Program-made: the position numbers and the translations under genes | Part shown: one piece after another, positions 1 to 64,000 of the stretch | Layout: each line of letters starts with the position of its first letter | Position numbering within the stretch: the stretch's first letter is position 1 | Notes under the pieces: generated by a model | Database searches by the model: none | The model's input: only the letters and a program-made list of their open reading frames with translations | What the model was told of the DNA's origin: nothing | Virus record (IMG/VR): IMGVR_UViG_3300032283_001024 | DNA length: 64,000 bases | DNA from: an uncultured virus (IMG/VR IMGVR_UViG_3300032283_001024) | Taxonomy: Duplodnaviria; Heunggongvirae; Uroviricota; Caudoviricetes | Direction: 5' to 3' (one strand)

Positions 1-41
1 AGAACAATCCATGGGTCTTTCCTGCAATTACTAGCTTACTA

Positions 42-446
42 TCAGGCAACATTAGGCATGCCAACGCCAAGCTGTGCTCCAAGGTTTTGACCTGCCATAC
101 GTGCTTTACGTGCTTTACGTGCTCTGTTAGCAACGACACCTGCGGCTGCGGCTCCTGCGGCGGCAGTTCCCAAAACTCCTGCACCAACTGATCTTGCAAT
201 TTGAGGATTCATCATTCCAGTTTGGACTCTTTCTGCCATGCCAGGCATGCCGACGCCCCCTAACATACCGTGCGTAGGAGGAACTGCTCCCACGGTACTT
301 ACACCAGAGGGGTCTACATTAAAAATACGGCCTCCAGGAGTTCCTGCAACTGCTCTTCCTGCAGTCATACCAATATTCTCCATAGTTGCTTCCGCATTGG
401 CGCCGATTCGCGAAAGAAACTCAGAAACCTTACCAGCGATGGCCAT
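42..446 (-). CDS. hypothetical Gly/Ala/Met-rich protein (structural module)
   Basis: 134-aa ORF, ATG start, co-oriented with the structural operon. Confidence 0.6.
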   Translation of the reverse strand: MAIAGKVSEFLSRIGANAEATMENIGMTAGRAVAGTPGGRIFNVDPSGVSTVGAVPPTHGMLGGVGMPGMAERVQTGMMNPQIARSVGAGVLGTAAAGAAAAGVVANRARKARKARMAGQNLGAQLGVGMPNVA

Positions 447-537
447 AACTACAAATAAAAAGAGGGCAGCTTTTGCTACCCTCTATTCTACATTTAGTTG
501 ATTTCCTGATAAACGTCATTTATCAGGATTCCGAGTA

Positions 538-1560
538 TCACTCCATCACCAGGAGCTTCTGACGAAACACCTCGGGATTGGTCTGAGCCTGATTCAGATA
601 GCGCCAGGCGTTGGCGGGATCACGCTCGGCCAGGGCGCCGAAGCTGTCCCAGAACGCTGCGGGATTGCCTTGAGCTTGGGGCTGAGGAGGAGCAGGCATG
701 TTGGGACGCTGAGGAGCAACCGCAGGAGCGGCGCCAGCAGGACGCACAAACTGTTGACCAACTTGCTGACCGTATCCGGCAGGAACCTCATCAGGAATCG
801 GATAGGGACCATTTTCACCGAAAAACTCACAAGTGTAATCGGCGAGTACATCAGGATCCGTAAGGATCTTTTCGTAGGCACCATGCTCCCTGGACATCTC
901 CTGAAGAAGATTAACGGCTTGGACGAGCTGTTCGTTCGTCGTAATCAGCGCGTCTTCGATCTGACAGGCGTAGTTGTTGAGTACAGCAGGAGCATCAGCA
1001 CCAAAGTAATCGATTACCTGGAGGCTGGCATCACTTACCCCGTTTGCGCGGAGCTGGTCTACCGAGATTTCCTGTGAAGTTGGGGAATAGCTGTTGGAGT
1101 AAGCCGGGTTGCTGTTGATCCCAGGCGTATAAGTCGGCATCCCCTGGTTGCCGTACTGGGCCGGAACCGCCAGGGAACTGTAGTTGGCCGGGACGGTTTG
1201 CTGGGTCGCGCTGGACTGTTGACCCTGGAACGGGAATTGGACGGGCGAACTCAGGAGCCCCATTACCCGATTGAACGCCTCCTTGTAGGGGTTCTCCGCT
1301 TGCGGGGCCTGTGGGGCGGCCTGGTAACCCTGGGGGTAAGACGGTGTAGGGCTGTACTGGGGCTGCTGTACCCCCATCTGGGCCTGCACTTGCGGTGCTG
1401 GGGCCACCGCTGTTTGGTAGGGCGCCACCCATTGCGGGGTAGTTGCTACGGAAGGTGCCTGTGCCGCCGTCTGCTGCATCACGGGCGCCGCGTAGCTGAT
1501 CGGCTGGGTCGGGGATACTTGGGGTGCCGATTGGATCGGCATTGCGGTATCGGCCTGCAT
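538..1560 (-). CDS. putative capsid scaffolding/assembly protein
   Basis: Q/P/A-rich disordered N-half, helical acidic C-half, directly downstream of the portal; function inferred from synteny. Confidence 0.55.
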   Translation of the reverse strand: MQADTAMPIQSAPQVSPTQPISYAAPVMQQTAAQAPSVATTPQWVAPYQTAVAPAPQVQAQMGVQQPQYSPTPSYPQGYQAAPQAPQAENPYKEAFNRVMGLLSSPVQFPFQGQQSSATQQTVPANYSSLAVPAQYGNQGMPTYTPGINSNPAYSNSYSPTSQEISVDQLRANGVSDASLQVIDYFGADAPAVLNNYACQIEDALITTNEQLVQAVNLLQEMSREHGAYEKILTDPDVLADYTCEFFGENGPYPIPDEVPAGYGQQVGQQFVRPAGAAPAVAPQRPNMPAPPQPQAQGNPAAFWDSFGALAERDPANAWRYLNQAQTNPEVFRQKLLVME

Positions 1561-3292
1561 AGGTTACCTCTTTTTGTAGGCTTTCGAGAGTTCGGTAAAG
1601 GAAGGGGGTGAGATCTAGTCTCGGATCCGCAGCCATCGGAAGATTTGGTTGCTGCGGATGCGGTGTCCTCATTTGTTGATTGACGAGATCAATAAATGTG
1701 GCCATAGCCCTCTGCACTTCTCCCACCATTCGGAATGGGAAGCCGCTGAGCATAGCAGCAACTTCGTCGTCCGTTTTTGATGGAAACAAGTACTTCAGTG
1801 CCTCTATGCTATCAACACCTAATTCCTGTAGGTTTCGGGTAAAAATGGACTGATTGAGTTTATCTTGGGTTGTGTCCTCATAAACAGGACCCATCCAGCG
1901 CCAGCAAACGGTGGTGTCTCCGTCTGGCGCCAGGCCAAGAACGCCCGGTGGAACGTCTTTTGTCTGTACTGCTGCATCGATCGCTTTTTGCAATTTCTTC
2001 TCGTACAGAGCTTTTTGCTTCTCGTACTTTGCAGCCTGCGCCTCGTCCTCAGGATCTTCAGGTGGGTCAGGATACTTGATTCCAGAAGCAAAAGCCAGCG
2101 ACTTGCGGAAGATCTGCTCTTCCTGGAAAATCATTAGTTCAAAACACTTACAGATACCGTAGGTATAGATTTGCAGACATTTTTTCTTCGACGTGGCGCT
2201 TACTCGTCCGTACTGCGATTTAATTTCAGTAGCAGTCACATTGGTGATACTGAGATCATCAATACCTCCCAACGCCAGGCGAATTTCGTTCCTGAGTTGT
2301 TCTGCGTATCTGGCTTGATCGCTACTGATGGCGTTAGGTGTAATGAACCCTACCCGATCAGTGGGCTCGAGGTTTGCAATAACTCTGGGAACCCTCATGC
2401 CAGTTCCAGGTTTGCCATAGTAACCAGGGTGCTGTCTGGTTACGTTGTCCGTTTTGAACGTAGAGCTTGAAAGACTAAACTCGGATTGGAAACCAGATTG
2501 GCTAGCAATACTAGGCCTCTGAGGGATGTCTCCATCTGTCTTCTCAATGATGTCTTGTTTTGGGCGCGAAGAAAGAAGAGTTGGATTACCAAAGAACGAC
2601 AGGTTTGCCCTGATGTTCTTTACCATCTCATCGTGAGCAATGATCTGATTGGAAAGCCACTCAAACTCACCGCGCCCATCTGTACCAAAAGCGTCGGGGT
2701 TGTTGAACACCTCAACACAAGGAATGAACTCCATTGTGTTAACGGTTTCGGTGTTTGTTCCTAGAGAGGCAAATTCAAAAGGAGTATCAAACTGAATTTC
2801 TTGTTCGCTATGAAATTCTTCAATTTTTTCAGCAGTGATTCGCAAACGCATGTAGCGCTTGTCAGTTGATAATCCTATTCCTGCAAAACCACGATTCGAC
2901 TTAACTTTGTACGAGTAGATAATGATTACTTCTTCTAAATCACCTTCAGGTGTGTAGTACGTTCTGTAGCTATCCTTATCAAACCAATACAATCGATATG
3001 TTTTTTTAGTAGGACGAATGTAGAACAAACCTTTACCGTACGCAAGAAACCGATCCCAGATGGAATCAAGCCTTGCATCAAGCTTGTTGAACTTAACGAC
3101 CTGTTGAATAAAATCAAAACGCTGTGTTCCGAAATTGTCCTGATGCGGATAGAACTCAACGCCTTGGCGAATCCCAAACATCTTCATCTGGGACAGATGA
3201 GCGTTTAGGAGCATAGTGTCCGCGCCACCGTCCGAGTCTCTGTCGACGACTGAGCGAATGAAATCGCTGATGATGGTCTTGTTTTCGGACAT
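1031..3292 (-). CDS. putative portal protein with long disordered C-terminal extension overlapping the next gene
   Basis: 753-aa ORF two genes downstream of TerL; ~575-aa folded-looking region followed by a G/P/R-rich tail. Confidence 0.7.
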   Translation of the reverse strand: MSENKTIISDFIRSVVDRDSDGGADTMLLNAHLSQMKMFGIRQGVEFYPHQDNFGTQRFDFIQQVVKFNKLDARLDSIWDRFLAYGKGLFYIRPTKKTYRLYWFDKDSYRTYYTPEGDLEEVIIIYSYKVKSNRGFAGIGLSTDKRYMRLRITAEKIEEFHSEQEIQFDTPFEFASLGTNTETVNTMEFIPCVEVFNNPDAFGTDGRGEFEWLSNQIIAHDEMVKNIRANLSFFGNPTLLSSRPKQDIIEKTDGDIPQRPSIASQSGFQSEFSLSSSTFKTDNVTRQHPGYYGKPGTGMRVPRVIANLEPTDRVGFITPNAISSDQARYAEQLRNEIRLALGGIDDLSITNVTATEIKSQYGRVSATSKKKCLQIYTYGICKCFELMIFQEEQIFRKSLAFASGIKYPDPPEDPEDEAQAAKYEKQKALYEKKLQKAIDAAVQTKDVPPGVLGLAPDGDTTVCWRWMGPVYEDTTQDKLNQSIFTRNLQELGVDSIEALKYLFPSKTDDEVAAMLSGFPFRMVGEVQRAMATFIDLVNQQMRTPHPQQPNLPMAADPRLDLTPFLYRTLESLQKEVTYAGRYRNADPIGTPSIPDPADQLRGARDAADGGTGTFRSNYPAMGGALPNSGGPSTASAGPDGGTAAPVQPYTVLPPGLPGRPTGPASGEPLQGGVQSGNGAPEFARPIPVPGSTVQRDPANRPGQLQFPGGSGPVRQPGDADLYAWDQQQPGLLQQLFPNFTGNLGRPAPRKRGK

Positions 3293-3314
3293 CAGTTAAA
3301 ACAGTCTCCAACTA

Positions 3315-3497
3315 TTATGGCTGGAAGTCGGTACCAGCGTGCAACCTTTTCAAGGTGATCACGTCGTCCTCGACTTCAATGTCGAACCTCTCACCTGGAA
3401 TGAGGCCCATGTCGTGGCACAACTCGTCAGGAAGGGGAATAACAGCAGAGCCGTAAGCATCCTGATCAAGTTCGATGGTGTAGTAACCTGTGGACAT
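3315..3497 (-). CDS. AbrB/MazE/SpoVT-like small DNA-binding protein
   Basis: VIPLPDELCHDMGLIPGERFDIEVEDDVITLK fits the swapped-hairpin pattern. Confidence 0.7.
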   Translation of the reverse strand: MSTGYYTIELDQDAYGSAVIPLPDELCHDMGLIPGERFDIEVEDDVITLKRLHAGTDFQP

Positions 3498-3539
3498 CGC
3501 TAGGTGATTTTCTTAGTTTAGGTCCAGAATACTTTAACC

Positions 3540-6215
3540 CTAATATTCCAACTGCAGGTTACCTCTGGTCATAAGTCCATTACAGAGCCACACCAAGGCG
3601 TCGACACAGTCGTCGTGAGAGCTGACGCCAAAGTTGATGATCTCATCAGTCAAGGCTTGGAACTTTCGGTACTTGTTAAACACGATTTTACGTTGTTCAA
3701 ACAAGCCCATAATGCCCCTGAAACGTGCAACCTTGTCGCCACGGAATCCCTTAACCGCATGCCAATTCAAATTGTAAAGACCGTGCTCACCCAGGCAGAT
3801 ACGTTTGAAATCTGCCTCCAAGGATGCTTGGTACGCCACTGCCTCTGACCAGATATCAATGTTGCTTCCACTGGCATGATATTGATCTCCGTCTTTGTGT
3901 ACAATTCCCCACTCGTAGCACATTTCCATCAAAGATTCAAGCTTCTCCAGGTTGCCCATAATCCTGATCCTCTTACAGTCAATAATGTGAATCTTGTTAT
4001 TTACACGCCCGCCAAGGACCATTACGGTGTAGTCGTTTCTTTCTCTAACGCCAGCAGACAAGTCAACGCCAATCCCCAGAGCGTCGAATTCAGTAGAAAT
4101 CTGTCCTCTAACGATCAGATCAGGTGAGAGCGAAAGTTCGCTCGTCTGTACAATTTGATTCTGATACTGAAAACTAAAGCTAATAGGAGCTTGGCGGCGG
4201 CGATCCTGAAGGTATTCAAGCGACCACATCTCTGGCCAGTAAGAAATCTCGTCTCCGTGATCATTAACAATGATTGCGGATTGAACGATTTGAACCCAGT
4301 CATTTGCAGGTGTGAATGTTGTGCTGTGAATGTCGTCATGACGAAATCTTGTGCCCAGGCAGATTGCTCTTCCTCCTTCGAACATTGTTGGAACAATAAC
4401 TGAGTTCCAGTTATCTTCCATCATTTGACGTATATCTTTATTTTTGATGTCGTCAGAACTTTTGATTACATCGTCAAGGATGCAAAGATGTGAACGCTTA
4501 GAAGTCACTGCGCCCTTCAAACCTGCACAACACACAGTAAATTCTTCTTCACCCGTCGACTTAATGCCTGCAAACTTCCAGTCAATGCTCCAGTACTCAT
4601 TGGAGTTGATACCCTTGGCAATTTTCACAGTAGGGAAGATTTCCCTGTAGATCTTGCTTTCTTCGATAATACGTTTGATAGCAGCACTCTTGGGACGAGC
4701 AACATCAACCGTGTAAGAAATGTAGAGGATTTTTAGAGGTTTCTTTGCTACGGCATGATTACCAATTGCCCAAGCAGTATACAAACCAAGAATCGTGCTC
4801 TTTGCACTGTTTTTTGAAACAATGTAGTCTTTAGTTAGAAAGGTGTGTTTTTCGTGGGAGACAGTTATGCACCTTACTTTCTCCAGGGGGGCCGGTTCGA
4901 TCCTGACAATAGATCGACAAGGTAGGTACTTAGTGCAGGGCGTGTATGAGTGCGCTTTACGTTCCAGGTAAAAAGGCTTGATCGCTGCTGGTAACTTGAT
5001 TCCTACTTTCCAAGAAGCGTTTTTAGTCCTTACTTTTTCTCCAGTCGGTCCGCTGTATTGATTGTATTGCGGAGCGTTGATTGTTGCTACGCCGCCTAAA
5101 GACTGCACCAACTCAACTACGTCTAAAACCAATTGGTATGAAATACTGCAAAATGAGATTCCCCCTCCTGTAGGTGACTTGTTGCTCTTAGCTACAGTAC
5201 CATCAGTGTCTAACAAACCCTGCAAAAGTGCAGTTCTGTCAGCAATACAAGCAATCTTGTAGGCTGAAGGGATAAACTTGTCTTTCGACCCTTTCTCTTG
5301 CAGACCAAGATGCCGCAAGGACTCCAGAACTTGGTTAGGTTTACCTTTGCTCCTGCTGCTTTTAACTATGTTGTAGGAATACTTAGATCCTGAAACACTA
5401 ACTAATTCATGGCCAGCAGGTAGAGATTTTCTGCAACGTTCAATAATGTCATTATCGGCTGAAGTGAAACGAACTCCAGATTTCTCGGACAGTCCACCGT
5501 CACCCAGTAATGCTCCTAGCAAATAAGGATCTAGAGGTAGTTTTGATTCAGGGTACTGCACTGGTGCGGTAATCGGAATCTGGTAACGTGCATAACCCCT
5601 TGGGTCTAACCATGGAGTTTCTCCTTCTTCGCAAGTTTCTGTGATCCTTTTTACGCCTGTGCGCCAGTTTCCCTTTGTACCTTTGGTTTTTTGAGTTCTG
5701 AGCTCATTCAAGGTCATTAGGCGCCAGGTATTTTTCGAATCCGTGCCGACTCTTCTTACCTTCCAAAGGTGTTGATCGTCGCAAATAACAGAGGATCCAT
5801 CAGAGAAAATTAGGTTCCATGTTGGGCTTTCTTCGTAATCTTGTATGTCTGTTACTTCAGTTACGCTGCCGTCTTCAGCAAAGACGTGATTTCCTACAGA
5901 AAGTTCACCGATAGCTTGCCACCCTTGCGGAGTAGCTACTGGCATGGACGCCGCCAGTGGTCCCCTAGGAGCGAGGATGTCCATGTTGGGGCCGCCGATC
6001 CCAACCAAGCACTCGGTATCTTGCTCAGTACAAAGGTAGCGGTGCCATTGTTTATGGTGCGCTGCTGGTGGTTTGTCACCCACAACGTCGCAAAAATAGC
6101 CAAAATCTGTTCTTGCGCGATCAATGTCGATCGAGCTTGATTTCTTTACTACTTGTTGTTTCGCCGCAGCTCGCGCTGTCCTACGATAAACCGAGTAGAG
6201 AGATGTGCCTGCCAC
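3540..6215 (-). CDS. terL: terminase large subunit (intein-containing)
   Basis: Walker A APRG|SAKST split by an intein; Walker B LCILDD; GTRFRHDD; nuclease motifs GVDL and HDDCVDA; GTG start. Confidence 0.95.
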   Translation of the reverse strand: MAGTSLYSVYRRTARAAAKQQVVKKSSSIDIDRARTDFGYFCDVVGDKPPAAHHKQWHRYLCTEQDTECLVGIGGPNMDILAPRGPLAASMPVATPQGWQAIGELSVGNHVFAEDGSVTEVTDIQDYEESPTWNLIFSDGSSVICDDQHLWKVRRVGTDSKNTWRLMTLNELRTQKTKGTKGNWRTGVKRITETCEEGETPWLDPRGYARYQIPITAPVQYPESKLPLDPYLLGALLGDGGLSEKSGVRFTSADNDIIERCRKSLPAGHELVSVSGSKYSYNIVKSSRSKGKPNQVLESLRHLGLQEKGSKDKFIPSAYKIACIADRTALLQGLLDTDGTVAKSNKSPTGGGISFCSISYQLVLDVVELVQSLGGVATINAPQYNQYSGPTGEKVRTKNASWKVGIKLPAAIKPFYLERKAHSYTPCTKYLPCRSIVRIEPAPLEKVRCITVSHEKHTFLTKDYIVSKNSAKSTILGLYTAWAIGNHAVAKKPLKILYISYTVDVARPKSAAIKRIIEESKIYREIFPTVKIAKGINSNEYWSIDWKFAGIKSTGEEEFTVCCAGLKGAVTSKRSHLCILDDVIKSSDDIKNKDIRQMMEDNWNSVIVPTMFEGGRAICLGTRFRHDDIHSTTFTPANDWVQIVQSAIIVNDHGDEISYWPEMWSLEYLQDRRRQAPISFSFQYQNQIVQTSELSLSPDLIVRGQISTEFDALGIGVDLSAGVRERNDYTVMVLGGRVNNKIHIIDCKRIRIMGNLEKLESLMEMCYEWGIVHKDGDQYHASGSNIDIWSEAVAYQASLEADFKRICLGEHGLYNLNWHAVKGFRGDKVARFRGIMGLFEQRKIVFNKYRKFQALTDEIINFGVSSHDDCVDALVWLCNGLMTRGNLQLEY
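4809..5960 (-). mobile_element. class 3-type intein with LAGLIDADG homing endonuclease, 384 aa
   Basis: block A PLAASMPVATPQGW, block B CDDQHLW, LAGLIDADG motifs LLGALLGDGG and LLQGLLDTDG, block F VRCITV, C-terminus IVSKN then Ser+1. Confidence 0.93.
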
Positions 6216-6272
6216 TTTTGATTTATGTACCCAGTTCTGGGGTGATGTGACCCCAATATAAGGTACTAAACC

Positions 6273-6758
6273 TTACGACTCTTCTTGCAGGATCTTAGTC
6301 CAGACGCCCATAGAAGCTTCTTGCAACGGTCCTTCGATTGGATCATCGCGGAAGATCAGCAGCATCTCACGCAGCGCCCTATCAGCCCCAGCAAGGATGA
6401 GTCCTTGTTTGTCCGTTAGGTGTTTTTCATCGCTTAGTTGCTTGATGGAGCCACGCAGCTCCTTCTGCAACATAGCAATTCTGGAAGCTCCCATGTCCTG
6501 TTTGATGAGGCCCAGATCGATCGCATCACGTAGCTTGGAAATATCCTGCTGCATGGAGTCGATTTCACTCTCAAGGATCGCTGTGAAGTTCCGTTTCTTG
6601 CAGTGTTGCTTTGACCACTCGTAAAACTCTACTATGGTGCCTGAAGACCCCATGAAGCGGGCGAACAGGTACATCTGAATCGGAGAGGGAGTCTGCTTGC
6701 AAAAGGAAAAGAACGTTTCGCGGTCTTTGTCTGTTAGAGACTCAATCCAGTCAATCAT
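6273..6758 (-). CDS. hypothetical helical protein, candidate terminase small subunit
   Basis: immediately upstream of terL; ATGA overlap with the upstream gene; coiled-coil character. Confidence 0.5.
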   Translation of the reverse strand: MIDWIESLTDKDRETFFSFCKQTPSPIQMYLFARFMGSSGTIVEFYEWSKQHCKKRNFTAILESEIDSMQQDISKLRDAIDLGLIKQDMGASRIAMLQKELRGSIKQLSDEKHLTDKQGLILAGADRALREMLLIFRDDPIEGPLQEASMGVWTKILQEES

Positions 6759-7231
6759 GCCCTGTAAGAGGATTGCGCCCACTCGTGGCCTTTATTTTTC
6801 AAATAGTTCTCTTGTTCGTACTGCTTCTGATTGGTTTTCCTTTGCTCTTCTCCAGAGGTCTGTGTTCCGAGACGCTGCTGCTCCCCTTGCGTCTGATAAC
6901 CAAGTCGTTGTTGTTCACCTTGAGTCTGATAACCAAGTCGTTGTTGTTCACCTTGAGTCTGATAACCAAGACGCTCTTGTTCTCCTTGCGTGGCAAGAGT
7001 GGTCCTAGTCTCACCACCTATGGCTTGTGTCTGCCTGATGTCTTCATTTGTGAAGTAAGACTTGTTCCGTTGGTCGAGTTCAGACCCCAGTGTCATGTTG
7101 AGGCGCTGCTGTGCTCCACTGACCTCGTTCAAGGCTGTCTGTGTTTGTAATGCCTGCGAAGGCACTTCCTGTGCTGGTGCAGGTGCTTGTGCCGCTGGTG
7201 TGTACACAGTTTTTGACTTGCTTTTTCCCAT
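6755..7231 (-). CDS. putative virion protein with 11-aa repeats
   Basis: QTQGEQQRLGY repeated about 4-5 times. Confidence 0.7.
   Translation of the reverse strand: MGKSKSKTVYTPAAQAPAPAQEVPSQALQTQTALNEVSGAQQRLNMTLGSELDQRNKSYFTNEDIRQTQAIGGETRTTLATQGEQERLGYQTQGEQQRLGYQTQGEQQRLGYQTQGEQQRLGTQTSGEEQRKTNQKQYEQENYLKNKGHEWAQSSYRA
6855..6990 (-). repeat. 33-nt coding tandem repeat
   Basis: ttgagtctgataaccaagtcgttgttgttcacc unit repeated with variation. Confidence 0.9.
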
Positions 7232-7276
7232 GACAGCAGCTAACTATAGGTACAAGTATAACAAAGGGAGTAAAAA

Positions 7277-7852
7277 TCAACCAACCTGGAACGTGCTTCC
7301 TGCAAAACGTCCAGCAAATTCTTTTGCAGCGCGTTGTTTATCGGCCATGGCATAGTCTGCTTGTGCTGCAGATGACGCAGCAGCGCTTTGACGAGCCTGC
7401 TGAGAAGTAGGCGTCATTTCTTTTGTAACAAGAAAACTCTTGCTTGCGGCTAAGTTTCTTTGCGTTGCTTCGTTCGCTGCTTGACTTAAAATCGGATAAG
7501 ACTTGATCATTTGTTCGTAAGAACGGTCCGCTTGTGCTCTAGCGATCATGTCAGCGGCTCCAATCTGTGCTGGCAGTAAGTCCATCCACATTTGTGACTG
7601 CTTGCGATATCTCGCCTCATCAGAGTCTTCGTTTACAGGACTTGTTGAAACAGCTGGAGCAGTATCAACCGTAGCTGGTACTGTGGGAGGAGTTGATGTT
7701 GTTTGGGAGTAGTTTGGAAAGAATGCTTTGTACTTATTTGGATCAAACTTCTTCAAAGTACTTGTCTTAAACAAATCAAGGTCGCCATAGTTTGACCAGT
7801 TCCATACTGGATTATCTGTTAACTGAGAAAGCGCGTTATTTGTATTAGACAT
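7277..7852 (-). CDS. hypothetical protein (putative virion)
   Basis: 191-aa ORF in a tightly packed minus-strand operon. Confidence 0.7.
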   Translation of the reverse strand: MSNTNNALSQLTDNPVWNWSNYGDLDLFKTSTLKKFDPNKYKAFFPNYSQTTSTPPTVPATVDTAPAVSTSPVNEDSDEARYRKQSQMWMDLLPAQIGAADMIARAQADRSYEQMIKSYPILSQAANEATQRNLAASKSFLVTKEMTPTSQQARQSAAASSAAQADYAMADKQRAAKEFAGRFAGSTFQVG

Positions 7853-7873
7853 CGTTGTAAGTGGTTGAGCGGA

Positions 7874-8662
7874 TCACCCGTACTGGTACTGCTGCATCAT
7901 GCCCTGAGCCATGCTGTTCTGGGCGTTGAGCCCCATCGCCTGTGCGGTACGCAGCCCACTAAGCAGCTGCTCAGCATTTACTGCAATGTTAGACCGCATC
8001 TGAGCGGCAGCCATTTGCCTGCTAAGATCGTTCTTCTTAGCTTCGTTATAAAATGGTTGCTGCATTCGCGCCATCTCAGCTGCCAAAGCAATATTCTGCC
8101 TGGCATCAAGAAGGCTATTAACGCGGTTTTGGGCGGTTGTTCCGGTCAAGAAATTGTCCATTCCCAGTGGGCGGCTAAATTCGCTGCTACTTACGTCACC
8201 AGGGACTGCGTTCACGTTCGCTGGACCTTGAGGTCGATTCGTTGCTGCGCCATAAGACGCTGCTCCAGCTGCTGTTGCTGGTACGGCACCTGTCATACTT
8301 GCAGCGAGGGGGGCCGCCGCCAGAGGTGCTACTTGACCACCAAGCAACGCACCAGCCGAACCTACAGCTGCGCCAGTAAGCGGAGCAATGGGTCCAGGAA
8401 TTCCGAACATTGTGGCTGCTTTAGCTGCTTGAGCACTAGCACTTCCTAACGCGCCTGGAAAAGCACTTGCAAGCTTTTCTCCTGCCATTCTGCCACCGAC
8501 AGTTCCGACTTTGCCTAAAACCAAGCCTGCTCCAGCGCCTAGACCAGCAGCAGCCAACTGTTGTGCAGGTCCTTGCCCCCGCCTGGCCGCTTCAGATGCA
8601 GCTCCATATGCAGAGAGTGCTGCTGGAACACCGTATGCTAGCAACTGCGGCCACATAATCAC
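7874..8662 (-). CDS. Ala/Gly-rich protein, putative internal virion/ejection protein
   Basis: Gly-zipper-like hydrophobic N-half, Q/A/M-rich helical C-terminus. Confidence 0.6.
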   Translation of the reverse strand: MIMWPQLLAYGVPAALSAYGAASEAARRGQGPAQQLAAAGLGAGAGLVLGKVGTVGGRMAGEKLASAFPGALGSASAQAAKAATMFGIPGPIAPLTGAAVGSAGALLGGQVAPLAAAPLAASMTGAVPATAAGAASYGAATNRPQGPANVNAVPGDVSSSEFSRPLGMDNFLTGTTAQNRVNSLLDARQNIALAAEMARMQQPFYNEAKKNDLSRQMAAAQMRSNIAVNAEQLLSGLRTAQAMGLNAQNSMAQGMMQQYQYG

Positions 8663-8698
8663 AAATCCCTTTACTAGTTATTTTACTGGGAATAAGCT

Positions 8699-9232
8699 TC
8701 AACCAAACATTGAGCCAATTCCTCCGCCAAGTTGCCCTCCAAGACCAGCGCCTGCAACTGTGCCGATTCCTGGAATAAATGATCCAGCAATTCCGCCTGC
8801 AACTGTACCGATCGCAGAACCTAATCCAGATTTACCTCCGCTTTCACCGCCAACAGAAAAAGGTTGCATAGTCGGGGGAGTATAGATTCCAAAATTATCA
8901 AACATTTGTTGGCTGCCACCGTTGTTACCGTAACCTGAAGAATTTTGTCCACTACCATAAGGGTTATTTCTTTGGTTAAAGATCTCCCCTGCCATTCTCA
9001 ATCCCTTACTAACTTTGCCCCAAGTATTGTTATCATCTTGCTCATTTTTTGTCTTGCTGAAATCGTACGGATCAGTAAAAGCGTTCTTTGAGTAACTGGA
9101 CGCTGAGTTCCAATCATTACTCAAAGGTTTGGAACCTTCACCAAACCACGGATTGTCAAATTTTGTACTACTGTACTTGCCGCCAGAAAAAGCGTTTGAG
9201 TAATCTGTATCAAAAAAAGAACTATTAGGCAT
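8699..9232 (-). CDS. Gly/Ser-rich protein with C-terminal glycine zipper
   Basis: GLGSAIGTVAGGIAGSFIPGIGTVAGAGLGGQLGG. Confidence 0.65.
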   Translation of the reverse strand: MPNSSFFDTDYSNAFSGGKYSSTKFDNPWFGEGSKPLSNDWNSASSYSKNAFTDPYDFSKTKNEQDDNNTWGKVSKGLRMAGEIFNQRNNPYGSGQNSSGYGNNGGSQQMFDNFGIYTPPTMQPFSVGGESGGKSGLGSAIGTVAGGIAGSFIPGIGTVAGAGLGGQLGGGIGSMFG

Positions 9233-10973
9233 TGTTTACTAGTGGTGCCAGCTGCTGCCAGTTTCTCGCTCCGGGGGCTCCCAAAGCTTGACTGGCTTGC
9301 TCTAGCGAACCGTGCTTGTACTTAAGGTATTCTACAGGGTTTTCTTTTTTGATCCTACGTTCTGCTGATTTCTGCATCAACTTCCTAGCGACGTAAGCAG
9401 TGCCAACTGCTGCAGCCGTTCCTGCAACAGCCAACCCTGCAATAGTGGCCGTGCTTGGCGCATACACATTTACAGGTCTGTAAGTAGAACGTAGTTCAGC
9501 CTGAAGCTCGTTAGACCTGGAATTCAAGTCTCCTGCTTTATTTTTTGCACGTGTCAACCGGTCCTGCAAACTAAGAGCTTCCTCAGGAATGTTCAGCGCT
9601 TGAAGACGATCTTTTACATCGTTTAACAGACCAGCTTTCCGTCCCTCGAGATTTGCAATCCTACCTTGCAAATAAGAAATGTTCTTGTCTTCGGGACTGT
9701 AAGAAACGTCTTTTGGATCAAGGCCAGCATTGACACGTCGTTTACGGTTTTCATAGCTTCGTTGCGTCTTGGTTGTTTTAGCATTCATTCCTCCTGTTTC
9801 TTCAGAAACGCCGTGATAAAGCTTTGACATCATCTCTTCAATATGAGGATCATCTTCTGGGGCTGGAATTTTGCTAGTAGCTCGACCTAAAGCGTATTCG
9901 TATGTCTTAAGTTGATCTGCTATTCTATTGTATTCGTGGCGGTTTTCAATTGCTTTTTTGTGCACGTCCATTGCAGCCTGGTCGTCTGGGGAGGGTCCAT
10001 ACTGCTCCACGGGCTTGACACCTTTTGCTTTCATTTGAGATTGCAAACGCTCAACAATCCGGTTTAGCTGAAGCTGCTTACTTTGTATTGGCGCCAATTC
10101 CGTCTCAATTTTTGCACGCTCTTCTTTTGTCGCAGGATCGAATGAGGTACTACTCATTACTCTTGCCTGTCGTACATCTTCAGGAAGCTTCTTATACAGA
10201 GCAGCAGCAGTACCTAAACCTGCAGCAGTTCCTAACAAACCGCTGAGAGTAACAGGCATACCTTTGACACGTAGCTCAGGATCGTTCAATCCTTTTGCAG
10301 TACCGCGAACAGTGCCGCCGATAGTTGTAAAAGATTGCCCTTCAGGATCGATACCGATCAATTGACCTGCTTGCGGTTTAGCCGATGTGTATCTACGGTA
10401 CTGAGAGTAAGTCAGAGGATCAACATCAGGACGTTCTTTCCTGAACTCCTGGTACGGAAGAAGCTGACTACGTTGTCCAAGGCCATACCGCAGTGCAATC
10501 TCCAGTGGTACTGATTGGGGAGTGCGTCCTGTCGGATCTTCTTCTTTTGATTTGGGCGCCACGGCCTTGTATCCGTGTGGCCTTAACCCTTGCGAAATGG
10601 GGCCACGGACGCCGCTCAGTGACATCAAAGCGATTGGTGCAGCCGCAGCCATGACGGCTCCTGTCACAGGATCTACTCCAGCTTTCTGTGCAATCCTTGT
10701 GCCCATCTCGCCGGCCATGCGGGGAACGTTTGTGTACTTCCAAACCTTTCCTAAAGATTTGTTGGTCAGTACATCGCCAACCGCTTTCGCTGCTACTTTT
10801 GAAGGCTCACTAAGAGTTTGTCCCAAAGATCCTATAAAACTTCCTTGATTTGTGTTATATCCGTATTTACTCTGATACGTATTAGTACGCAATTCCGTAG
10901 CAACTTTACCCAGAAATTGCTGGGCTTTTGCTAAACTGTTAGTAAGGTAATTTGTATCGGTGTTAACGTTCAT
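9225..10973 (-). CDS. hypothetical 582-aa protein with coiled coil and hydrophobic helices (putative virion)
   Basis: long ORF, overlaps both neighbours. Confidence 0.7.
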   Translation of the reverse strand: MNVNTDTNYLTNSLAKAQQFLGKVATELRTNTYQSKYGYNTNQGSFIGSLGQTLSEPSKVAAKAVGDVLTNKSLGKVWKYTNVPRMAGEMGTRIAQKAGVDPVTGAVMAAAAPIALMSLSGVRGPISQGLRPHGYKAVAPKSKEEDPTGRTPQSVPLEIALRYGLGQRSQLLPYQEFRKERPDVDPLTYSQYRRYTSAKPQAGQLIGIDPEGQSFTTIGGTVRGTAKGLNDPELRVKGMPVTLSGLLGTAAGLGTAAALYKKLPEDVRQARVMSSTSFDPATKEERAKIETELAPIQSKQLQLNRIVERLQSQMKAKGVKPVEQYGPSPDDQAAMDVHKKAIENRHEYNRIADQLKTYEYALGRATSKIPAPEDDPHIEEMMSKLYHGVSEETGGMNAKTTKTQRSYENRKRRVNAGLDPKDVSYSPEDKNISYLQGRIANLEGRKAGLLNDVKDRLQALNIPEEALSLQDRLTRAKNKAGDLNSRSNELQAELRSTYRPVNVYAPSTATIAGLAVAGTAAAVGTAYVARKLMQKSAERRIKKENPVEYLKYKHGSLEQASQALGAPGARNWQQLAPLVNNA

Positions 10974-11533
10974 TACACGTACTGAGTACTAGATCCTAAA
11001 GCGCTTTGAGCAAACCTGTGCATAGTATCAAACTCAGCACTAGGGTTCCTGTGAGTCACGGTTGTTTCTGGCGCACGAGAGTTCCTGGCGCGAGCAAGCG
11101 CAATCTCATTGTTATACCGTTGCTGCTCTTCTTGCATCGCCATTTGCCTCAACATCAGATGTTGGTTCAAGGCAGCTCGCTGTCCTTGGAAGGGTTCAGG
11201 AGTAATCGGGCGCGAGATAGCTGATGTACCTGCGGCTGCTGCAATACTGCCTGCTGCGTTTGCCAGGGCAGGGTTCACCCCCATGGCAGTCAAGCCTCCT
11301 GAAATCGGAGAGCTGATAATGGAGCTAAGGGCTGCCTGTTTAGCAAGTCGTTTAGGATCAGGTGCGTTAGCTCCGACAGCGTAAGAAATTGCAGTAGGAA
11401 CAGCCACGCCAAGCGCTGTATCAAACGCTACTTTCTTTCCTAAAGCTTGTGCAGTTTGCGGACTGGTCGCGTATTGGCCAAGTTTTGTTCCGGCCATTCG
11501 GACTGCTTGAATGGTTTTGTCTACTACACTCAC
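10973..11533 (-). CDS. hypothetical Ala-rich protein
   Basis: 186-aa ORF with stop/start overlaps. Confidence 0.65.
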   Translation of the reverse strand: MSVVDKTIQAVRMAGTKLGQYATSPQTAQALGKKVAFDTALGVAVPTAISYAVGANAPDPKRLAKQAALSSIISSPISGGLTAMGVNPALANAAGSIAAAAGTSAISRPITPEPFQGQRAALNQHLMLRQMAMQEEQQRYNNEIALARARNSRAPETTVTHRNPSAEFDTMHRFAQSALGSSTQYV

Positions 11534-11991
11534 GTGCTAATCCCCTTTTCGCCAGGTATTGTCATCATACCCGCAGTCCTATCTCCTATTCCTTCTTTCG
11601 GACGCTGACTTTGAATAGTGGCTAGGTTTTTATGAGAAACACTATCATCTTCATTTATCAGTCCCCTGGCAACACCCTCAGCATAATCTTGTGCAAATTT
11701 AGTAGCGAGTGATTGGTTACCGGGATCACTGAACCTGGGATTATTGTCATTCAAACTGTCAAGAAATCCTTGAGACTGTTGAGCAGAAGAAACCGGAAAT
11801 ACGCCGTCGTTGTAAAACGATTTTGCATCAGGATTTTTGCTAAGTTTAGCTGCAAAAGGATTGTTTTTGTAGCTACTAGGATCTTGTTTTGCAGAAGGAT
11901 ACAGACCCGTGGTACCAGCAGAAACACTACGTTTGTCTCGTACAGCACGATCCGCAGGACTAGAATAATCTTTATCAAAAGCTGCTAACAC
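11530..11991 (-). CDS. hypothetical protein
   Basis: 153-aa ORF, GTG start, in operon. Confidence 0.6.
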   Translation of the reverse strand: MLAAFDKDYSSPADRAVRDKRSVSAGTTGLYPSAKQDPSSYKNNPFAAKLSKNPDAKSFYNDGVFPVSSAQQSQGFLDSLNDNNPRFSDPGNQSLATKFAQDYAEGVARGLINEDDSVSHKNLATIQSQRPKEGIGDRTAGMMTIPGEKGIST

Positions 11992-12002
11992 CTGTAATTA
12001 CC

Positions 12003-12233
12003 TCAGCTTTCGTTATTTTTGTCCTTGTCTTGGTCTTTGTGTTTGTGAAGTTTTTTTAAGGTCTTGGCTAGGTTGGCCTGACGAACCGTTTTTTCGTCGT
12101 AGTTGTCAGGGTTGGCCGTGACATCCGCAGCAAAATCTGCTACAGACATGCCGCGTTTTTCGGCTTTCCTGGTAAAAGCACCTGGATGCTCTACTGCACC
12201 TTGAATCCAATCTTTATCTTTTGCCATAATCAC
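12003..12233 (-). CDS. small basic phage protein
   Basis: WIQGAVEHPGAFTRKA...RQANLAKTLKK, a pattern recurrent in phage structural regions. Confidence 0.65.
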   Translation of the reverse strand: MIMAKDKDWIQGAVEHPGAFTRKAEKRGMSVADFAADVTANPDNYDEKTVRQANLAKTLKKLHKHKDQDKDKNNES

Positions 12234-12703
12234 TTCTTACCTAGGATTCCTTTAACCTGTTTGACTGCGGCTTCTGATGTCAGAAGGCCAGTAACAGCTT
12301 GTCCAACAATTTTAGACGCAGTAACCTCGGTCGGTTCGTATGCGTAAGAAGAGTAAGTCTGAACTTTGTCTGCAGCCGATTGGGGAAGGAACGTTTGAGC
12401 AAGATGTGCGACAGTATCTTTGACTTCTTTGTCGGTGAGCTGCCCGTCAGCAACTGCACGTACAGCAATTGAAAAAGCATCAACTACCTGAGAACCATTC
12501 CACTGAGACAAGTTAGCGGCAAGAACAGGATCGAGGATATCGTAAATTTTTGCAATAGCAGGACCGGACTTAAGAATGGTCTTTGTGATTTTCTTTTTGT
12601 TTGCCCAGCCGGTGGCCTTTGTCAGGCCAATGCCAACAAGTGCTCCCGCCAGGGGGAGAGCAATCGGGGCCAGGGGCAGAAGAACAGGAATAACAGCGAG
12701 CAC
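12230..12703 (-). CDS. membrane-anchored hypothetical protein
   Basis: N-terminal hydrophobic helix followed by a basic patch. Confidence 0.6.
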   Translation of the reverse strand: MLAVIPVLLPLAPIALPLAGALVGIGLTKATGWANKKKITKTILKSGPAIAKIYDILDPVLAANLSQWNGSQVVDAFSIAVRAVADGQLTDKEVKDTVAHLAQTFLPQSAADKVQTYSSYAYEPTEVTASKIVGQAVTGLLTSEAAVKQVKGILGKK

Positions 12704-12756
12704 GGCTTACCTCTAAGTTACTTGTAATTTAGCAGAGGCAATTGCTTCGTTACAGC

Positions 12757-15700
12757 TCAGAAGAGAGCTAGCTGTTGGGTATTGCTTTGTTCCAGTGCTC
12801 CTCTCAATGCAGATTGCAAACTACGGCCGGTGTGTGTTGCATTCAAAGCATTTACTGTAGCTTGTAATTGTGAAGTTGCTTTGCTCCGATTAAGACGTTG
12901 TCTGGTAGTAGCTGGTCCTGGCATGACCCCAGCTTCCAACTGACGTGGGTAGTAATCAGCAAGCCAATCAGCTTCCGGTACAGCTGCAGGTTTAGAAACG
13001 GGGCGGAACAGTTCGGCAGCAGCCTGCTGCCGCAGAGGAGCTTCAACGGTTTGAGGCTCAGCCTGACTACTGTCAACTACTTGACGCATTTCATCTAGAA
13101 TCTCTTTAAAATTTCCTTGCGGAGCACTTTTTAAGATTTTTTGGCGCCACTGTTTTGTCGCTGGGTCTGCCTTTTCGTTCGTAGAATATGCGGCGTAGGA
13201 ACCAGGAGCAGCGGTTTCTTGAATTTGTTTACGTGCTCGCTCAGCAGCTGCAATTCGCAGTGCTCCTTTAGTTGGGGCCTGCATGGGACCGTACGTTTCC
13301 CTGAAGCGCGTTCCTAGTCCAGGATGTGAACCACCTCCTGCTGGGTACATTGCTTCTTCAGCATAGATAAGGCCTTCAGGTGTAATCCTTTCAGGCTCCA
13401 TTCCTTTAATAATTGAAGCCTCTTCCCCAAAAGACTCAGGATCAATTTGCAAATAGTTAATGCCTGAATAGCTTCTATCGCTTTCGCCTAAGAGCCTAGA
13501 AGGTGTCCTGCTGCTTTCACCCCGCCCAACGCCGCCGACTTGCCTGCTTCCAATAGAAGATGCGCGGCGAATGTTAAGCAATTCTAAAGGAGTAAGGGCT
13601 TTGTTCTCTGGAACTTGAACCATTCCGACTAGTTCACCAGTAAGTTGATTAATAGAAGGAGATAATTTAGTTCCGAGCTGCATTTCTTCAGGAATAGAGT
13701 AAACATACTGATTCTCTTTAGCAGCCTGCAGCGCATTCTGAGCGTTTTGTAAATCCCCATACGAGCGAGAAAGAGCGTTCTTGTCTGCATTGGATAATGC
13801 TGCAAAGTCTGCTGCACGAAGCTGCGTTGTTGCTGGTAAACCTGCCCTTGCAAGTACACCTGCTTTTGTGTTGCTGTGTACAGTTTGCGCCCCCAAGAGA
13901 AGGTTTTCCAGATTTTCTACCTGGGTTAAATCAGAACCTGGGAAAGCTTCAACTGCTTTGAAGGGCCTGAAGAAAGATTTTGTTGGGACCTGTTCTCCAC
14001 CTGGCAGAGTTATGTTGATAGGGACGGCGTTAGACGCAGCAGCATTCAACACACCAGGATCTTGCGTCACGCCATAGAGATCCCAAGCTTTCTTAGAAGC
14101 TGCAGAAAGAGGTGTAGGAGGAAAGAACACATCTGTGTTGCCAGGATCAACAGAACCTCCACGTGTTACAACCCGTGGGTCAATACCGCTGGCCGCTCCC
14201 CACGCTGGGTTGTATCGTTCTCCAGTGGCAAGAGAAGAGTAGGGGCCTTCAGGGTTTACTCCGGTGGCCTCCAACGTTGCAAGTGCGGCTTCTACATCTC
14301 TGGCGCCGGCAATCCGCTGAACAGGGTAAGATCGAGTCGGATCGCTGGCGTAAGTTTCTCCTTCACCTAAAAGCCTCTGTGTCAATGGTGAACGAGACTT
14401 AAAAGTAATTGGCTGTTCTTGTTGTTGTGTATAAGGAACTTCCACAGACTCTGTCTCTCCAGAAGGCCCATTTTTGACAAACAAGTTACCTTTTCCTGTC
14501 AAACTAAACGCCCTTTCTTGGTGTCGAACAGGATTCAAGGCCGCACCGCTGCGTGCTGTCAGCACAGTTGATGGAAAGTGAATAGCTCCAGTTGATGGCT
14601 CTACTCCGTAAAGAGATGCACCTTGTGTTTTCAAGAAACTTTCTACCTTGCCACTTGTAGTTTCTGGTGTTGCAAAAGAAGGATCTAACGCTGCAGTTTG
14701 TTCGGAAACTACTGCAGCCTCAGTAGGGGCAGACAAGAAACTTTCAACGCGCTGCCCAACACTAGGAAAAGCTTCAACGTAACCAGGAACGCTTGTTGCC
14801 GCGTTCCGGATCTCACCAGTGGTGGGATCAACAAGCTGTTCTCCACGAAGATCTGCAAGACGTGCAGCCCTTACTTCAGGAGAGGCGTACTTAGTAGCGA
14901 ACTCAAAACTCTTGCCCTGAGTAGTTCTGGGATCAACAACTGTTGGAGCGTACTCTTCATCCACAGGAATAGGCATGAACCTTCCCCCTTCACCCCTTTG
15001 TTGCACAGGAAGCGGATTTTTTTCTAAAACACTTGCAATTACATCTGCTCTACTGGGACGAGGGCCTGAAGTTTGGCTAGACGCCAGGGACTCGGTTTCG
15101 GTTACTTCTTTTGGAGAATACGACTCACTGGTAGGAGGAAGGTAAAGTTTTCTTTCATCCCCTGCGGGTGCTCCTTTTGCGGCCTGGATTTCTTGCGTTG
15201 CAACATTGACTCTATTCTGGTTGTAGCGTTCAGCTGTAGTTGGCGGAGTCACATCACCAGAATTTACGATCACATCGGCGTCAACATACCTGCCGCCTCC
15301 TAACCCCCTAAGGAAGGACGAAGTGCGCTCACCAATATTTCTGGCGTTTTCCTTTGCAAACGTTCCTGCGTTACTGAGAGCCTGCTGTCCTCCAGGAGTT
15401 TGAGTCAGTGCGTACCCTGCAGCTACTGCGCCAGCACCGAGGGCAACTTTTCCTACCGTGCTCAGCAAAGAATTCTGTTGACGGCGTTCAGCAGCGTTTT
15501 CTTCTTCTTGGTTTTGGAAGTGTTCCGACGTCAAGGTCGAATCCAGGGTTCCGGCTACCTTGGGCGCAGAGTTGTCAGGTGTTACAGGGGAGTTAAAAAG
15601 AGAATTTGGAGCAGAGTTCTGTACGGAAACAGGTTGATCGTACATGATTGTGCCGCCAACACGACCACCTGGAGCGGACGAAGCGGCTTTTCCAACATTT

Positions 15701-15813
15701 TTGACGAATTCGTAAGCATGCGGAGCCGCATCAAACTTTTCTTGGGTCGTTTGAGGATATTTATTGCCGGTTGCACGTGCCCAAAGAGCAAAATCTGCTG
15801 GAGATACGGGCAT
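12757..15813 (-). CDS. large low-complexity protein (1018 aa), putative internal virion protein
   Basis: long ORF; first gene of the minus-strand block. Confidence 0.7.
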   Translation of the reverse strand: MPVSPADFALWARATGNKYPQTTQEKFDAAPHAYEFVKNVGKAASSAPGGRVGGTIMYDQPVSVQNSAPNSLFNSPVTPDNSAPKVAGTLDSTLTSEHFQNQEEENAAERRQQNSLLSTVGKVALGAGAVAAGYALTQTPGGQQALSNAGTFAKENARNIGERTSSFLRGLGGGRYVDADVIVNSGDVTPPTTAERYNQNRVNVATQEIQAAKGAPAGDERKLYLPPTSESYSPKEVTETESLASSQTSGPRPSRADVIASVLEKNPLPVQQRGEGGRFMPIPVDEEYAPTVVDPRTTQGKSFEFATKYASPEVRAARLADLRGEQLVDPTTGEIRNAATSVPGYVEAFPSVGQRVESFLSAPTEAAVVSEQTAALDPSFATPETTSGKVESFLKTQGASLYGVEPSTGAIHFPSTVLTARSGAALNPVRHQERAFSLTGKGNLFVKNGPSGETESVEVPYTQQQEQPITFKSRSPLTQRLLGEGETYASDPTRSYPVQRIAGARDVEAALATLEATGVNPEGPYSSLATGERYNPAWGAASGIDPRVVTRGGSVDPGNTDVFFPPTPLSAASKKAWDLYGVTQDPGVLNAAASNAVPINITLPGGEQVPTKSFFRPFKAVEAFPGSDLTQVENLENLLLGAQTVHSNTKAGVLARAGLPATTQLRAADFAALSNADKNALSRSYGDLQNAQNALQAAKENQYVYSIPEEMQLGTKLSPSINQLTGELVGMVQVPENKALTPLELLNIRRASSIGSRQVGGVGRGESSRTPSRLLGESDRSYSGINYLQIDPESFGEEASIIKGMEPERITPEGLIYAEEAMYPAGGGSHPGLGTRFRETYGPMQAPTKGALRIAAAERARKQIQETAAPGSYAAYSTNEKADPATKQWRQKILKSAPQGNFKEILDEMRQVVDSSQAEPQTVEAPLRQQAAAELFRPVSKPAAVPEADWLADYYPRQLEAGVMPGPATTRQRLNRSKATSQLQATVNALNATHTGRSLQSALRGALEQSNTQQLALF

Positions 15814-16040
15814 TTTGACTTACTTCTTCGATATATTCGATTTTAATCTCTCTCAACACGCTATTTTCCCCTAACTGGCCTAGAAAAAGCCCTTTTTGGG
15901 GTAAAAATTCCGGTAGCAATCAAGCTAACTCAGCTGCCAGAAGGCCCCGAAAGGAAAAAAAGAAAGGGGGCGCCTGCGCTGATGAGTTTGAACAGCCTGC
16001 AGAGGTAGTTCCTCGCGGTTGTGTTCCATCGGTTCAGTCC
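15814..16040. promoter_or_regulatory. divergent intergenic region between late (minus) and early (plus) blocks
   Basis: strand switch, homopolymer tracts, first copy of the 20-bp motif at 15991-16010. Confidence 0.55.
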
Positions 16041-16041
16041 A

Positions 16042-16251
16042 ATGTTCGTCCTTACCTACACCAAGTCCAGCGCCGACGATAAGTGGCACGAGGAAGGTTA
16101 CTTCTCCACCTGGGAAGGTGTGGTCTGCTTCGTTGAGAAGCGCGGAATCACCAACGACCTGCTCAAAGTTGAGTGGGTTCCCGTGGAGATTGTTGATCAG
16201 CCACAGATCTCGTTCTATGACTACAGCAACTGCACAGAAGTGCCGTTCTGA
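16042..16251 (+). CDS. hypothetical early protein
   Basis: ATG 16042; TGA stop abuts the hammerhead. Confidence 0.6.
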   Translation: MFVLTYTKSSADDKWHEEGYFSTWEGVVCFVEKRGITNDLLKVEWVPVEIVDQPQISFYDYSNCTEVPF

Positions 16252-16313
16252 GGCGAAACCGGGGTGCGATCCCCGGTCCAGCAGCTTGACATGCTGCTGC
16301 TGACGAGCCTGTC
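16251..16313 (+). ncRNA. type II hammerhead ribozyme
   Basis: GGC-GAAA-CCGGGG/CCCCGG-UC^-CAGCAGC/GCUGCUG-CUGACGA-GCC; all core nucleotides present, three perfect stems, GUC cleavage triplet ending at 16278. Confidence 0.92.
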
Positions 16314-16328
16314 TTCGTTAGTGCAAGG

Positions 16329-16348
16329 AACAGCCGTAAGAAGCAGTT
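16329..16348 (+). promoter_or_regulatory. AACARCC-N3-AGARGTAGTT motif copy (others at 15991, 16909, 17272, 18222, 19353, 20346)
   Basis: 20-nt motif repeated at least 7 times in early intergenic regions, several inside TGCA..GAAC/GTTCTTTGCA hairpins. Confidence 0.8.
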
Positions 16349-16397
16349 CTTTGTAGTTTTGCCTCCAGCGGAATAGGCCCCGCACCGCTACAGTACC

Positions 16398-16643
16398 ATG
16401 GAATTCACCGCCACCGCCCCTTCTGCTGCCGCTGCTCCTGCTCCCCAGCAACATTTCGTAATCTTCCCTGAGGTTATGCCTCAGGACGACCTCATTGAGG
16501 TTGAGTTCGTTGAGAACAACCCTAATCAAACCCTGGTTAAGGCCCTAGTGGTCGGAACCGGCATCGCAATCGTTGCTGCGTGGTGCAGCCCTACAGGCAA
16601 AAGCCTGCGGAACAAGCTTGCTGAGGCGATTAAAGCCAACTGA
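16398..16643 (+). CDS. hypothetical membrane protein
   Basis: single hydrophobic helix, ATG start. Confidence 0.6.
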   Translation: MEFTATAPSAAAAPAPQQHFVIFPEVMPQDDLIEVEFVENNPNQTLVKALVVGTGIAIVAAWCSPTGKSLRNKLAEAIKAN

Positions 16644-16658
16644 GGCCAAATATAACTG

Positions 16659-16686
16659 GCCGGGTGCAATTCCCGGCTTATTTTTT
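16659..16686 (+). terminator. T-loop hairpin followed by U-tract (intrinsic terminator-like)
   Basis: GCCGGG-TGCAATT-CCCGGC-TTATTTTTT. Confidence 0.6.
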
Positions 16687-16960
16687 ACATTAAAGTGTAA
16701 TTTACGTACAAAAGTGAACACATATGCCCCTTAAAAGCCTTGCGGCAGAAGGGAAGACGTGAGAAAGGCGCCAGATGTCTAGTTGACAGAATTTTTTGGA
16801 ATTCAGCCTGTGGAAAAGTATTTGAGGCAAAATATATCAATTAGATTGAAAATAAGTTTTAAGTGCGCTGTATTAACTGCGTTATGCAATTCCGCAACAC
16901 TCTGTAATAACAACCAGTAGAAGTAGTTCTTTGCATCATTGTCCTCTGAAATTTACTCCA

Positions 16961-17221
16961 ATGTCCACTGTTACCTGCCAATACGTGAACCAGAAGGTAG
17001 AAGGGGACATTCCTTCCCAAGGATCTCTTCGCTGGGCGCTCCTTTGCCCAGCAATACGTGCTGCACGTGGCATTTATCCAGAAACGCTGCTTACTTGCCC
17101 GGTGCGTCCAGAAATGCCGCATCATTATGGGTGCGTTAACGGAATGCGCTCTGAGTATGCCGAAAGGTATGACTCATTCAATGGAGCAGGAAGTTGGTCT
17201 GCTCTTTGTTCTGAGCTGTAG
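16961..17221 (+). CDS. hypothetical early protein
   Basis: ATG ~33 nt downstream of the 20-bp motif. Confidence 0.55.
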   Translation: MSTVTCQYVNQKVEGDIPSQGSLRWALLCPAIRAARGIYPETLLTCPVRPEMPHHYGCVNGMRSEYAERYDSFNGAGSWSALCSEL

Positions 17222-17261
17222 TACTCCGTAAGAAGGGCTAGGTGCAACTCCTAGCCTCAGA
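17210..17261 (+). ncRNA. tRNA top-half-like element
   Basis: TCTGAG/CTCAGA closing stem plus CTAGG-TGCAACT-CCTAG T-arm, followed by TATTGC. Confidence 0.6.
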
Positions 17262-17323
17262 TATTGCAAGGAACAGCCGTTAGAGGTAGTTCTTTGCACC
17301 AATGCACACACCACCCTCGTCAC

Positions 17324-17584
17324 ATGACTGAGACTTCCGTGTACCGCCGCATTCAGCAGCTTAGGCTGCTTGCCAGGAGGGATAGCTCCCTCCGCTCGCC
17401 CCAAGTAGACCAGGACCTGGAACAGTTCAGGCTGCAGTTCATTCAGGCGTTTGAGGCTTGGATGGATGGCATGAAGGAACTGGACTTAACACCCTTCGTT
17501 GTAACAGCTGACAAGATCATCACTAGCAACAAAGAGTTGCTTCGCTGGCTCCATAAGGAGCTGGACAAAGATCTAGATCGCTGA
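17324..17584 (+). CDS. hypothetical early protein
   Basis: ATG after the conserved hairpin leader. Confidence 0.6.
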   Translation: MTETSVYRRIQQLRLLARRDSSLRSPQVDQDLEQFRLQFIQAFEAWMDGMKELDLTPFVVTADKIITSNKELLRWLHKELDKDLDR

Positions 17585-17624
17585 GTCCAGGCGTGATGCT
17601 GGGGGATCGAATCCCCCACTCAGC
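17580..17624 (+). ncRNA. tRNA top-half-like element (7-bp acceptor, 5-bp T-stem, 7-nt T-loop)
   Basis: GCTGAGT/ACTCAGC plus GGGGG-ATCGAAT-CCCCC, followed by TATTGC. Confidence 0.7.
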
Positions 17625-17668
17625 TATTGCCCTCCAGGGATATGGGCACCCTACAACAGGAGAATCCT

Positions 17669-17827
17669 GTGCACCTCAAGACATCTGTAACCGCTCACTT
17701 TACTTTCAGTGAAGAAGAGCTGTCAGACCTTGCTGGCTTACTAGAGACGTCTGATATCACTGTAAACCTCAGCAATTTCCTGACCGATCTGCGCCATGAG
17801 TTGAGGTTACTTCTTCAAGACAAGTAA
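17669..17827 (+). CDS. small hypothetical protein
   Basis: AGGAG SD then GTG. Confidence 0.5.
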   Translation: MHLKTSVTAHFTFSEEELSDLAGLLETSDITVNLSNFLTDLRHELRLLLQDK

Positions 17828-17866
17828 GAAGTAGTTCTTTTCAACATGTCCAATTGCACCTAGACA

Positions 17867-18169
17867 ATGCAAACGCACCACGAAACCAACCCTCTTCCCG
17901 AAGGTTACACTCACGTCGATCGTAAGCTTGTCGGGTGGGATCACCCGAATCTGGTAATCACAAGACTCCGCCTTGTGTCTGACCCAGGATATCCGTGGTG
18001 GGACGTAAGTTACTGCCACGGAGAAGTAAGTGGTCAACCTGTAAGGGTCCTGCTGCCTTTTGATCAGCTACCTAAGAAGAACATGTTTGGTGCCCTCTAC
18101 AAGGAAGCCAAGATGTCAGGTTGCTACATCCGAGGTCTAGAGCCAAGCAACATCAGTACTCTTTGCTGA
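17867..18169 (+). CDS. hypothetical early protein
   Basis: 100-aa ORF, ATG start. Confidence 0.65.
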   Translation: MQTHHETNPLPEGYTHVDRKLVGWDHPNLVITRLRLVSDPGYPWWDVSYCHGEVSGQPVRVLLPFDQLPKKNMFGALYKEAKMSGCYIRGLEPSNISTLC

Positions 18170-18211
18170 GTCCGTCAACACGGCACTGGGAGGTGTAAGT
18201 CCTCCCACAGC
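18165..18211 (+). ncRNA. tRNA top-half-like element
   Basis: GCTGAG/CACAGC, inner CCGT/ACGG hairpin, GGAGG-TGTAAGT-CCTCC T-arm, followed by TATTGC. Confidence 0.6.
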
Positions 18212-18273
18212 TATTGCAGAGAACAGCCGTAAGAGGTAGTTCTTTGCATCAATGTCCCACCGCACCTCTTCAC

Positions 18274-19363
18274 ATGCTCGGACGCACCACTCTACTTCTC
18301 GGCGCTGGTCTAATCGGAGTGTTTACACTCAAGAAAGAGACTAAAGATCGTATCAGAAATAAGGTATCTGCCGGGCTGGTAAAGATGGCTGATGCTGTTA
18401 AGCCCAAGGAAGAAGTAGTTCCTGATCAAAACGAGTTCATTCGGACTCTGTTTCAACTGAATTGATCACCTGTCCTGACTGTCACCATTCCTTCGCTCTT
18501 TCATCATGGAAGTTTTTGTCTACCAGGCGTCTGAACATGATGCGTGGGTAATCACGGTTCGCCGTGACTTCGCTGAGATGCTACGAGTTGATCCTGCTCG
18601 TGGGGTATCCCGATATGAGCGCTACGAAGCGCCAATCGAGAAGATTCGAATTGGGATCGAAACCCTCCGCAAAGAAGGATATACCTTCTGCGGAGCAATC
18701 GATCTCAAGCTTCGGAAATTGATCGAAGCATGAGCAATTTAATTGCAACCGCCACAGCTGTTGTAACAGTTGTTTTGGTTACTACCGCAATCAAGGTAGC
18801 CAGAATCTCCGATAACGGAGAAGTTATAAAAAACTGCAAAGAACTGTATAACATTGTTTATACAGAAGATTTGTTTGGATCGAGAGCACGCTGCATTTCC
18901 AACATGCAGAAGTTTGGTCCAGTGTTCAACCCAACCCGCATGGAGGATTGATGGAAACGTTCCTTGAGAAAGAAGATTTCATCTTTTTAGCAGCGCTTGC
19001 TAAAGAGAACGGAGTTGATTCTTGGCAGTTTGCCAAACAAATCATCAACCAAAGATTGGATGATTACCGAGACGAAATTCGGTATGCCCGGGTTCAAGAA
19101 CAAGAAGATCTTGCAGCTGCTGCAGTTGAAAAGATCGTAGAAGAACAACTCACGAAATCAATCTGATGCTCATCTATAACCCCAAGCAAGATCCCTGTGC
19201 ACGAATCACCTGGTATGGTGGTGACTCCACGATGCTCAGGTTCGAAATCCTGGAAGAATATGGCGACTGGCGTGTAATCAATTCCAAAACTCTTAGTGAG
19301 TTCCCCACTGATGTCAAGGAACTGTACCAAGAGATGCGGAACTACCACGAACAACAACCTTAA
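18274..19363 (+). other. cluster of five small hypothetical CDS (18274-18465, 18506-18733, 18730-18951, 18948-19166, 19166-19363)
   Basis: co-oriented, stop/start overlaps. Confidence 0.6.
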
Positions 19364-19435
19364 GAAGTAGTTCCCTACTTCAGTGGTCAACAGTAGCCTG
19401 ACCTTGGATGCTACCTACACACTTGCCACACCACC

Positions 19436-19858
19436 ATGTCCGCAGCTAACTCAGGCACCGTTGTCGGTACCATCGTGTCCGACATCGCTAGCCGCACTCC
19501 CAGCGACTCTCTGTCTATCACGGAGTTTCGACTCTCCCCTGTGGACGCCAGGGAAGAAGATTCCCCAATCCCTATCACCGCTTACAACAGTGTAGGCCAA
19601 CGAATTACAGAGCGTTACAGCAAAGGCGATACAGTTGTCTTGACGCACCGACTGCGGTATAACACCTGGATGACTCCAGAGGGTGAGCCTCGGGGTCGCA
19701 TGGAGGTGATCGCTACGTCCAGCACTACGGTTCGCCTTGGACAGATCAGCACTGCTAAGCGGGCTGCTGAAGCTGCCCAGCCAGAGGAACCAGCATCAGC
19801 TGCGACAGTCCTTGCGACAGCAACTGCCGTGCCCATGTTGGAAGAAATTCCATTTTGA
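19436..19858 (+). CDS. ssb: single-stranded DNA-binding protein
   Basis: OB-fold SSB pattern (YSKGDTVVLTHRLRYNTW...GEPRGRMEV) and acidic EEIPF tail. Confidence 0.85.
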   Translation: MSAANSGTVVGTIVSDIASRTPSDSLSITEFRLSPVDAREEDSPIPITAYNSVGQRITERYSKGDTVVLTHRLRYNTWMTPEGEPRGRMEVIATSSTTVRLGQISTAKRAAEAAQPEEPASAATVLATATAVPMLEEIPF

Positions 19859-20025
19859 CTTATGTGTTGAAATGCTGACATTACTTTACACAGTTTTTAG
19901 TGCATTGGAATGTTGGCATTTTCTGCATTAGTTATCTATGTAAATTTTGTGTAACTCACCATGAAAATACATCCTATTGAGCTGATACTTGCTATTGTCC
20001 TTGTCGTTTTTGAGGAGTTTGTTTC

Positions 20026-21366
20026 ATGCCTACGACCACAATCATTGCAGAAGACACCAGGAAGCAATTCGAATGCTGGTACGAGCAACATGCAGCGTTT
20101 GAAGAAGAACCAACCATCATCACCGTCCACGAAGTCTGGAAATCTTACGGAGGACCTGAAGAAGGTGGATGGGATTACGAATGTGGATATCCCGTCGAAA
20201 ACGTCTGCATCTTCTCCAAAGAGCAGGCAATCAAAGAACTCCAGAGGCTCCACGACCGCTACCAACCCGAAGCCGAAACGTACGACATCAACCTCAGTCA
20301 AAAGTGGGGTAAGCCTTATCCAGAAAAGCGCCCGCATTATGAGTGAACAGCCACAAGAAGTAGTTATTACAGTTTGTAAGTCAAGTTAGTCTTGACTTGG
20401 TTTTTGGCTACACTGCAAACCTCGACCTAATTGCCATGAGCCTCCTTCCCGAACAACTGCTAATCGCCTCAGCCTTGGGCTACGAGCCAGTGTCAAGTGA
20501 CGAAGCTGATCTGCCTGCGGATCTTAGTTGCTGCAACCTGGAAACCAAGATTGAAGACGGATGGCCTCAGGTCAAGTATCACGGTGAGTGGTATCCTGTG
20601 CCCGCAATGGAAGACGTTGAGGAGTGGGTCTTTGACTCAGTGTGTTTTACTCCAGACGAAGAAGAAGTGGAGCCTGACCACCCGAATTCTTGGCTTTCCA
20701 TCCTTGGATTGATCTGATGAACTACGACGAACTTACTATTTCCGTCGAGCCTTCCGGAGACATAACCGTTACCTGCATGGTTGACGACGTAGTTTACATT
20801 CACGGTAGTCAGACACTGGAGGATCCTCCTGAATACGCCGCAGCCATGTGCGAACTAAAGATTACCAGAGATGAAGTGCTTGATTATCTATACGACAAAG
20901 ATATTAATTTTCCTTACACAGATTGGTTGCCAAAACAAATCCTTAAAGAGGTAGTTTTAAGTTTTGTTGAGTGGAAAGATAAGTGGAAAGTTGCTAACAA
21001 ATAGCCCTAAGCAAAGCTTTAAACTGCTTGTCCAACCCTTTGTCATTCTTTACCATGGAACACACTCAAGTTAACAGGTTCAAAATTACCAGTGAAAAGG
21101 TTGAGATTTCTTTGCAACCTTTTAGTGGTATTGATTCCGCAGCAATTTCTATTGAAGACTCAAACAACAACCGCATTGAGATTCTTAATGTACCTCAAGT
21201 CGAAATTCAAACAGCAATTCAACAGTATTTGTTGCTGCTGAAATACACACCAACTGAAGCAGAAAATTCTGTTTTGTGGCTGCAAAACCTTTCTGATGAA
21301 GTTCAAAGAATTCTGGAGAAATATGAACCAGGATTTCTGGAAAAACACGTACCAACCGACATTTAA
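20026..21366 (+). other. four small acidic hypothetical CDS (20026-20346, 20436-20717, 20717-21004, 21055-21366)
   Basis: co-oriented ORFs with ATG starts. Confidence 0.6.
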
Positions 21367-21402
21367 CAAACGGCTCAACTTTTCAATCCTTTACCAGCTG
21401 CC

Positions 21403-21747
21403 ATGACTGACATTAAAACCAGCCTCAGCACCATTGAAATCAACGGCGTCACTTACGCTCCTGTTAGCGCCGATGGTCCTAACACCCTGCCTTCAGGCAA
21501 CCGCTGCGTGGTTGTTATCGACCGTGGCTGGATCTTCGCTGGTGACACCAGCTACAACGAAACCACTCAAGAATACTACCTAAGCAACGCTACTTGGGTG
21601 TTTCGTTGGGAGTCTGTAGGCTTTGACGGTGTTATCTCTAACCCCAAGCAAAACAAAGTGACCTTGAAAAAAATGGACAAACCCGTGGTTGTTCCTAAAG
21701 GTTCTGTTATTTTTTCGGTTCCTGTAGATGCTAATTGGGGTCTGTGA
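21403..21747 (+). CDS. conserved phage beta-rich protein
   Basis: IEINGVTYAPV...RCVVVIDRGWIFAG, a type often followed by a Gly-repeat gene. Confidence 0.7.
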   Translation: MTDIKTSLSTIEINGVTYAPVSADGPNTLPSGNRCVVVIDRGWIFAGDTSYNETTQEYYLSNATWVFRWESVGFDGVISNPKQNKVTLKKMDKPVVVPKGSVIFSVPVDANWGL

Positions 21748-21992
21748 TGCCAGTTAGCGTTGTCGGGGAGGGTTGCCCCTCCCCATTTATGTCAGTCGGT
21801 TACGGTTTCGGTGACGGTTTCGGTTACGGTTTCGGTGACGGTAACGGTTCCGGTTACGGTTTCGGTAACGGTTTCGGTTACGGTTACGGTAACGGTAACG
21901 GTTACGGTTCCGGTTACTGTTACGGTTACGGTTCCGGTTACTGTTACGGTTACTGTTACGGTTCAATCAGCACAGCAACACGGAGGCGTTAG
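21747..21992 (+). CDS. Gly-X repeat protein
   Basis: TGATG coupling to the upstream gene; (GY/GF/GD/GN/GS)n. Confidence 0.65.
   Translation: MPVSVVGEGCPSPFMSVGYGFGDGFGYGFGDGNGSGYGFGNGFGYGYGNGNGYGSGYCYGYGSGYCYGYCYGSISTATRRR
21798..21963 (+). repeat. 6-nt period microsatellite-like repeat
   Basis: ggttac/ggtttc/ggtgac/ggtaac/ggttcc/tgttac units. Confidence 0.95.
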
Positions 21993-22049
21993 TGTGACAA
22001 ACTTTGTGCCAGTCGGTGACAGTTTAATCAGTGAAACAGCTGAAAAAGC

Positions 22050-22582
22050 GTGATGAGTAAGTTTTTAACTTTTTCTAGTACTAACCCTCCTTTCGTGGTT
22101 AGTGATTTGTCCAAAATTGTCTTAATCAAGAAAGAACTCGAGAAAATTGTCAAACATCAGCAAACTCTTGACATTACAAAAGCTGACATCGGCCTTGATG
22201 ATCTTTTATATGAAGTAATCGGGCTTCTTGATGACTATCTCGATTACGACCCAACTGACGACATTGACCAGTTTCCTGTCACAAGCCACGAAATGTGGCA
22301 AAATGCTCACGAACAACACATTGCTTTGCACTCATGAGTTTTTTCAACAATTACGTAGCCCTCGTGGTTGATGCACGAGGTCGTGATGCAAATGTACTTG
22401 TAAAAGCAACAAACTGGGGCAAAGCAATTGAACAGTTAGAAAACGTAGGTTGTGAAGTAATTGAAAACCAAACTAGTGAATATGATCCTGAAGAATTAGT
22501 TACCACAGAAATGTATGAAGGTCTTGGAATTATTACCCTAGAAGATCTTCTACAATCAACTGATTTTCTGCCTCATCTTTGA
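22050..22582 (+). other. two small hypothetical CDS (22050-22337, 22334-22582)
   Basis: ATGA overlap. Confidence 0.55.
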
Positions 22583-22618
22583 TCCACACGTTCATCACCG
22601 CCACTACCTGATCTAACC

Positions 22619-24433
22619 ATGGAATTCAACCTTCCTCAAGATCTTTCCAAGCATTTGATCTCTTATGATCCGCTGTTGCGCAAAGAAATCAAGAAACAAC
22701 GCAGCGCAAATAGAGTTGATCAGTCCGATAAGCCACGTTACCCGCTGGGTTTGCTCCAGGAGAACTTGTTCCCTGAAGAAGTAGTATCTACCGCCTCGTT
22801 TCGACTTGCTGTTGAAAATATCAACGCGGAATATGCGCCCGAAAGATACCGACGTTACTCCAAAGTAGTCGCAAATAAAGATGAAACTTACGCAATCTTC
22901 TACAACTATCAAAATATATGGGTTGCTGCTTGGCTTCCTCCTGAAGACAACAAAGATCAATACCTTTACGGCTTCTCTTACGCTATTAGGGACACTGCTA
23001 AAAATCTTGAAGCCGTTGAAAGACTGAAAAAACAAACAGGACTGGATCCCAAAGTAGTAGTTGTAAAACGTTCTAACTTCTTGGTGTTCACTAAATTAAT
23101 GACAAAAGAAGATGTTGTACGCATGTACACAGGACACTCTAATTCTTGCTACTTTTGGAAAAGTGTAGATTATTTTACACACAAGCGAGGAAATCAAATT
23201 TCCAGGCTATGTAACCAGTTCACAGAATCTGTAAGAAATACACTTCTAACCTGGGAATCAGCCTACGGAAACATTTTTGACAGGGCAGTTGACAGCGGCT
23301 CTTTTATCAAGTTGTTAAACATGGGTCAGGTAATGCAAAACTTTGACAAAAACTTTACAGATGATTTTCAATGGGTACCGTCTTTTGAAAATTATATTCA
23401 AATCGTAAAGCTTACACAAAACGCTATTCTGAATTCACAGGATAGGCCTTATAGTGTATCTTACGCTTTAGAACCCTATAAAAAGTTCAAAACCATTCCA
23501 ATTTTTGAAAAGCCTTTTTTTAAAAAATGGATTCAGGAACGTTGTGATGAAGTCAGAAACAACATTACTATAGAAGAGAATGATAACAAAGAGTGGGTTA
23601 CGGCTCCTTGGAGGCAGATTTTGAATCTTGCTAATAACATTGACAGCATCATTAATGTCTGGCCTAATTGCCCAATTGATTACTTTCAGACACATGTGAA
23701 CATTTTGTCAAAAATGGAACATATCATGAGTAACATGAGCTCTACATGTGTTGAATGGTTAAACACAAACATGCCTGTGGCTTCTTTCTTCCAATGTCTC
23801 TCAAAACACCATGAGAAAGCTGTGGAGAAAAACGATCATTATGCTATTCGAAGGTTTACTACATGGATGGACACTACGAACATGCTAACCAAGTTGATTG
23901 CAAAAGCACCGGACTCCGTTCCAATTCCTAAGCGTTGGCGTCTAGATGAATTCCACGATTTGATTCAGGCTGAAGCGTGGAAACACACTCACGAGGACAA
24001 AGCGTTGCCTCAAGATCTGTTCCCGAACCCTGTCAAGATTCTTTCAGAAACGTATGTTTTCCAGCCCAATACGGTGAAAAATGTGCTAGGAAACTATGTT
24101 GTCGAGACGACTGGCAAAACCACTTGGACTTTCTTCCAACCTAGCTGCTTGCACCAGCTGGCTGCTTGGGGCCAGGCTGTCCGAAACTGTGTTGGTAATG
24201 CTAGCAGCTACGCTGAAGGTGTGGTGCAAAAGAAACACTTCATTGTACTTGCCATGGTGGACAATAAGCCTAAATTCACCGTTCAACTAGAGGTGAACAA
24301 CGGCGTCATGTCTGTTAGACAGATTGTAGGGATGCACAACAGCGGTCTTACTCCAGATGACAAACAGCAGTACACAAAGATGTTTGGCCAAGCTTTGAAC
24401 AAGCGCAACGAAGAAGTAGCTGCTGTTCAGTAG
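22619..24433 (+). CDS. PcfJ-like domain protein
   Basis: C-terminal LAAWGQAVRNCVG..SY...KFTVQL...QIVGMHN pattern. Confidence 0.75.
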   Translation: MEFNLPQDLSKHLISYDPLLRKEIKKQRSANRVDQSDKPRYPLGLLQENLFPEEVVSTASFRLAVENINAEYAPERYRRYSKVVANKDETYAIFYNYQNIWVAAWLPPEDNKDQYLYGFSYAIRDTAKNLEAVERLKKQTGLDPKVVVVKRSNFLVFTKLMTKEDVVRMYTGHSNSCYFWKSVDYFTHKRGNQISRLCNQFTESVRNTLLTWESAYGNIFDRAVDSGSFIKLLNMGQVMQNFDKNFTDDFQWVPSFENYIQIVKLTQNAILNSQDRPYSVSYALEPYKKFKTIPIFEKPFFKKWIQERCDEVRNNITIEENDNKEWVTAPWRQILNLANNIDSIINVWPNCPIDYFQTHVNILSKMEHIMSNMSSTCVEWLNTNMPVASFFQCLSKHHEKAVEKNDHYAIRRFTTWMDTTNMLTKLIAKAPDSVPIPKRWRLDEFHDLIQAEAWKHTHEDKALPQDLFPNPVKILSETYVFQPNTVKNVLGNYVVETTGKTTWTFFQPSCLHQLAAWGQAVRNCVGNASSYAEGVVQKKHFIVLAMVDNKPKFTVQLEVNNGVMSVRQIVGMHNSGLTPDDKQQYTKMFGQALNKRNEEVAAVQ

Positions 24434-24472
24434 CTGTTTCTTTGCCCACGTACCCCCACACCACCCACCACC

Positions 24473-25213
24473 ATGTCAACAGCAACTTATTCGTGCACCG
24501 CTTCTTGTCCGCTTTCAAAAGTTGCGGGCGGTGATCTTAAGACCAAAGAAGATGTTGTAACTACTATCTACAAACAATTCCTGCTGGAGCCAAGTCTACT
24601 ACCAAAAGAATGGATTGACGATTGCGAAGAAAGCGATGAATACCTATACAAAGCAATCAAAGAAGATGTAACTGTAGAGGATGTACTTTGCGACGGCGGT
24701 CCAGAACTATTAGTCATAATCTCTTATGAAACTTCTATCAGTGATGCAAATTCAGATTTTTACACTGCAGTAGTAAAAGCCCTGTCTCGTGTTACTGGAG
24801 TCTCATTAATTGAGGACAATTTTCGATGCATTCATCCACAAGGAGAAATCCTCGCAGCAACTTATTACTGGTCCAACGGTGAGCAAATTGACATCGATAG
24901 GTGCCACAAAGATTCCATTTGCTTGGATTACATTGTAAACGTACTGGAGGTACATAAAGGACGCAAAGACATGACTACTGAAATCATTCAAGAAGTAGTT
25001 GAATCAACTGGGCGTCTAGTTGTGAGGAAAAAGCCACAAAAAACTACAGAAGATCTTTACTACGAAAAAACGACTCGAATTAGGGATCTACTCCACGAGG
25101 CGCAAAGCCTTATGCTCAACGATCCTACATATGAAAAGATCATTCAAAACGTCGCCAATTCTCTTACTGTTGTAGAAGATCACCAACACACAATTGAGGC
25201 TTCTGGTAAATGA
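24473..25213 (+). CDS. hypothetical protein
   Basis: 246-aa ORF. Confidence 0.65.
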   Translation: MSTATYSCTASCPLSKVAGGDLKTKEDVVTTIYKQFLLEPSLLPKEWIDDCEESDEYLYKAIKEDVTVEDVLCDGGPELLVIISYETSISDANSDFYTAVVKALSRVTGVSLIEDNFRCIHPQGEILAATYYWSNGEQIDIDRCHKDSICLDYIVNVLEVHKGRKDMTTEIIQEVVESTGRLVVRKKPQKTTEDLYYEKTTRIRDLLHEAQSLMLNDPTYEKIIQNVANSLTVVEDHQHTIEASGK

Positions 25214-25575
25214 ATAAAGAGTTGCAAAATCGCGTAGATCAGCTGATTCTTGCTTTGCAAAAAAGCTACACAGAGTTTTCAAAAAGGAGCAGCAGGTACT
25301 ACGGTTTTGAGGCTCCGGTAAATCGGTTAGATTTTCAGATAGTTCTGGGTAAAAAGTATGCAAAAATCATACAGGTATCAAGACACTATGACGTTGTTAG
25401 TTTAAGCAGCCCGTCAGTCCATGCTTTTGTAGATATTGACACAGGCTCGCTTCTAAAAGCTGCTAGTTGGAAATCTCCTGCCAAAGGAGTGCGTTACTCT
25501 TTGCTTAATGATGAATCCTTTGCCCACTGCCTCGAAAGAGCTGACTGGGCAGGTAGTTACTTGTACCAACGCTGA
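25210..25575 (+). CDS. conserved phage protein
   Basis: GKKYAKII...SVHAFVD..TG.LLKAASWKSPAKGVRY pattern. Confidence 0.7.
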   Translation: MNKELQNRVDQLILALQKSYTEFSKRSSRYYGFEAPVNRLDFQIVLGKKYAKIIQVSRHYDVVSLSSPSVHAFVDIDTGSLLKAASWKSPAKGVRYSLLNDESFAHCLERADWAGSYLYQR

Positions 25576-25582
25576 AAAACAA

Positions 25583-26311
25583 ATGGATCAATACAGCGCT
25601 TTAACTCTCAACTCATCAAACAAAAAGACTGGAGACATCGCCGTATCGACCACATCGAAAGAAACTTGCCCAGATTCTTGCAGCTTTCGAGACGATGGCA
25701 GTTGTTACGCAGAAGCTGGGTATTACACTCGGATTCACTGGAATCGCATAACAGAAGGAACAGTTGGCTTGCCTCCTCTATCTTTTATCAAAAGGGTAAG
25801 TGAGCTTCACTCCAGTGAGATGTTCCGACACAACGTTGCTGGAGATCTGTGGCACATGAAAACAATCCCTCAAGCAATTGATAGAAATCTTGTTTTTCAA
25901 CTTGCACACTCAACAAAACATCTTTCTGCTGCTTGGACTTATACTCACCATACCGTCGACGACACCATCACAGCTACTGGTAAATGGAATCGAAATGTAA
26001 TTCTCGATCTCAAAAGAACCACAAATTTTGTTGTCAATTTATCAACGGAATCGGTAGAAATTGCTACTAAACGTTACAAGGAAGGGTTCATGGTAACCAT
26101 CGTGCAGCCTGAAGGTGGCCCACGAACCTTTAGGAACGATGGCGTCCGCTTTGTCCAGTGCCCTGCTACGCTTCCAGGGTCCACCATTACGTGCAAAACA
26201 TGCGGAGGCAAAAAAGAAAAGCCGCTGTGCGCTAACAAAGATCGCAACTGTGTGGTTATTTTTCCAACCCACGGTGGAAGAAAAACAAAAGCAGCATCCC
26301 ATTGCTCATGA
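25583..26311 (+). CDS. Cys-rich conserved phage protein (possible metal/Fe-S binding)
   Basis: SNKKTG...TCPDSC...CYA, FRHNVAGD, WTYTH, CPA...CKTC..LC. Confidence 0.7.
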   Translation: MDQYSALTLNSSNKKTGDIAVSTTSKETCPDSCSFRDDGSCYAEAGYYTRIHWNRITEGTVGLPPLSFIKRVSELHSSEMFRHNVAGDLWHMKTIPQAIDRNLVFQLAHSTKHLSAAWTYTHHTVDDTITATGKWNRNVILDLKRTTNFVVNLSTESVEIATKRYKEGFMVTIVQPEGGPRTFRNDGVRFVQCPATLPGSTITCKTCGGKKEKPLCANKDRNCVVIFPTHGGRKTKAASHCS

Positions 26312-26527
26312 CAGACATCCAACAAACTCAAAAACTTTCTCTTTGGTTTGTCGATGACGGCCAGTGGATTGAGAAAACATACGACACAATCGACCCCAGC
26401 TGGAGAGAAGCCTTGAAAGTACTTGTTGATAATCGCTCTCAAGTACGTATTGTCTACAACTAGTACGTACAAACCGTACATTGTACGTACAACTATCAAA
26501 ACCACACACACACTAACAAAAACAGCC

Positions 26528-28315
26528 ATGAACACCGTCGATTGGGAATCTGACAACAACGCCAAAGATCTCGCAAAAACTGACAAGCTCAGCACTGATC
26601 ATCTCCAAGCAATGCAGCTTGTGGCACGCATGCGTGAAGCTGCAGACAAAGCCGGAGCGGGTTTCGTTGGCGGATTCATCTCCCCTACTGGTCAACGTTT
26701 CATGATGAGCAACATGGACAAGAACGACGTTCAAACACGTGCTATCAATCAACAACTTGACATGATCGAACTCCAGAGGATGCTGGAAATCCAAGGAGAA
26801 GGTGAGCAACTGTGAGTAACTACGAATCTTTAAGTCCTGCCGCAAAATCGGTTGTGGACGCCAGTAACTGTCAAGGTTCACGAATTGTTCAGCTACATAT
26901 TGCTTCTGCCTTCCGCGCTGTTGCGGATCAGGTGGTGCCGGAGGAGCCTGAAAATGAAGATTTTGACGGCGATAACCACGACGACAAAGCGGAGTGGTTG
27001 CAGTGGTCTCAACGTACTCATACACGCCGCGAACTCCTCGCCATCGCCGCCGAGCTGGAGGGACAACCATGAAAATTCAAAGCTGTGACAATTGCGGCGT
27101 CATTCTTGACATTGACAAGCTTTACTTTCCTGACTCTAAGATCTATGAGCGGGAAGACGGGACCCTTGATGAGTCCAAGGTGATGTGGTGCGGAAGTGCG
27201 TGGCGACCTTTTGTGCCTTGTCCTGTGTGTCAGAACAAAATTGTGGATGAGCCATGCCTAAACTAAGTCCCACCGCGCAGGCAGTTGTCGACTCCATGTA
27301 TCGCAGCTACGACCATGAACCTACACGCTGCTTAGTCGCTGCTGCTGTTCTTCGTACCGCTGCAAAATATTACGGCTATTCTTCTGGCCCAGAAGAAACA
27401 GCTGAGTTGATGGGACGAATTGTCGATGTTGATGACCTTATTCGACTCGCCACCGAACTAGAAAACTACGCTTCTACAGAAAACCATGGCTAGTTACAAA
27501 GCAACAACTCCAACCGGCAAAGCAATTGTCGGAACACTGGAAAAGATGTACGGCACCGCCGGTGTTGATTCACTTGTGTTCGACTCAAACGGCAAGCTTA
27601 CTCCAGAGTATGGAGGCTGTGCGGAAGTTGATTGGAACTCACAGACACAAGTATTGGATTTGTACGGCAAAACTATTTACGTCGATGAGACTGGTCAACA
27701 TTGGACCGAGGATGACCTTACTCTGACACCGATCAGAGACGAAAAAAAAGATCCTTCTCCTCGCCGCGTGACTAACAGCCCTCAAGAAGGAGTCTAAGAC
27801 CTTATAATCCATGGGAATCACTCAAACCTATGGACTACAACATCCTTCTTGCACAGGTCATCCACAAAATTGAGACTCTCCAGGGGGAGAGGGACTTTGT
27901 TACGGCACTCGCAGGAGAAGACGAAACATTTCTTGACACAGTAAAGGATTTCTTCTGCCGACTTGAAGATCAGTTCACTTACGTGGAGCCAAAAGAAGAC
28001 GACCCTGTAGCCTGGCGACTTGAACAGGACGCCGAGACTGACTGACAGCTTGCGGCACCTTCAATTGAAGGGTAAGCCCGCAGCTGGTTCAATTGCACTT
28101 ACTTAATGGAACAGGTCGAATTTAATCCAACCACCCAGGCTGTAGTTAATGCTGCTGTGGCCGTAACAGATTGTGGTTACGCCTCTGCTCTCTTGTGTTT
28201 ACGTTTAGCTGCAGCTTTCCAAGCTTTGGCAGAACAGACAGGACCTGACAAACATATTAACTATGACCAGATCCAAGAAATTGTTAAAGAATTGAAACAA
28301 GGAGGTGTCAACTAA
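26528..28315 (+). other. cluster of small hypothetical CDS (26528-26815, 26812-27072, 27069-27266, 27254-27493, 27486-27797, 27830-28045, 28106-28315)
   Basis: overlapping co-oriented ORFs; three share an LSP.AQAVV...LAIA.ELE pattern. Confidence 0.6.
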
Positions 28316-29109
28316 TGACTGAACAACACGCAACAACACGCATTACTGACAAAGATTTGTCCGAAATCGATCTTATTAAATGGCCAGGTTGTGACGTAGA
28401 TGGTGACTCTGTAACACCTGAACAAGCAATGGAAATTCTTGTTCGAACTCAACCAACTTACTTTGACGTAAACGACAAAAAGTTTGGTGAAATTGTTGAA
28501 GGAATCTTTTACAGCACTATTCCTAAACCCGAATGGGGCGAAAAATGGTGGCAATACGACTATGATTATCAGTCAATGATTACTCTAGAAGAAGATCAGA
28601 AACGTCGAGAAAACCTAGTAGAAAGACACAAACAAAAAGACACCTATCACAAAGAGATGGGCACCATTGACCTTCAGTATCTAAGTAACAGTAGGGTATG
28701 TTCTTCTTACATAGGAGGACCATACGGCTGGTGTGATTGGAGCGGCAAGATCTTCCAGCGTGGAAAAAACATTGGTAAATGGCCTTCCACAACAAAAGTT
28801 TACGACGAGTGGAAACTAATCGCAGAAGCTTTCCCGTTTTTACGACTTACTTGCCGTCTTCTTAGTCATGAAGCAGGACACAGCGAGGGAAACCCAGGTA
28901 TCGCAATTGTCTATGAAGTAGAAAATGGTGAGGTATGGGCTCGTACTCCTGCAGAAGGTGAAGTTTCTATGATCACTGGAGAGGGATTAGATTTATCTAT
29001 TGAATCTTTTCTTCTCAATTTCAACAATCCAAACAAAGAAAAAGGCGTAACTCCCGAACGTTGGGAGAAAGCTTGTCAACTAACCGCACAAAAACAAAAA
29101 CAAAAATGA
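28315..29109 (+). CDS. hypothetical phage protein
   Basis: 264-aa ORF with GGAGG SD. Confidence 0.7.
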   Translation: MTEQHATTRITDKDLSEIDLIKWPGCDVDGDSVTPEQAMEILVRTQPTYFDVNDKKFGEIVEGIFYSTIPKPEWGEKWWQYDYDYQSMITLEEDQKRRENLVERHKQKDTYHKEMGTIDLQYLSNSRVCSSYIGGPYGWCDWSGKIFQRGKNIGKWPSTTKVYDEWKLIAEAFPFLRLTCRLLSHEAGHSEGNPGIAIVYEVENGEVWARTPAEGEVSMITGEGLDLSIESFLLNFNNPNKEKGVTPERWEKACQLTAQKQKQK

Positions 29110-30214
29110 GCTTCATCCCCCGCGACATGCTGCAACGTCTGATCGACTCGCAGCTTCTTCAGAACTTTGCTCGTGGCACCGCGAACACTGTTCCTTTCCA
29201 ACTGGACATGATCAGCAAACAGCTCAGTGAGATGAACAACATCACTGCGCACAACACGCCTCACGTCAGTAATCACATTCACCAACCTCCGTACACTCCG
29301 GGTACGGAAATGCCTTCCATCCCCTCAATCCCAACAATTCCTACTATCGACATTCCTTCGATTCCTACTTACGACCACTACAACTACTGAAAATCATTCA
29401 GGTGTCTAACTTGAAAAAGTCCAACAAACTTTGGAAGTTTTTGTCCAGGTTTGAGAAGGTGATCCGCTTCATTAATGATGTGAGTTCCTTCCTGCTTCTG
29501 CTACTCTCCATGGAGATGGCATACAAGACAAAGAACTGGGCGCTGCTCAAACCTTGGCAAATCACTCAGATTGCCAACTTTGTCAAAAGGTTTCCTTTCC
29601 TCCTCAAGAACGTACAAGAGATCTTTGTGTTCGCCTAGAGGAATCCTTAAGAAAACCTAAAGGACAGCTACAAAAAACTTCACAAAAAAGGTAAACCAGC
29701 TGATCCTTGCTAGGATCTGATGCCCTAGCAAACCCTGTCGTGGCAATGGATTTCAAGTGCAGGACATGCTCATGTTCTGTACAGACTTGTGCCCTGCATA
29801 ATAAAATACCAGGGTGAAAGACATGGAAGAAACTGCCACGACAACCTACCGCCGACTCGCTTGGGCGGTCCTCAGCAAAGCAACAAATAGTAACAGTCAA
29901 GTGATCAAGATCACAGATCACGAAGACGCCGACCGTTCAGTCCTAGAAAATCCCAACGAGTTTTACAAGTCGGGACCCTTTCTGCTACCCTCCTAGAGTC
30001 AACAAACAACATCATGAACCTACCAGTCACTGCTTACGTCGTCATGATGCACCACCAGAAGGCCGGAACGTTTGCTCCTGCCTTTCCGTCTCTTGATGAA
30101 GCCGAAGAGTTCTCCAACGCCTTGCGAGCAGTGACTGATGGCATTGCTATCAGTGAACCAGTCCCCATCGTTCAGACGGTCACAAAGAGGATTTCAGAGG
30201 TAATCAGCGTCTGA
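29106..30214 (+). other. small hypothetical CDS (29106-29390, 29402-29638, 29814-29996, 30014-30214)
   Basis: co-oriented ORFs. Confidence 0.5.
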
Positions 30215-30249
30215 ATCAACTCTACTAAGTCCTTTCTCTGTCAACAATC

Positions 30250-30651
30250 ATGAACAATTCTCCTCTTGCCTACTTTGGGTCAATTGGCATTTCAGCCGTT
30301 GTCTTAATCGGAGCTGCGATGTTCGTTCTTCCCCAGTACGGCGTCTGGCAGCAAGGTCTTGAAGGCAAGGCTGAGCTACAGAAGGCAGACTTTACCAGGC
30401 AAGTGGCGGTTGTAGAAGCTCAAGCAAAACTTGATTCTGCAGCAAAGCTTGCCCAGGTTCGGATCCAGGAGGCAAAGGGGATTGCAGAAGCTAACCGAAT
30501 CATTGGTGAGTCTCTGCGTAACAACCCAGACTACCTGACCTTCCTGCAGATTGAGGCAATCAAGGAGGGGGCTGAGAAAGGTAACAAGACTTATTTTGTT
30601 GCCCCAAATCAAGCAGGAGTTCCCATCATTACGTCTTCTGCCAAGCCTTAA
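30250..30651 (+). CDS. membrane-anchored SPFH/band-7-like coiled-coil protein
   Basis: N-terminal TM helix; EAKGIAEANRIIGESL. Confidence 0.65.
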   Translation: MNNSPLAYFGSIGISAVVLIGAAMFVLPQYGVWQQGLEGKAELQKADFTRQVAVVEAQAKLDSAAKLAQVRIQEAKGIAEANRIIGESLRNNPDYLTFLQIEAIKEGAEKGNKTYFVAPNQAGVPIITSSAKP

Positions 30652-30690
30652 TAGCCAGCCCTAACTTTCCTAACAACAGGGTGTTATCCT

Positions 30691-30966
30691 ATGGGTAACA
30701 CCTTTTTTACTAGCATGGCTATTGTAGTTTCAGTCTCTGTACCAGACGCTCTCCACCAGCAGTGGAAAGATTCGAACCTGGACCTCAGTCCTTCCAAGCT
30801 GTTCCAAACTGCTCTAGAGAGCGAGCTGAACAAAACCAATCGTCACCTTGTCTACTGGAGCGAGCGGGCACTGAACGCAGAGAAAAAGCTGAAAACTATC
30901 TCAAATCTAATCAACGCATCAGACAAAGAGATTAAAAAATTCATGCTAATTGATAACTTGGATTAA
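30691..30966 (+). CDS. ribbon-helix-helix-like DNA-binding protein
   Basis: VSVSVPDALHQQWK...SPSKLFQTALE. Confidence 0.5.
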   Translation: MGNTFFTSMAIVVSVSVPDALHQQWKDSNLDLSPSKLFQTALESELNKTNRHLVYWSERALNAEKKLKTISNLINASDKEIKKFMLIDNLD

Positions 30967-31249
30967 ATTTTCTCTCCTTTTATGTGCAGCCACCGCCAGG
31001 TAAGAATATATAGATAGAACTATACATATCAATACTTATAAACAGATACCAATAACAAATAAAAAGCGGCAAGGGTGTCGCATAAGCATGAAAATGGGTC
31101 AGGTAACCAGCCCGACCCACAAGTCGCCATTTGCACACACAGAGGAACACCTGTCCTCTGTTGCACTTTAGCTCTTTTCTGCTAAGATCCGCAAGCAATC
31201 GGACCGACGCGTCCGAAGCACGCCTCAAAACCACCAGCACTCACTTCCA

Positions 31250-31693
31250 ATGTCCATCTTCAGTTTTCAGTCTGTTCAAACATTGAAGCTGTCTGTAGAA
31301 GATAATCCGAACATTGAAATCAAGGAAGATCATCTTTACTTGTCAGCACAAAGAGGTGGAGAATCGATCCTTATTTCAGTTCCAGCAGAAGCAATCCTGC
31401 CTATCACAAGCAGGATTCAGCATACACGTGTAAAAACCCCCTCCAAAGAAGCTGTTAGGAAGGTAGGAAACGTGACAGGTGCGCACTATTCTGTGGGTAG
31501 TGATAACAAGATGGCAAAATTGAACGAAGAAAATGTGCGCGACATTCGTACACTTCTTGGAGATAAGTCTTTTATTAGTAGCTACAAGAATGTCACTCAA
31601 ATGTACAAAGATATTGCTAAAAGTTATAACGTAAGTCCTTGGGCAATTAAAAACGTCCATGAAAACCTAAGCTGGAAGCATGTAAAGATTTGA
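31250..31693 (+). CDS. HTH-type DNA-binding protein
   Basis: AKLNEENVRDIR...IAKSYNVSPWAIKNV..SWKHV, typical of HNH-associated C-terminal domains. Confidence 0.6.
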   Translation: MSIFSFQSVQTLKLSVEDNPNIEIKEDHLYLSAQRGGESILISVPAEAILPITSRIQHTRVKTPSKEAVRKVGNVTGAHYSVGSDNKMAKLNEENVRDIRTLLGDKSFISSYKNVTQMYKDIAKSYNVSPWAIKNVHENLSWKHVKI

Positions 31694-32082
31694 GTGCGGT
31701 TATGACAGCCAGTAACTTAGGTGAACTTATGAACACTTACGAGGTTTGTGTTGCTCTTGGTGACGGTAAGCCAATTAGGCGTACTATTCAGGCTTCTACA
31801 GGATTAATGGCTACTGTGCAGGCATTTAACCTGCACCCTACTGCCAGAGTTGTTCATCTTCTCAGAAGAAAGAACAAAGTCAAAACTACCTTAATTGAGG
31901 AGCCAAAAAAAGTTACTCTTAGTTTTGGTGATCCTCCAGGTAAAAGCACAACTCGAGACTTGCTTCTGCCTGAGGCTGTGCGTCTTCGGGTTAAAGGTTG
32001 GTCTTACTCTCTTATTGCAAAAGAACTGGGAATCGGAAAGACTACAGTTCGCACATGGCTAACAACAGCAAGCATCTACTGA
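31690..32082 (+). CDS. protein with C-terminal HTH
   Basis: GWSYSLIAKELGIGKTTVRTWL. Confidence 0.65.
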   Translation: MSAVMTASNLGELMNTYEVCVALGDGKPIRRTIQASTGLMATVQAFNLHPTARVVHLLRRKNKVKTTLIEEPKKVTLSFGDPPGKSTTRDLLLPEAVRLRVKGWSYSLIAKELGIGKTTVRTWLTTASIY

Positions 32083-32090
32083 GCATCACC

Positions 32091-32893
32091 ATGGAACCAA
32101 TTTTTGAGCAAGACGGTTTACTTGTTTCTCTTGACGAAGAAAAAAGAGAACTTTTGTTTGAGTGGGACGAAGAAATGTATCCTACTTGGAATACTTTCTT
32201 CAAAGAGAAAACACAAAAAGATTTAGAGTTATGGGTTCAAAAAGAACTTGACAAAATTCAACTTAAGTATGGATCTTTGAAAGAGAGTTTGTAAGTGGCT
32301 GAAAAAAAAGCCAAAGCGCTGCTAGCGTCTGTGCTAACAGTAGCTTCTTTGATTATTGGTTTTTGGGGGTTCAACATAACGTCTTGGATCATCGCTTTAG
32401 TTCTAGCTTCTCTTGCAATTAAACACTTGTCACAAAAACCTGTTACAGCCGGTGGCACATTTACAGGCTACAAACAACCTCGTGCAGACAGATTTCGAGT
32501 TGGCGATCTGTGGGTCGGACCGGAAGGTCGGACCTATAAAGTCAGGAGGGGTGTAGGTGAAAAGCTTGTGAGCCTGTATCCACTAACTTACAACATTCCT
32601 ATTCACCTAAAAGAAGATTCAGTCAAACATTTTCGTAGAATTAAGTGGGGTGGACAACCCTAGAAACTAACGTGAAAATCATTACAATGCCTTCCAGTGA
32701 AAAAAAACCCGGATGGGGACTAGCAGTTATTGACTTTAGAAAAAAGGAAAACGGCACTGAGGAGGCGTTGATTCTTCCTGCAGAACACGAAGCACCTTTT
32801 TGGACTGATTTACACAAAGTAGATCAGTACAAAGGGAGGTTCATTTATGAACCAAAGAGCACTAAAACCCCACAAGATGAGAACATTTGTTGA
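32091..32893 (+). other. three small hypothetical CDS (32091-32294, 32295-32663 membrane, ~32672-32893)
   Basis: co-oriented ORFs. Confidence 0.5.
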
Positions 32894-33650
32894 CATGGCA
32901 TTAAATGAAACACTGGCTGAGATCTCAGATCCTGAAACAAGATTCAGAGTTGCAAGAGGATTTGCAACACCTAACCCACAGCAAGCTGTGTGGTGGGGCA
33001 TGCACCAAGATTATTCAGAAAATTTTATTGCTGACGAGATCGCTCCAGCAGAGGAGAAAGCTGGCGAAATCTGTGTAAAGCGTTTGCTTGCGGGTGAAAG
33101 GGGTCACTACGGTCCTTTGGAACATCCTCAAATTACGTTTGGTGTGGGAAATTTTCCTCACGATGTGATGCAGCAGGCACGAACTCATCGCGTGGGTACC
33201 AGCTTTGACGTTCAATCAGGTCGTTACACAGGACAAAGAATCATCGATGTTTCGATTGGCAAACGTGAAGTAGAAGATGTGTTTTTCTTTCGTCCTGTAG
33301 GTAGGTATGCAGACAGAGAAGGAGGAAAGTACGAGTATACAAAAGTAAATCAGATTTCTGATATTGGTTACTGCTATGAAGCTGCCTGCAGGTACGCAGC
33401 AGCAGTAAAAGCAGGCAGAGCTGAAGAGCACTCTAGGCAGCAGATTCCTTACGGAATTCGCCAGCATTATGTAGTAAGTTTTAACTTGCGGTCTGCGTTG
33501 CACTTTATGGACCTACGTGCTAAAAAGGATGCACAGTGGGAAATCCAGCAACTATGTGAGTTGATGTGGCCTTTGCTTAAAGCTTGGGCTCCGGAAATTT
33601 GTTTTTGGTATCAACAGTCTCGTTTACACAAAGCACGTCTTTCCCCATGA
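32877..33650 (+). CDS. thyX: flavin-dependent thymidylate synthase
   Basis: GHYGPLEH, QARTHRVGTSFDVQSGRY, NLRSALHFMDLR..KDAQWEI. Confidence 0.93.
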   Translation: MRTFVDMALNETLAEISDPETRFRVARGFATPNPQQAVWWGMHQDYSENFIADEIAPAEEKAGEICVKRLLAGERGHYGPLEHPQITFGVGNFPHDVMQQARTHRVGTSFDVQSGRYTGQRIIDVSIGKREVEDVFFFRPVGRYADREGGKYEYTKVNQISDIGYCYEAACRYAAAVKAGRAEEHSRQQIPYGIRQHYVVSFNLRSALHFMDLRAKKDAQWEIQQLCELMWPLLKAWAPEICFWYQQSRLHKARLSP

Positions 33651-33859
33651 GTAGCGACAACACCTACGCTGTACTGTTAGCGTTAGTTCTTACAGCATTA
33701 GCACCAGTGCGTGCAGCTGAGGTTGAAAAGGAAAAGCCCACCTCTTGTTTTATCGGTCCAGCGCCAGTTGGGTCTTGGTTTAAAAAAGGAGCACGGATTT
33801 TCACTTGCAACCCTGTTTTGCAACCTAAAATTGAAGGAACAAAAAATGACCAACCCTGA
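33647..33859 (+). CDS. small signal-peptide protein with Cys pair
   Basis: hydrophobic leader ending VRA; C..GPA....FTC.P. Confidence 0.55.
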   Translation: MSSDNTYAVLLALVLTALAPVRAAEVEKEKPTSCFIGPAPVGSWFKKGARIFTCNPVLQPKIEGTKNDQP

Positions 33860-35578
33860 AACCCTGGCCTGGCTCCACCATTCCGCCGCCGTTCATGGCT
33901 CTGCATATTCCCAGGTGCTGTTGAACCTGCTGGAACGGGTCGAGGCGCTGGAGGCTGCTGAGAACTTGTGCCAGAAGGACGAAGACGCCGAACTGGCTGC
34001 CCCCACCCCCGAGGCTGCCACGGTGGCCACGGATGACGAGCTGTATCAGGTCGCCTACAGCATGCCTTTGTCTACTGAACAGGGGCGGCGTAGGCGCTGC
34101 TACGAACTGGGCCGCCAGCATGGTGCCGCCCAGTCCCCAGCAGCCCAGCCTGGCTGCATTGTTCGGGGATCAGACGCCGTAGTTACGGCTGAACTTGAAA
34201 AAATGGTTGAACTTGAAAAAGCAGCCGAAGCCCAGCCCGCCCAGCCCGCCCCGCCTGCCGGGGGGTTGGTGGAGAGGGTGGAGGCCGTTATTCGTCCCAG
34301 TATTCCTAGCGACGTTTACCGATACGAGGCCCGCGCCGCGATTCGTGAGGTGGCAGCGTGGTTCGACGCCAAGGGGCAGCACGGCTGCTCGCTGTGGCTG
34401 TTTGAGGAGGCCGACCAATGAGCACCCCCGACACCATTTTTCTTTGCGTTTTGGTTATTTGCCTGTCCTACGTCTTTACAAAACCATGACCACCCCCCTA
34501 AGACTCGCCGTGCTAGTTGCCCTGGCACTTATTCCGCTGCCTGCGCTAGCCCAATCCGTTGACTCTGAACAACATCAGAACGATCCGCCCCGCTGCACAC
34601 TCGGCCCAGCAGGGCCAGAGTTTCCGGAAGGAACGATGATGTTCACCTGCAGGCCATGCCGGGCCGGGGATGGCCAGCCATGACTGACCCCGACTTCCGC
34701 GCCCTTTGCGCTGAACTGTTGCAGCCGCTGGCTGAATACGACGGTGCCCATCCGTATCACGAGCACCGCGCTCTGATAACCCGCGCCCGCGCCGTCCTTG
34801 CCCGCTGGGGCCACCCCGCCACCCCACCAGCGCCCGAGCCGGGGGAGGTGGCGGAGTTGGTGGATTTGCTGCAGTGCGAGGCCAGGTGGAAAGAGGAGGT
34901 CTATGGCAACTGCGCCGTGATCACACCTGCAGAGCTTCGCCGCGTCGCCACCCTGCTCCAGCAGCTATCCGCGCCCGCCCCGGTGTTGATGCCGGTGCCA
35001 GTGAGTGAGCGGCTGCCGAAATATGGGGATTGCGATGCGGAGGGGAGGTGCTGGTGGTTCACGCCCCCCGCCTGCGGACCCCACAAGATTCGCCCGGGCT
35101 GGACCCTCGACTCGGAAGTGCTGGAAGGGGACAGCCACTGGCTCCCCGCCAGCGCCATTCCGCTGCCTAAGGCCGGGGAGGTGGAGGCATGACCACCCCC
35201 GACTTCCGCGCCCTGTGCGCTGAGCTGACAGACCGCCTTCAACACGCCATTACATCCGTGAATGCCGACTCCTATTACGGAGAGAACCGTGACGCTGTGG
35301 ACCGCGCCCGCGCCGCCCTGGCCGAGGCTTATGCTGCCGAAGCCAACAATCCACCGGAGGCGGCGGTGGTGCCAGTGGCGGTGAGTGAGCGGCTGCCGGG
35401 GGAGGGGGATTGCGATGCGGAGGGAAGGTGCTGGATCCATCAACCTCACCCCGCAACGCCTGAAACCCCTGAATGGCGACTGGCTCAAGCGAAGTACGCA
35501 AGCGTCAACTACGGCACAACGCATTGGGCCGCCGCCCACGCCATCCCGCTGCCCCAGGCCGGGGAGGTGGAGGGATGA
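33846..35578 (+). other. GC-rich modular paralog cluster (33846-34421, 34486-34683, 34680-35192, 35189-35578)
   Basis: repeated peptide blocks PDFRALCAEL and VSERLP..DCDAEGRCW..HW....IPLP; GGAGG SD and ATGA coupling. Confidence 0.7.
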
Positions 35579-36090
35579 GCGCTCCCCTGGACATCGTGAT
35601 TCGACCCCTGAATCAAGAAAACCTCTGCGCAGCGCAACGGTTGGTCGATGCAACTTTTCCCCACTACCCGTGGATGAACCGAAGGCTTTTCTTCTCTGTT
35701 TCTGATCCACAATTTCTTTATCGCTGGGCACTCTCAGTCGGTTGGCAAATCACTTCTTTGAGTGACTGGGTAGCTTTGGATGCTGATAATCGGGTTGTCG
35801 GGACTGTGGGAGTTTATACATACCGCAAAGATAACAACGAAGCCTGCTGGCTTTCCTGGTTCTGCGTCGATTCAAGCTTTCGTGGGAATGGTATTGGGAA
35901 AAAACTGCTTCAGTTTGCAATTCAACTAGCCCGTCAGGCCGGGAAAAAATATCTGCGCCTTTACACTTCTACACATCCATCCGAAGCAAACGCTCATGCC
36001 CTGTACTACAAGAAATTATTTAAGATCACAGGAAAGGAGTCAGAGCGCATCTATTTAGAGCTAGACCTATCGAAGGAGGTGCAACCATGA
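35575..36090 (+). CDS. GNAT-family N-acetyltransferase
   Basis: WFCVDSSFRGNGIGKKLL acetyl-CoA motif; NAHALYYKKLF. Confidence 0.85.
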   Translation: MSAPLDIVIRPLNQENLCAAQRLVDATFPHYPWMNRRLFFSVSDPQFLYRWALSVGWQITSLSDWVALDADNRVVGTVGVYTYRKDNNEACWLSWFCVDSSFRGNGIGKKLLQFAIQLARQAGKKYLRLYTSTHPSEANAHALYYKKLFKITGKESERIYLELDLSKEVQP

Positions 36091-36344
36091 CCACCCCCCT
36101 CTCCCCCGCTGCTGCTGCGGTGCTGGATGCCACAAGGCGAGAAATGGACTACGCCCCGCGCCGCCACCTTCGGTGGGCCGCCGCCGCCGCCCTGCGGGCT
36201 GCTGCGGATCAGGTCGTGCCAAACGAAGAACATCCTGGGCAATCTCAATTTTGGGATGCTGAGGCGGACCGGGAGTGGCAAAACAGTCAACACTTCCGTC
36301 GCCAACTCCTCGCCATCGCCGCCGAACTGGAGGGTTCCCTATAA
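36087..36344 (+). CDS. hypothetical protein, paralog of 26812-27072
   Basis: LSPAA...LRAAADQVVP...RRQLLAIAAELEG. Confidence 0.7.
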   Translation: MTTPLSPAAAAVLDATRREMDYAPRRHLRWAAAAALRAAADQVVPNEEHPGQSQFWDAEADREWQNSQHFRRQLLAIAAELEGSL

Positions 36345-36597
36345 AGTCAACTCCTCGCCATCGCCGCAGAAAGGCGGCCATCTCCGCGTTCTCGCGGCGC
36401 AGGAACTGCGAGAAATTTGCCTGCGCGCAGCCTCTTCCATGCAAGAAGTCCGCCATTATGGACATTCGCTCTGAAGAATGTCCATAATGGCGAAATGCCA
36501 AGCAAACCCCTGGTCGTCTTCCCGCAGGAGCAAAGGCTGCTTTCCCAGTTGGGCGACCAACTTGAAGACTAATAGACAACAAATCAACAGCGGTTAA

Positions 36598-36918
36598 ATG
36601 AAAAAACTAACAGAAGCTGACGTTCGACTTATTCTTACGACAGACAAATCTCTTCGCGTTCTTTCTCGACAGTTAGGAAAGTCAAAGCAAACCATCTCTC
36701 AGGTTCGTTTAGGGTTGACCCACAAGTCATTAGCACCTGATTTACCTCGTCGTGCAGCATCGAAATCTTGTCTTTGCTGCAAGTATTGGCGCGGAGGACT
36801 GGATCCTTGTTCACAAGGCTTACCTGACCCAATTGATGAGGGTCCTAGCTTCGCATCTGATTGCGATTTTTACGAACTAAAAGCCAAAATCACCGCTTCT
36901 TTTGCAAAGAAAAAATGA
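36598..36918 (+). CDS. HTH plus Cys-rich protein
   Basis: KLTEADVRLI..SLRVLSRQLGKSKQTISQV; C..C...C...C. Confidence 0.6.
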   Translation: MKKLTEADVRLILTTDKSLRVLSRQLGKSKQTISQVRLGLTHKSLAPDLPRRAASKSCLCCKYWRGGLDPCSQGLPDPIDEGPSFASDCDFYELKAKITASFAKKK

Positions 36919-37970
36919 CTAGGGGGTTTTTAGCTCCAGTGGCAACCAAGACTAAAAAGTTTTGGTTAGCTGCATTTACCCAAGACAACGAAGACGAGCC
37001 GTGTTCAATTGTTCGCGTTGAACTCCCAAGAAAATCAACTGAGTCAGCGCTTAAACTTGCAGTAAAAGCTGCCAAAAAATGGATGGATTCAGTTGATTCG
37101 GTTTGGGAAATTTTGATTCACGACGGACCTACGGAGGTGCCTGCCACAGGCAGTGCAATTCTTGCAAGATTAAGCCGTGAACAGTTTACAGAATCAATGG
37201 AGTTGACTGATGATTGACAACACAAAACAAACCGAATTAAACGCAGCCCGCTATCTGTGGATCAAAGCTCAAAAGTCTTTGCGTTTGGAAACAGATGGAC
37301 TTTTATGGTTTAGAGAAAATCAAGAAAAGTACTATCCGTCGCACAGACTTTCTGTACGCGGTACGGGGTTCCATGGAGTAGAGCACTTGGATGATCTGAT
37401 TGACCAAGCAATGGAAATGTCTAGAGATTCGTGAAGGAGATGTGTTTGTATTTGACGCCAACAAAGATCACGCTTGGTTGTCAAATAATATGTGTTTACT
37501 TACACAAGTTACTGTTAAAAAAACCAGAAAAGTAAAACAATGAGACTTTCTGAAGGAACGACAAAACGAATTCACGTTAACCAGCACAACTTGAGGCAAC
37601 GTGTTGCAAAAACAGGAGACTCACCTTGTTACACAATTAAACACAAAAATAAAACTTACTGGGCAAACGAAGTATTGATTGAGGGTCCCTCCAGGTTGGT
37701 AGAACGTGTCGACAACCCTCTTTCTTGTGGTGCTAGGCTCTGGGTTGAGACTGAATCAGCTGTGGTTTTTGATCTTGATTGCAAAACACAATGAAACTAC
37801 TTCCTAACGATTACACAAGATGTAACGGAACTTTTGATGACGCAGAGGTTTGTAAGTTCAGTGTAAGCTGTGCTCGCTATCTCGACATACGACACGACTG
37901 TTCAAGAGTTGCTGTGCTCATGAACAAAAAAGACGATCAATGTACCTATTACATTCACTGCGTATGGTAG
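36915..37970 (+). other. small hypothetical CDS (36915-37217, 37210-37434, 37540-37794, 37791-37970)
   Basis: 37540 ORF has the KRIHVNQH...PLSCGARLWVET phage pattern. Confidence 0.55.
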
Positions 37971-38124
37971 CAAATACGCTCCGTAATTACATTGTATTTA
38001 CTTCGAAGGGCAGCATCAACATAATAGCTTTCAATCAAACTGCTGCTGTCATCTCTGCTCTAGAGCTTACAGGTCCGGGGTCAAAAGTGTTACGGTGCGT
38101 GCAGCAAGGAGATTGGTAGCAAAG

Positions 38125-38235
38125 GTGTGGGGAAGGGCTGCAAACCAACTCGCAGCCCTCAACAATGTCGCTCCAGGAAACAGCAAAAATTGGAGCGCCC
38201 CGATTTGGGCCTGCCGCTGTTCTTCTTCGGCCCAC
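38125..38235 (-). ncRNA. candidate structured small RNA with kissing loops
   Basis: TATAAT at 38244-38239 just upstream; three hairpins; loop1 GAACAGCGG complementary to loop2 UUGCUGUUU. Confidence 0.55.
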
Positions 38236-38278
38236 TTGATTATAGTACAATTTGACTAGTGTCAGGCGTGGATCTGCG

Positions 38279-38545
38279 ATGAGCTACTTAACTCCGCTGG
38301 AAAACCCTAACAAATGGCTAGTTGCTGTCATGCTCGATCTTCTTGAACAAGATACAAAATCTTCCAAAGAAGCCTTGGAGTACTGCATTAGAACCCTTGT
38401 TACTAATGTAGATCCAGGATTGATTGAACAAGCGTTTGGAGATCTGATATTTGATTACGAAGATCTTTTGGGTGAACAAGAAAACAATCAAAATAGTTCT
38501 GACCAAGGGTGTTTGCCTCTAGGTCTAGAGGACGTTGAGGAATAA
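38279..38545 (+). CDS. hypothetical acidic protein
   Basis: ATG 38279. Confidence 0.55.
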   Translation: MSYLTPLENPNKWLVAVMLDLLEQDTKSSKEALEYCIRTLVTNVDPGLIEQAFGDLIFDYEDLLGEQENNQNSSDQGCLPLGLEDVEE

Positions 38546-38999
38546 TGTCAAAGTCCTCTCTGATCGGGTCGTTATGGTAGGGAGGACGATACCAATAGAA
38601 CATCTTTTTTTCTGCGTCAACCGCCCACTCTGGGTGGTATTTGTGCCAACGTGACCAAGCGCGAAATTGTTGCTCGGGGTTACCTGAAGTGCAATCAAGC
38701 ACAATTCCGTCACCCGGCTCAATATTCCAACGAATCCTTAAGACTTCCTTAAATCCTCTTACAATCGTCTTCATGCCGGAGGTTCCCATCATTTGGTTGG
38801 CCATGGATCGCCTACGCTTGTTCAGGCGGTTGTTGTACCAGTCATTCAACTGCCGCCTCGACCTGCCCACCGCAAAGCCGACGTTCCAGAGCCAGTAGCC
38901 TGGGGTGTGTTCATACCAGGGCTCAAGAAAAACTTTACAGACCTGGCCGTTGACTTTGAATGTAGTTGATGTAGTGTGGCGGCACGTTCGACGGCTCAT
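38403..38999 (-). CDS. hypothetical Trp/Arg-rich protein
   Basis: 198-aa ORF on the opposite strand, 3' end overlaps a convergent gene. Confidence 0.55.
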   Translation of the reverse strand: MSRRTCRHTTSTTFKVNGQVCKVFLEPWYEHTPGYWLWNVGFAVGRSRRQLNDWYNNRLNKRRRSMANQMMGTSGMKTIVRGFKEVLRIRWNIEPGDGIVLDCTSGNPEQQFRAWSRWHKYHPEWAVDAEKKMFYWYRPPYHNDPIREDFDIIPQRPLDLEANTLGQNYFDCFLVHPKDLRNQISDLQTLVQSILDLH

Positions 39000-39001
39000 G
39001 G

Positions 39002-39535
39002 ATGGAAGACCTTATTTTGCTTATTCAACAAGACCCTGATTTGTGGGAGATTGTTGAACAACTGAAGCACCCTGACGAGGATCTCAGTGATTTCATCTTA
39101 AGCGTAGCGCAGATGCTGAGCGTAGAGTTTGAGATTCTGCACAGGGGCGATCTAAGCGAAAAACTGTCTGCGTTGTTTGGTGGGCTGCCTGCTACTGCAT
39201 TTAAAATGGCGCCCATTATGCTTCACATTGCCTTGGATCTGTTTTTGCTTCGCGCAATCCCTAACAAGGAAGCACTGGAGAATTGAACCATGCAAAGTGG
39301 ATATTGTCTGTGCTCCAGTGATCTAAAAAACGTTCTGTGCTTGGACACAGAACAGGAAGGTTTTTACCTTTCTCCGGTGAATAATACCAGGATTTTGAAT
39401 CATGCTTTGTGTTTGTCTGACATCACAGAAGGTAAGAATATATTGAGGCGCCTAATTGTTTCAGGCTGTTGTGAAGAGGATTGCACTGAACTGGAAGTGC
39501 ACAATGTTGCCCGGTTGTATAACAAATTTTTCTAA
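39002..39535 (+). other. two small CDS upstream of the polymerase (39002-39286, 39290-39535)
   Basis: TAATG coupling to the polymerase. Confidence 0.6.
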
Positions 39536-41382
39536 TGACTGGATACATTCTTGACATTGAATCTGATGGGTTAATCCCTCAGATGACAAAAGTCCATTCC
39601 ATTGTCCTAAAGGATATTGACACCGGATTGGTTCACAGCTGCGCAGACCAGCCAGGGTATCCTTCTATACAAAAAGCACTCGAGATCATAAGCAATGCTG
39701 ATCTATTAGTCTTCCATAATGGTATAAAGTTTGATATTCCGGCGCTAAAAAAGATTTATCCCTCCCTTAAACTAAAAAATTCGTGTGCGTTCTATGACAC
39801 TCTTATCGCCAGTCGTTTGTTTTGGCCTGAGCTTGACGGCGTTGATCACGCCAAGTGGAGTCACATCGCACCCAAATACGTGGGTAGACACTCCCTTGCT
39901 GCATGGGGAGAGCGTCTTGGTGTTGCAAAAATCAAGTTCGTTGAAAACACAAAGAAAGACACTGACGTAAAAGACGTCTGGGCGCAGTGGTCGGAGGAGA
40001 TGCAGGTTTACTGCGAAGGTGATGTTGATGTCACTGATGCAGTGTATCGCTACATGATCTCTCAAGAGGCTGACCCCCGGTCCTTAGAACTTGAGCATGA
40101 GTTTGCGGTAGTAATGTCCAAGCAAGAGATGTTTGGATTCCCTTTTAACGAGAGGGCTGCTTTTGCTTTGGTCAACACACTCAAGGTTGAGCGTTCAGAG
40201 ATTGATTCTCAGTTGCAAGAAGTGTTTCCTCCCGTGGTGGAGAAAAGGATCTCTGCTAAGACTGGGAGGCAGCTGAAAGACAAAGTTACTGTCTTCAATC
40301 CTGGATCCAGGCAGCAGACAGCGGAAAGACTGCGAGCGTTGTATCCAGAGATCACGTTTGCTTCTACTGAGAAAGGTAATCCCCAAGTCGATGACGACGT
40401 TCTTGAGGCTTTGGGGGTTAGATATCCTGAAGCTAAACTGTTGGCCAGGTACCAACTGTTGAACAAACGTCTTGGACAGATCGCTGAGGGCAAGGAGGCG
40501 TGGCTTAGGCACTGTACGACCTACAAAGATGGGCGTATTCACGGAGAAATTGTTACTAACGCTTGCGTGTCTGGGCGCTGCGCTCACAAGCGACCGAACA
40601 TGGCACAGGTTCCTAGCGTTGGCCATGCTTACGGCGCTGAATGCCGTGCTCTTTTTTACGCTCCAGAAGGTTGGCGGCTCGTAGGTGCGGACGCGTCAGG
40701 ACTTGAACTCCGTGCGCTCGGAGCGATGCTCGCCTACTACGATGGAGGAGAGTATGCACGACTTGTTAGCAACCCTGATCGGGACGTCCATTTCCATAAC
40801 GCTTGTTTGTTTGGTATTCATAGTAGTGATAAAGTTATAGATAAAGTCACAAGAGATCTTAGTAAACGTTTAATTTATTGTATACTATATGGAGGTGGTG
40901 CTAAAAAGACAGGTTCAATTATATGTCCTGAAGGAAATGAAGATAAACAGTATAGAGAAGGTAAGAGAACTATCGATACTTTTTATTCTAATCTCCCTGC
41001 AATTAAGCAGCTTAAGGACGCTATTGACAAGAAGATTACAGATCGTGGTTACCTGATTGGTATTGATGGGAGGCGCCTACAGATCCGCTCCAGGCATTCG
41101 GCGTTAAATCAATTGTTGCAATCGACTGGCGCAGTGTTAATGAAAAAGGCAACGTGTATTTTGTATGACGATCTTGAAAGCTCTGGATTAACACACAGCA
41201 AAGATTGGGGTTTTTGTGTGTTTTGTCACGATGAGTGGCAAATTTTAACTAGACCAGAACACGTTGATTCTGTAGCGAATACATCAGTAAAAGCTATTGA
41301 AAAAGCCGGAAAGTATTTTAATTTGAAATGTGAGTTTACTGGTGAGTATCGAGTAGGACAAAATTGGCAGGAAACCCACTAA
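39535..41382 (+). CDS. polA: family A DNA polymerase (T7-like, with 3'-5' exonuclease)
   Basis: ExoI DIESD, ExoII HNGIKFD, ExoIII YCEGD, motif A DASGLELR, motif B RDLSKRLIYCILYG, motif C HDE. Confidence 0.96.
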   Translation: MTGYILDIESDGLIPQMTKVHSIVLKDIDTGLVHSCADQPGYPSIQKALEIISNADLLVFHNGIKFDIPALKKIYPSLKLKNSCAFYDTLIASRLFWPELDGVDHAKWSHIAPKYVGRHSLAAWGERLGVAKIKFVENTKKDTDVKDVWAQWSEEMQVYCEGDVDVTDAVYRYMISQEADPRSLELEHEFAVVMSKQEMFGFPFNERAAFALVNTLKVERSEIDSQLQEVFPPVVEKRISAKTGRQLKDKVTVFNPGSRQQTAERLRALYPEITFASTEKGNPQVDDDVLEALGVRYPEAKLLARYQLLNKRLGQIAEGKEAWLRHCTTYKDGRIHGEIVTNACVSGRCAHKRPNMAQVPSVGHAYGAECRALFYAPEGWRLVGADASGLELRALGAMLAYYDGGEYARLVSNPDRDVHFHNACLFGIHSSDKVIDKVTRDLSKRLIYCILYGGGAKKTGSIICPEGNEDKQYREGKRTIDTFYSNLPAIKQLKDAIDKKITDRGYLIGIDGRRLQIRSRHSALNQLLQSTGAVLMKKATCILYDDLESSGLTHSKDWGFCVFCHDEWQILTRPEHVDSVANTSVKAIEKAGKYFNLKCEFTGEYRVGQNWQETH

Positions 41383-41805
41383 CGTCGTGCCCAAGGGGCT
41401 GGTAAGTTGAGGTAAGGAACTAATCCTTGTTTAATAGCTTGTGATGCATAACGAAATTCGTTTCCTACTGCTCTGCTTGATCTGGCTCCGATGTCGGTTT
41501 TTGGGTTAGCTTGTACTGATGGAAGCCAAGAAATGGGATGCTGTGCTGCTTTTCTTGCGGCAAAATTAGTCAAAGATCCACTAGATCCTTGTCCAAATAA
41601 GGCTGCTCCTGTAGCAACTGGACCTGCAAATCGCAGAACTGGTGCGGCAGCTGGAACTAAAGCACTGAGTCCCGCATCAAGAAGGGTACCAGTTGCTGTG
41701 TTGCCTGCAACTTTTCCTGCTGCGTTTTTGTATTTTCCTCTTTCCAAGTCTGCAACAACAGAATCTGCAAGTACTCTGCTACACTGTCTCAGTTGCCATT
41801 TTGAA

Positions 41806-42324
41806 ATGATTCTGCCCGACTTTGCGATCACCAAGCTGTGCCTAGAAGGTATGGTCGAGCCTTTTGATAAGTCTCTTGTCAACCCAGCCAGCATTGACGT
41901 GCGTCTTGGAAACAAGATCATGGTAGAAGACGAGTGGAAGCCAGAAATGGTTCCGATCAATTTGAATGAGTTTGAAGTTGATGAGGACACCCCTTTCATG
42001 TTGTCTCCGGGTCAATTTATACTGGCTGAGACGATTGAAACTTTTAATCTTCCCGACACAATTGCAGCACAATTTGTATTAAAATCTAGTCGTGCTCGCG
42101 AAGGAATCCAACACCTTCTGGCCGGATATTGCGACCCAGGATGGTTCGGTTCTAAGCTAACAATGGAACTTAAGAATATAAGGGAGCTTCACGAGGTAGC
42201 TATTTGGCCGGGTATGAAGATTGGTCAAATGGTTTTTCAAAGGATGGAGTGTGCTCCTTTTTCTTCCTACGCTGTTACAGGTAGGTATAATCAGGATCAA
42301 GAGGTAACAGCGTCTAAGGGATAG
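41806..42324 (+). CDS. dcd: dCTP deaminase
   Basis: NPASIDVRLG, KSSRAREG, AGYCDPGWFG.LTMEL, GMKIGQMVF, Y...GRY..Q. Confidence 0.9.
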   Translation: MILPDFAITKLCLEGMVEPFDKSLVNPASIDVRLGNKIMVEDEWKPEMVPINLNEFEVDEDTPFMLSPGQFILAETIETFNLPDTIAAQFVLKSSRAREGIQHLLAGYCDPGWFGSKLTMELKNIRELHEVAIWPGMKIGQMVFQRMECAPFSSYAVTGRYNQDQEVTASKG

Positions 42325-42435
42325 TTGAATTGATTATTGGCTTTGTAAAGAAAATCAAATATTTTGGGGCCATCCTCTTGGCCCTTGCTATCCTTGTCCG
42401 GCTCCCTACCGGGGAGGCAAACCTCAAAAACAACC

Positions 42436-43155
42436 ATGAACACTTTCGTTGGAATTGCCACCTACACTGGCGAAAAGTTTACAGATAGCGGACTTCGGTT
42501 CATCGAAATGTCAATCCCCAAGGTAGGGAAATCTGGAAGTGATGTACCTGTTCTTGTTGTGCCTAACAAGGCTGCAGGTGAAAACTTTGATGTGTTTCAA
42601 CCAGGTGCTCATCTTCTTGTGAGTGGTCGGTTATATCCAAACCGTCAGGACTACAAAATGTATGTAGTGCCTAATCAGCAACTTGCTCTTGTAACTGACA
42701 AGAACCTTCAGCTCAATAGAGTAAACATTTCTGGAGGTGTTGGCTACATTCCTGATCAACAGAAGGAAGACCTGTTCACCTTTACAATTATGTGTTCGGC
42801 TCCAGCGCAATCCGTTCTGGGACACAGCTGGGAAGACAGCCTCAGTTTCCGTATGGAGAGCTGGGGTGACGATGCTCGCAGGCTGGAGAAGATGCTGCAC
42901 GTTGGTAGGCAGGTCAGTGTTGAGGGTGTGCTTCGTTACAACACCTGGACGGCACAGGACGGTGGACAGCGTGGTATCTACCAGGTGCGTGTCAGGTCTG
43001 GCCTGTATGCGGCTTTTGGTAAAAACAAAAAGCAAGTAGAAGTAGCTCCCAAACAAGAGGGTCCAATCACTGGATACCCTCAATCAACTTCATCAAACTA
43101 CATACAAGCTGTTTCCCCTGCTCCCCAAGCGGTCGAAGAAGAGGTTCCGTTCTGA
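42436..43155 (+). CDS. ssb: ssDNA-binding protein with two OB folds
   Basis: LHVGRQVSVEGVLRYNTW; second OB-like unit at the N-terminus; EEEVPF tail. Confidence 0.75.
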   Translation: MNTFVGIATYTGEKFTDSGLRFIEMSIPKVGKSGSDVPVLVVPNKAAGENFDVFQPGAHLLVSGRLYPNRQDYKMYVVPNQQLALVTDKNLQLNRVNISGGVGYIPDQQKEDLFTFTIMCSAPAQSVLGHSWEDSLSFRMESWGDDARRLEKMLHVGRQVSVEGVLRYNTWTAQDGGQRGIYQVRVRSGLYAAFGKNKKQVEVAPKQEGPITGYPQSTSSNYIQAVSPAPQAVEEEVPF

Positions 43156-43229
43156 TCTGCTGACGCCTACGGGTTTTGACCTGCTTGGCTGTAAAATACC
43201 CTCGAAACTGCCGCGCAAGCGGCTTTCAT

Positions 43230-43297
43230 CTCCAGGTTGGTTGCCGGGCGCGGTGTTCAAAGCCGTGTTTGTGAAGGTTCAAATCCTTCTCTGGAGA
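43230..43297 (+). ncRNA. tRNA-like element with reduced D-arm and UCA in the anticodon position
   Basis: CTCCAGG/TCTGGAG acceptor, GAAGG-TTCAAAT-CCTTC T-arm, GCGGT-GTTCAAA-GCCGT arm. Confidence 0.5.
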
Positions 43298-43326
43298 CAA
43301 CACAAACCGTTTCGACTGTATTGAAC

Positions 43327-44247
43327 ATGGCTAACGTTCTTGATCGTTATTTGAACGCTGAGAAGTATCAAGGAATCATGCGTGATTTCTGCAACTGTCA
43401 AGTGCTAAATGACAAAAGCAAGCCTGGTCTTTTCCTGAAGGATACTGTTCTTCAGCGTATTGGCTGGACCGGAACTGTTGATCAGTTTGTCGATGCTGAA
43501 GAGTATGAGCACACCTACAACAACGGTGACAGCAACAAAGGGATCTTTTTCAAAACTCCACGCATGCTTGTTCTTCATTGCGGATTTCGAAAAGATGTAA
43601 CTTTCATCGAGAACTCTGAGAAGAGTCAAATTGTGGGTCTTTATCCTCGTGATTCTAAAATGTATGACGAGTGGAATGAAGAGAATCCTGACAAACCCTC
43701 TCCTTACAAGCGTCGTCGCGTGGTTCTTGTTTTCTTGGTTGACAAAGACGGCGTACCTACTCACAAAAAACCCCTAATCCTGTCGATTCACGGGGGTGCT
43801 TCTAACCTGTTTACTGATGCTTATGGTACTTTCATTGAGCAGCTGGAAGCGGTGTTTGCTGAAGCCATGGGTATGAAAGGTGCTGCGGGCTTTGACCCTA
43901 AGCAGTCAGCTGCCGCAATCTTTAGTCCTACGTTCGGCTCTAAGCAGTACGGGGAGAAAAAGACCAGCTGGATTGCTTACCCTAAATCTTGGACTGTTCC
44001 TACTGCCAAAACCCTTGGTGATTTCTTTCCGAAAGCAGACGACACAATCGATTTTATTGAGGAAGTGTGGACGACCTGCAAGCCTGAAGTTTACGCTGAA
44101 GCTTTCTTCAAGCAATGCGAAAAGGAGATTGGTTACCACGCAATCAAGGAAGGCCTTGATTTTACCCTGCCTCCAGTAGAGTCTGGTAACAGCAGTCGTG
44201 TGCTGCTCGGTGCCAGGGATGCGGAAACTGGGGAGATCACACTCTGA
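43327..44247 (+). CDS. conserved cyanobacterial/phage protein (DUF5895-like; possible ssDNA-binding or annealing role)
   Basis: CQVLND...GLFL...IGW, PRMLVL, VFLVDKDG.P.HKKPL.L; family recalled, not searched. Confidence 0.55.
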   Translation: MANVLDRYLNAEKYQGIMRDFCNCQVLNDKSKPGLFLKDTVLQRIGWTGTVDQFVDAEEYEHTYNNGDSNKGIFFKTPRMLVLHCGFRKDVTFIENSEKSQIVGLYPRDSKMYDEWNEENPDKPSPYKRRRVVLVFLVDKDGVPTHKKPLILSIHGGASNLFTDAYGTFIEQLEAVFAEAMGMKGAAGFDPKQSAAAIFSPTFGSKQYGEKKTSWIAYPKSWTVPTAKTLGDFFPKADDTIDFIEEVWTTCKPEVYAEAFFKQCEKEIGYHAIKEGLDFTLPPVESGNSSRVLLGARDAETGEITL

Positions 44248-44262
44248 TCTGATTTGAGTGTT

Positions 44263-44293
44263 GAGGGGCTGGTCGAAAGACTGGCCCTTTTTT
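44263..44293 (+). terminator. intrinsic terminator
   Basis: GGGGCTGGTC-GAAA-GACTGGCCCT followed by a T-run. Confidence 0.85.
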
Positions 44294-44301
44294 AGTGCTT
44301 G

Positions 44302-44466
44302 TTACGAGCAAAAAAATTGTTTCTCTAGTAACAGCCGTTTCAACTGTTTTTTACGTTCCTTTCGCAATTCATGTTCTTTGAGCCACAATGCAAAGTAAGC
44401 CAGATCACCTTCACTGTATTTTTCTGGGTTTGCCAGAGCGTGTTTAACCAGTTTTGCAGTTTTCAT
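44302..44466 (-). CDS. small basic protein (54 aa, below ORF-track cutoff)
   Basis: MKTAKLVKHALANPEKYSEGDLAYFALWLKE. Confidence 0.55.
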   Translation of the reverse strand: MKTAKLVKHALANPEKYSEGDLAYFALWLKEHELRKERKKQLKRLLLEKQFFCS

Positions 44467-44493
44467 TGGTCAATAGCAAGCAACTAATGTGTT

Positions 44494-44757
44494 TTAGGTT
44501 TCTTTCAGCGCAACTTCATGCGCCGCAAAAAATTCCTTTTTGTCTTGTTCAAGGCTTTTCCTGATCAAGCTACGAATTACTCCTTGTCGGCTGGTAGCCA
44601 AAGTCGCTAAAAGAAGTGCAACTTCTCTTAACTGTTCAATGTCTTTCTCGGCTTCAATTTCTCTACGTAATGCAGTCATTCGAAACTGCTCCTCAAACGT
44701 TCCCTTCAAATCTTCCTCTGTAATAAGAAGAGGAGTCAGTTCAGAATCTGGCATCAC
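44494..44757 (-). CDS. small helical protein
   Basis: TFEEQFRMTALRREIE...EQLREVALLL; loosely NblA-like. Confidence 0.55.
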   Translation of the reverse strand: MMPDSELTPLLITEEDLKGTFEEQFRMTALRREIEAEKDIEQLREVALLLATLATSRQGVIRSLIRKSLEQDKKEFFAAHEVALKET

Positions 44758-44904
44758 TAAAACGCGTGCTGATCAAGTTTAGTACAAAAGCACTTGATGT
44801 CAAGTAGCAATCGTTACTTGATAAACTTGTGTGACAATCCTGAAAATCTCTTGCTTTGCTGACCTCTCTGCAGCTAAGCTGCCACCGCACACAGCCCACC
44901 TCCA

Positions 44905-45045
44905 GTGGCCAAAAAATCTCCAACGGTTACCACCAACCACAAGGAGTCCCTTCCCAAGCGGACTTCCATTGGCCAAGGTCGCAGAAAGCGTGGCTCCTGG
45001 AACCAGCAGCGTAAAAAGCCCCTTCGCGGCCAAGGCAAAAGCTAA
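44905..45045 (+). CDS. small basic phage protein (46 aa)
   Basis: MAKK...PKRTSIGQGRRKRGS...KKPLRGQGKS. Confidence 0.55.
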   Translation: MAKKSPTVTTNHKESLPKRTSIGQGRRKRGSWNQQRKKPLRGQGKS

Positions 45046-45071
45046 CACCTAAACGCACACACAAACCAACC

Positions 45072-45668
45072 ATGGCGGACAAACTTACTTACTCCCAGAT
45101 CTCGGAGCAAATCCAACACATGAATCTTTTGAAAGACATGCCAGAGCTTTCAGAGGATGATAAGACCAAAGTACATGATCACTTAAAAGAGCTTGCATCA
45201 CGCCAGGAACGAAAGTTTGATAACATCATTTTGATGTTAAAAAAGTGTGATAGTTACATCAATGCTCTTGAAACTGAGCTTCAAGAAATTACTGAAAACC
45301 TGGAAGCTTGGAAAAAGAATAAAAGCATGATCGTTGACATTATTAAGTTTGCTTATCAACAGGAACTAATAGGTAACAAACCAACTGGTATCAAATATCA
45401 GGGAATGTTCAAGAGAGTTAAGCCGCGACTCATCGACAATTTTAGTCAATGGTCTGAAAAAGAACGTGTCGAATTTGGTCTTCGCAAGACTACGACAATT
45501 ACCAGGATTCTGGATAGTGCTGTCGTTGAAGTGAAACAGGAAAACATTCCTGACAGAGATCGGGTCAGGCATGCTTTAGCAAACGACGGCACAGCTCCAG
45601 CAACAGCAGAGCTTGTTCCAAGTTTCAGTTTCATCTACGAAAGAAGGAAGAGAATCTCTAACAAGTGA
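45072..45668 (+). CDS. siphovirus Gp157-like coiled-coil protein
   Basis: KFDNIILMLK...INALETELQEI..LEAWKKNK pattern in a replication module. Confidence 0.65.
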   Translation: MADKLTYSQISEQIQHMNLLKDMPELSEDDKTKVHDHLKELASRQERKFDNIILMLKKCDSYINALETELQEITENLEAWKKNKSMIVDIIKFAYQQELIGNKPTGIKYQGMFKRVKPRLIDNFSQWSEKERVEFGLRKTTTITRILDSAVVEVKQENIPDRDRVRHALANDGTAPATAELVPSFSFIYERRKRISNK

Positions 45669-45695
45669 TTCTTAGTAAACCCTTACCACTTGTAA

Positions 45696-46226
45696 TTGAC
45701 CATGACTTCCCCTGATTCCAATAACACTCAAATGGACTACGAAGAATTTTTCAAAAGAGAGGCGCACGCAATCATTAAGAAGCTTGCCCTTCTTGACACC
45801 ATGCTTCCGTGGAGTGACTTAAATCATGCCGAAAAACTTCTCAACATCTATGACAATATCAAGTACATGGTAGACAAGCGGTACAGAGGTGAAGTGCCAC
45901 AAATCGCAGGATTCGATTCGATTACTACACACCTTAGTATTAATGATTTGGCAAAGCTTGTGAAAGAAACTGTTGACACTGCCCTCGAAGAGTCAAATGC
46001 TCCTGAATTACGCGACTTCTTTTACTACACGGCGAATGTTGATGAAGACGGCATCGTTATCCTTCCTGACGAACTTATCGAGTCTCTTGGGTGGGAAGAA
46101 GGTGACGAACTTGTCTGGGAGATTAAAAGCGACAATACTGTGTCAATCACCAAACTAGAAAAAATTGTGGAAGAAGCTAAGGAAGAAATTAAGGAAGAAA
46201 TTGAGGAAGAAAATGAAACTAACTAA
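45696..46226 (+). CDS. protein with C-terminal AbrB/MazE-like domain
   Basis: VDEDGIVILPDELIESLGWEEGDELVWEI. Confidence 0.7.
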   Translation: MTMTSPDSNNTQMDYEEFFKREAHAIIKKLALLDTMLPWSDLNHAEKLLNIYDNIKYMVDKRYRGEVPQIAGFDSITTHLSINDLAKLVKETVDTALEESNAPELRDFFYYTANVDEDGIVILPDELIESLGWEEGDELVWEIKSDNTVSITKLEKIVEEAKEEIKEEIEEENETN

Positions 46227-46419
46227 GGTACAAGAACACCTTATCCGCCGTATGACAGTCAATTACTTGGCTTACATGGGGCAAAAAAGTGTTACAAAAG
46301 AGTGGCTTGAAGGTTATTTTCAAGCCAAAAAAGACTGCAACAATTTTCTAGAGCAGCACAAGATCTTTGAACCCAACAAAGAGGAGAATGAAGAAAACCG
46401 CCGCACCAGTGGCGAGTAA

Positions 46420-47760
46420 TTAACGGCTAATTTCTTCCCAGTCTACGGATGCATGGAGACTTGCGTTAGTTGTGCTTCCAGCCGCAACTAACGTAAGCTC
46501 ATATGCAGTGTTAGCAAAACCGTCTCTTTCTAATTGAAATTTAAAAAGAGCTTCTTTTAGGATGTCAACCGGATTTGAAGACTGGTTTGAAGCACTGGAA
46601 TAACCCTGTGCAAGAATACGTCCTCCTGAAAAACTAGTTCCAGTTAAATTGTATTCTACAGCTGAATCTGTTCCTGCACTAACCCAGGTTCCTCCGGTGG
46701 TTGTTCCTGTTGCAACAACTGACCAGTTGTAGTGAGCGTTATTCGAGAGTCCAAGGAAAGACAAAGCAGTCAAAATAACAATCGCATCTAAACGATTTGG
46801 AGAACTTTTTAATCGAATTGAAATAACAGGATATTTTGTTCCGGCAGTAGACAAAGTGGCTGGAGCAGTAATCGAAGTTCCAATGCTTTGCTGAAGTCCG
46901 CGAAGCTCGTAACCACCTTCTGAGATTACGGTAGAACAGATTTGTTTCAGAGTGCTGCTACCTGAAGTTGTTCCTGTATTCTCAACCTCGTAACGAATAG
47001 GAAGAGAAGCTGTAGTGATGTAAGTAGAACTAACCAAGTTTGCGTGATGAAACTGGTGGCAGAGAATAAACTTACCGTCAATAACAAAACCAAGGCGAAC
47101 AGTACCTAATCCCAACCACTCAACATCCATCCATAAAATCTGAGCTTTAGTAATACCTAGAGTAATTTTTGATGGCCCAGTTCCATCCATCGTATCGACG
47201 TTCCAGTTAGCAGATGAAACTTTTGTTTCAACTAGCGATCCACTTACACTACTTCTTTCTACCAATGCAAGCGTGTTGCCACTTGTTCCATCTAGCTCCA
47301 GGAAGTAACCATTTGCTGCTCCGTAGTAACCTACTCTTTGTCTGAGATTTGTTTTTGCTGCATTTAGGACAAAAGTTGTCATAATTAACAAACTTTTGCC
47401 TGGCTGATATGAAAACACTTTTGTAGTTTCTCTATAGACTTTGGATCCTGATGTAGTAGTTACAGCCAAATCAATTAATCCTTGGTTTGCGTTAAACGTT
47501 GCAGTCCCTCCTGAGGCTGTAAGGCTGCTCCACAGGTTGTTGTCTCGATACCTGTGACTAGAATCAAAAAGAGTCAAAGGGTTGGAAACCCGGGCTCTAC
47601 CAAAAGCATCGACTGCAGTTGATTTGTTGCTAATGCCAGGGTCAGTGGTCACCTGAATCGGTTGTCCAGTGATAGCAACGTTTGTTGCTTCTGTATTCAT
47701 GGGCCGGGTCTTAATGACCTCGTACCTGTTTAAATCAACCGAATCGATGACCGTTGCCAT
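46420..47760 (-). CDS. Thr/Ser-rich beta-sandwich protein (putative virion/lectin-like)
   Basis: DAFGRARVSNPLTLFD, YQPGKS, DVEWLGLGTVRLGF. Confidence 0.75.
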   Translation of the reverse strand: MATVIDSVDLNRYEVIKTRPMNTEATNVAITGQPIQVTTDPGISNKSTAVDAFGRARVSNPLTLFDSSHRYRDNNLWSSLTASGGTATFNANQGLIDLAVTTTSGSKVYRETTKVFSYQPGKSLLIMTTFVLNAAKTNLRQRVGYYGAANGYFLELDGTSGNTLALVERSSVSGSLVETKVSSANWNVDTMDGTGPSKITLGITKAQILWMDVEWLGLGTVRLGFVIDGKFILCHQFHHANLVSSTYITTASLPIRYEVENTGTTSGSSTLKQICSTVISEGGYELRGLQQSIGTSITAPATLSTAGTKYPVISIRLKSSPNRLDAIVILTALSFLGLSNNAHYNWSVVATGTTTGGTWVSAGTDSAVEYNLTGTSFSGGRILAQGYSSASNQSSNPVDILKEALFKFQLERDGFANTAYELTLVAAGSTTNASLHASVDWEEISR

Positions 47761-47840
47761 TACTGCGTCTGTCTTTTGTACTCAGTTTACCTCCTAACAG
47801 GTTTAGGTGTAAGATTAGGTGTCTTCAGCAGACCCTTTTT

Positions 47841-48700
47841 GTGAAAACACGCAATAAAACCCTCAAGTACAAAGGAGTACCTTCTGAAATGCTTGATCCT
47901 TTTGTTTTTGAGGGCTATGAAATCAAGTCTCTTAAGCATGGGAACACGGGACACACTTTGTACTACGCACCACGAGTGGAAGATTTTGAGCCGCAGTGGA
48001 CAATGGATCTGGAAACGGCAAAAAAAGGCGTTTTGAAGTGGAAAGCTGCAGGCTGCCCAATGGTCGGCGCAGGTAAGTTGAGCGGCGTAGAATCAGTTAC
48101 AGCTTAATTTCTAAGGATAGGATCAAGTGGTGCGGCCTGTTGCGACTGACCTGATGGACGATCTGGCCTACCAGATCCATGAGCACCTGCTTGAAGAATC
48201 AGTGTCATTTGAAAACAGTCACTTGGTCCTTATTCCAATCACTGATCTGGTCAAAAAGTTTCAAAAGAACCACAGAACCATCAACCGTCGTTTGTCAGCG
48301 TTGAAAGATGAAGGACTTCTAGTTCCCCTTATCAAAAAGACTTACGGAACTTTGTACAACATCAAAGATCCGGATGATGAAACAGATGGCTGAAGCACAT
48401 AACCCCGCTATTGACCTGGTAGATCTGCTGGGATCGTTTACCGATAATGGTAGATCCCTTCGATCATTTATCAACCATCCGCAAGAACTAGCTATCTGTG
48501 TTCTTACTGCTGGTCTGATGGCAAATACCAAACTGTCAATGACTCCAGAGGACGCCATTAAGGCTTCATTCGACATTCACTCCAGAATTCAGAGGCACGT
48601 TGCTGCTTATCAGAACATGCAGTTTGCTGCCACGGTGGACGAGGCATTTAAACCGCACCCTGAGATGCGAGAGCGACCTCCTGAAACAGATGGTGATTGA
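47841..48700 (+). other. three CDS (47841-48107; 48127-48393 winged HTH; 48386-48700)
   Basis: ITDLVKKFQKNHRTINRRLSALKDEGLL wHTH in the middle gene. Confidence 0.6.
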
Positions 48701-48875
48701 CCTGTTACATTATATTTGATAGAGGCCAGCCCGCTGTTTGCACGGTTGGTCCATCAACAACACCCCTCAAGCCTATCTCCCACACGCAGACCATTCTGCT
48801 GACGTCAGTAAAATGGTTCTGAGGATGACGCTCAAACAAAGGGGTCACTATTCACACTACTCCTGCAATCTGATC

Positions 48876-49034
48876 ATGGCTGAAAAGAAACCTGCTGGAC
48901 TTTACGCTAACATTCACGCCAAGCAAGCGCGGATCAAGAACGGTAGTGGCGAACAGATGCGAAAGCCTGGAGATCCTAAAGCGCCTACCAACAAAGATTT
49001 TCGAGACTCAGCCAAGACTGCTAAGAAGAAATAG
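48876..49034 (+). CDS. small basic conserved phage protein
   Basis: GLYANIHAKQARIKNGSGEQMRKPG..APT..F..SAKTAKK. Confidence 0.75.
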   Translation: MAEKKPAGLYANIHAKQARIKNGSGEQMRKPGDPKAPTNKDFRDSAKTAKKK

Positions 49035-49040
49035 TTTACA

Positions 49041-49112
49041 AGGTCGATAGCCCAAGCAGAGGCAGCCGAGACAATCGGAACTCAGTGGGTGGTTCAAGTC
49101 CCCCTCGACCTA
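49041..49112 (+). tRNA. degenerate tRNA / pseudo-tRNA (anticodon unassignable)
   Basis: AGGTCGA/TCGACCT acceptor, U8A9, GCC/GGC D-stem, GGTTCAAGTC T-loop; non-canonical anticodon loop. Confidence 0.6.
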
Positions 49113-49178
49113 TTCGACGTGCTACTACCCTCATTTGAAATGAGGGTGTCATTTGAACTGACGCCCTTGCAACCATGC

Positions 49179-49394
49179 TTAGTTGTTAATGGTGCTACAA
49201 ATCAGAGCGGCAGACTGATTGATAATTTTTATCTCTCCTCCTCTTGGGTGATCTCCATAACGCAAATACACTTCAGCTTTTTCCTGTGCTTCTTCGGCTG
49301 ACTCTGCACGCATTGTAAGAGTCCACTCCATTGACGTAACTTTGTTCATCCGAAAAGTAAACTCAGGTTTCATTTTTGGGTGAACAAGGTTCAA
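49179..49394 (-). CDS. small hypothetical protein
   Basis: RAESAEEAQEKA pattern. Confidence 0.45.
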   Translation of the reverse strand: MNLVHPKMKPEFTFRMNKVTSMEWTLTMRAESAEEAQEKAEVYLRYGDHPRGGEIKIINQSAALICSTINN

Positions 49395-49406
49395 TAGGTG
49401 CCTGAG

Positions 49407-49588
49407 TGACTAGCCCAGGACTTGATGCTTCAGCGCAACTCTCGCTTGCAAACGAGGACTGAAGCTGTAGGTCCCGTCCCCTACTGGGCTCGGCATTGAC
49501 GTAGCCGAACGCACGGCCTCTGTACCCAGTGGCTGCTGGGGTGTGACATTGGGACGGTCACACACGACCCCTAATGCTTTTTTAGTCA
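49407..49588. ncRNA. candidate ~180-nt multi-stem pseudoknotted RNA
   Basis: at least 7 perfect helices and a CGTCCC/GGGACG loop pseudoknot. Confidence 0.6.
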
Positions 49589-49629
49589 TGGGAAAGCCAG
49601 GAGAAACCCAGCCCTAAGGTAGCACAGAT

Positions 49630-49830
49630 TTAGCGACCAACCGCTTTAAGGATCAACCAAATAAGTCCACCAGCAGCTAGCAAGCTGAGAATCAGAGCGA
49701 GCGGGATCCACAGGGGGCCAAGCACCCAGATCCATGGCCAGTTGATGGAGCCTGTCAACTTCAGGCCGATGAACAGAACCGCCAGTAAAGAGGGAAAAAC
49801 GGATCCTGTACTGATTGAAACGCGGTCCAT
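49630..49830 (-). CDS. small two-TM membrane protein
   Basis: LLAVLFIGLKLTGSINWPWIWVLGPLWI. Confidence 0.7.
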   Translation of the reverse strand: MDRVSISTGSVFPSLLAVLFIGLKLTGSINWPWIWVLGPLWIPLALILSLLAAGGLIWLILKAVGR

Positions 49831-49998
49831 GCGGTTACGTCGGTACGGCACGGTTGTAGTCTATCGGACTTACGCACTGTACATACCGCTCACTGTGCTG
49901 TCAACGATCAAAGGTTGCCTCCCTTGCTGAAGGGGAGGACTTGTAGAGCAGTTTCCGATATCAGACGATTCTTACAGGTGGCCAATCCTACAAGTTGC

Positions 49999-50445
49999 TT
50001 AATCGGTAGAGCTGCTGGCACCGGTCGTCACCGGGAGATCGGTCAAACCCTTCATTTGACCTACGCCTAAATATAGCATTGAAGGTGTAGGTAGAACTCT
50101 TTCGAGTAAGGTCTCAGTTCCAGTTTTTGCTTCGAGGGTGGTCTCCAGGTGCTCGCAAGCCTTTTTTGGGTCGGTGTGAGTTCCACACGTGAACGCGTCT
50201 ACTGCGGCATAACCTAGTTCTGGCCAGGTGTGAATGGAGATGTGACTCTCTGACAAAAGGGCTAAAGCTGTCACGCCTTGTGGTTGAAACTTGTGTGAGG
50301 TGAGGCTGAGTAGGGTCGCTCCAGATCGTTCAGCGGCTTGAACCAAAGCTTCTCGGATGAAAGATTCATCGTCGAGCTTCTTATGGCTGCAGCCGTACAG
50401 ATCACTGATGCAGTGGCGTCCGATGCCTTCAGCTACCTCATTCAA
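49999..50445 (-). CDS. speD: S-adenosylmethionine decarboxylase proenzyme (pyruvoyl-dependent)
   Basis: HKFQPQGVTALALLSE^SHISIHTWPE..YAAVDAFTCG. Confidence 0.92.
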   Translation of the reverse strand: MNEVAEGIGRHCISDLYGCSHKKLDDESFIREALVQAAERSGATLLSLTSHKFQPQGVTALALLSESHISIHTWPELGYAAVDAFTCGTHTDPKKACEHLETTLEAKTGTETLLERVLPTPSMLYLGVGQMKGLTDLPVTTGASSSTD

Positions 50446-50550
50446 TTTTCGTGAGCAAACGAGTTAACTTATCTTAAGATCCCACATCTGGACCGATTTC
50501 TGGTCATCGGCAAGAAATGTTGGTAAGGTGCGAAGAACTGTTAGACGCAC

Positions 50551-51483
50551 GTGGTTGCAACGCTCTTGCCGATCTCTCTGGAGATTTTCCATTCAGGGGC
50601 TTCAGCTAGAGCAGATACCAAGATTTACCCCACGTACTCTAAGTCTGCATCGTACTTGCAGTTCTTGGATTACCAGTCGGAAGGAGATACGCGACTAACA
50701 ATCCAGGGGAACCGACATTACAAGACTCCTTATGGTGCTCTTCCTTCTGTAACTACGATCCTGTCAGCAACGCAGGGGAACAAAGCAGCTCTGGAGAAGT
50801 GGGCAGCTAAAAATCCTGGTGGTAGAGAAGCTGCTGCTGCACGCGGAACCAGGGTTCACAAGCTAATGGAGGACTACCTTCTTGGTGTTGAGAAGGATCC
50901 AGTCATCGATGATGAAGAGATTGCGGCCTTTTGGGACGGTCTTCCTGAACAACTGAGCAAACTGGATCGGGTGGTGTGGGCTGAGAATCCTGTAAACCCT
51001 GCTGATTTTGCTTGGACTATCGGGGGAGACGGAATCAGCCGCGTTTGGCATCCAGGAATCCATGAAACAGAAACGTGGGGATGGGCCGGAGCGCCGGATA
51101 TTGTTGCGGAGTATAAAGGAAAGGTGGTGCTGGGCGACCTTAAAACCAGTAATGGGCTGTACTACAGCAAATGGCCTGGTCCTGAGACTCCAAGATCGGA
51201 ATACGGAATGAAGCGGTCTGGTTTTGTAAAGTACAGCAAGTGTCAGATGCAGATGGCGGCTTATGCCATGGGTCTGGAGCACACGATGGGTATTGTTCCT
51301 GAGATCTATATGACGTTTGTTGCTACCAAGGAGCGGGCTCAGGTCTTTGCAATCCAAGGATCAACATTAAAAAAGTACAAAGAAAAATGGCTTGACGCTG
51401 TAAACAAGTATTACTCTGAGATTCTGCCAGCTCAGAACAAGATCGACTTAGAGGTGGTTGACGGGGACGAAGGATCCAACTGA
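50551..51483 (+). CDS. PD-(D/E)xK exonuclease
   Basis: LPSVTTIL, RGTRVH, AGAPD..DLKTS, QMAAY. Confidence 0.85.
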   Translation: MVATLLPISLEIFHSGASARADTKIYPTYSKSASYLQFLDYQSEGDTRLTIQGNRHYKTPYGALPSVTTILSATQGNKAALEKWAAKNPGGREAAAARGTRVHKLMEDYLLGVEKDPVIDDEEIAAFWDGLPEQLSKLDRVVWAENPVNPADFAWTIGGDGISRVWHPGIHETETWGWAGAPDIVAEYKGKVVLGDLKTSNGLYYSKWPGPETPRSEYGMKRSGFVKYSKCQMQMAAYAMGLEHTMGIVPEIYMTFVATKERAQVFAIQGSTLKKYKEKWLDAVNKYYSEILPAQNKIDLEVVDGDEGSN

Positions 51484-51599
51484 TGCAAAGTTCTGCGCCC
51501 TACATTTAAGAAACAAAGTCTCCAGGTTCCACCCCTTCCCACCAGCGCAGATCGGGGTTAGGGTGGTCCTGGCGTCTCGTTACAGATCCAGAAGAAAAC

Positions 51600-54233
51600 G
51601 TGACAACAGCCGCCTCCGAACCGACCCCTCCTAACAAGCATACAGCTCCAGGGCAGATCAACCTGGACTATGTGCCCGTTGACTTTCCCCTAACCCCCTT
51701 ACGCGGCAAGCGTGCCTATCTGCCAGGGTGGACGTCTGACCCAAAAACGGTGGCAGAGATTAAGAAGGAGTTGGAAGAAGGCAGAGCGACTGGTGTAGGC
51801 CTGTTGTGCGGCCAGTGGAGCAATGAGCTTGCTCTCATAATGGTAGATATTGATGGGGAGGCAGCCATCCCAGCTATTGAAGCTGCTGGCGGTGGTCCCA
51901 TTGACGCGATCTTCCCCCCGACACTGACCATCAGCAGCGGGAAACCGGGAAGGTTCCGGATGGTGTTCAGGGTTCCTCCTCACAAAGTTCATTCACTTCC
52001 GGACAAAGCAACCCTGAAGTTAGATGATAATCCTTGGGAAATCCTGTGGCGCAGTCGTCAGGGCGCAATCATGGGCGCACACCCTGAAACTGACGGATAT
52101 AGGACCACGGCTCATGGTGGATTTGAGTGGTGCAAGAAACTGCCTGAAATGCCAGAATGGCTTTACAAGCTGATCGTAGAAAAGTACCCTTCAAGTCGGT
52201 ACAAAAAACATTCCAGTTTTGAGAATGGTGCTGCGCTGATGCAGACTATCAACCTCGAATATGAAGAAGGTAGTGAGCATCAAAAACAGCAGATCATTGA
52301 GGAAGCTCAAGAGTATTTGTCAGCTCTAAGTCCTTCCAGGGCTGACGATTACGAGGAATGGATTGCTGTAGGCATGGCCCTCCATCAAATCGATGAAGAT
52401 TTGCTCGCAGATTGGATCAGCTGGTCTTCTATTTCTGACTCTTTTGAGGATGGTTGTTGCGAAGAGAAGTGGTCTAGTTTCGAGCGTTTGCCAGGTGGTC
52501 ACTCACCGGAAGGTGCCCGTGGGCTGAAAACACTCAGGGCTAAAGCTAAGGAAGACGGTTATGTTTCGATCGCTGGATTTGAGGTTCCAACTATTGAGAC
52601 GATCAATCGCCAGATGGCGTTTGAGATGGAGCGGGGAGGAGACGGCGACAATCAAGTGTTTTTGCTTGAAGACCTGATTCAACAAGGTGTTGTTCCGCCT
52701 GATTTCTTTGGTTTTGTTTCAGGAGATGATGATGACGATGATGGCGACAACCCAGCGTCAAAAGTGTCGGATAAGAAAGGCAGGCCAAGGAACCCGCCCG
52801 CTTCAGTTATTGCAAATGGGTTGGTTCCGAAGCTGTTGTCTCATGGTTGGCGGTATGACGCGAAGTTTGATGTCTTCATGCACTACGACGGCGAGCGTGG
52901 TGTGTGGAGCAGGCAGGCGCACGCCAAAGACTTTAAGCACAACGTTCAGTTTTATCTTGAGAAGATTGACCTTCCTAATGGCTACACTGCCAACCTTGTA
53001 GATGACGTCTGCAGCCTGCTAGAGGGTAATCTCCAGCAAGATGACTGGACGCACGATACGACGCGCTTGGCATTTTTGAATGGTGTTTTGGAGCTTGATA
53101 CAGGTGAATTTGTTGAGCATTGTCCCGACAACTACATTACTTGGGGGCTTGATTTTAAGTATGATCCCACTCTAGAACCGGGTCCTATTGCTGAGTGGTT
53201 GTATAGGACACAGTACAACGATGACGCACGTGTTCAGGTATTGAGAGCTTGGTTGAGGGCTTGTCTGGTTGGTAGGGGGAACGAGATTCAACGATTCCTG
53301 GAGATTATTGGTCCAGGTGGCCGAGGTAAGTCCACTTTTGCCAATCTTTGCTGTGCTCTCGTCGGCAACGGGAATTTTGCCAGCACGACACTGAATCAGC
53401 TGGAGCAAAGTCGGTTTGAGTTGTCGTCTGTCAAGGGAAAACGGCTGACCTTGATCAACGATTCCGAGAGGTATGGAGGATCTGTTCAAACCTTCAAAGC
53501 GTTGACAGGGGGTGATTCTCTTCGCTATGAAGAGAAGCAGAAAAGTGTCGGGGAGCCGTTCGTATATACCGGAATGATTATTGTTGTGGCTAATGAACCG
53601 ATTCAGACCACTGATAACACCTCTGGACTCAGCCGTAGACGATTAACAATTGAGTTCAATAGGCCCTTATATAACAAGAGTAGTGAAGCAAAAGACATGA
53701 TTAAGATCGAAGGCGGACGGGTTAGTGGATTCTGGAAGAACTATTTACCTGGCTTAGTTAACTGGGTATTGCAAATGACGGATGAGCAGATGCGCTGTTA
53801 CTTGCTTGACACACAGGAGTTGGTTCCTTCTTTGCAAAAAGTCAGGAACAGCATCCTGATTAACAGCAATAACCTGATTGAGTGGCTTCAATCTGAGTGC
53901 GTTTATGAGGAGAAGCACGTTTCGGCGGTTGGCAAGAAGATCCCAGCCCCACGGGATCAGAGCGGTCCGTCTGAGAGATATTGCAACAGCAGCTCGCACC
54001 TTTACCCGAGTTACTGTGCGTTCGCTGAAGATACAGGGTCCAAGCCTGTTGGACAGAAGCGATTTGTGAACTTGCTATTGGACTGCTGCCGGAATCAGCT
54101 GGGCTTGTCTGGTGTATCTACTTTTAGTAAGTACGGGAAGCCTTTTTTCAAGGGAATTGCTGTGCGAGTTTCTGACAGTAAGTTCAAAGGTCATCCGACG
54201 ATTCTGGCTGAAGGAGTGAGTTCAGAATCATGA
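51600..54233 (+). CDS. primase-polymerase (Prim-Pol + PriCT-2) fused to D5/P4-type SF3 helicase
   Basis: VDIDG, YEEWIAVGMALH, FLNGVLEL.TG, Walker A GPGGRGKST, FKALTGGD. Confidence 0.92.
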   Translation: MTTAASEPTPPNKHTAPGQINLDYVPVDFPLTPLRGKRAYLPGWTSDPKTVAEIKKELEEGRATGVGLLCGQWSNELALIMVDIDGEAAIPAIEAAGGGPIDAIFPPTLTISSGKPGRFRMVFRVPPHKVHSLPDKATLKLDDNPWEILWRSRQGAIMGAHPETDGYRTTAHGGFEWCKKLPEMPEWLYKLIVEKYPSSRYKKHSSFENGAALMQTINLEYEEGSEHQKQQIIEEAQEYLSALSPSRADDYEEWIAVGMALHQIDEDLLADWISWSSISDSFEDGCCEEKWSSFERLPGGHSPEGARGLKTLRAKAKEDGYVSIAGFEVPTIETINRQMAFEMERGGDGDNQVFLLEDLIQQGVVPPDFFGFVSGDDDDDDGDNPASKVSDKKGRPRNPPASVIANGLVPKLLSHGWRYDAKFDVFMHYDGERGVWSRQAHAKDFKHNVQFYLEKIDLPNGYTANLVDDVCSLLEGNLQQDDWTHDTTRLAFLNGVLELDTGEFVEHCPDNYITWGLDFKYDPTLEPGPIAEWLYRTQYNDDARVQVLRAWLRACLVGRGNEIQRFLEIIGPGGRGKSTFANLCCALVGNGNFASTTLNQLEQSRFELSSVKGKRLTLINDSERYGGSVQTFKALTGGDSLRYEEKQKSVGEPFVYTGMIIVVANEPIQTTDNTSGLSRRRLTIEFNRPLYNKSSEAKDMIKIEGGRVSGFWKNYLPGLVNWVLQMTDEQMRCYLLDTQELVPSLQKVRNSILINSNNLIEWLQSECVYEEKHVSAVGKKIPAPRDQSGPSERYCNSSSHLYPSYCAFAEDTGSKPVGQKRFVNLLLDCCRNQLGLSGVSTFSKYGKPFFKGIAVRVSDSKFKGHPTILAEGVSSES

Positions 54234-54520
54234 CTATGGACATAAAGGATGCCGTGCAGTACAAGTACAAAGTTGAAGAAACAGGCTCTGATTGGGAGGT
54301 TTTTACTGTACTCTATCCGAAAAGAAAAGATATCTACGACATTGCAGAAGAAGCTGCAAAGCTTTATTACTATGGTCGTGCTGGATGGGAAGAGGCTTGG
54401 CCGCTGACGTTTGTGATTAGGACCGTCAACGACATGTTTGTTGCAAAAGCGTTCGTCTTTGTGTGCTCAGCTGCTCCTGATTTTGATGTGGTGATCTCTG
54501 AAAAGGCTGGGTCCTACTGA
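54230..54520 (+). CDS. hypothetical protein
   Basis: ATGA coupling to the primase. Confidence 0.6.
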   Translation: MTMDIKDAVQYKYKVEETGSDWEVFTVLYPKRKDIYDIAEEAAKLYYYGRAGWEEAWPLTFVIRTVNDMFVAKAFVFVCSAAPDFDVVISEKAGSY

Positions 54521-55060
54521 GCCGACGCTTTTACGTCAACGCACACACAAGTGGTGCATTTTCCGCACCAGGTTTTGTCGCCAGGGATTGGTTCTGTTCC
54601 GTAATCGAAGTCATCGTAATCTTCTGAATTTCGGAGGTTTGTAGCAAGCTTACGAATACGGTCGACGGTTGTTGGGCTCGGCATTTCAGGCTCCTTTCAA
54701 GGTTCTGTGAACTTCGTTTCTAAGATCAATAAGACGTTGGTTGAACTTGTTCATATCAAGCTTTGCTGGTTGATAGCCTGGTTGGCCCCTGAGTCCTTCC
54801 ATCCAACGATCAACTTCTGGACTATCAATGTCTGGATAAACGCTGAAGCTTGGATCAGCTGCTAAATATTCCGGAGAGGCGTAACTGTAGCCATAGCCTT
54901 CAGGCTTAACATCTGATCCAGCCATAAATGTTCTTGCCCCTCCTGTGCTGAAAGTAGGGATGGTTGGATCAGTGCTTCCTTGTGAGTAGTCCTGACTTGA
55001 AGAAGAAATTTCTTTCCACTTGGAAGCTCTGCCTAGTGCATCAGATGGAGAGTTCATCAT
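54514..55060 (-). other. two small CDS (54514-54684, 54686-55060)
   Basis: co-oriented with 55057-56184. Confidence 0.5.
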
Positions 55061-56184
55061 TCTGCTGTTCCTGCAACCGGAATCATTCCGCCTTGTTGTG
55101 GCGTGTTAAATAGGTTCGGGTATTTCTTTCCATAGCTTTGAAGAAACAGGTCGCCGGGATTGGTTGTCCTGAAAGCTGGCATACCCTCACCGGTTGTCTT
55201 TTGGCTTGCTTGTTGTGCAGCAGCAGCATAAGGAGCACTTACAGCAGCACCTTGGATCTGCGGAGGAGCGGGAACGCTGTTTGCTGGAGTACCGAAACTG
55301 TTCTGGCCCATCGCCGGAGTTGGCATCATCTTGCTGATGTCAGCTCCGGATTCAGTGCCAAAAGCAGGACCGTGCCATTCGCTATCCGGAAACTGCGAAT
55401 GACGCATGTCAGGGGTCGGCATCATCTTGTTGGTGTCGATGCCAGGGATCCCTTGGGGCAGGCCTGCAGGAGTGATCTGGGAGCCGCCAAAACGCTTAGC
55501 GAACTCACGCTGGGCAAGCATCGGGTTAGCGTTGGCCCAAGCTTCCATGGGAGTCCCTTCGTAGCCCATAGACGCAACGATGTTGTCCATGTTACCGCGA
55601 CCCATGGCGCTTTCTGAGCGGTAGAAGGTCGAGGCAGCAGTTCCAGGAGGAGGCGAGGGTTGGCCAGCCATCTGCACCATTTCGGCTGCGCTGGAGGGTG
55701 CTCCTGCTCCACGGGAAGCGGATCCAAAGTACTGATCCATCTCAGGTGAGTGGAAGTAGCGGTCGTACTGGCCTTGAGGATTTTGAGCGTACTGTTTGTA
55801 CATGTCGCCCTGACGCAGATCAGTAAGTCCGCCGCGTTGGCCAGTTACGATTGGAGTGGGGGCACCTCCGACGTGCGCAGGGATTCTTGCCTCGGTTTGT
55901 GAGTGGGTTCTTGCTTCAGTCTGCGCTGAAGCTCGGTTACTGGGACCTGCTGTCCAACTTGCGCCAGCATTTCCTCCGCCTGTGCCAAGCCATCGAGGGT
56001 TGTTTACGTCAGGTGGGATATTGGAAACACCGCGAGTAGTAGTTTGTCCGCCGAGGTCGCGTAAAAAGTTGCCAACTTGACGTGGAAGATTTAGAACGGG
56101 AATAGTACTTTGCCTTCTTTGTTCTGCAGCACGTCGAGCAACAGCAGCGTTACCCAAAGCAGTTGACATTCCTGGAAAAGGCAC
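55057..56184 (-). CDS. Pro/Gly/Gln-rich hypothetical protein
   Basis: 375-aa ORF with internal duplication (KMMPTP x2). Confidence 0.65.
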   Translation of the reverse strand: MPFPGMSTALGNAAVARRAAEQRRQSTIPVLNLPRQVGNFLRDLGGQTTTRGVSNIPPDVNNPRWLGTGGGNAGASWTAGPSNRASAQTEARTHSQTEARIPAHVGGAPTPIVTGQRGGLTDLRQGDMYKQYAQNPQGQYDRYFHSPEMDQYFGSASRGAGAPSSAAEMVQMAGQPSPPPGTAASTFYRSESAMGRGNMDNIVASMGYEGTPMEAWANANPMLAQREFAKRFGGSQITPAGLPQGIPGIDTNKMMPTPDMRHSQFPDSEWHGPAFGTESGADISKMMPTPAMGQNSFGTPANSVPAPPQIQGAAVSAPYAAAAQQASQKTTGEGMPAFRTTNPGDLFLQSYGKKYPNLFNTPQQGGMIPVAGTAE

Positions 56185-56244
56185 AACAATCCTCGTCTGT
56201 AAAACTCACTACTACAATGATAGTACAGGTCTTCAAACAGCGAC

Positions 56245-56430
56245 ATGAGATTACTTGAGATGCTTTCCAACGGAGCAACAATTGAGTTCGGAGAGGACTT
56301 GCATGGTAACCAGGTACACAGGGTTTGTAATTCCTTAGGTTTAATGTGTAAGTACGTGGAACCTTACCACTGCGCACTAACCTATGCGAAACAATATGAG
56401 GCATGTTCAGTAAAAGATTTTAAAAATTAG
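56245..56430 (+). CDS. small Cys-containing hypothetical protein
   Basis: 61-aa ATG ORF. Confidence 0.5.
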   Translation: MRLLEMLSNGATIEFGEDLHGNQVHRVCNSLGLMCKYVEPYHCALTYAKQYEACSVKDFKN

Positions 56431-56496
56431 GTATAAAAGCAGGTAGGGGGTAGATCTGTACTACAGCAAACCCTTTGGTACGACAGGAGTTTCGCT

Positions 56497-56707
56497 TAAC
56501 GTACGAGGAACTCCGGTTTTTAGTGGAATCTCACTCACATGGAAGTAGTTTGTGGTTCTCAAGTGTACGCAACAACGGTACGTAACACCTGTACGTAACA
56601 AAAGTTGCATACTGATGTTACGTATGAATGTTACATACAGTTGATAACCACAAATTGCTTCTATACCAAGTGAAATACCCTTAAAAAGCGGAGTTCCTAA
56701 CACGTTA
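56497..56707. repeat. ~200-bp imperfect palindrome with 3 direct + 3 inverted 10-bp iterons at 13-bp period (candidate replication origin)
   Basis: GTACGYAACA at 56565/56578/56591; inverted copies at 56603/56616/56629; outer arms AGGAACTCCG/CGGAGTTCCT. Confidence 0.85.
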
Positions 56708-56784
56708 TGGTCCCCTGCCTGCAAACCCTTGACACAGGAAGGGCTCTGCTGTACTCTTTCAAGAGTACGCAACTTCCCCCTACT

Positions 56785-57276
56785 ATGAAGTTTCTTGAAT
56801 TTTTCAAGACTTATGGGTTGACACGCAAGGACGCTTTATTTTTTGTAGAGACTCTGACGGTATTTCACCAGGAACTCGGAAAAACCCAATGCTGGTGCCT
56901 GAAAACGAACAACACCAGAAGGTTGAAGGGCTTTACAACCAGCCATGGAGGCAAGCCTTTGTACAAAGGTAAAGACGCCAGGCTTCTACTACTGGCACTA
57001 GTAGATATGTACCAGGAGAATCCTGACGCGTTGGTGGTGCGGAAACATTGTTGCAACTCCGTATACTGCCTAAACCCTGGCCACTACTTTTTTGGTACGA
57101 AAAAAGACGTGTGCCTTGAGAGAGGGAAGCGGCGGGGCAGTGCAGTGACGGAGGAGTTGATCACGAAATTGCGGGGCTGCCACAAGGAGGGTAGGACGTT
57201 TGCTCACCTTGCCAAACAGAACGGACTCCCCTACCATGTGGTACGGCGCATCTGTATCCACGAGGTCTATGACTGA
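56785..57276 (+). CDS. His-Me finger (Zn-loop/HNH-like) nuclease with C-terminal HTH
   Basis: CWC..., VRKHCCNSVYCLNPGHYFFGT. Confidence 0.7.
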   Translation: MKFLEFFKTYGLTRKDALFFVETLTVFHQELGKTQCWCLKTNNTRRLKGFTTSHGGKPLYKGKDARLLLLALVDMYQENPDALVVRKHCCNSVYCLNPGHYFFGTKKDVCLERGKRRGSAVTEELITKLRGCHKEGRTFAHLAKQNGLPYHVVRRICIHEVYD

Positions 57277-57880
57277 AGATTTTTCTCAGACCCTCGTCAG
57301 AAATGCCGAATTACTACGTAATGACGTAAAAAATTCGCCTGAAAAGACGACTGTTTTATCTAGCAGCAAAAGTAAAGTCCGATGCTTGTGGCACAAACGA
57401 AACGGTGTCGGACATGTAGGTAGGTTTGGTCTGATGGGCGAGTGCCTTGATTGCATGAAGCAGGTGGAGTCTGGTTACTGTTCAGTCGATGTTCGTAATT
57501 TTGAGTTCAGCGAACACTGGCCGATTAAGAGCTTTTGGGATAAGGTGATTATTGGAGATCCAGATGACTGTTGGCCTTGGGTTGGCGCCACAAGAAAGAA
57601 CGGAGCAGAAACGGCGGCGTACATGCCCAGCCCGTTTCACAGTGGTAAAATTCAATCGGCGGCCAGGGTAGCGTTCTGGACTTCTCGGGGATACTCCGGG
57701 AAGATGCGGGTGTTCCACAGGAATGGTTGCGACTCTTTGTGTTGCAATCCTCTTCATCTCCGACTTAGAGAAATGGAAGCGCTTCCTACTCCGAAAAAAC
57801 TTGTTACCGTAAACCTCAGCTATGGAAACATCTTTGACCAAGCAAGAACAGACGCCGAAAAAAGCTTCGTACAAACGTAG
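57269..57880 (+). CDS. HNH/His-Cys box-like endonuclease
   Basis: FWDKV..GDPDDCWPWVG, AARVAF, HRNGCDSLCCNPLHL. Confidence 0.78.
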   Translation: MTEDFSQTLVRNAELLRNDVKNSPEKTTVLSSSKSKVRCLWHKRNGVGHVGRFGLMGECLDCMKQVESGYCSVDVRNFEFSEHWPIKSFWDKVIIGDPDDCWPWVGATRKNGAETAAYMPSPFHSGKIQSAARVAFWTSRGYSGKMRVFHRNGCDSLCCNPLHLRLREMEALPTPKKLVTVNLSYGNIFDQARTDAEKSFVQT

Positions 57881-58352
57881 TGAAATCTTGCCCAGCTGTT
57901 GGAACGAAGACACCAAACTGTTTGCAGGTCACGTTGTTATCGGACACGAGCACCACTGGACGGGTTGGTTTGCTTCAAAGGAAGAAGCACAGTTAGAGCT
58001 TAGGTGCCTTGAAAAGCGACTCAGCTTTGAGGTGATTGATACTGTTGAAGGAGAGGGCTACTATCCGGAAAGGCAAGATACGCTCGAAAAGCTGTATCAA
58101 GAAAGCGGACGCACGAACGGTCTTTACACCGGCTTAATCACAGAACAGCTTCAACTGAAACCATGTTAGACGGACACGGGATCTGAAATGGACGATAACT
58201 GTGCGGAAGCAATGCGTCAGCTTTTTTCCGCCAAGTGGAACATACCAAAAGCAGCCAAGTACTGTTCAATCACAAATACAGAATGTAAAGAAATGTTTCG
58301 ACAGTACTGTCAATGTAATCCCCTGACTTACGTTGACAGTGAGCTGAAATAG
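57822..58352 (+). other. two small CDS (57822-58169, 58188-58352)
   Basis: second ORF has the LFSAKWNIPKAA..C pattern seen in cyanophage small proteins. Confidence 0.55.
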
Positions 58353-58387
58353 TTTTGCTAGAGTGTTTTTATTGGTGACACAAGAAG

Positions 58388-59734
58388 TTGGGAACATCTC
58401 TATCAACTCTTCCTGTTAACTTAGGGTACACCAACCTGGGAACAGTAGAGGCTTACCCTACAGGTGGTTCAGGACCCACGGCTTACGGTCCTACAAGTTA
58501 TTTTGGAAGTGATCCCCTACCTCCGCAGCCAGGATCTTCGATTGCCGATCCTATTGATCTTGGTGACATCTGCGCATTACTCTACACAGTTGACATAAGT
58601 AATACACACGGCGGCAAAACAAGACAACAATCTCTTTTTTACACTTTTAATTTAACAAGAAATACTTCAATTCAAATTATACAAAATAATAATCCATTTT
58701 CTTATCAAACAGCTACAAATAAAAACACAATATTGTCTCTTTACAAAGTACATGACGGCACGCACAAGAGAGAACTCTACATCGATCCTGATGGGTTAGT
58801 TCATGATCAGTTTAGTACTACTGAAAGTGACTCTGATTATTGGTCACAAAACACATTAGAAGATTATTCAGACAGTGTATTGCGTCCGGGGTCTTACGTT
58901 CTTCTGATTACTAACGATTTTAGATTTCTTGAGACTACGTACTCTTTCTCTATTTGTTTCTTTCTTAATGATTGGTCTTATGTGTCAAAAGGAATCGATG
59001 TAGGCTTAAACTTTGGAGCAGTAAACGAAGATTATGATGGTGAAATTGATCTTGGAAGCATAAGAACAGGTTCAACAGACATTTCAAAAATTAAATTCTA
59101 CATGTGCTCATGTGCTTGCGATCTTGCTCCTATAACACCTGAACCTGTGCCGGAATGTATCCCTATCGACCCTTTACCTCCAACTACTATTGCTGCTCTG
59201 ACAGCCAGTGGGTTCGGGTTTACAATCGGCTCTCTGGCTTATTCAAACTTTGTAGTTACCGGAGCAACCGCAGGTGCTGTCACTGCTGTTATTGATCCAT
59301 CTACCTATGATCACATATTTGAGTGGTCAGGTGTTAATTTTACCGGCACAAGTCTTACTTATCAATACACAGTTACGTTGTTACCTGATTCTCTTAATAG
59401 TGGTATAACATTCAAGGCTTACAACACTGGTTACTCAGCCTCCCCTGTCAGCAACCCTTCCTATAAATTCAAAAAAATTCTCAGGGCTTACACCATTGGT
59501 GAAGTGCTGATCGGGACCGTAACCGCAGAAAACGTGGTTGCAGTGTTTCCTCCCCCCGTTGGCCTCGTTAACGCCATCGTTACCGATGGTCCTTATGCTT
59601 TTGCTCCTGGAGAAACCGGGCCCATTGTGTTTAAAAACACAATAACGCGCATAGCAACAGGTGGCCGTATTGATGTAATCACTGACACGGTAAAAGTTCT
59701 TACAACCCCAGAGTCACTACCTTACTGTTCTTGA
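58388..59734 (+). CDS. Thr/Ser/Gly-rich two-part protein (putative structural/surface)
   Basis: 448-aa ORF; beta-rich halves joined by a Cys/Pro linker. Confidence 0.65.
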   Translation: MGTSLSTLPVNLGYTNLGTVEAYPTGGSGPTAYGPTSYFGSDPLPPQPGSSIADPIDLGDICALLYTVDISNTHGGKTRQQSLFYTFNLTRNTSIQIIQNNNPFSYQTATNKNTILSLYKVHDGTHKRELYIDPDGLVHDQFSTTESDSDYWSQNTLEDYSDSVLRPGSYVLLITNDFRFLETTYSFSICFFLNDWSYVSKGIDVGLNFGAVNEDYDGEIDLGSIRTGSTDISKIKFYMCSCACDLAPITPEPVPECIPIDPLPPTTIAALTASGFGFTIGSLAYSNFVVTGATAGAVTAVIDPSTYDHIFEWSGVNFTGTSLTYQYTVTLLPDSLNSGITFKAYNTGYSASPVSNPSYKFKKILRAYTIGEVLIGTVTAENVVAVFPPPVGLVNAIVTDGPYAFAPGETGPIVFKNTITRIATGGRIDVITDTVKVLTTPESLPYCS

Positions 59735-59824
59735 GTACCTTTGCCAACCGAAACCACACGCTTTTGTTGTTCTGCGTGACTTACGCACGTTCTTCTGTTA
59801 ATCTGGCACAAACGCGCCATCAGC

Positions 59825-60112
59825 ATGAAAGTCATCACACTCAAGGAGCTTGAAACGAACTTTGACGCAGTGCTAGAAGACGTTAGCGTCAACAAAGAGC
59901 ATTACAGGATCTTGAATGAAACTGGCGATGTGATGCTGATCCCTGTTGAAAGCTATGAGGTCTTAAAGGAAGTTTATATTGATTGGGTTGAAGAGCCCAA
60001 CAATGATCCACCTGTTGATGGTTTTGACCCAGAAAAACTTCCTGTAGAGCAGTTCGCCGCCAGTGATCAGGCGTTCCTTGTCCAAGAGGGCATGGAAGTG
60101 GTGTCTGAATAA
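59825..60112 (+). CDS. Phd/YefM-like antitoxin-fold protein
   Basis: MKVITLKELETNFDAVLEDV..NKEHYRI....DVMLIPVESYE. Confidence 0.7.
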   Translation: MKVITLKELETNFDAVLEDVSVNKEHYRILNETGDVMLIPVESYEVLKEVYIDWVEEPNNDPPVDGFDPEKLPVEQFAASDQAFLVQEGMEVVSE

Positions 60113-60465
60113 GCAGGAGGAGCAGGAGTATTTTTCGCTGCAAGCGCTCCCAAGTACTTCTTCTGCTCCTCTGTCATGAGCTGCTCTGAAGTATCTCTGA
60201 CTTTATCGAAAGTGTTTGCCTTAGGGAGACTGGCAAGGTACGTTGAAGCCGCTTGAAACTTGGTCTGCGCTTGCTGAGCACCAAGTTCTGCAGGTGTTCC
60301 TCCCTGCGCATAGAGATTGTTCAGCGCAACGTTAGTCTCTTCTTTTTTACGATTCAATAGGTCCGCAGTGGCACGAAGATCAGATTCCGGAGTTATCGAT
60401 CGGTATGCCACACCTTGAGAAGGCGTAGGGATAAAAGTGGTCCTGGGGCTAGGGCTGCTTCCCAT
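60067..60465 (-). CDS. hypothetical protein
   Basis: 132-aa ATG ORF. Confidence 0.55.
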   Translation of the reverse strand: MGSSPSPRTTFIPTPSQGVAYRSITPESDLRATADLLNRKKEETNVALNNLYAQGGTPAELGAQQAQTKFQAASTYLASLPKANTFDKVRDTSEQLMTEEQKKYLGALAAKNTPAPPAYSDTTSMPSWTRNA

Positions 60466-60523
60466 CTTGTTCTTACTTGACTCGGACTGTTACACTGATT
60501 TTACTTGAGACAAACCCGTACAA

Positions 60524-61821
60524 ATGGCTGATACCACTGACGCTGGCGGGCACCAGGATCAAGAGCAAAAGAAGCTCGGCAACGGTGATGGGACGCTTGA
60601 GCATGAGATGGAAAGCGCTGATATGGAAGAGTTTAGCCGCCTTTTAGCAAAAGTGTCTACTGATGTTCTATGGAATGTTCTGATGACACAGCAACAACGA
60701 ATATTTGCCACGGCTCTGTGGCAAGCTGCTAATTACGGTGGAAGACCAAAACCGCAAGACTTGAAACACATGGAGAAGAAGCGTGTGTATGCTGAATGGG
60801 TTTTAAGGATTAACCATCAAGAGCAGTGGAAAAAAGCCAAAAAGCAGGGTAAAGTGGTCGAACCTCAAAGTACTGAACATGGAAGTTGCTGACTGGATTG
60901 ACGAAGTCCTAGAAGAACCTGAAAAAACCCATTCGTTCCAGTATCTCAGCCACCGTTTTAACAACCTAGATATCTCAAAGGTCATAGTAGAGAATTATGA
61001 AGAAATGTTAACAGAATCACTAGCTGATCAAATTAGTATGTTCATTGCTCCGTCGGGCAGCTTTAAGACTCCGGATCTACAGCGTTACCTAGAACTCCTA
61101 AGAACATATGAAACTAGTACAAATGACCTAATTTTAGGTTTTTCCCTGGCCGATCAAATCAGGATTACGTTCAGTGACATGCTGCCTGCCACCATTTGCG
61201 AAAAGTTCCCTGACATCGACCTCATGACAAAGAGGCGCTATAGGTGCGTCGCTGAGTACCTTATACGGCAAGGCGAACTTGCCAAAGTAAAGGACGAAAG
61301 CGGTAAGCTTGTTAAGAAGGTAGGTAACATGGGAAAAGCGGTTGTGATCTACCAACCGTTAACCAAGATCCGCCAAACACTTCAACGCTCGGGTTTAACC
61401 GACTTCATAAAAAATGACAAAACAACGCAAGGAAATGATGTCAAAGTTGAGCCTAGCGAATCCGAGTCAGGAAAGTCAGATTCTTCTGCAGTTGACGATT
61501 GAGCGGATCTGCGCGGACATGTGCGACTTTTACGAGTGTTTTTACGCGCAAGAGGGGCCGGGTGCAATGGTGTACTTACCTGATGCAGAAAACAAAGACG
61601 AATCGATGTTCTACTTGACAGTCTCCCACATGATCTCCGCCCTGGAAGACATGATTCGTAAAGAGCTAGAAGGTTCAGCTGACGTTCTGCGTCAGGCAAT
61701 CGCCAGGGGGGAATCCCTGAACCCTCTCAAAGAGGCGCTGTTTATCATTCAAGATAATAGCAAGATGTCGCTAGTACACTACAACAAGGAAAAAGCTACT
61801 GCTGGTCCTATTAACGCGTGA
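60524..61821 (+). other. three overlapping hypothetical CDS (60524-60892, 60879-61502, 61414-61821)
   Basis: co-oriented, overlapping ORFs. Confidence 0.65.
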
Positions 61822-62471
61822 GCGGCCTTGTACGTACTGGTAGCACCAGTGGAGGCAGTAGGCCGTGGATTCCTAAGTACGCCTTCCTCTCCAAAATTAG
61901 TGACGTAGTAGACGACTGGCTAACCCCTGTCGAATACCTGCCTTATATAGACGCTTTGTTAGGTGACATCGATCTAGATCCGTGTTCTACGCACCTTGCA
62001 AATAATCAGTTCTTACGTGCAAAACAAATCTACACGTACAAAGAAGACGGATTAAACACAACAATTCCGTGGACTGGAAAAACTTACCTGTTTCCTCCTA
62101 CTTATGGAAGATGTTCTTATAACAAACAGAGAGGCGCTTTTAGATGGTCTTTGCGTGGAAGTCCGCACAGTAAATCTCCTTCGCACGTATGGTTTGATCG
62201 TTTACAACGAGAGTGGAAACTGAGGAATATACCTGAAGCGCTGTTCTTTACTACGCATCACGAGATGATGAGAACCAATCTAACAATGTGGGACTATCCC
62301 GTCTGCATATTAGAAAAACGCTGTAATTTGATTCATGGAAAAACTATAAAGTCGCACGCAGGGCCTTTTACTTGGGGTTATTTTGTGTACTTACCAAAGC
62401 TAAGCTCGGGATTCAATCAAGCAGACAACTTTATAGATATTTTCTCACACCTTGGAAAAGTTGTTTACTGA
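61818..62471 (+). CDS. phage Dam-like N6-adenine methyltransferase homologue with altered catalytic motif
   Basis: DDWLTP, IDLDPCS, EDGL..W.G..YLFPPTYG (canonical NPPY). Confidence 0.75.
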   Translation: MSGLVRTGSTSGGSRPWIPKYAFLSKISDVVDDWLTPVEYLPYIDALLGDIDLDPCSTHLANNQFLRAKQIYTYKEDGLNTTIPWTGKTYLFPPTYGRCSYNKQRGAFRWSLRGSPHSKSPSHVWFDRLQREWKLRNIPEALFFTTHHEMMRTNLTMWDYPVCILEKRCNLIHGKTIKSHAGPFTWGYFVYLPKLSSGFNQADNFIDIFSHLGKVVY

Positions 62472-62731
62472 TTTAATCTACCAAGTCGGCGCTGCTCTGG
62501 ACTCCGTTCTGAACCATACGCATTTTTAAATGTGTACATGTTGTTTCCGGGTCCAGAAACAACGAATCTGTCATCTTCCTTCCTGTCCTCTGTAAGATTA
62601 GTTCCTTGCGCCTGCTTGTGCCTTTCGATGAACCTGCTCAGGAAGTCGCGTTGTGCAGGGCTATCAATGGCTTTCTTGACACCGTGGTAACGGTTGTCTA
62701 CCATGTAGCCATCGCGGGTTTGCGTGTCCAT
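62465..62731 (-). CDS. hypothetical protein
   Basis: 88-aa ATG ORF. Confidence 0.55.
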   Translation of the reverse strand: MDTQTRDGYMVDNRYHGVKKAIDSPAQRDFLSRFIERHKQAQGTNLTEDRKEDDRFVVSGPGNNMYTFKNAYGSERSPEQRRLGRLNQ

Positions 62732-62778
62732 GGTTTCATTCTGGCACCTGCAAACTTTCTACACCCCCGCGCAAAACC

Positions 62779-63345
62779 ATGGCTGCACCTCTTCTGATCG
62801 GACTGCACTCAAAGAGGCCGAGGAGTGGGAAAAGCACGGTTGCTTCCTTTCTTCGTGATCAGTTCGATTATCAGATCAAACCTTTTGCTGGGCCACTGAA
62901 AGGGATGGTTAGACAGTTTCTTGAAGATGCTGGGCTAAATAAAGAGCAAATTCACTACTACATGGCAGAGGGAAAAGAGGCTGTCCTTCCCGGTGAATGG
63001 GAGAGGCCGACAACCGCCAGGTACTTGATGCAGACGTTAGGTACTGAGTGGGGAAGGGAACTTGTGGGTGGGAACATCTGGCTAAAGCTTTGGGGCAGCT
63101 CAATCGACGGAGCGAAAGTCGTTGTTGATGACGTCAGGTTTCCAAACGAAGCAGCAGAGATCAAGGCCCGTGGTGGCCAGATGTGGTTGATTGAACGCGA
63201 CATACACAGTTCTGCGCAAGTACTCAGCCATAAGAGTGAAAGCGGCCTAGGCGAAGATTACGCTTTCGACAGCGTTTTGCACAACAGGGGGACCGTGGCA
63301 GAACTACAGTACGCTGCTCGGTACGTCCTAAGCTGGTCTGAATGA
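62779..63345 (+). CDS. deoxynucleoside monophosphate kinase
   Basis: RSGKSTVA, FAGPLK, RYLMQTLGTEWGR, VVDDVRFPNEA, HKSE. Confidence 0.9.
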   Translation: MAAPLLIGLHSKRPRSGKSTVASFLRDQFDYQIKPFAGPLKGMVRQFLEDAGLNKEQIHYYMAEGKEAVLPGEWERPTTARYLMQTLGTEWGRELVGGNIWLKLWGSSIDGAKVVVDDVRFPNEAAEIKARGGQMWLIERDIHSSAQVLSHKSESGLGEDYAFDSVLHNRGTVAELQYAARYVLSWSE

Positions 63346-63999
63346 GGCAACTCCTTTGTGCGGTTTGCCCCAGTGGCGGAAGAACTGCTTCAGTACTTTT
63401 CCGGACGGATCTAACGTGCTTAGTTCCTTTTCAAGATACTCTAAAGCTCTAACTTGGTTAGGTGTGCCAATGAAACTCTCACCGATTGTGAGCAAACACT
63501 GATCAGATTTACAAACGTGTCTGACAAATCCGTGTACCTCCGTATCAGTAGAGAGGTACATGTTCAGCTCAACTTGTCTTCTTTTCTGTACGTGTTCGTT
63601 AGCAAACCGATACAAAGGATTGATCAGCGGACTCCATTCCTTGATAATCTCGAGTTTCGTAGCGCGTGAGTTTATCAACTCCAGTAGGGGACTGTCTTTA
63701 AAGTAACTTAATCCAACGCTGTGTGCGTAGCTGAGGAGAGCGCCGCGCTTTTTAGGGCTCAGCGGCATGATGACGTAGCTAGAGATCTTCTCTGCTAGTA
63801 CCTCTAAGTCCTTTACTAGCTGTTGGTTTATCTCATCTCTACTGGCTTTTGTGGATGGACCTGCCCATGTCTTTCCAATGCGGCTGCTACCATACCCAAT
63901 TCGCCACTCACCGTGCTCCGTACGATAAGAAGCAAACCGTTCGTCCCCACAATAGGTTCGGGGGTACCCGTGCTTCTGTATCAGCTCAACTACTAAGTC
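63328..63999 (-). CDS. GH24 lysozyme-like protein (5' truncated by window edge)
   Basis: frame open to the window end; WRIGYG, LSPKKRGALLSYAHSVG..F.DS.LL, KRRQVE. Confidence 0.75.
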   Translation of the reverse strand, partial: DLVVELIQKHGYPRTYCGDERFASYRTEHGEWRIGYGSSRIGKTWAGPSTKASRDEINQQLVKDLEVLAEKISSYVIMPLSPKKRGALLSYAHSVGLSYFKDSPLLELINSRATKLEIIKEWSPLINPLYRFANEHVQKRRQVELNMYLSTDTEVHGFVRHVCKSDQCLLTIGESFIGTPNQVRALEYLEKELSTLDPSGKVLKQFFRHWGKPHKGVASFRPA

Positions 64000-64000
64000 G

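Follow-up and report, generated by a model that had tools for sequence, protein, structure and literature searches.

A 20-nt element with the pattern AACARCC-N3-AGARGTAGTT (motif A) stands before every early gene or small operon that this cyanophage of the S-EIV1 lineage expresses separately. With moderate confidence it can be read as a leader element acting in cis at the RNA level, where it would define or protect the ends of mRNAs. The window, i.e., the whole 64-kb stretch of DNA analysed, is part of the genome of an uncultured freshwater cyanobacterial virus, a phage of about 82 kb in the lineage of Synechococcus phage S-EIV1.

Distribution and leaders of motif A

The seven full copies (15991-20365) and two half copies (17817 and 20937) listed in a preliminary description were recovered at the same coordinates, all on the plus strand. 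With up to three mismatches allowed, the pattern has nine matches in the window, seven of them with no or one mismatch (15991, 16329, 16909, 17272, 18222, 19353 and 20346, all plus strand); 100 shuffled versions of the window had 0.77 matches on average and never more than 3, so that none reached nine. The 3' half, AGARGTAGTT, occurs 11 times in the window, always on the plus strand, against an expected 0.30; nine of these occurrences lie at 16001-20947 and the remaining two at 5533 and 24991. Moreover, in a genome of about 82.1 kb, rebuilt by joining the window to a 99.99%-identical IMG/VR fragment, nhmmer returned seven matches with E <= 7e-5, all on the plus strand and confined to 15989-20368 in the early region, so that the distribution is not random, the point on which a genome-wide check had been proposed. 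The distance from the end of each full copy to the assigned start codon is 31, 49, 32, 32, 32, 63 and 70 nt, in line with the 30-70 nt originally estimated.

Motif A has been found in only four phages, all related, namely the window phage and three relatives (G002, L068 and L082) in which the aligned segments show about 65-79% nucleotide identity. The leader positions of copies 1, 2, 6, 7 and 8, five in all, are common to the window phage, G002 and L068, and the proteins flanking the shared leaders are just 40-75% identical. Genes unique to one phage come with their own copy, and a block present in the window phage only (17627-18210) has repeats on either side, at 17599-17630 and 18186-18217. 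In S-EIV1 motif A is absent and a different element, motif B, occupies the same leader slot. A small gene for an SSB-like OB-fold protein (19436-19858) is conserved together with motif A; S-EIV1 does not have it.

Copy 1 (AACAGCCTGCAGAGGTAGTT, 15991..16010) lies in a divergent control region, 31 nt 5' of the ATG at 16042, and its ortholog tops the early region in G002, L068 and L082. Copy 2 (16322..16355, core 16329-16348) is a long hairpin with a 10-bp lower stem, of the type termed class I; in G002 and L068 the homologous gene likewise follows an orthologous class I copy. Copy 3 (16909..16928), which has no lower stem, heads a gene found in this phage alone and comes after a terminator (16658-16690) and an AT-rich spacer of about 220 nt. 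Copy 4, again a class I hairpin (17265..17298, core 17272-17291), leads into gene 17324-17584. In S-EIV1 the orthologue of this gene has motif B in its leader instead; this is the only orthologous gene at which an exchange of the two motifs is seen. The half copy at 17817..17836, with its 3' half intact, heads gene 17867-18169 and contains the TAA stop of ORF 17627-17827. The third class I hairpin, copy 6 (18215..18248, core 18222-18241), heads gene 18274-18465 and has orthologous copies at 10816 in G002 and 4851 in L068. Copy 7 (19353..19372) lies 63 nt 5' of the SSB-like gene, overlaps the final codons and TAA stop of ORF 19166-19363, and has more diverged orthologs in G002 (9541) and L068 (3530). 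The final base of the TGA that closes ORF 20026-20346 is also the first base of copy 8 (20346..20365), and 11 nt beyond this copy comes a hairpin that resembles a terminator and has a U run (20377-20405); the diverged orthologs of copy 8, at 8273 in G002 and 2254 in L068, are 5' of a homologous gene. The other half copy (20937..20956) falls within ORF 20717-21004.

Further signals accompany these leaders on the plus strand. A second box, (A/T/G)TG-T(C/T)C, stands 8-10 nt past TAGTT, some 20 nt short of the start codon, as at 18252..18258 and also at 16019, 16938 and 17845; its NTG, where N is A, G or T, is present in 20 of 21 aligned copies. TGTCC is also found 20-35 nt 5' of start codons in genes without motif A. 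At the 3' end of the gene upstream of copy 4, a GC hairpin with a 7-nt loop (GG-TGCAACT-CC, 17235..17257) is followed by CAGATAT and then by the motif A hairpin. Comparable GC hairpins lie at 16262-16279, 16658-16678 (with a U run), 17599-17620 and 18186-18208, and others occur in S-EIV1 and G002 leaders.

Folding of motif A and the pseudoknot in the same slot

The long stem (UGCAAGGAAC/GUUCUUUGCA and variants), previously noted at several copies, is present in the minimum-energy fold of three of the nine folded window copies, 16329, 17272 and 18222 (z-scores -1.55, -3.14 and -4.95), whereas the other six do not fold into it. Class I copies thus make up 3/7 of the full copies in the window and 7/21 across phages. 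Their stem consists of 13 pairs and one A-A mismatch. Among the seven sequences, 92.3% of cells are paired compared with 82.2% after shuffling, nine cells are changed on both sides compared with 4.6, and the covariation score is 0.330 compared with 0.163, values reached in none of 500 shuffles, a test that overstates significance since the seven sequences are related. The number of pairs with two-sided change shows no excess (3 vs 2.9 in shuffles; 404/500). A compensatory change from A-U to G-C is found within one phage, at pair 12-41 of G002, and the shifting G-U wobbles remarked on earlier are seen at pairs 14-39 and 15-38. In total the class I stems hold 12 G-U pairs, at which the opposite strand would have A-C mismatches. 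Since the long stem covaries and uses G-U pairs, it is the sense strand of class I that folds.

This behaviour does not extend to the whole family. Over all 21 copies, pairing (64.1%) is no better than in shuffled columns (63.5%; 188/500 shuffles reach it). The RNA hairpin first proposed is supported for the long-stem subset by sense-strand G-U pairs, compensatory changes and orthologous conservation. The apical GCC/GGU pairs of that proposal are not kept across the family: C22 and C23 remain C while their partners vary, and the pairs hold in 12/21 and 11/21 copies, giving a loop of 6 nt (N3 + AGA) when they form and of 10 nt when they do not. Invariant or near-invariant positions of the alignment include A20, A33, A27, G28 and A29, all predicted to be unpaired. 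The universal part of motif A is a sequence core, composed of a 3-bp AAC/GUU mini-stem, an A-A mismatch and the loop AGA.

Motif B, in turn, is clearly an RNA element. It is a strongly covarying 26-nt H-type pseudoknot, NNCCURAGCAUGNNN-UUAAAC-UGCUY, whose slot begins just past the upstream stop and ends 22-30 nt short of the ATG. Among 111 distinct copies the paired cells amount to 93.5%, compared with 77.4% in shuffles (0/500), and all four P1 pairs change on both sides, with A-C combinations avoided and G-U tolerated. The lone near-intact copy in the window phage (21004..21029, plus strand; P1 2/3 and P2 5/5 pairs) lies 25 nt 5' of the ATG at 21055. Motif B shares slot, strand and start-codon distance with motif A in related phages; it differs in sequence, in being a pseudoknot rather than a hairpin, and in a very wide distribution as opposed to four phages. 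In fact, it is present in more than 120 viral contigs and in phages of unrelated hosts, its letters being near-identical in phages of cyanobacteria, Firmicutes, Actinobacteria and Proteobacteria and in crAss-like phages. In some phages it stands 3-8 nt 5' of tRNA genes, a position that argues for a role at the level of the transcript and not of translation. No published name was found for motif B, and Rfam gave no match in 20 loci at E <= 1 and none on the S-EIV1 copies (25.5-34 kb); in window positions 15500-22000, Rfam 15 at E <= 5 returned only chance microRNA and sRNA matches away from motif A. An RNA pseudoknot in the same slot of relatives indirectly supports an RNA hairpin for motif A.

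Promoter, antitermination and translational readings

The main rival, somewhat unlikely in our estimation, makes motif A a promoter of non-canonical type, or else the promoter element within a terminator/promoter cassette like the promoter-early stem-loops (PeSLs) of the T4-type phages RB49 and phi1 (Arbiol et al., 2010; PMC2839356). TAGTT(C/T) would then be a -10-like box and AACAGCC...AGA an upstream recognition block at about -27 to -13, both read by host RNA polymerase with a phage-supplied or unusual specificity factor, and the class I stem would attenuate read-through from upstream. What speaks for it is a contiguous 20-nt signal conserved irrespective of pairing, on the sense strand in all copies, at a fixed 31-33 nt from the ATG in 5/9 window copies and with one copy at the head of each independently acquired gene. 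A linear sequence signal, e.g., a promoter, would also explain more simply both the conserved unpaired C22 and C23 and the six of nine copies that lack a stable fold of this kind. Copy 3 follows the strong terminator at 16658, after which transcription has to be restarted somehow, and no other recognisable promoter is found there. TAGTTT, which fits TAnnnT, occurs in 6/21 copies, the next 10 nt are 68% A+T, and a terminator-like U run comes after the class I hairpin in G002 and L082. In the PeSLs, stem-loops containing G-T pairs overlap -35 or -10 boxes, so that a covarying stem-loop can overlap a real promoter (PMC2839356). The early region resembles that layout, with class I stems, upstream GC hairpins and lineage-specific small ORFs of unknown function each with its copy; in both systems a stem-loop containing G-T pairs is joined to an expression signal, and relatives gain or lose genes cassette by cassette. 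However, the PeSLs carry consensus sigma-70 -35/-10 boxes, with an AT-rich region upstream, and a Shine-Dalgarno sequence, with promoter and terminator activities measured (PMC2839356), whereas motif A lacks -35/-10 boxes and has its most conserved letters where the PeSL has spacer. A sigma-70 consensus scan of the plus strand at 15700-22700 gave no site, so that motif A lacks this feature of the PeSLs.

Relaxing the scan produced no match at the motif A copies, the sole nearby one being a -10-like TACAGT at 20368, after copy 20346; no convincing sigma-70-type promoter to feed the leaders was found on the plus strand at 15.7-22.7 kb. Position -7 is C in 14/21 copies, no -35 is conserved, host polymerase has to transcribe the earliest genes while still unmodified, and copy 20346 has its terminator-like hairpin only 11 nt downstream; furthermore, the apparent -10 (TAAACT) in the equivalent slot of relatives belongs to the pseudoknot fold. 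Neither a phage RNA polymerase nor a sigma factor was detected in the ORFs scanned (batches of 18, 56, 23 and 61), apart from a sub-threshold Sigma70_r4_2/HTH match in a 130-aa ORF (31690-32082). The Pfam and PHROGs scans returned no RNA polymerase family, with many ORFs below 150 aa beyond 46 kb outside their scope and only seven ORFs covered in the 18 kb beyond the window, and on this basis a promoter for a T7-type single-subunit polymerase was rejected. The promoters of coliphage N4 are template-strand hairpins with a 5-7-bp stem and a 3-nt loop, used by a giant virion RNA polymerase. They too are small conserved hairpins before early genes, but the wobble pairs of motif A place the fold on the sense strand, its loop has 6-10 nt, and no giant ORF is present, so that this type was also discarded: no ORF exceeds 1018 aa, and the largest unassigned ones encode that 1018-aa low-complexity, virion-type protein and a 604-aa PcfJ-like protein. 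The promoter option raised in the preliminary description is kept as the main rival, although the core does not match a sigma-70 promoter.

The same description had likened the motif to boxB. A nut/boxB-like or put-like antitermination signal, at which the nascent hairpin would load a factor or act on RNA polymerase directly so that hairpins and terminators after each early gene are read through, appears highly improbable. Lambda nut sites consist of boxA and boxB, are bound by N, have a short stem with a 5-nt GNRA-like purine loop, and occur once per early operon. Motif A is similar to them in forming small leader hairpins with conserved unpaired purines, past an early promoter region and before terminators. 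The order of each unit (motif, ORF, GC hairpin), the position of copy 1 in the divergent control region, past a conserved -10-like block (GGGGTAAnAT), and that of copy 20346 just before a terminator, beyond which the genes lack room for a promoter, would suit this function. Nevertheless, a 6-10-nt loop that is not GNRA-like, the A-A mismatch, seven full and two half copies within 5 kb (7-9 in each early region, where nut sites would number one per operon), and a boxA sought but not seen as a conserved block upstream of column 13 in the 21 aligned copies exclude the motif from the lambda-type nut sites and leave the analogy unsupported. Moreover, some copies overlap coding ends, and class I copies lie directly downstream of hairpins, not upstream. 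The early ORFs have no family match to an N-like antiterminator, small proteins of this kind being hard to detect, and the sole lead to an arginine-rich one is the R-rich N-terminus, noticed by eye, of gene 17324-17584. It is likewise improbable, if less so, that motif A is a translational operator or enhancer, whose hairpin would be bound by a phage protein or the 30S subunit and would control initiation on a Shine-Dalgarno-less, C/A-rich leader about 20-30 nt downstream, as with T4 RegA or gp32. The distance to the start codon is fixed, motif A leaders have no Shine-Dalgarno sequence while motif-less neighbours have one (GGAG before GTG 17670, GAGGAG before 20026), a start-codon-like NTG lies 13-14 nt past GARGT in 20/21 copies, and the co-conserved SSB-like gene could be counted in favour. 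On the other hand, the Shine-Dalgarno-like GAGG is lost in relatives (AGATA, AAAAT), short upstream reading frames vary in frame and length, the interchangeable motif B also precedes tRNA genes, and no RNA-binding domain was detected in the early proteins.

A proposed role of the leader elements in punctuating early messages

As a cis-acting leader element, motif A would be the core of a sense-strand RNA element in early-gene 5' leaders, in which AAC pairs with GUU around the A-A mismatch and a G-U pair, conserved purines (loop AGA) stay unpaired, and in a subset of copies the stem is lengthened to 13 pairs. Where the polycistronic early RNA is punctuated, the message downstream would have its 5' end marked, and probably also shielded, by the element, the upstream GC hairpin remaining as the 3' end of the preceding one; the conserved unpaired bases may be read by a phage or host protein or by a nuclease. 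We infer that the core acts as RNA in every copy, that it has a cleavage or protection function, and that a trans factor takes part. This arrangement would work like the RNase III sites that separate the early genes of T7. These, as in the early RNA of Bacillus phage SP82, are mismatch-bearing hairpins on one strand; through them the upstream message keeps a hairpin at its 3' end and the downstream message receives a defined leader. Conserved mismatch hairpins repeated between early cistrons are common to both. However, the T7 site is a duplex of roughly two helical turns interrupted by an internal loop, whereas class I has only 13 pairs, most copies lack the long stem, and cleavage is putative.

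The lineage would have at least two interchangeable leader modules, motifs A and B. A broader proposal, which seems rather unlikely, is that phages use such devices as punctuation in polycistronic transcripts, ahead of tRNAs as well as mRNAs, with motif A as a lineage-specific replacement that serves the same purpose. Motif B, with near-identical letters across host groups, would then work without a host-specific partner, possibly as a very small self-cleaving or nuclease-blocking pseudoknot. If this is true, motifs A and B would both belong to a class of self-contained RNA devices of 5' leaders that has yet to be described.

Motif A in the window and in related phages

Motif A (AACARCC-N3-AGARGTAGTT, 20 nt) is a real, conserved and strand-specific signal of early-gene leaders. 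The seven full copies listed in the preliminary description (15991, 16329, 16909, 17272, 18222, 19353 and 20346), held to lie on the plus strand only, were recovered there with 0-1 mismatch against an expectation of 0.77, and the half copies at 17817 and 20937 are both present. The 3' half of the motif occurs 11 times, on the plus strand in 11/11 cases (0.30 expected). From the end of the motif to the start codon the distances are 31, 49, 32, 32, 32, 63 and 70 nt, which bears out the roughly 30-70 nt claimed earlier, and the copies at 17817, 19353 and 20346 share bases with the end of the upstream ORF (its stop codon or last codons). The distribution over the genome is not random: in a profile search of the rebuilt genome, seven strong matches were obtained, all within 15989-20368.

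The window encodes a terminase large subunit, a family A DNA polymerase, a primase-helicase, ThyX and virion proteins; a 753-aa virion protein is 54% identical to its counterpart in Synechococcus phage S-EIV1, and the gene order is mirrored. The IMG/VR fragment G001 matches window 36362-64000 at 99.99% identity and shares window 1-123 as well; since it overlaps both window ends, the phage genome is about 82.1 kb and circularly permuted. The 18 kb outside the window carry virion, peptidase and tail-type genes on the minus strand. Within the window, the minus-strand virion genes stop at 15813, small plus-strand genes and then replication genes follow from about 16040, and the motif A cluster stands at the head of this early run.

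Several other features of the genome were recorded. The terminase large subunit (3540-6215, minus strand, 891 aa) is interrupted at residues ~230-390 by a LAGLIDADG-type domain, which suggests an intein. ORF 21760-22053 contains about 17 tandem 12-nt units (CGGTTACGGTTT-like, 21773-21975, plus strand), the source of spurious microRNA matches in Rfam. The segment 34001-36000 is GC-rich (0.62 vs ~0.46 around it), carries a GNAT acetyltransferase gene and overlapping ORFs on both strands, and may be a recent acquisition.

A nucleotide search of GenBank phages gave no match. Three related phages were found by pattern scans and a protein-anchored scan: G002 (67.7 kb, ~65-79% nucleotide identity over aligned segments), L068 (a 22-kb contig) and L082 (1.4 kb). 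The IMG/VR pattern scan returned 54 loci, of which three, on the two contigs G002 and L068, belong to relatives; among 22 metagenome loci the sole relative was L082. The remaining loci of both scans occur singly and about as often as chance predicts. The genome scan gave only six singletons in unrelated bacteria, likewise at the chance level, and for this reason a host repeat or a mimic of a CRISPR repeat was rejected. A profile built from the window copies detected five copies in G002, five in L068 and two in L082, all on the sense strand of early genes; the weakest, G002 8273 and L068 2254, were accepted solely for their position before the orthologue of gene 20436-20717.

The leader positions of copies 15991, 16329, 18222, 19353 and 20346 are common to the window phage, G002 and L068, and the proteins flanking them share only 40-75% identity. 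Genes found in one phage only (16042-16251, 16961-17221 and 17867-18169) each bring their own copy, and the window-specific block 17627-18210 is framed on either side by the same GC hairpin plus CAGCTATTGC. Motif A is kept while the genes behind it change, and it marks the joints of early gene gain and loss. The window has two SSB-family genes on the plus strand, at 19436-19858 and 42364-43155. The early one (140 aa) is common to G002 and L068 and has no match in the first 62 kb of S-EIV1; it thus tracks motif A.

Sequence core and pairing of motif A

The 21 motif A copies of the four phages were aligned without gaps. Six columns are invariant (A18, A27, A29, A33, G34 and T36) and six nearly so (A20, C22, C23, G28, T32 and T35). 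The RNA hairpin of the preliminary description, extended by a lower stem to 13 pairs, finds no support when all 21 copies are considered, as 64.1% of the cells are paired vs 63.5% after shuffling, a value reached by 188 of 500 shuffles. Its apical pairs form in a part of the copies only (C22-31 in 12/21, C23-30 in 11/21) while the Cs themselves stay, and the long hairpin was the best fold in only 3/9 window copies folded.

The hairpin does stand in a subset of seven copies with a long lower stem, here called class I: 16329, 17272 and 18222 in the window, 11495 and 10816 in G002, 5733 in L068 and 395 in L082. In these copies 92.3% of the cells are paired vs 82.2% shuffled, 9 cells are changed on both sides vs 4.6, and the covariation score is 0.330 vs 0.163 (0/500 shuffles reach any of these values), a result flattered by the shuffle test because the seven sequences are kin. 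The number of pairs with two-sided change, 3 vs 2.9, is not above the shuffles (404/500 reach it). Pair 13-40 has changed from A-U to C-G, pair 12-41 has changed from A-U to G-C inside one phage, and the sense strand holds 12 G-U pairs whose counterparts on the opposite strand would be mismatched (A-C); these compensatory changes and G-U pairs argue for real pairing of the sense strand.

Motif A is both a sequence signal and a structure, in layers, with the hairpin selected in a subset of the copies. The core common to all copies comprises AAC/GUU, an A-A mismatch, a G-U pair, and the conserved CC and AGA. A pseudoknot, pairing of the Shine-Dalgarno/anti-Shine-Dalgarno kind between loop and leader, and a conserved upstream ORF were checked by eye, and none is conserved.

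Motif B, a pseudoknot in the same leader slot

The whole genome of S-EIV1 has no motif A (best profile match E = 1.1). Another 26-nt element, motif B (GTCCTGAGCATGAC-N-TTAAACTGCT), stands in its early and middle leaders instead, in seven copies on the S-EIV1 minus strand (25919, 29169, 30513, 33602, 38809, 39528 and 43012). One near-intact copy lies in the window (21004-21029, plus strand), and G002 and L068 have two each. Motif B occupies the slot of motif A: the stop codon of the upstream gene comes just before it, and the ATG follows at a distance of 22-30 nt. In G002 and L068 a T-rich stretch and a TGTCC box come after it, as in motif A leaders. Furthermore, gene 17324-17584 is led by a class I copy of motif A in the window and by motif B in its S-EIV1 orthologue.

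Motif B folds as an H-type pseudoknot, NNCCURAGCAUGNNN-UUAAAC-UGCUY, in which letters 0-2 pair with 11-13 (P1) and letters 5-9 with 21-25 (P2). Among 12 copies of the lineage, 4/5 P2 pairs have changed on both sides (0/500 shuffles reach this). In 111 distinct IMG/VR copies among the matches listed, a set in which four P2 pairs were fixed by the search pattern, 93.5% of the cells are paired vs 77.4% and 157 two-sided changes stand against 60.5 (0/500 shuffles for both), with covariation at all four P1 pairs. A further set of 123 copies has T opposite a position-5 A in 21/30 cases (16/20 in the CTGCT class, 5/10 in the AGGCT class) and C in none, and G-T is tolerated 24 times.

The element is widespread. 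One IMG/VR scan gave at least 127 loci and a second at least 124, and BLAST with a 32-nt query reached 139 GenBank phage records, many with weak E-values as the query is short, including Staphylococcus, Vibrio, Mycobacterium, Nostoc, Microcystis, Bacillus and crAss-like phages. In a Staphylococcus phage record two head genes flank the pseudoknot, one P1 pair of which is swapped. In a Mycobacterium phage record it is intergenic, ~180 nt before a tRNA, in a Nostoc phage record 3 nt before a tRNA-like gene, and in IMG/VR loci L189 and L200 5-8 nt before tRNA genes. Because motif B also heads tRNAs, it is likely to act at the transcript level rather than on translation. Moreover, its apparent -10 box (TAAACT) is part of the RNA fold; the leader slot of this lineage therefore holds RNA devices, and a promoter-like look in this slot can mislead.

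No family of Rfam 15 matches motif B, and a literature search by sequence returned unrelated papers and none naming it; the searchable part of the PMC10690425 supplements gave no match, and no such motif is named among the S-EIV1 papers listed. A keyword search for stem-loops of cyanophage early promoters gave nothing relevant. The Pistol ribozyme shows a P1-UUAAA linker together with a loop pseudoknot (PMC4604425); this identity was rejected for motif B, as the order of elements differs and Rfam gives no match.

At the border of early and replication genes lies a PcfJ-like 604-aa protein (22619-24433, plus strand), kept in S-EIV1 and G002 with 35-37% identity. A PcfJ-like gene (N-terminus MxFxLP) directly follows motif B in at least 11 IMG/VR loci. 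This protein and a 1018-aa protein were considered as hidden polymerases and set aside. Searches for relatives among solved structures gave none, and the ESM Atlas yielded only PcfJ-like clusters without assigned function.

Leader surroundings and readings of motif A

About 7 nt (CAGCTAT) before the class I copies, the upstream gene is closed by a GC hairpin whose loop has 7 nt. Such hairpins lie on the plus strand at 16262-16279, 16658-16678, 17235-17257, 17599-17620 and 18186-18208, and only that at 16658 has a U run. Their loops resemble tRNA T-loops (GG-TGCAAYT-CC, GG-ATCGAAT-CC and GG-TGTAAGT-CC, then CAGYTAT), and similar hairpins occur in S-EIV1 and G002 leaders and behind one motif B copy (L186). 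A third leader form follows the GC hairpin at 17620-17650 (plus strand), CAGCTATTGCCC-(loop)-GGGCAC, and precedes an ordinary Shine-Dalgarno sequence (GGAG) with a GTG start codon; in the leaders that G002 and L068 have before their orthologue of gene 17324 this form is a 5-6-bp hairpin with a GCAA loop. Behind motif A, a second box, (A/T/G)TG-T(C/T)C, lies 8-10 nt past TAGTT and ~20 nt before the start codon, and the leader beyond it is C/A-rich and without a Shine-Dalgarno sequence. In G002 and L082 a U run comes directly behind the class I hairpin itself.

In the divergent control region (15814-15990) the four phages are more alike than in coding sequence, the neighbouring genes included, and a -10-like block, GGGGTAAnAT, lies there 77 nt before copy 15991. 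The region also contains the blocks ATATATTYGATTTTAA and CCTTTTTGGGGTAAnATTCCGGTAGCAATCA, as well as a hairpin that has an A/G-rich loop of 17 nt and a stem varying by phage (GCCCC/GGGGC vs GGCC/GGCC).

Motif A may well act in cis, as a leader RNA by which the 5' end of each early unit is marked or protected; it is read like motif B because of its position and of the interchange between the two. From a hairpin in a subset of copies we infer an RNA element in all copies, and from this in turn a role in end definition. The upstream GC hairpin would be left behind as the 3' end of the preceding message, as happens at RNase III sites among the early genes of T7.

A promoter, also suggested in the preliminary description, is the main alternative, at a lower probability, in the form of a non-canonical promoter inside a PeSL-like cassette. 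Its strongest points are the conservation of motif A independently of pairing and the fact that no other promoter was found for the early region, where neither a consensus nor a relaxed scan of the plus strand revealed a convincing sigma-70 promoter. The PeSLs of T4-type phages (PMC2839356) unite a sigma-70 promoter with a stem-loop, which contains G-T pairs and in some cases covers part of the -35 or -10 box; they precede small genes without assigned function and drive cassette-wise shuffling. Architecture and evolutionary behaviour match those of the motif A leaders, but the defining sigma-70 boxes do not: with TAGTTC, NNTAGT or the TGTCC box taken as -10, no register fits most copies by eye. 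Copy 20346 has a terminator-like hairpin with a U run 11 nt downstream, and the next gene starts 31 nt past this hairpin, too close for a promoter to fit in between. Among the ORFs scanned, no family of RNA polymerases or sigma factors was detected (sets of 18, 56, 23 and 61), with the sole exception of a sub-threshold Sigma70_r4_2/HTH match in the 130-aa ORF 31690-32082. Weaker than the promoter are a translational operator, which is improbable, and a nut- or put-like antitermination signal, which is more improbable still; on the features tested, motif A belongs neither with boxB/nut-like elements, as had been proposed, nor with N4-type or T7-type promoters. Likeness to NtcA, LexA, ECF and MotA-box signals and to integron attC sites was dropped for wrong spacing or non-conserved letters.

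Motif A falls within the known theme of repeated early-gene regulatory cassettes. S-EIV1-type cyanophages are a widespread freshwater and polar lineage in which neither a polymerase or sigma factor nor canonical promoters can be recognised. As the 20-nt motif A heads every independently expressed early gene, it offers the most direct handle on the early programme, and the interchange with a widespread pseudoknot, itself without a match in Rfam 15, adds to its interest. Motif B is a tiny, strongly covarying pseudoknot common to phages of unrelated hosts; if it is a general phage device for transcript punctuation, motifs A and B together would make this idea testable.

Follow-up and report, generated by a model that had tools for sequence, protein, structure and literature searches.

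Type II hammerhead ribozymes have been described as natural RNAs that often lie in intergenic regions of phages and prophages (Perreault 2011, PMC3088659). In the account given there, the majority possess a pseudoknot of at least 4 bp that loop I forms with the nucleotides directly following stem II on its 3′ side, and mutation and rescue identified this pseudoknot as a requirement for fast cleavage at 0.5 mM Mg2+. The same account reports that several hammerheads often flank prophage genes, proposes that they cut long phage transcripts into gene-length mRNAs, and describes clustered prophage hammerheads as cutting polycistronic RNAs both in vitro and in vivo. Cleavage in Desulfovibrio vulgaris has been described for three type II hammerheads near phage-like genes (PMC8782182). 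Catalogues of hammerheads from bacteria and phages date from 2011 onward. Engineered insulators of the RiboJ type, which are derived from type III hammerheads and placed after promoters, use a junction hammerhead to strip variable upstream RNA and to leave a constant, hairpin-capped 5′ end downstream. The element described here differs from these in being a natural type II hammerhead that follows a stop codon, and it may have an insulating effect.

A further system for comparison is the PeSL cassette of T4-type phages, a short conserved intergenic cassette of a stem-loop and a promoter-like repeat (Arbiol et al. 2010, PMC2839356). As described there, PeSLs consist of a sigma-70 promoter and a terminator hairpin, flank small genes of a plastic early region, and contain the breakpoints of ORF replacements. 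Here, we analyzed a 64,000-nt stretch of viral DNA (hereafter the window; IMG/VR record IMGVR_UViG_3300032283_001024), in which the arrangement around a type II hammerhead suggests an analogy with these cassettes. The interest of the locus rests on the regularities at its cassette boundary and at its stop codon, and less on the ribozyme itself.

Genome context of the locus

The window is phage DNA, with genes for a large terminase, a family A DNA polymerase, a primase, and virion proteins. For a 753-aa virion protein, the only GenBank phage match was a protein of Synechococcus phage S-EIV1 (KJ410740), at 54% identity. The phage is an S-EIV1-like freshwater cyanophage. The nearest record (G001) overlaps the window at 36362-64000 and wraps around to 1-123, which points to a genome of about 82 kb that is circularly permuted; the ribozyme locus lies outside this overlap. 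A blastn search of positions 15800-17300 against GenBank phages gave no match.

Two small plus-strand ORFs enclose the hammerhead. Gene 1 (16042-16251) encodes 69 aa when read from the ATG at 16042 (the ORF finder placed the start at GTG 16021) and ends with TGA at 16249-16251. Gene 2 (16398-16643) encodes 81 aa with a hydrophobic C-terminal half and is conserved in relatives (counterparts at 5441-5680 in L005, 8591-8860 in L020, and 8670-8939 in L026). A leftward gene for a 1018-aa protein (12757-15813) starts 438 nt from the ribozyme. Both small ORFs belong to a rightward run of small ORFs without family matches (16.0-22.6 kb), within which the ribozyme is located. The initial annotation had the ribozyme separating the first two early genes: its place is indeed between ORFs one and two of this cluster, and the cluster probably comprises early genes, a designation that derives from gene order.

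Pfam and PHROGs gave no match above cut-offs for gene 1, gene 2, the 1018-aa protein, or 12 upstream ORFs of the relatives; DUF1651 and HicA appeared in these searches below threshold only. A search with the gene 1 protein returned one weak locus (L004). No second hammerhead was found in the 64-kb window or in the remaining 18 kb (L215), for which a relaxed descriptor and covariance models with filters switched off returned noise only.

Structure of the element

The complete type II hammerhead occupies positions 16252-16313 of the plus strand, as read directly from the sequence. The TGA stop codon of the ORF 16021/16042-16251 (16249-16251) stands directly 5′ of its first nucleotides, GGC (16252-16254; C16254 = C11.1), which form the 5′ strand of stem II and are invariant in 19/19 aligned relatives. 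The core nucleotides G12, A13, and A14 (GAA, 16255-16257) follow; they are invariant in the relatives as well, and the search pattern had left them unspecified. Stem III is a 7-bp hairpin (A-CCGGGG-ugcgau-CCCCGG-U, 16258-16277) that extends from A15.1 to U16.1 and is supported by sequence, fold, and covariation. From the core geometry, cleavage is predicted between 16278 and 16279, directly after C17 (C16278); U16.1 and C17 are invariant in relatives. Stem I, a 7-bp hairpin supported by the same three lines of evidence (CAGCAGC-uugacau-GCUGCUG, 16279-16299), carries the loop UUGACAU at 16286-16292. It leads into the core nucleotides C3, U4, G5, A6, N7, G8, and A9 (CUGACGA, 16300-16306), into the 3′ strand of stem II (GCC, 16307-16309; G16307 = G10.1), which pairs with GGC at 16252-54, and finally into the 3′ tail UGUC (16310-16313). 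Complementarity and covariation identify this tail as the partner of GACA in loop I (16288-16291), with which it forms a 4-bp pseudoknot.

Stem II is an open helix of 3-4 bp, its optional fourth pair being A16251-U16310, in which the A of the stop codon takes part. Stems III and I are loop-capped and stem II is open, i.e. the circular permutation is that of type II. The core is canonical throughout, the pairs A16258-U16277 and G16307-C16254 are present, and the cleavage triplet is GUC. Thus, direct reading found each element of the hammerhead where the initial annotation had placed it, and the type II topology, the GUC site, and the start at a stop codon are upheld by sequence and comparative data.

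The element is like the described type II hammerheads (RF02276, clan CL00010; PMC3088659) in its core, its permutation, its 4-bp pseudoknot, and its phage intergenic setting, as far as these are described there. It differs from the RF02276 consensus in the pseudoknot: in Rfam, a UGG loop pairs with CCA two nucleotides after stem II, whereas here the loop UUGACAU pairs with UGUC directly after GCC.

Similarity scores and predicted folding

Our type II descriptor required CUGANGA, GAAA, an A..U-closed stem III of at least 4 bp, a nucleotide other than G at position 17, a stem I of at least 4 bp, and a stem II of at least 3 bp. It matched once in the window, at the locus (4/7/7 pairs), compared with 0.005 matches per shuffled window (200 shuffles). 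The Rfam model Hammerhead_II (RF02276) aligns to the element from end to end with 29.1 bits (E = 3.4e-4 in a 271-nt search). The Infernal/Rfam comparison proposed in the initial annotation thus gave a full-length alignment and a score below the gathering score of 37 bits, which is an operational threshold of one model and not a property of the RNA. Whole-window Rfam scans (at the gathering threshold and at E ≤ 5) reported no hammerhead; default annotation misses the element because its score lies below the cut-off.

Siblings with the same loop and tail fall on both sides of this cut-off. Scores above it were obtained for L147 (42.1 bits), L060 (41.0), L048 (38.8), and L051 (38.0), and scores below it for L039 (35.9), L047 (32.2), L044 (32.0), and L170 (30.3). 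Since the siblings straddle the Rfam cut-off, the ribozyme is a divergent member of RF02276 and does not constitute a new class. The S-EIV1-like hammerhead copies were absent at E ≤ 1 from this RF02276 sibling search. Default Rfam thresholds overlook a whole cyanophage subgroup of type II hammerheads.

We also built a covariance model from 19 hammerheads of other contigs, leaving out the window and all loci retrieved by way of the neighboring phage gene. With filters off, this model scored the window element at 70.8 bits (E = 3.8e-17 over the window), while the runner-up match in the window reached only 15.3 bits.

For the 63-nt element, the hammerhead secondary structure is predicted at -30.0 kcal/mol, essentially equal to the minimum free energy (MFE) of -30.3 kcal/mol; the two hairpins contribute predicted energies of -13.5 kcal/mol (stem III) and -11.3 kcal/mol (stem I). 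When 8 nt of flank are added, the predicted MFE structure retains the two hairpins, but stem II gives way to a pairing of GGCGAA with a downstream UUCGUU. This pairing is a possible competing fold in the model.

Covariation and pseudoknot

To collect relatives, we used a search pattern in which loop I, CUGANGA, GCC, and the tail were the only fixed parts. It returned 10 viral and 24 metagenome loci with 27 distinct segments. GGCGAAA, the UC site, and complementary stems, all of them unspecified by the pattern, were also present in 26 of the 27. In an alignment of 19 sequences, 99.2% of the cells are paired under the structure including the pseudoknot, compared with 30-45% in slid controls. Changes on both sides were seen in 14 of 21 pairs, and the covariation score was 0.579 versus 0.171 in shuffles (0/500 shuffles as high). 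Such two-sided changes affect 7/7 pairs of stem I and 5/7 of stem III (together 12/14). The three pairs of stem II are invariant across the alignment, and because they never vary they are uninformative on covariation. Among the core positions, N7 alone varies in the 19 relatives.

Because the first set had been ascertained on the pseudoknot letters, the scan was repeated with the architecture fixed and with three inner loop letters and three tail letters left free. All 19 distinct sequences recovered in this way pair 4/4 between loop I and tail, in the combinations GGCA/UGCC (12), GACA/UGUC (4), GGUA/UACC (2), and GAGA/UCUC (1). Furthermore, among at least 134 distinct viral type II hammerheads selected on the core only, loop I/tail helices of 5 bp or more occurred in at least 35, compared with 11.7 when tails were dealt to other loops. 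The pseudoknot between loop I and the 3′ tail, which had been proposed from the window alone, is borne out by these relatives; by this pattern of changes it is real and is the same as that previously described in type II hammerheads.

The compensatory changes in helices and pseudoknot, together with the conserved core, show purifying selection on the RNA fold, beyond a patch of DNA homology. We are highly confident that 16252-16313 is a real, selected hammerhead. The TTGACA in loop I was also considered as a -35 box and rejected, since no -10 is found at a spacing of 16-18 nt and since loop and RNA tail covary.

Distribution in related viral contigs

Loci on 17 related viral contigs were retrieved by aligning the 1018-aa protein with two homologues, and were searched with a descriptor extended to all three hammerhead topologies. 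Only type II matches were obtained, all of them on the strand of the small ORFs. Hammerheads homologous to the window element (class A) were detected at 5 of the 17 loci (L020, L021, L026, L027, and L028). At these five, an intact class A copy is found 451-503 nt upstream of the 1018-aa gene homologue, close to the distance in the window; at 3 of the 17 loci, the upstream sequence is shorter than 500 nt and so could not show class A. The place after gene 1 is retained in relatives with 1018-aa proteins of only ~40-54% identity.

Hammerheads with different stems, located further into the operon (class B), were found in L005, L020, L025, L026, L027, and L029. Accordingly, L020, L026, and L027 contain two same-strand hammerheads, 2.3-3.2 kb apart. 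Compared with L006 and the window, L005 has class B as a clean extra segment of ~75 nt, inserted between a stop and a start codon. Five related records yielded 0 matches to RF02276; this search is insensitive here because it also missed the class B hammerhead of G003, and a cmscan of L005 4050-4320 with RF02276 likewise missed class B.

In two contigs, L022 and L023 (L032 and L036 are the same two contigs), the 3′ two-thirds of the element are kept and the 5′ third is replaced, with loss of GGCGAAA. S-EIV1 and a relative of 67.7 kb (G004) contain no hammerhead according to the descriptor and to covariance models with filters off. From this distribution, the ribozyme is evidently dispensable for the lineage. 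Several hammerhead copies with identical stems were seen in another viral contig (L231). Literature searches for hammerhead ribozymes with cyanophages, and for S-EIV1, returned among the papers listed no report of a hammerhead in the S-EIV1-like lineage or of a fixed position after gene 1.

Exchange of gene 1 and intergenic repeats

Comparison of the window with L050 shows 94% identity at 15540-16046 and 91% at 16252-16816, separated by unrelated sequence. On the right, the break falls at the first G of the ribozyme. The left breakpoint (~16046-16047) coincides with the start codon, in the common context UCCAAUGUU. The same picture emerged for L020 in comparison with L043, L054, L055, and L062, where identity extends to the 5′ edge of the ribozyme (L020 9505-9509) and resumes at ~9712 at the gene 1 start codon. 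L033 has only the ribozyme and ~35 nt in common with L045, L053, and L056. At least five unrelated ORFs occupy the gene 1 slot among close relatives. As far as the compared sequences tell, gene 1 is a swappable cassette and the ribozyme marks the edge of its slot.

A repeat (D1; AACAGCC..GTAGTTC..) is present in 7 copies within 15991-19388. One plus-strand copy (15991-16026) forms the left flank of the gene 1 slot and is conserved between the window and L050 up to the start codon; we regard D1 upstream of gene 1 as a candidate early promoter or regulatory site. Another copy follows directly 3′ of the ribozyme (16329-16364, plus strand). It is followed, upstream of gene 2, by a conserved leader element, GCCTCCAGCGGAATAGGCCCCGCAC (16361-16385, plus strand). 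This element occurs once in the window, whereas in L033-type contigs it is repeated intergenically and follows the ribozyme. In these contigs, the ribozyme tail leads straight into CAGTTATTGCC.

The other spacers of the region combine a stop codon with a stem-loop module, CAGYTATTGC, and D1. After gene 1, the ribozyme sits where the other spacers have the stem-loop module. The modules, e.g. at 17580-17626 and 18164-18211, are predicted to fold as three-way junctions whose outer stem takes in the stop codon. Both of these examples were tried as known ribozymes or tRNA-like elements and rejected, with no Rfam ribozyme family at E ≤ 10 and no ARAGORN call.

In short conserved intergenic cassettes with a stem-loop and a repeat, in the small genes that they flank, and in the ORF-replacement breakpoints that fall at them, the region appears similar to the PeSLs of T4-type phages described in PMC2839356. 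Repeats and ORF-precise swaps are both present. Unlike in PeSLs as described there, a ribozyme replaces the hairpin, and D1 is not sigma-70-like in a consensus scan.

Position relative to stop codons

The abutment of the ribozyme to a stop codon is not confined to the window. In 24 of 25 class A loci, which comprise about 15 types of upstream ORF, the end of an open frame of at least 40 codons falls within -1 to +6 nt of GGC. On the other side, 8 to 144 nt separate the element from the next start codon at these loci. For the viral type II hammerheads selected on the core only, 99 of the 136 matches listed (73%) lie within -1 to +6 nt of a stop codon; 32 of these 136 listed matches (24%) lie at exactly 0, 11 overlap as TAG-GC, and 14 are without such an open frame. 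The tight packing of phage genes may explain part of this abutment. We consider the abutment a quantitative regularity and found no statement of such a regularity in the literature searched; the term 'stop codon' is absent from the main text of Perreault 2011 (PMC3088659).

Possible roles of the ribozyme

The ribozyme lies at the boundary of an exchangeable ORF slot and is equivalent in position to the stem-loop modules, which suggests a role in punctuation or insulation. Probably, a functional type II hammerhead cleaves co-transcriptionally and separates the mRNA of gene 1 from the downstream early mRNA; that such separation or insulation is its main role seems to us, on balance, somewhat better than an even proposition. 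We infer the direction of transcription, the occurrence of cleavage in vivo, and its consequences for the mRNAs. Once the UGUC tail is transcribed, the hairpins of stems III and I would fold together with the 3-bp stem II and the loop I/tail pseudoknot, and the RNA would cut itself after C16278. The upstream product would be the gene 1 mRNA, its 3′ end formed by the stem III hairpin and a 2′,3′-cyclic phosphate, 27 nt beyond the stop codon. The downstream product would carry gene 2 and the sequence beyond; its 5′-OH would sit on the first paired nucleotide of the stem I hairpin. The two products would part at once, because only the 3-bp stem II links them. In bacterial mRNA, a 3′ hairpin with a cyclic phosphate and a 5′-OH on a terminal hairpin should slow exonucleolytic and 5′-end-dependent decay. 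Any ORF in the variable gene 1 slot would thereby receive an identical 3′ end, and the 5′ end of the early mRNA downstream would likewise be constant. If D1 at 16329 is a promoter, gene 2 has a 5′ end of its own, and the ribozyme would do no more than trim read-through RNA. The next ATG in L033-type contigs follows 35 nt past the ribozyme, leaving no room for a separate promoter, which implies co-transcription and processing there.

The strong abutment to stop codons, in 24/25 class A loci and 99/136 of the listed viral matches (-1 to +6 nt), could also be read as the mark of a translation-coupled switch, in which cleavage reports translation of gene 1 and tunes the decay or expression of early mRNA. 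By the general argument from the ribosome footprint, a terminating ribosome would cover the 5′ strand of stem II, GAAA, and the start of stem III, since the ribozyme begins at the stop codon, and would keep the ribozyme unfolded. The gap to the next start codon is loose by contrast (8-144 nt). Tight co-directional gene packing could, however, yield the same distribution without any coupling, and the non-catalytic stem-loop modules of the same phage also start at a stop codon; we consider such a switch unlikely. Rather unlikely, too, is that the ribozyme merely travels as a passenger of a mobile regulatory cassette, which, as PeSLs do, spreads and mediates ORF shuffling by homologous recombination while cleavage adds little fitness. 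Its presence/absence polymorphism (none in S-EIV1 and G004, truncated in L022 and L023), the clean ~75-nt insertion of class B in L005, the restriction of the stretch common to L033 and L045, L053, and L056 to the ribozyme and ~35 nt, the ORF-swap breakpoints at the ribozyme edge, and the identical-stem copies in other viral contigs (L231) would all fit a passenger. Yet the core is conserved except for N7, helices and pseudoknot carry compensatory changes across many lineages, and the place after gene 1 is kept while the 1018-aa protein has diverged to ~40-54% identity.

That the locus is not a ribozyme and consists of two adjacent GC-rich hairpins, serving as a terminator or 3′-end stabilizer and resembling the core by chance, is very improbable. 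Its RF02276 score lies below the gathering cut-off and ordinary hairpins occupy the same slot of neighboring spacers, but only 0.005 chance matches are expected per window, the leave-out model gives 70.8 bits, and GGCGAAA and the UC site were recovered unspecified in 26/27 segments; in addition, no T-run follows stem I and a terminator scan makes no call. Where two same-strand hammerheads lie 2.3-3.2 kb apart (L020, L026, and L027), an RNA with 5′-OH and 2′,3′-cyclic phosphate ends could be released and circularized by a host RtcB-type ligase, a possibility raised in Perreault 2011 (PMC3088659). The experiments described in that paper detected no spliced or circular products, the 64-kb window with the remaining 18 kb has one hammerhead only, and we hold excision and circularization at this locus to be exceedingly improbable.

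Separation of the gene 1 mRNA from the downstream early mRNA can be extended to a broader and rather doubtful proposal, which we offer tentatively: type II hammerheads would be natural insulators of gene boundaries, with stop-flush placement as a functional rule; in S-EIV1-like cyanophages they would form the fixed right edge of an exchange slot for the first early gene, and the terminating ribosome would gate cleavage. If this held, new early genes could be expressed and discarded while the downstream early program remained undisturbed. The locus offers a clean natural experiment in this respect: close phages differ only in the ORF upstream of a conserved ribozyme, and others have a truncated ribozyme or none. 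The same phage also carries a non-catalytic stem-loop module in equivalent slots, so that the added value of cleavage over a hairpin is directly testable.

Hammerhead ribozymes at stop codons of viral genes

Viral contigs very commonly contained type II hammerheads whose stem II is GGC/GCC; these were found at no fewer than 149 loci (L066-L214), often several per contig among the matches listed. Among these matches, an upstream stop codon was located within -1 to +6 nt of the ribozyme in 99 of 136 viral type II hammerheads. Two further contigs, L039 and L060, each carry four type II hammerheads that are detectable by Rfam within about 3 kb; therefore, ribozymes flank every small gene there.

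Relatives of the phage carry another class of type II hammerhead (class B), in all cases on the minus strand (L005, 4209-4145; L020, 7249-7182; L025, 2966-2896; L026, 6379-6313; L027, 3723-3657; and L029, 487-428). Its stem II comprises 4-6 bp, and its stems are unlike those of the first class, i.e. the homologs of the window element. Class B hammerheads are placed 3′ of the homolog of the window gene at 18506-18733, and they too are flush with the stop codon. They are missing from the window and from the related locus L006; there, the two genes overlap. Class B hammerheads escape detection by Rfam.

A truncated hammerhead was found at 1440-1530 of L032, and the same form is present in L022, L023, and L036 (L032 and L036 are the same two contigs as L022 and L023). 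The 3′ two-thirds of the L032 element are identical to the L026 copy, while GGCGAAAC and the 5′ strand of stem III are swapped for an unrelated sequence with its own GC hairpin. A recombination junction is located within the ribozyme.

Other intergenic elements of the small-ORF cluster

Non-catalytic intergenic modules start at other stop codons (GCUGAG..) and end in CAGYUAUUGC (window 17580-17626, 18164-18211, and 17211-17262; L033 1092-1140 and 1849-1897). They are predicted to fold into a three-way junction that contains a pair of inner hairpins (z about -2), and the outer stem changes from GCUG/CAGC in the window to ACUG/CAGU in L033. One inner hairpin (GGGGG-AUCGAAU-CCCCC) is followed by a 7-nt strand pairing with the module start, an arrangement that looks like a tRNA acceptor/T-arm minihelix. 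The modules yielded neither an Rfam family match nor an ARAGORN call. They could be a processing signal.

The 36-nt D1 repeat (consensus about AACAGCCGTAAGAGGTAGTTCTTTGCA) occurs within 15991-19388 of the window, with copies at 15991, 16329, 16909, 17272, 17817, 18222, and 19353. Start codons of small ORFs are found 30-83 nt downstream of these copies, and D1 also follows the ribozyme in L020-type relatives. The repeat may act as an early promoter or operator; by consensus scan it is not sigma-70-like. A leader element, GCCUCCAGCGGAAUAGGC, is present at window 16361-16385 and at 1136-1177 and 1528-1569 of L033. In L033-type contigs it is repeated, immediately 5′ of the Shine-Dalgarno sequence; its 5-bp stem reads UGCCU/AGGCA in some copies and UGCCC/GGGCA in others.

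Additional features of the window

The large terminase (891 aa; 3540-6215, minus strand) matches primase, endonuclease, and helicase-loader PHROGs as well over residues 86-347 approximately; this segment could represent a domain acquired by insertion or fusion, for instance an intein or a nuclease. A GC-rich island is located at 34001-36000 (GC 0.616 vs. about 0.46 in its neighbors), and its ORFs overlap on both strands.
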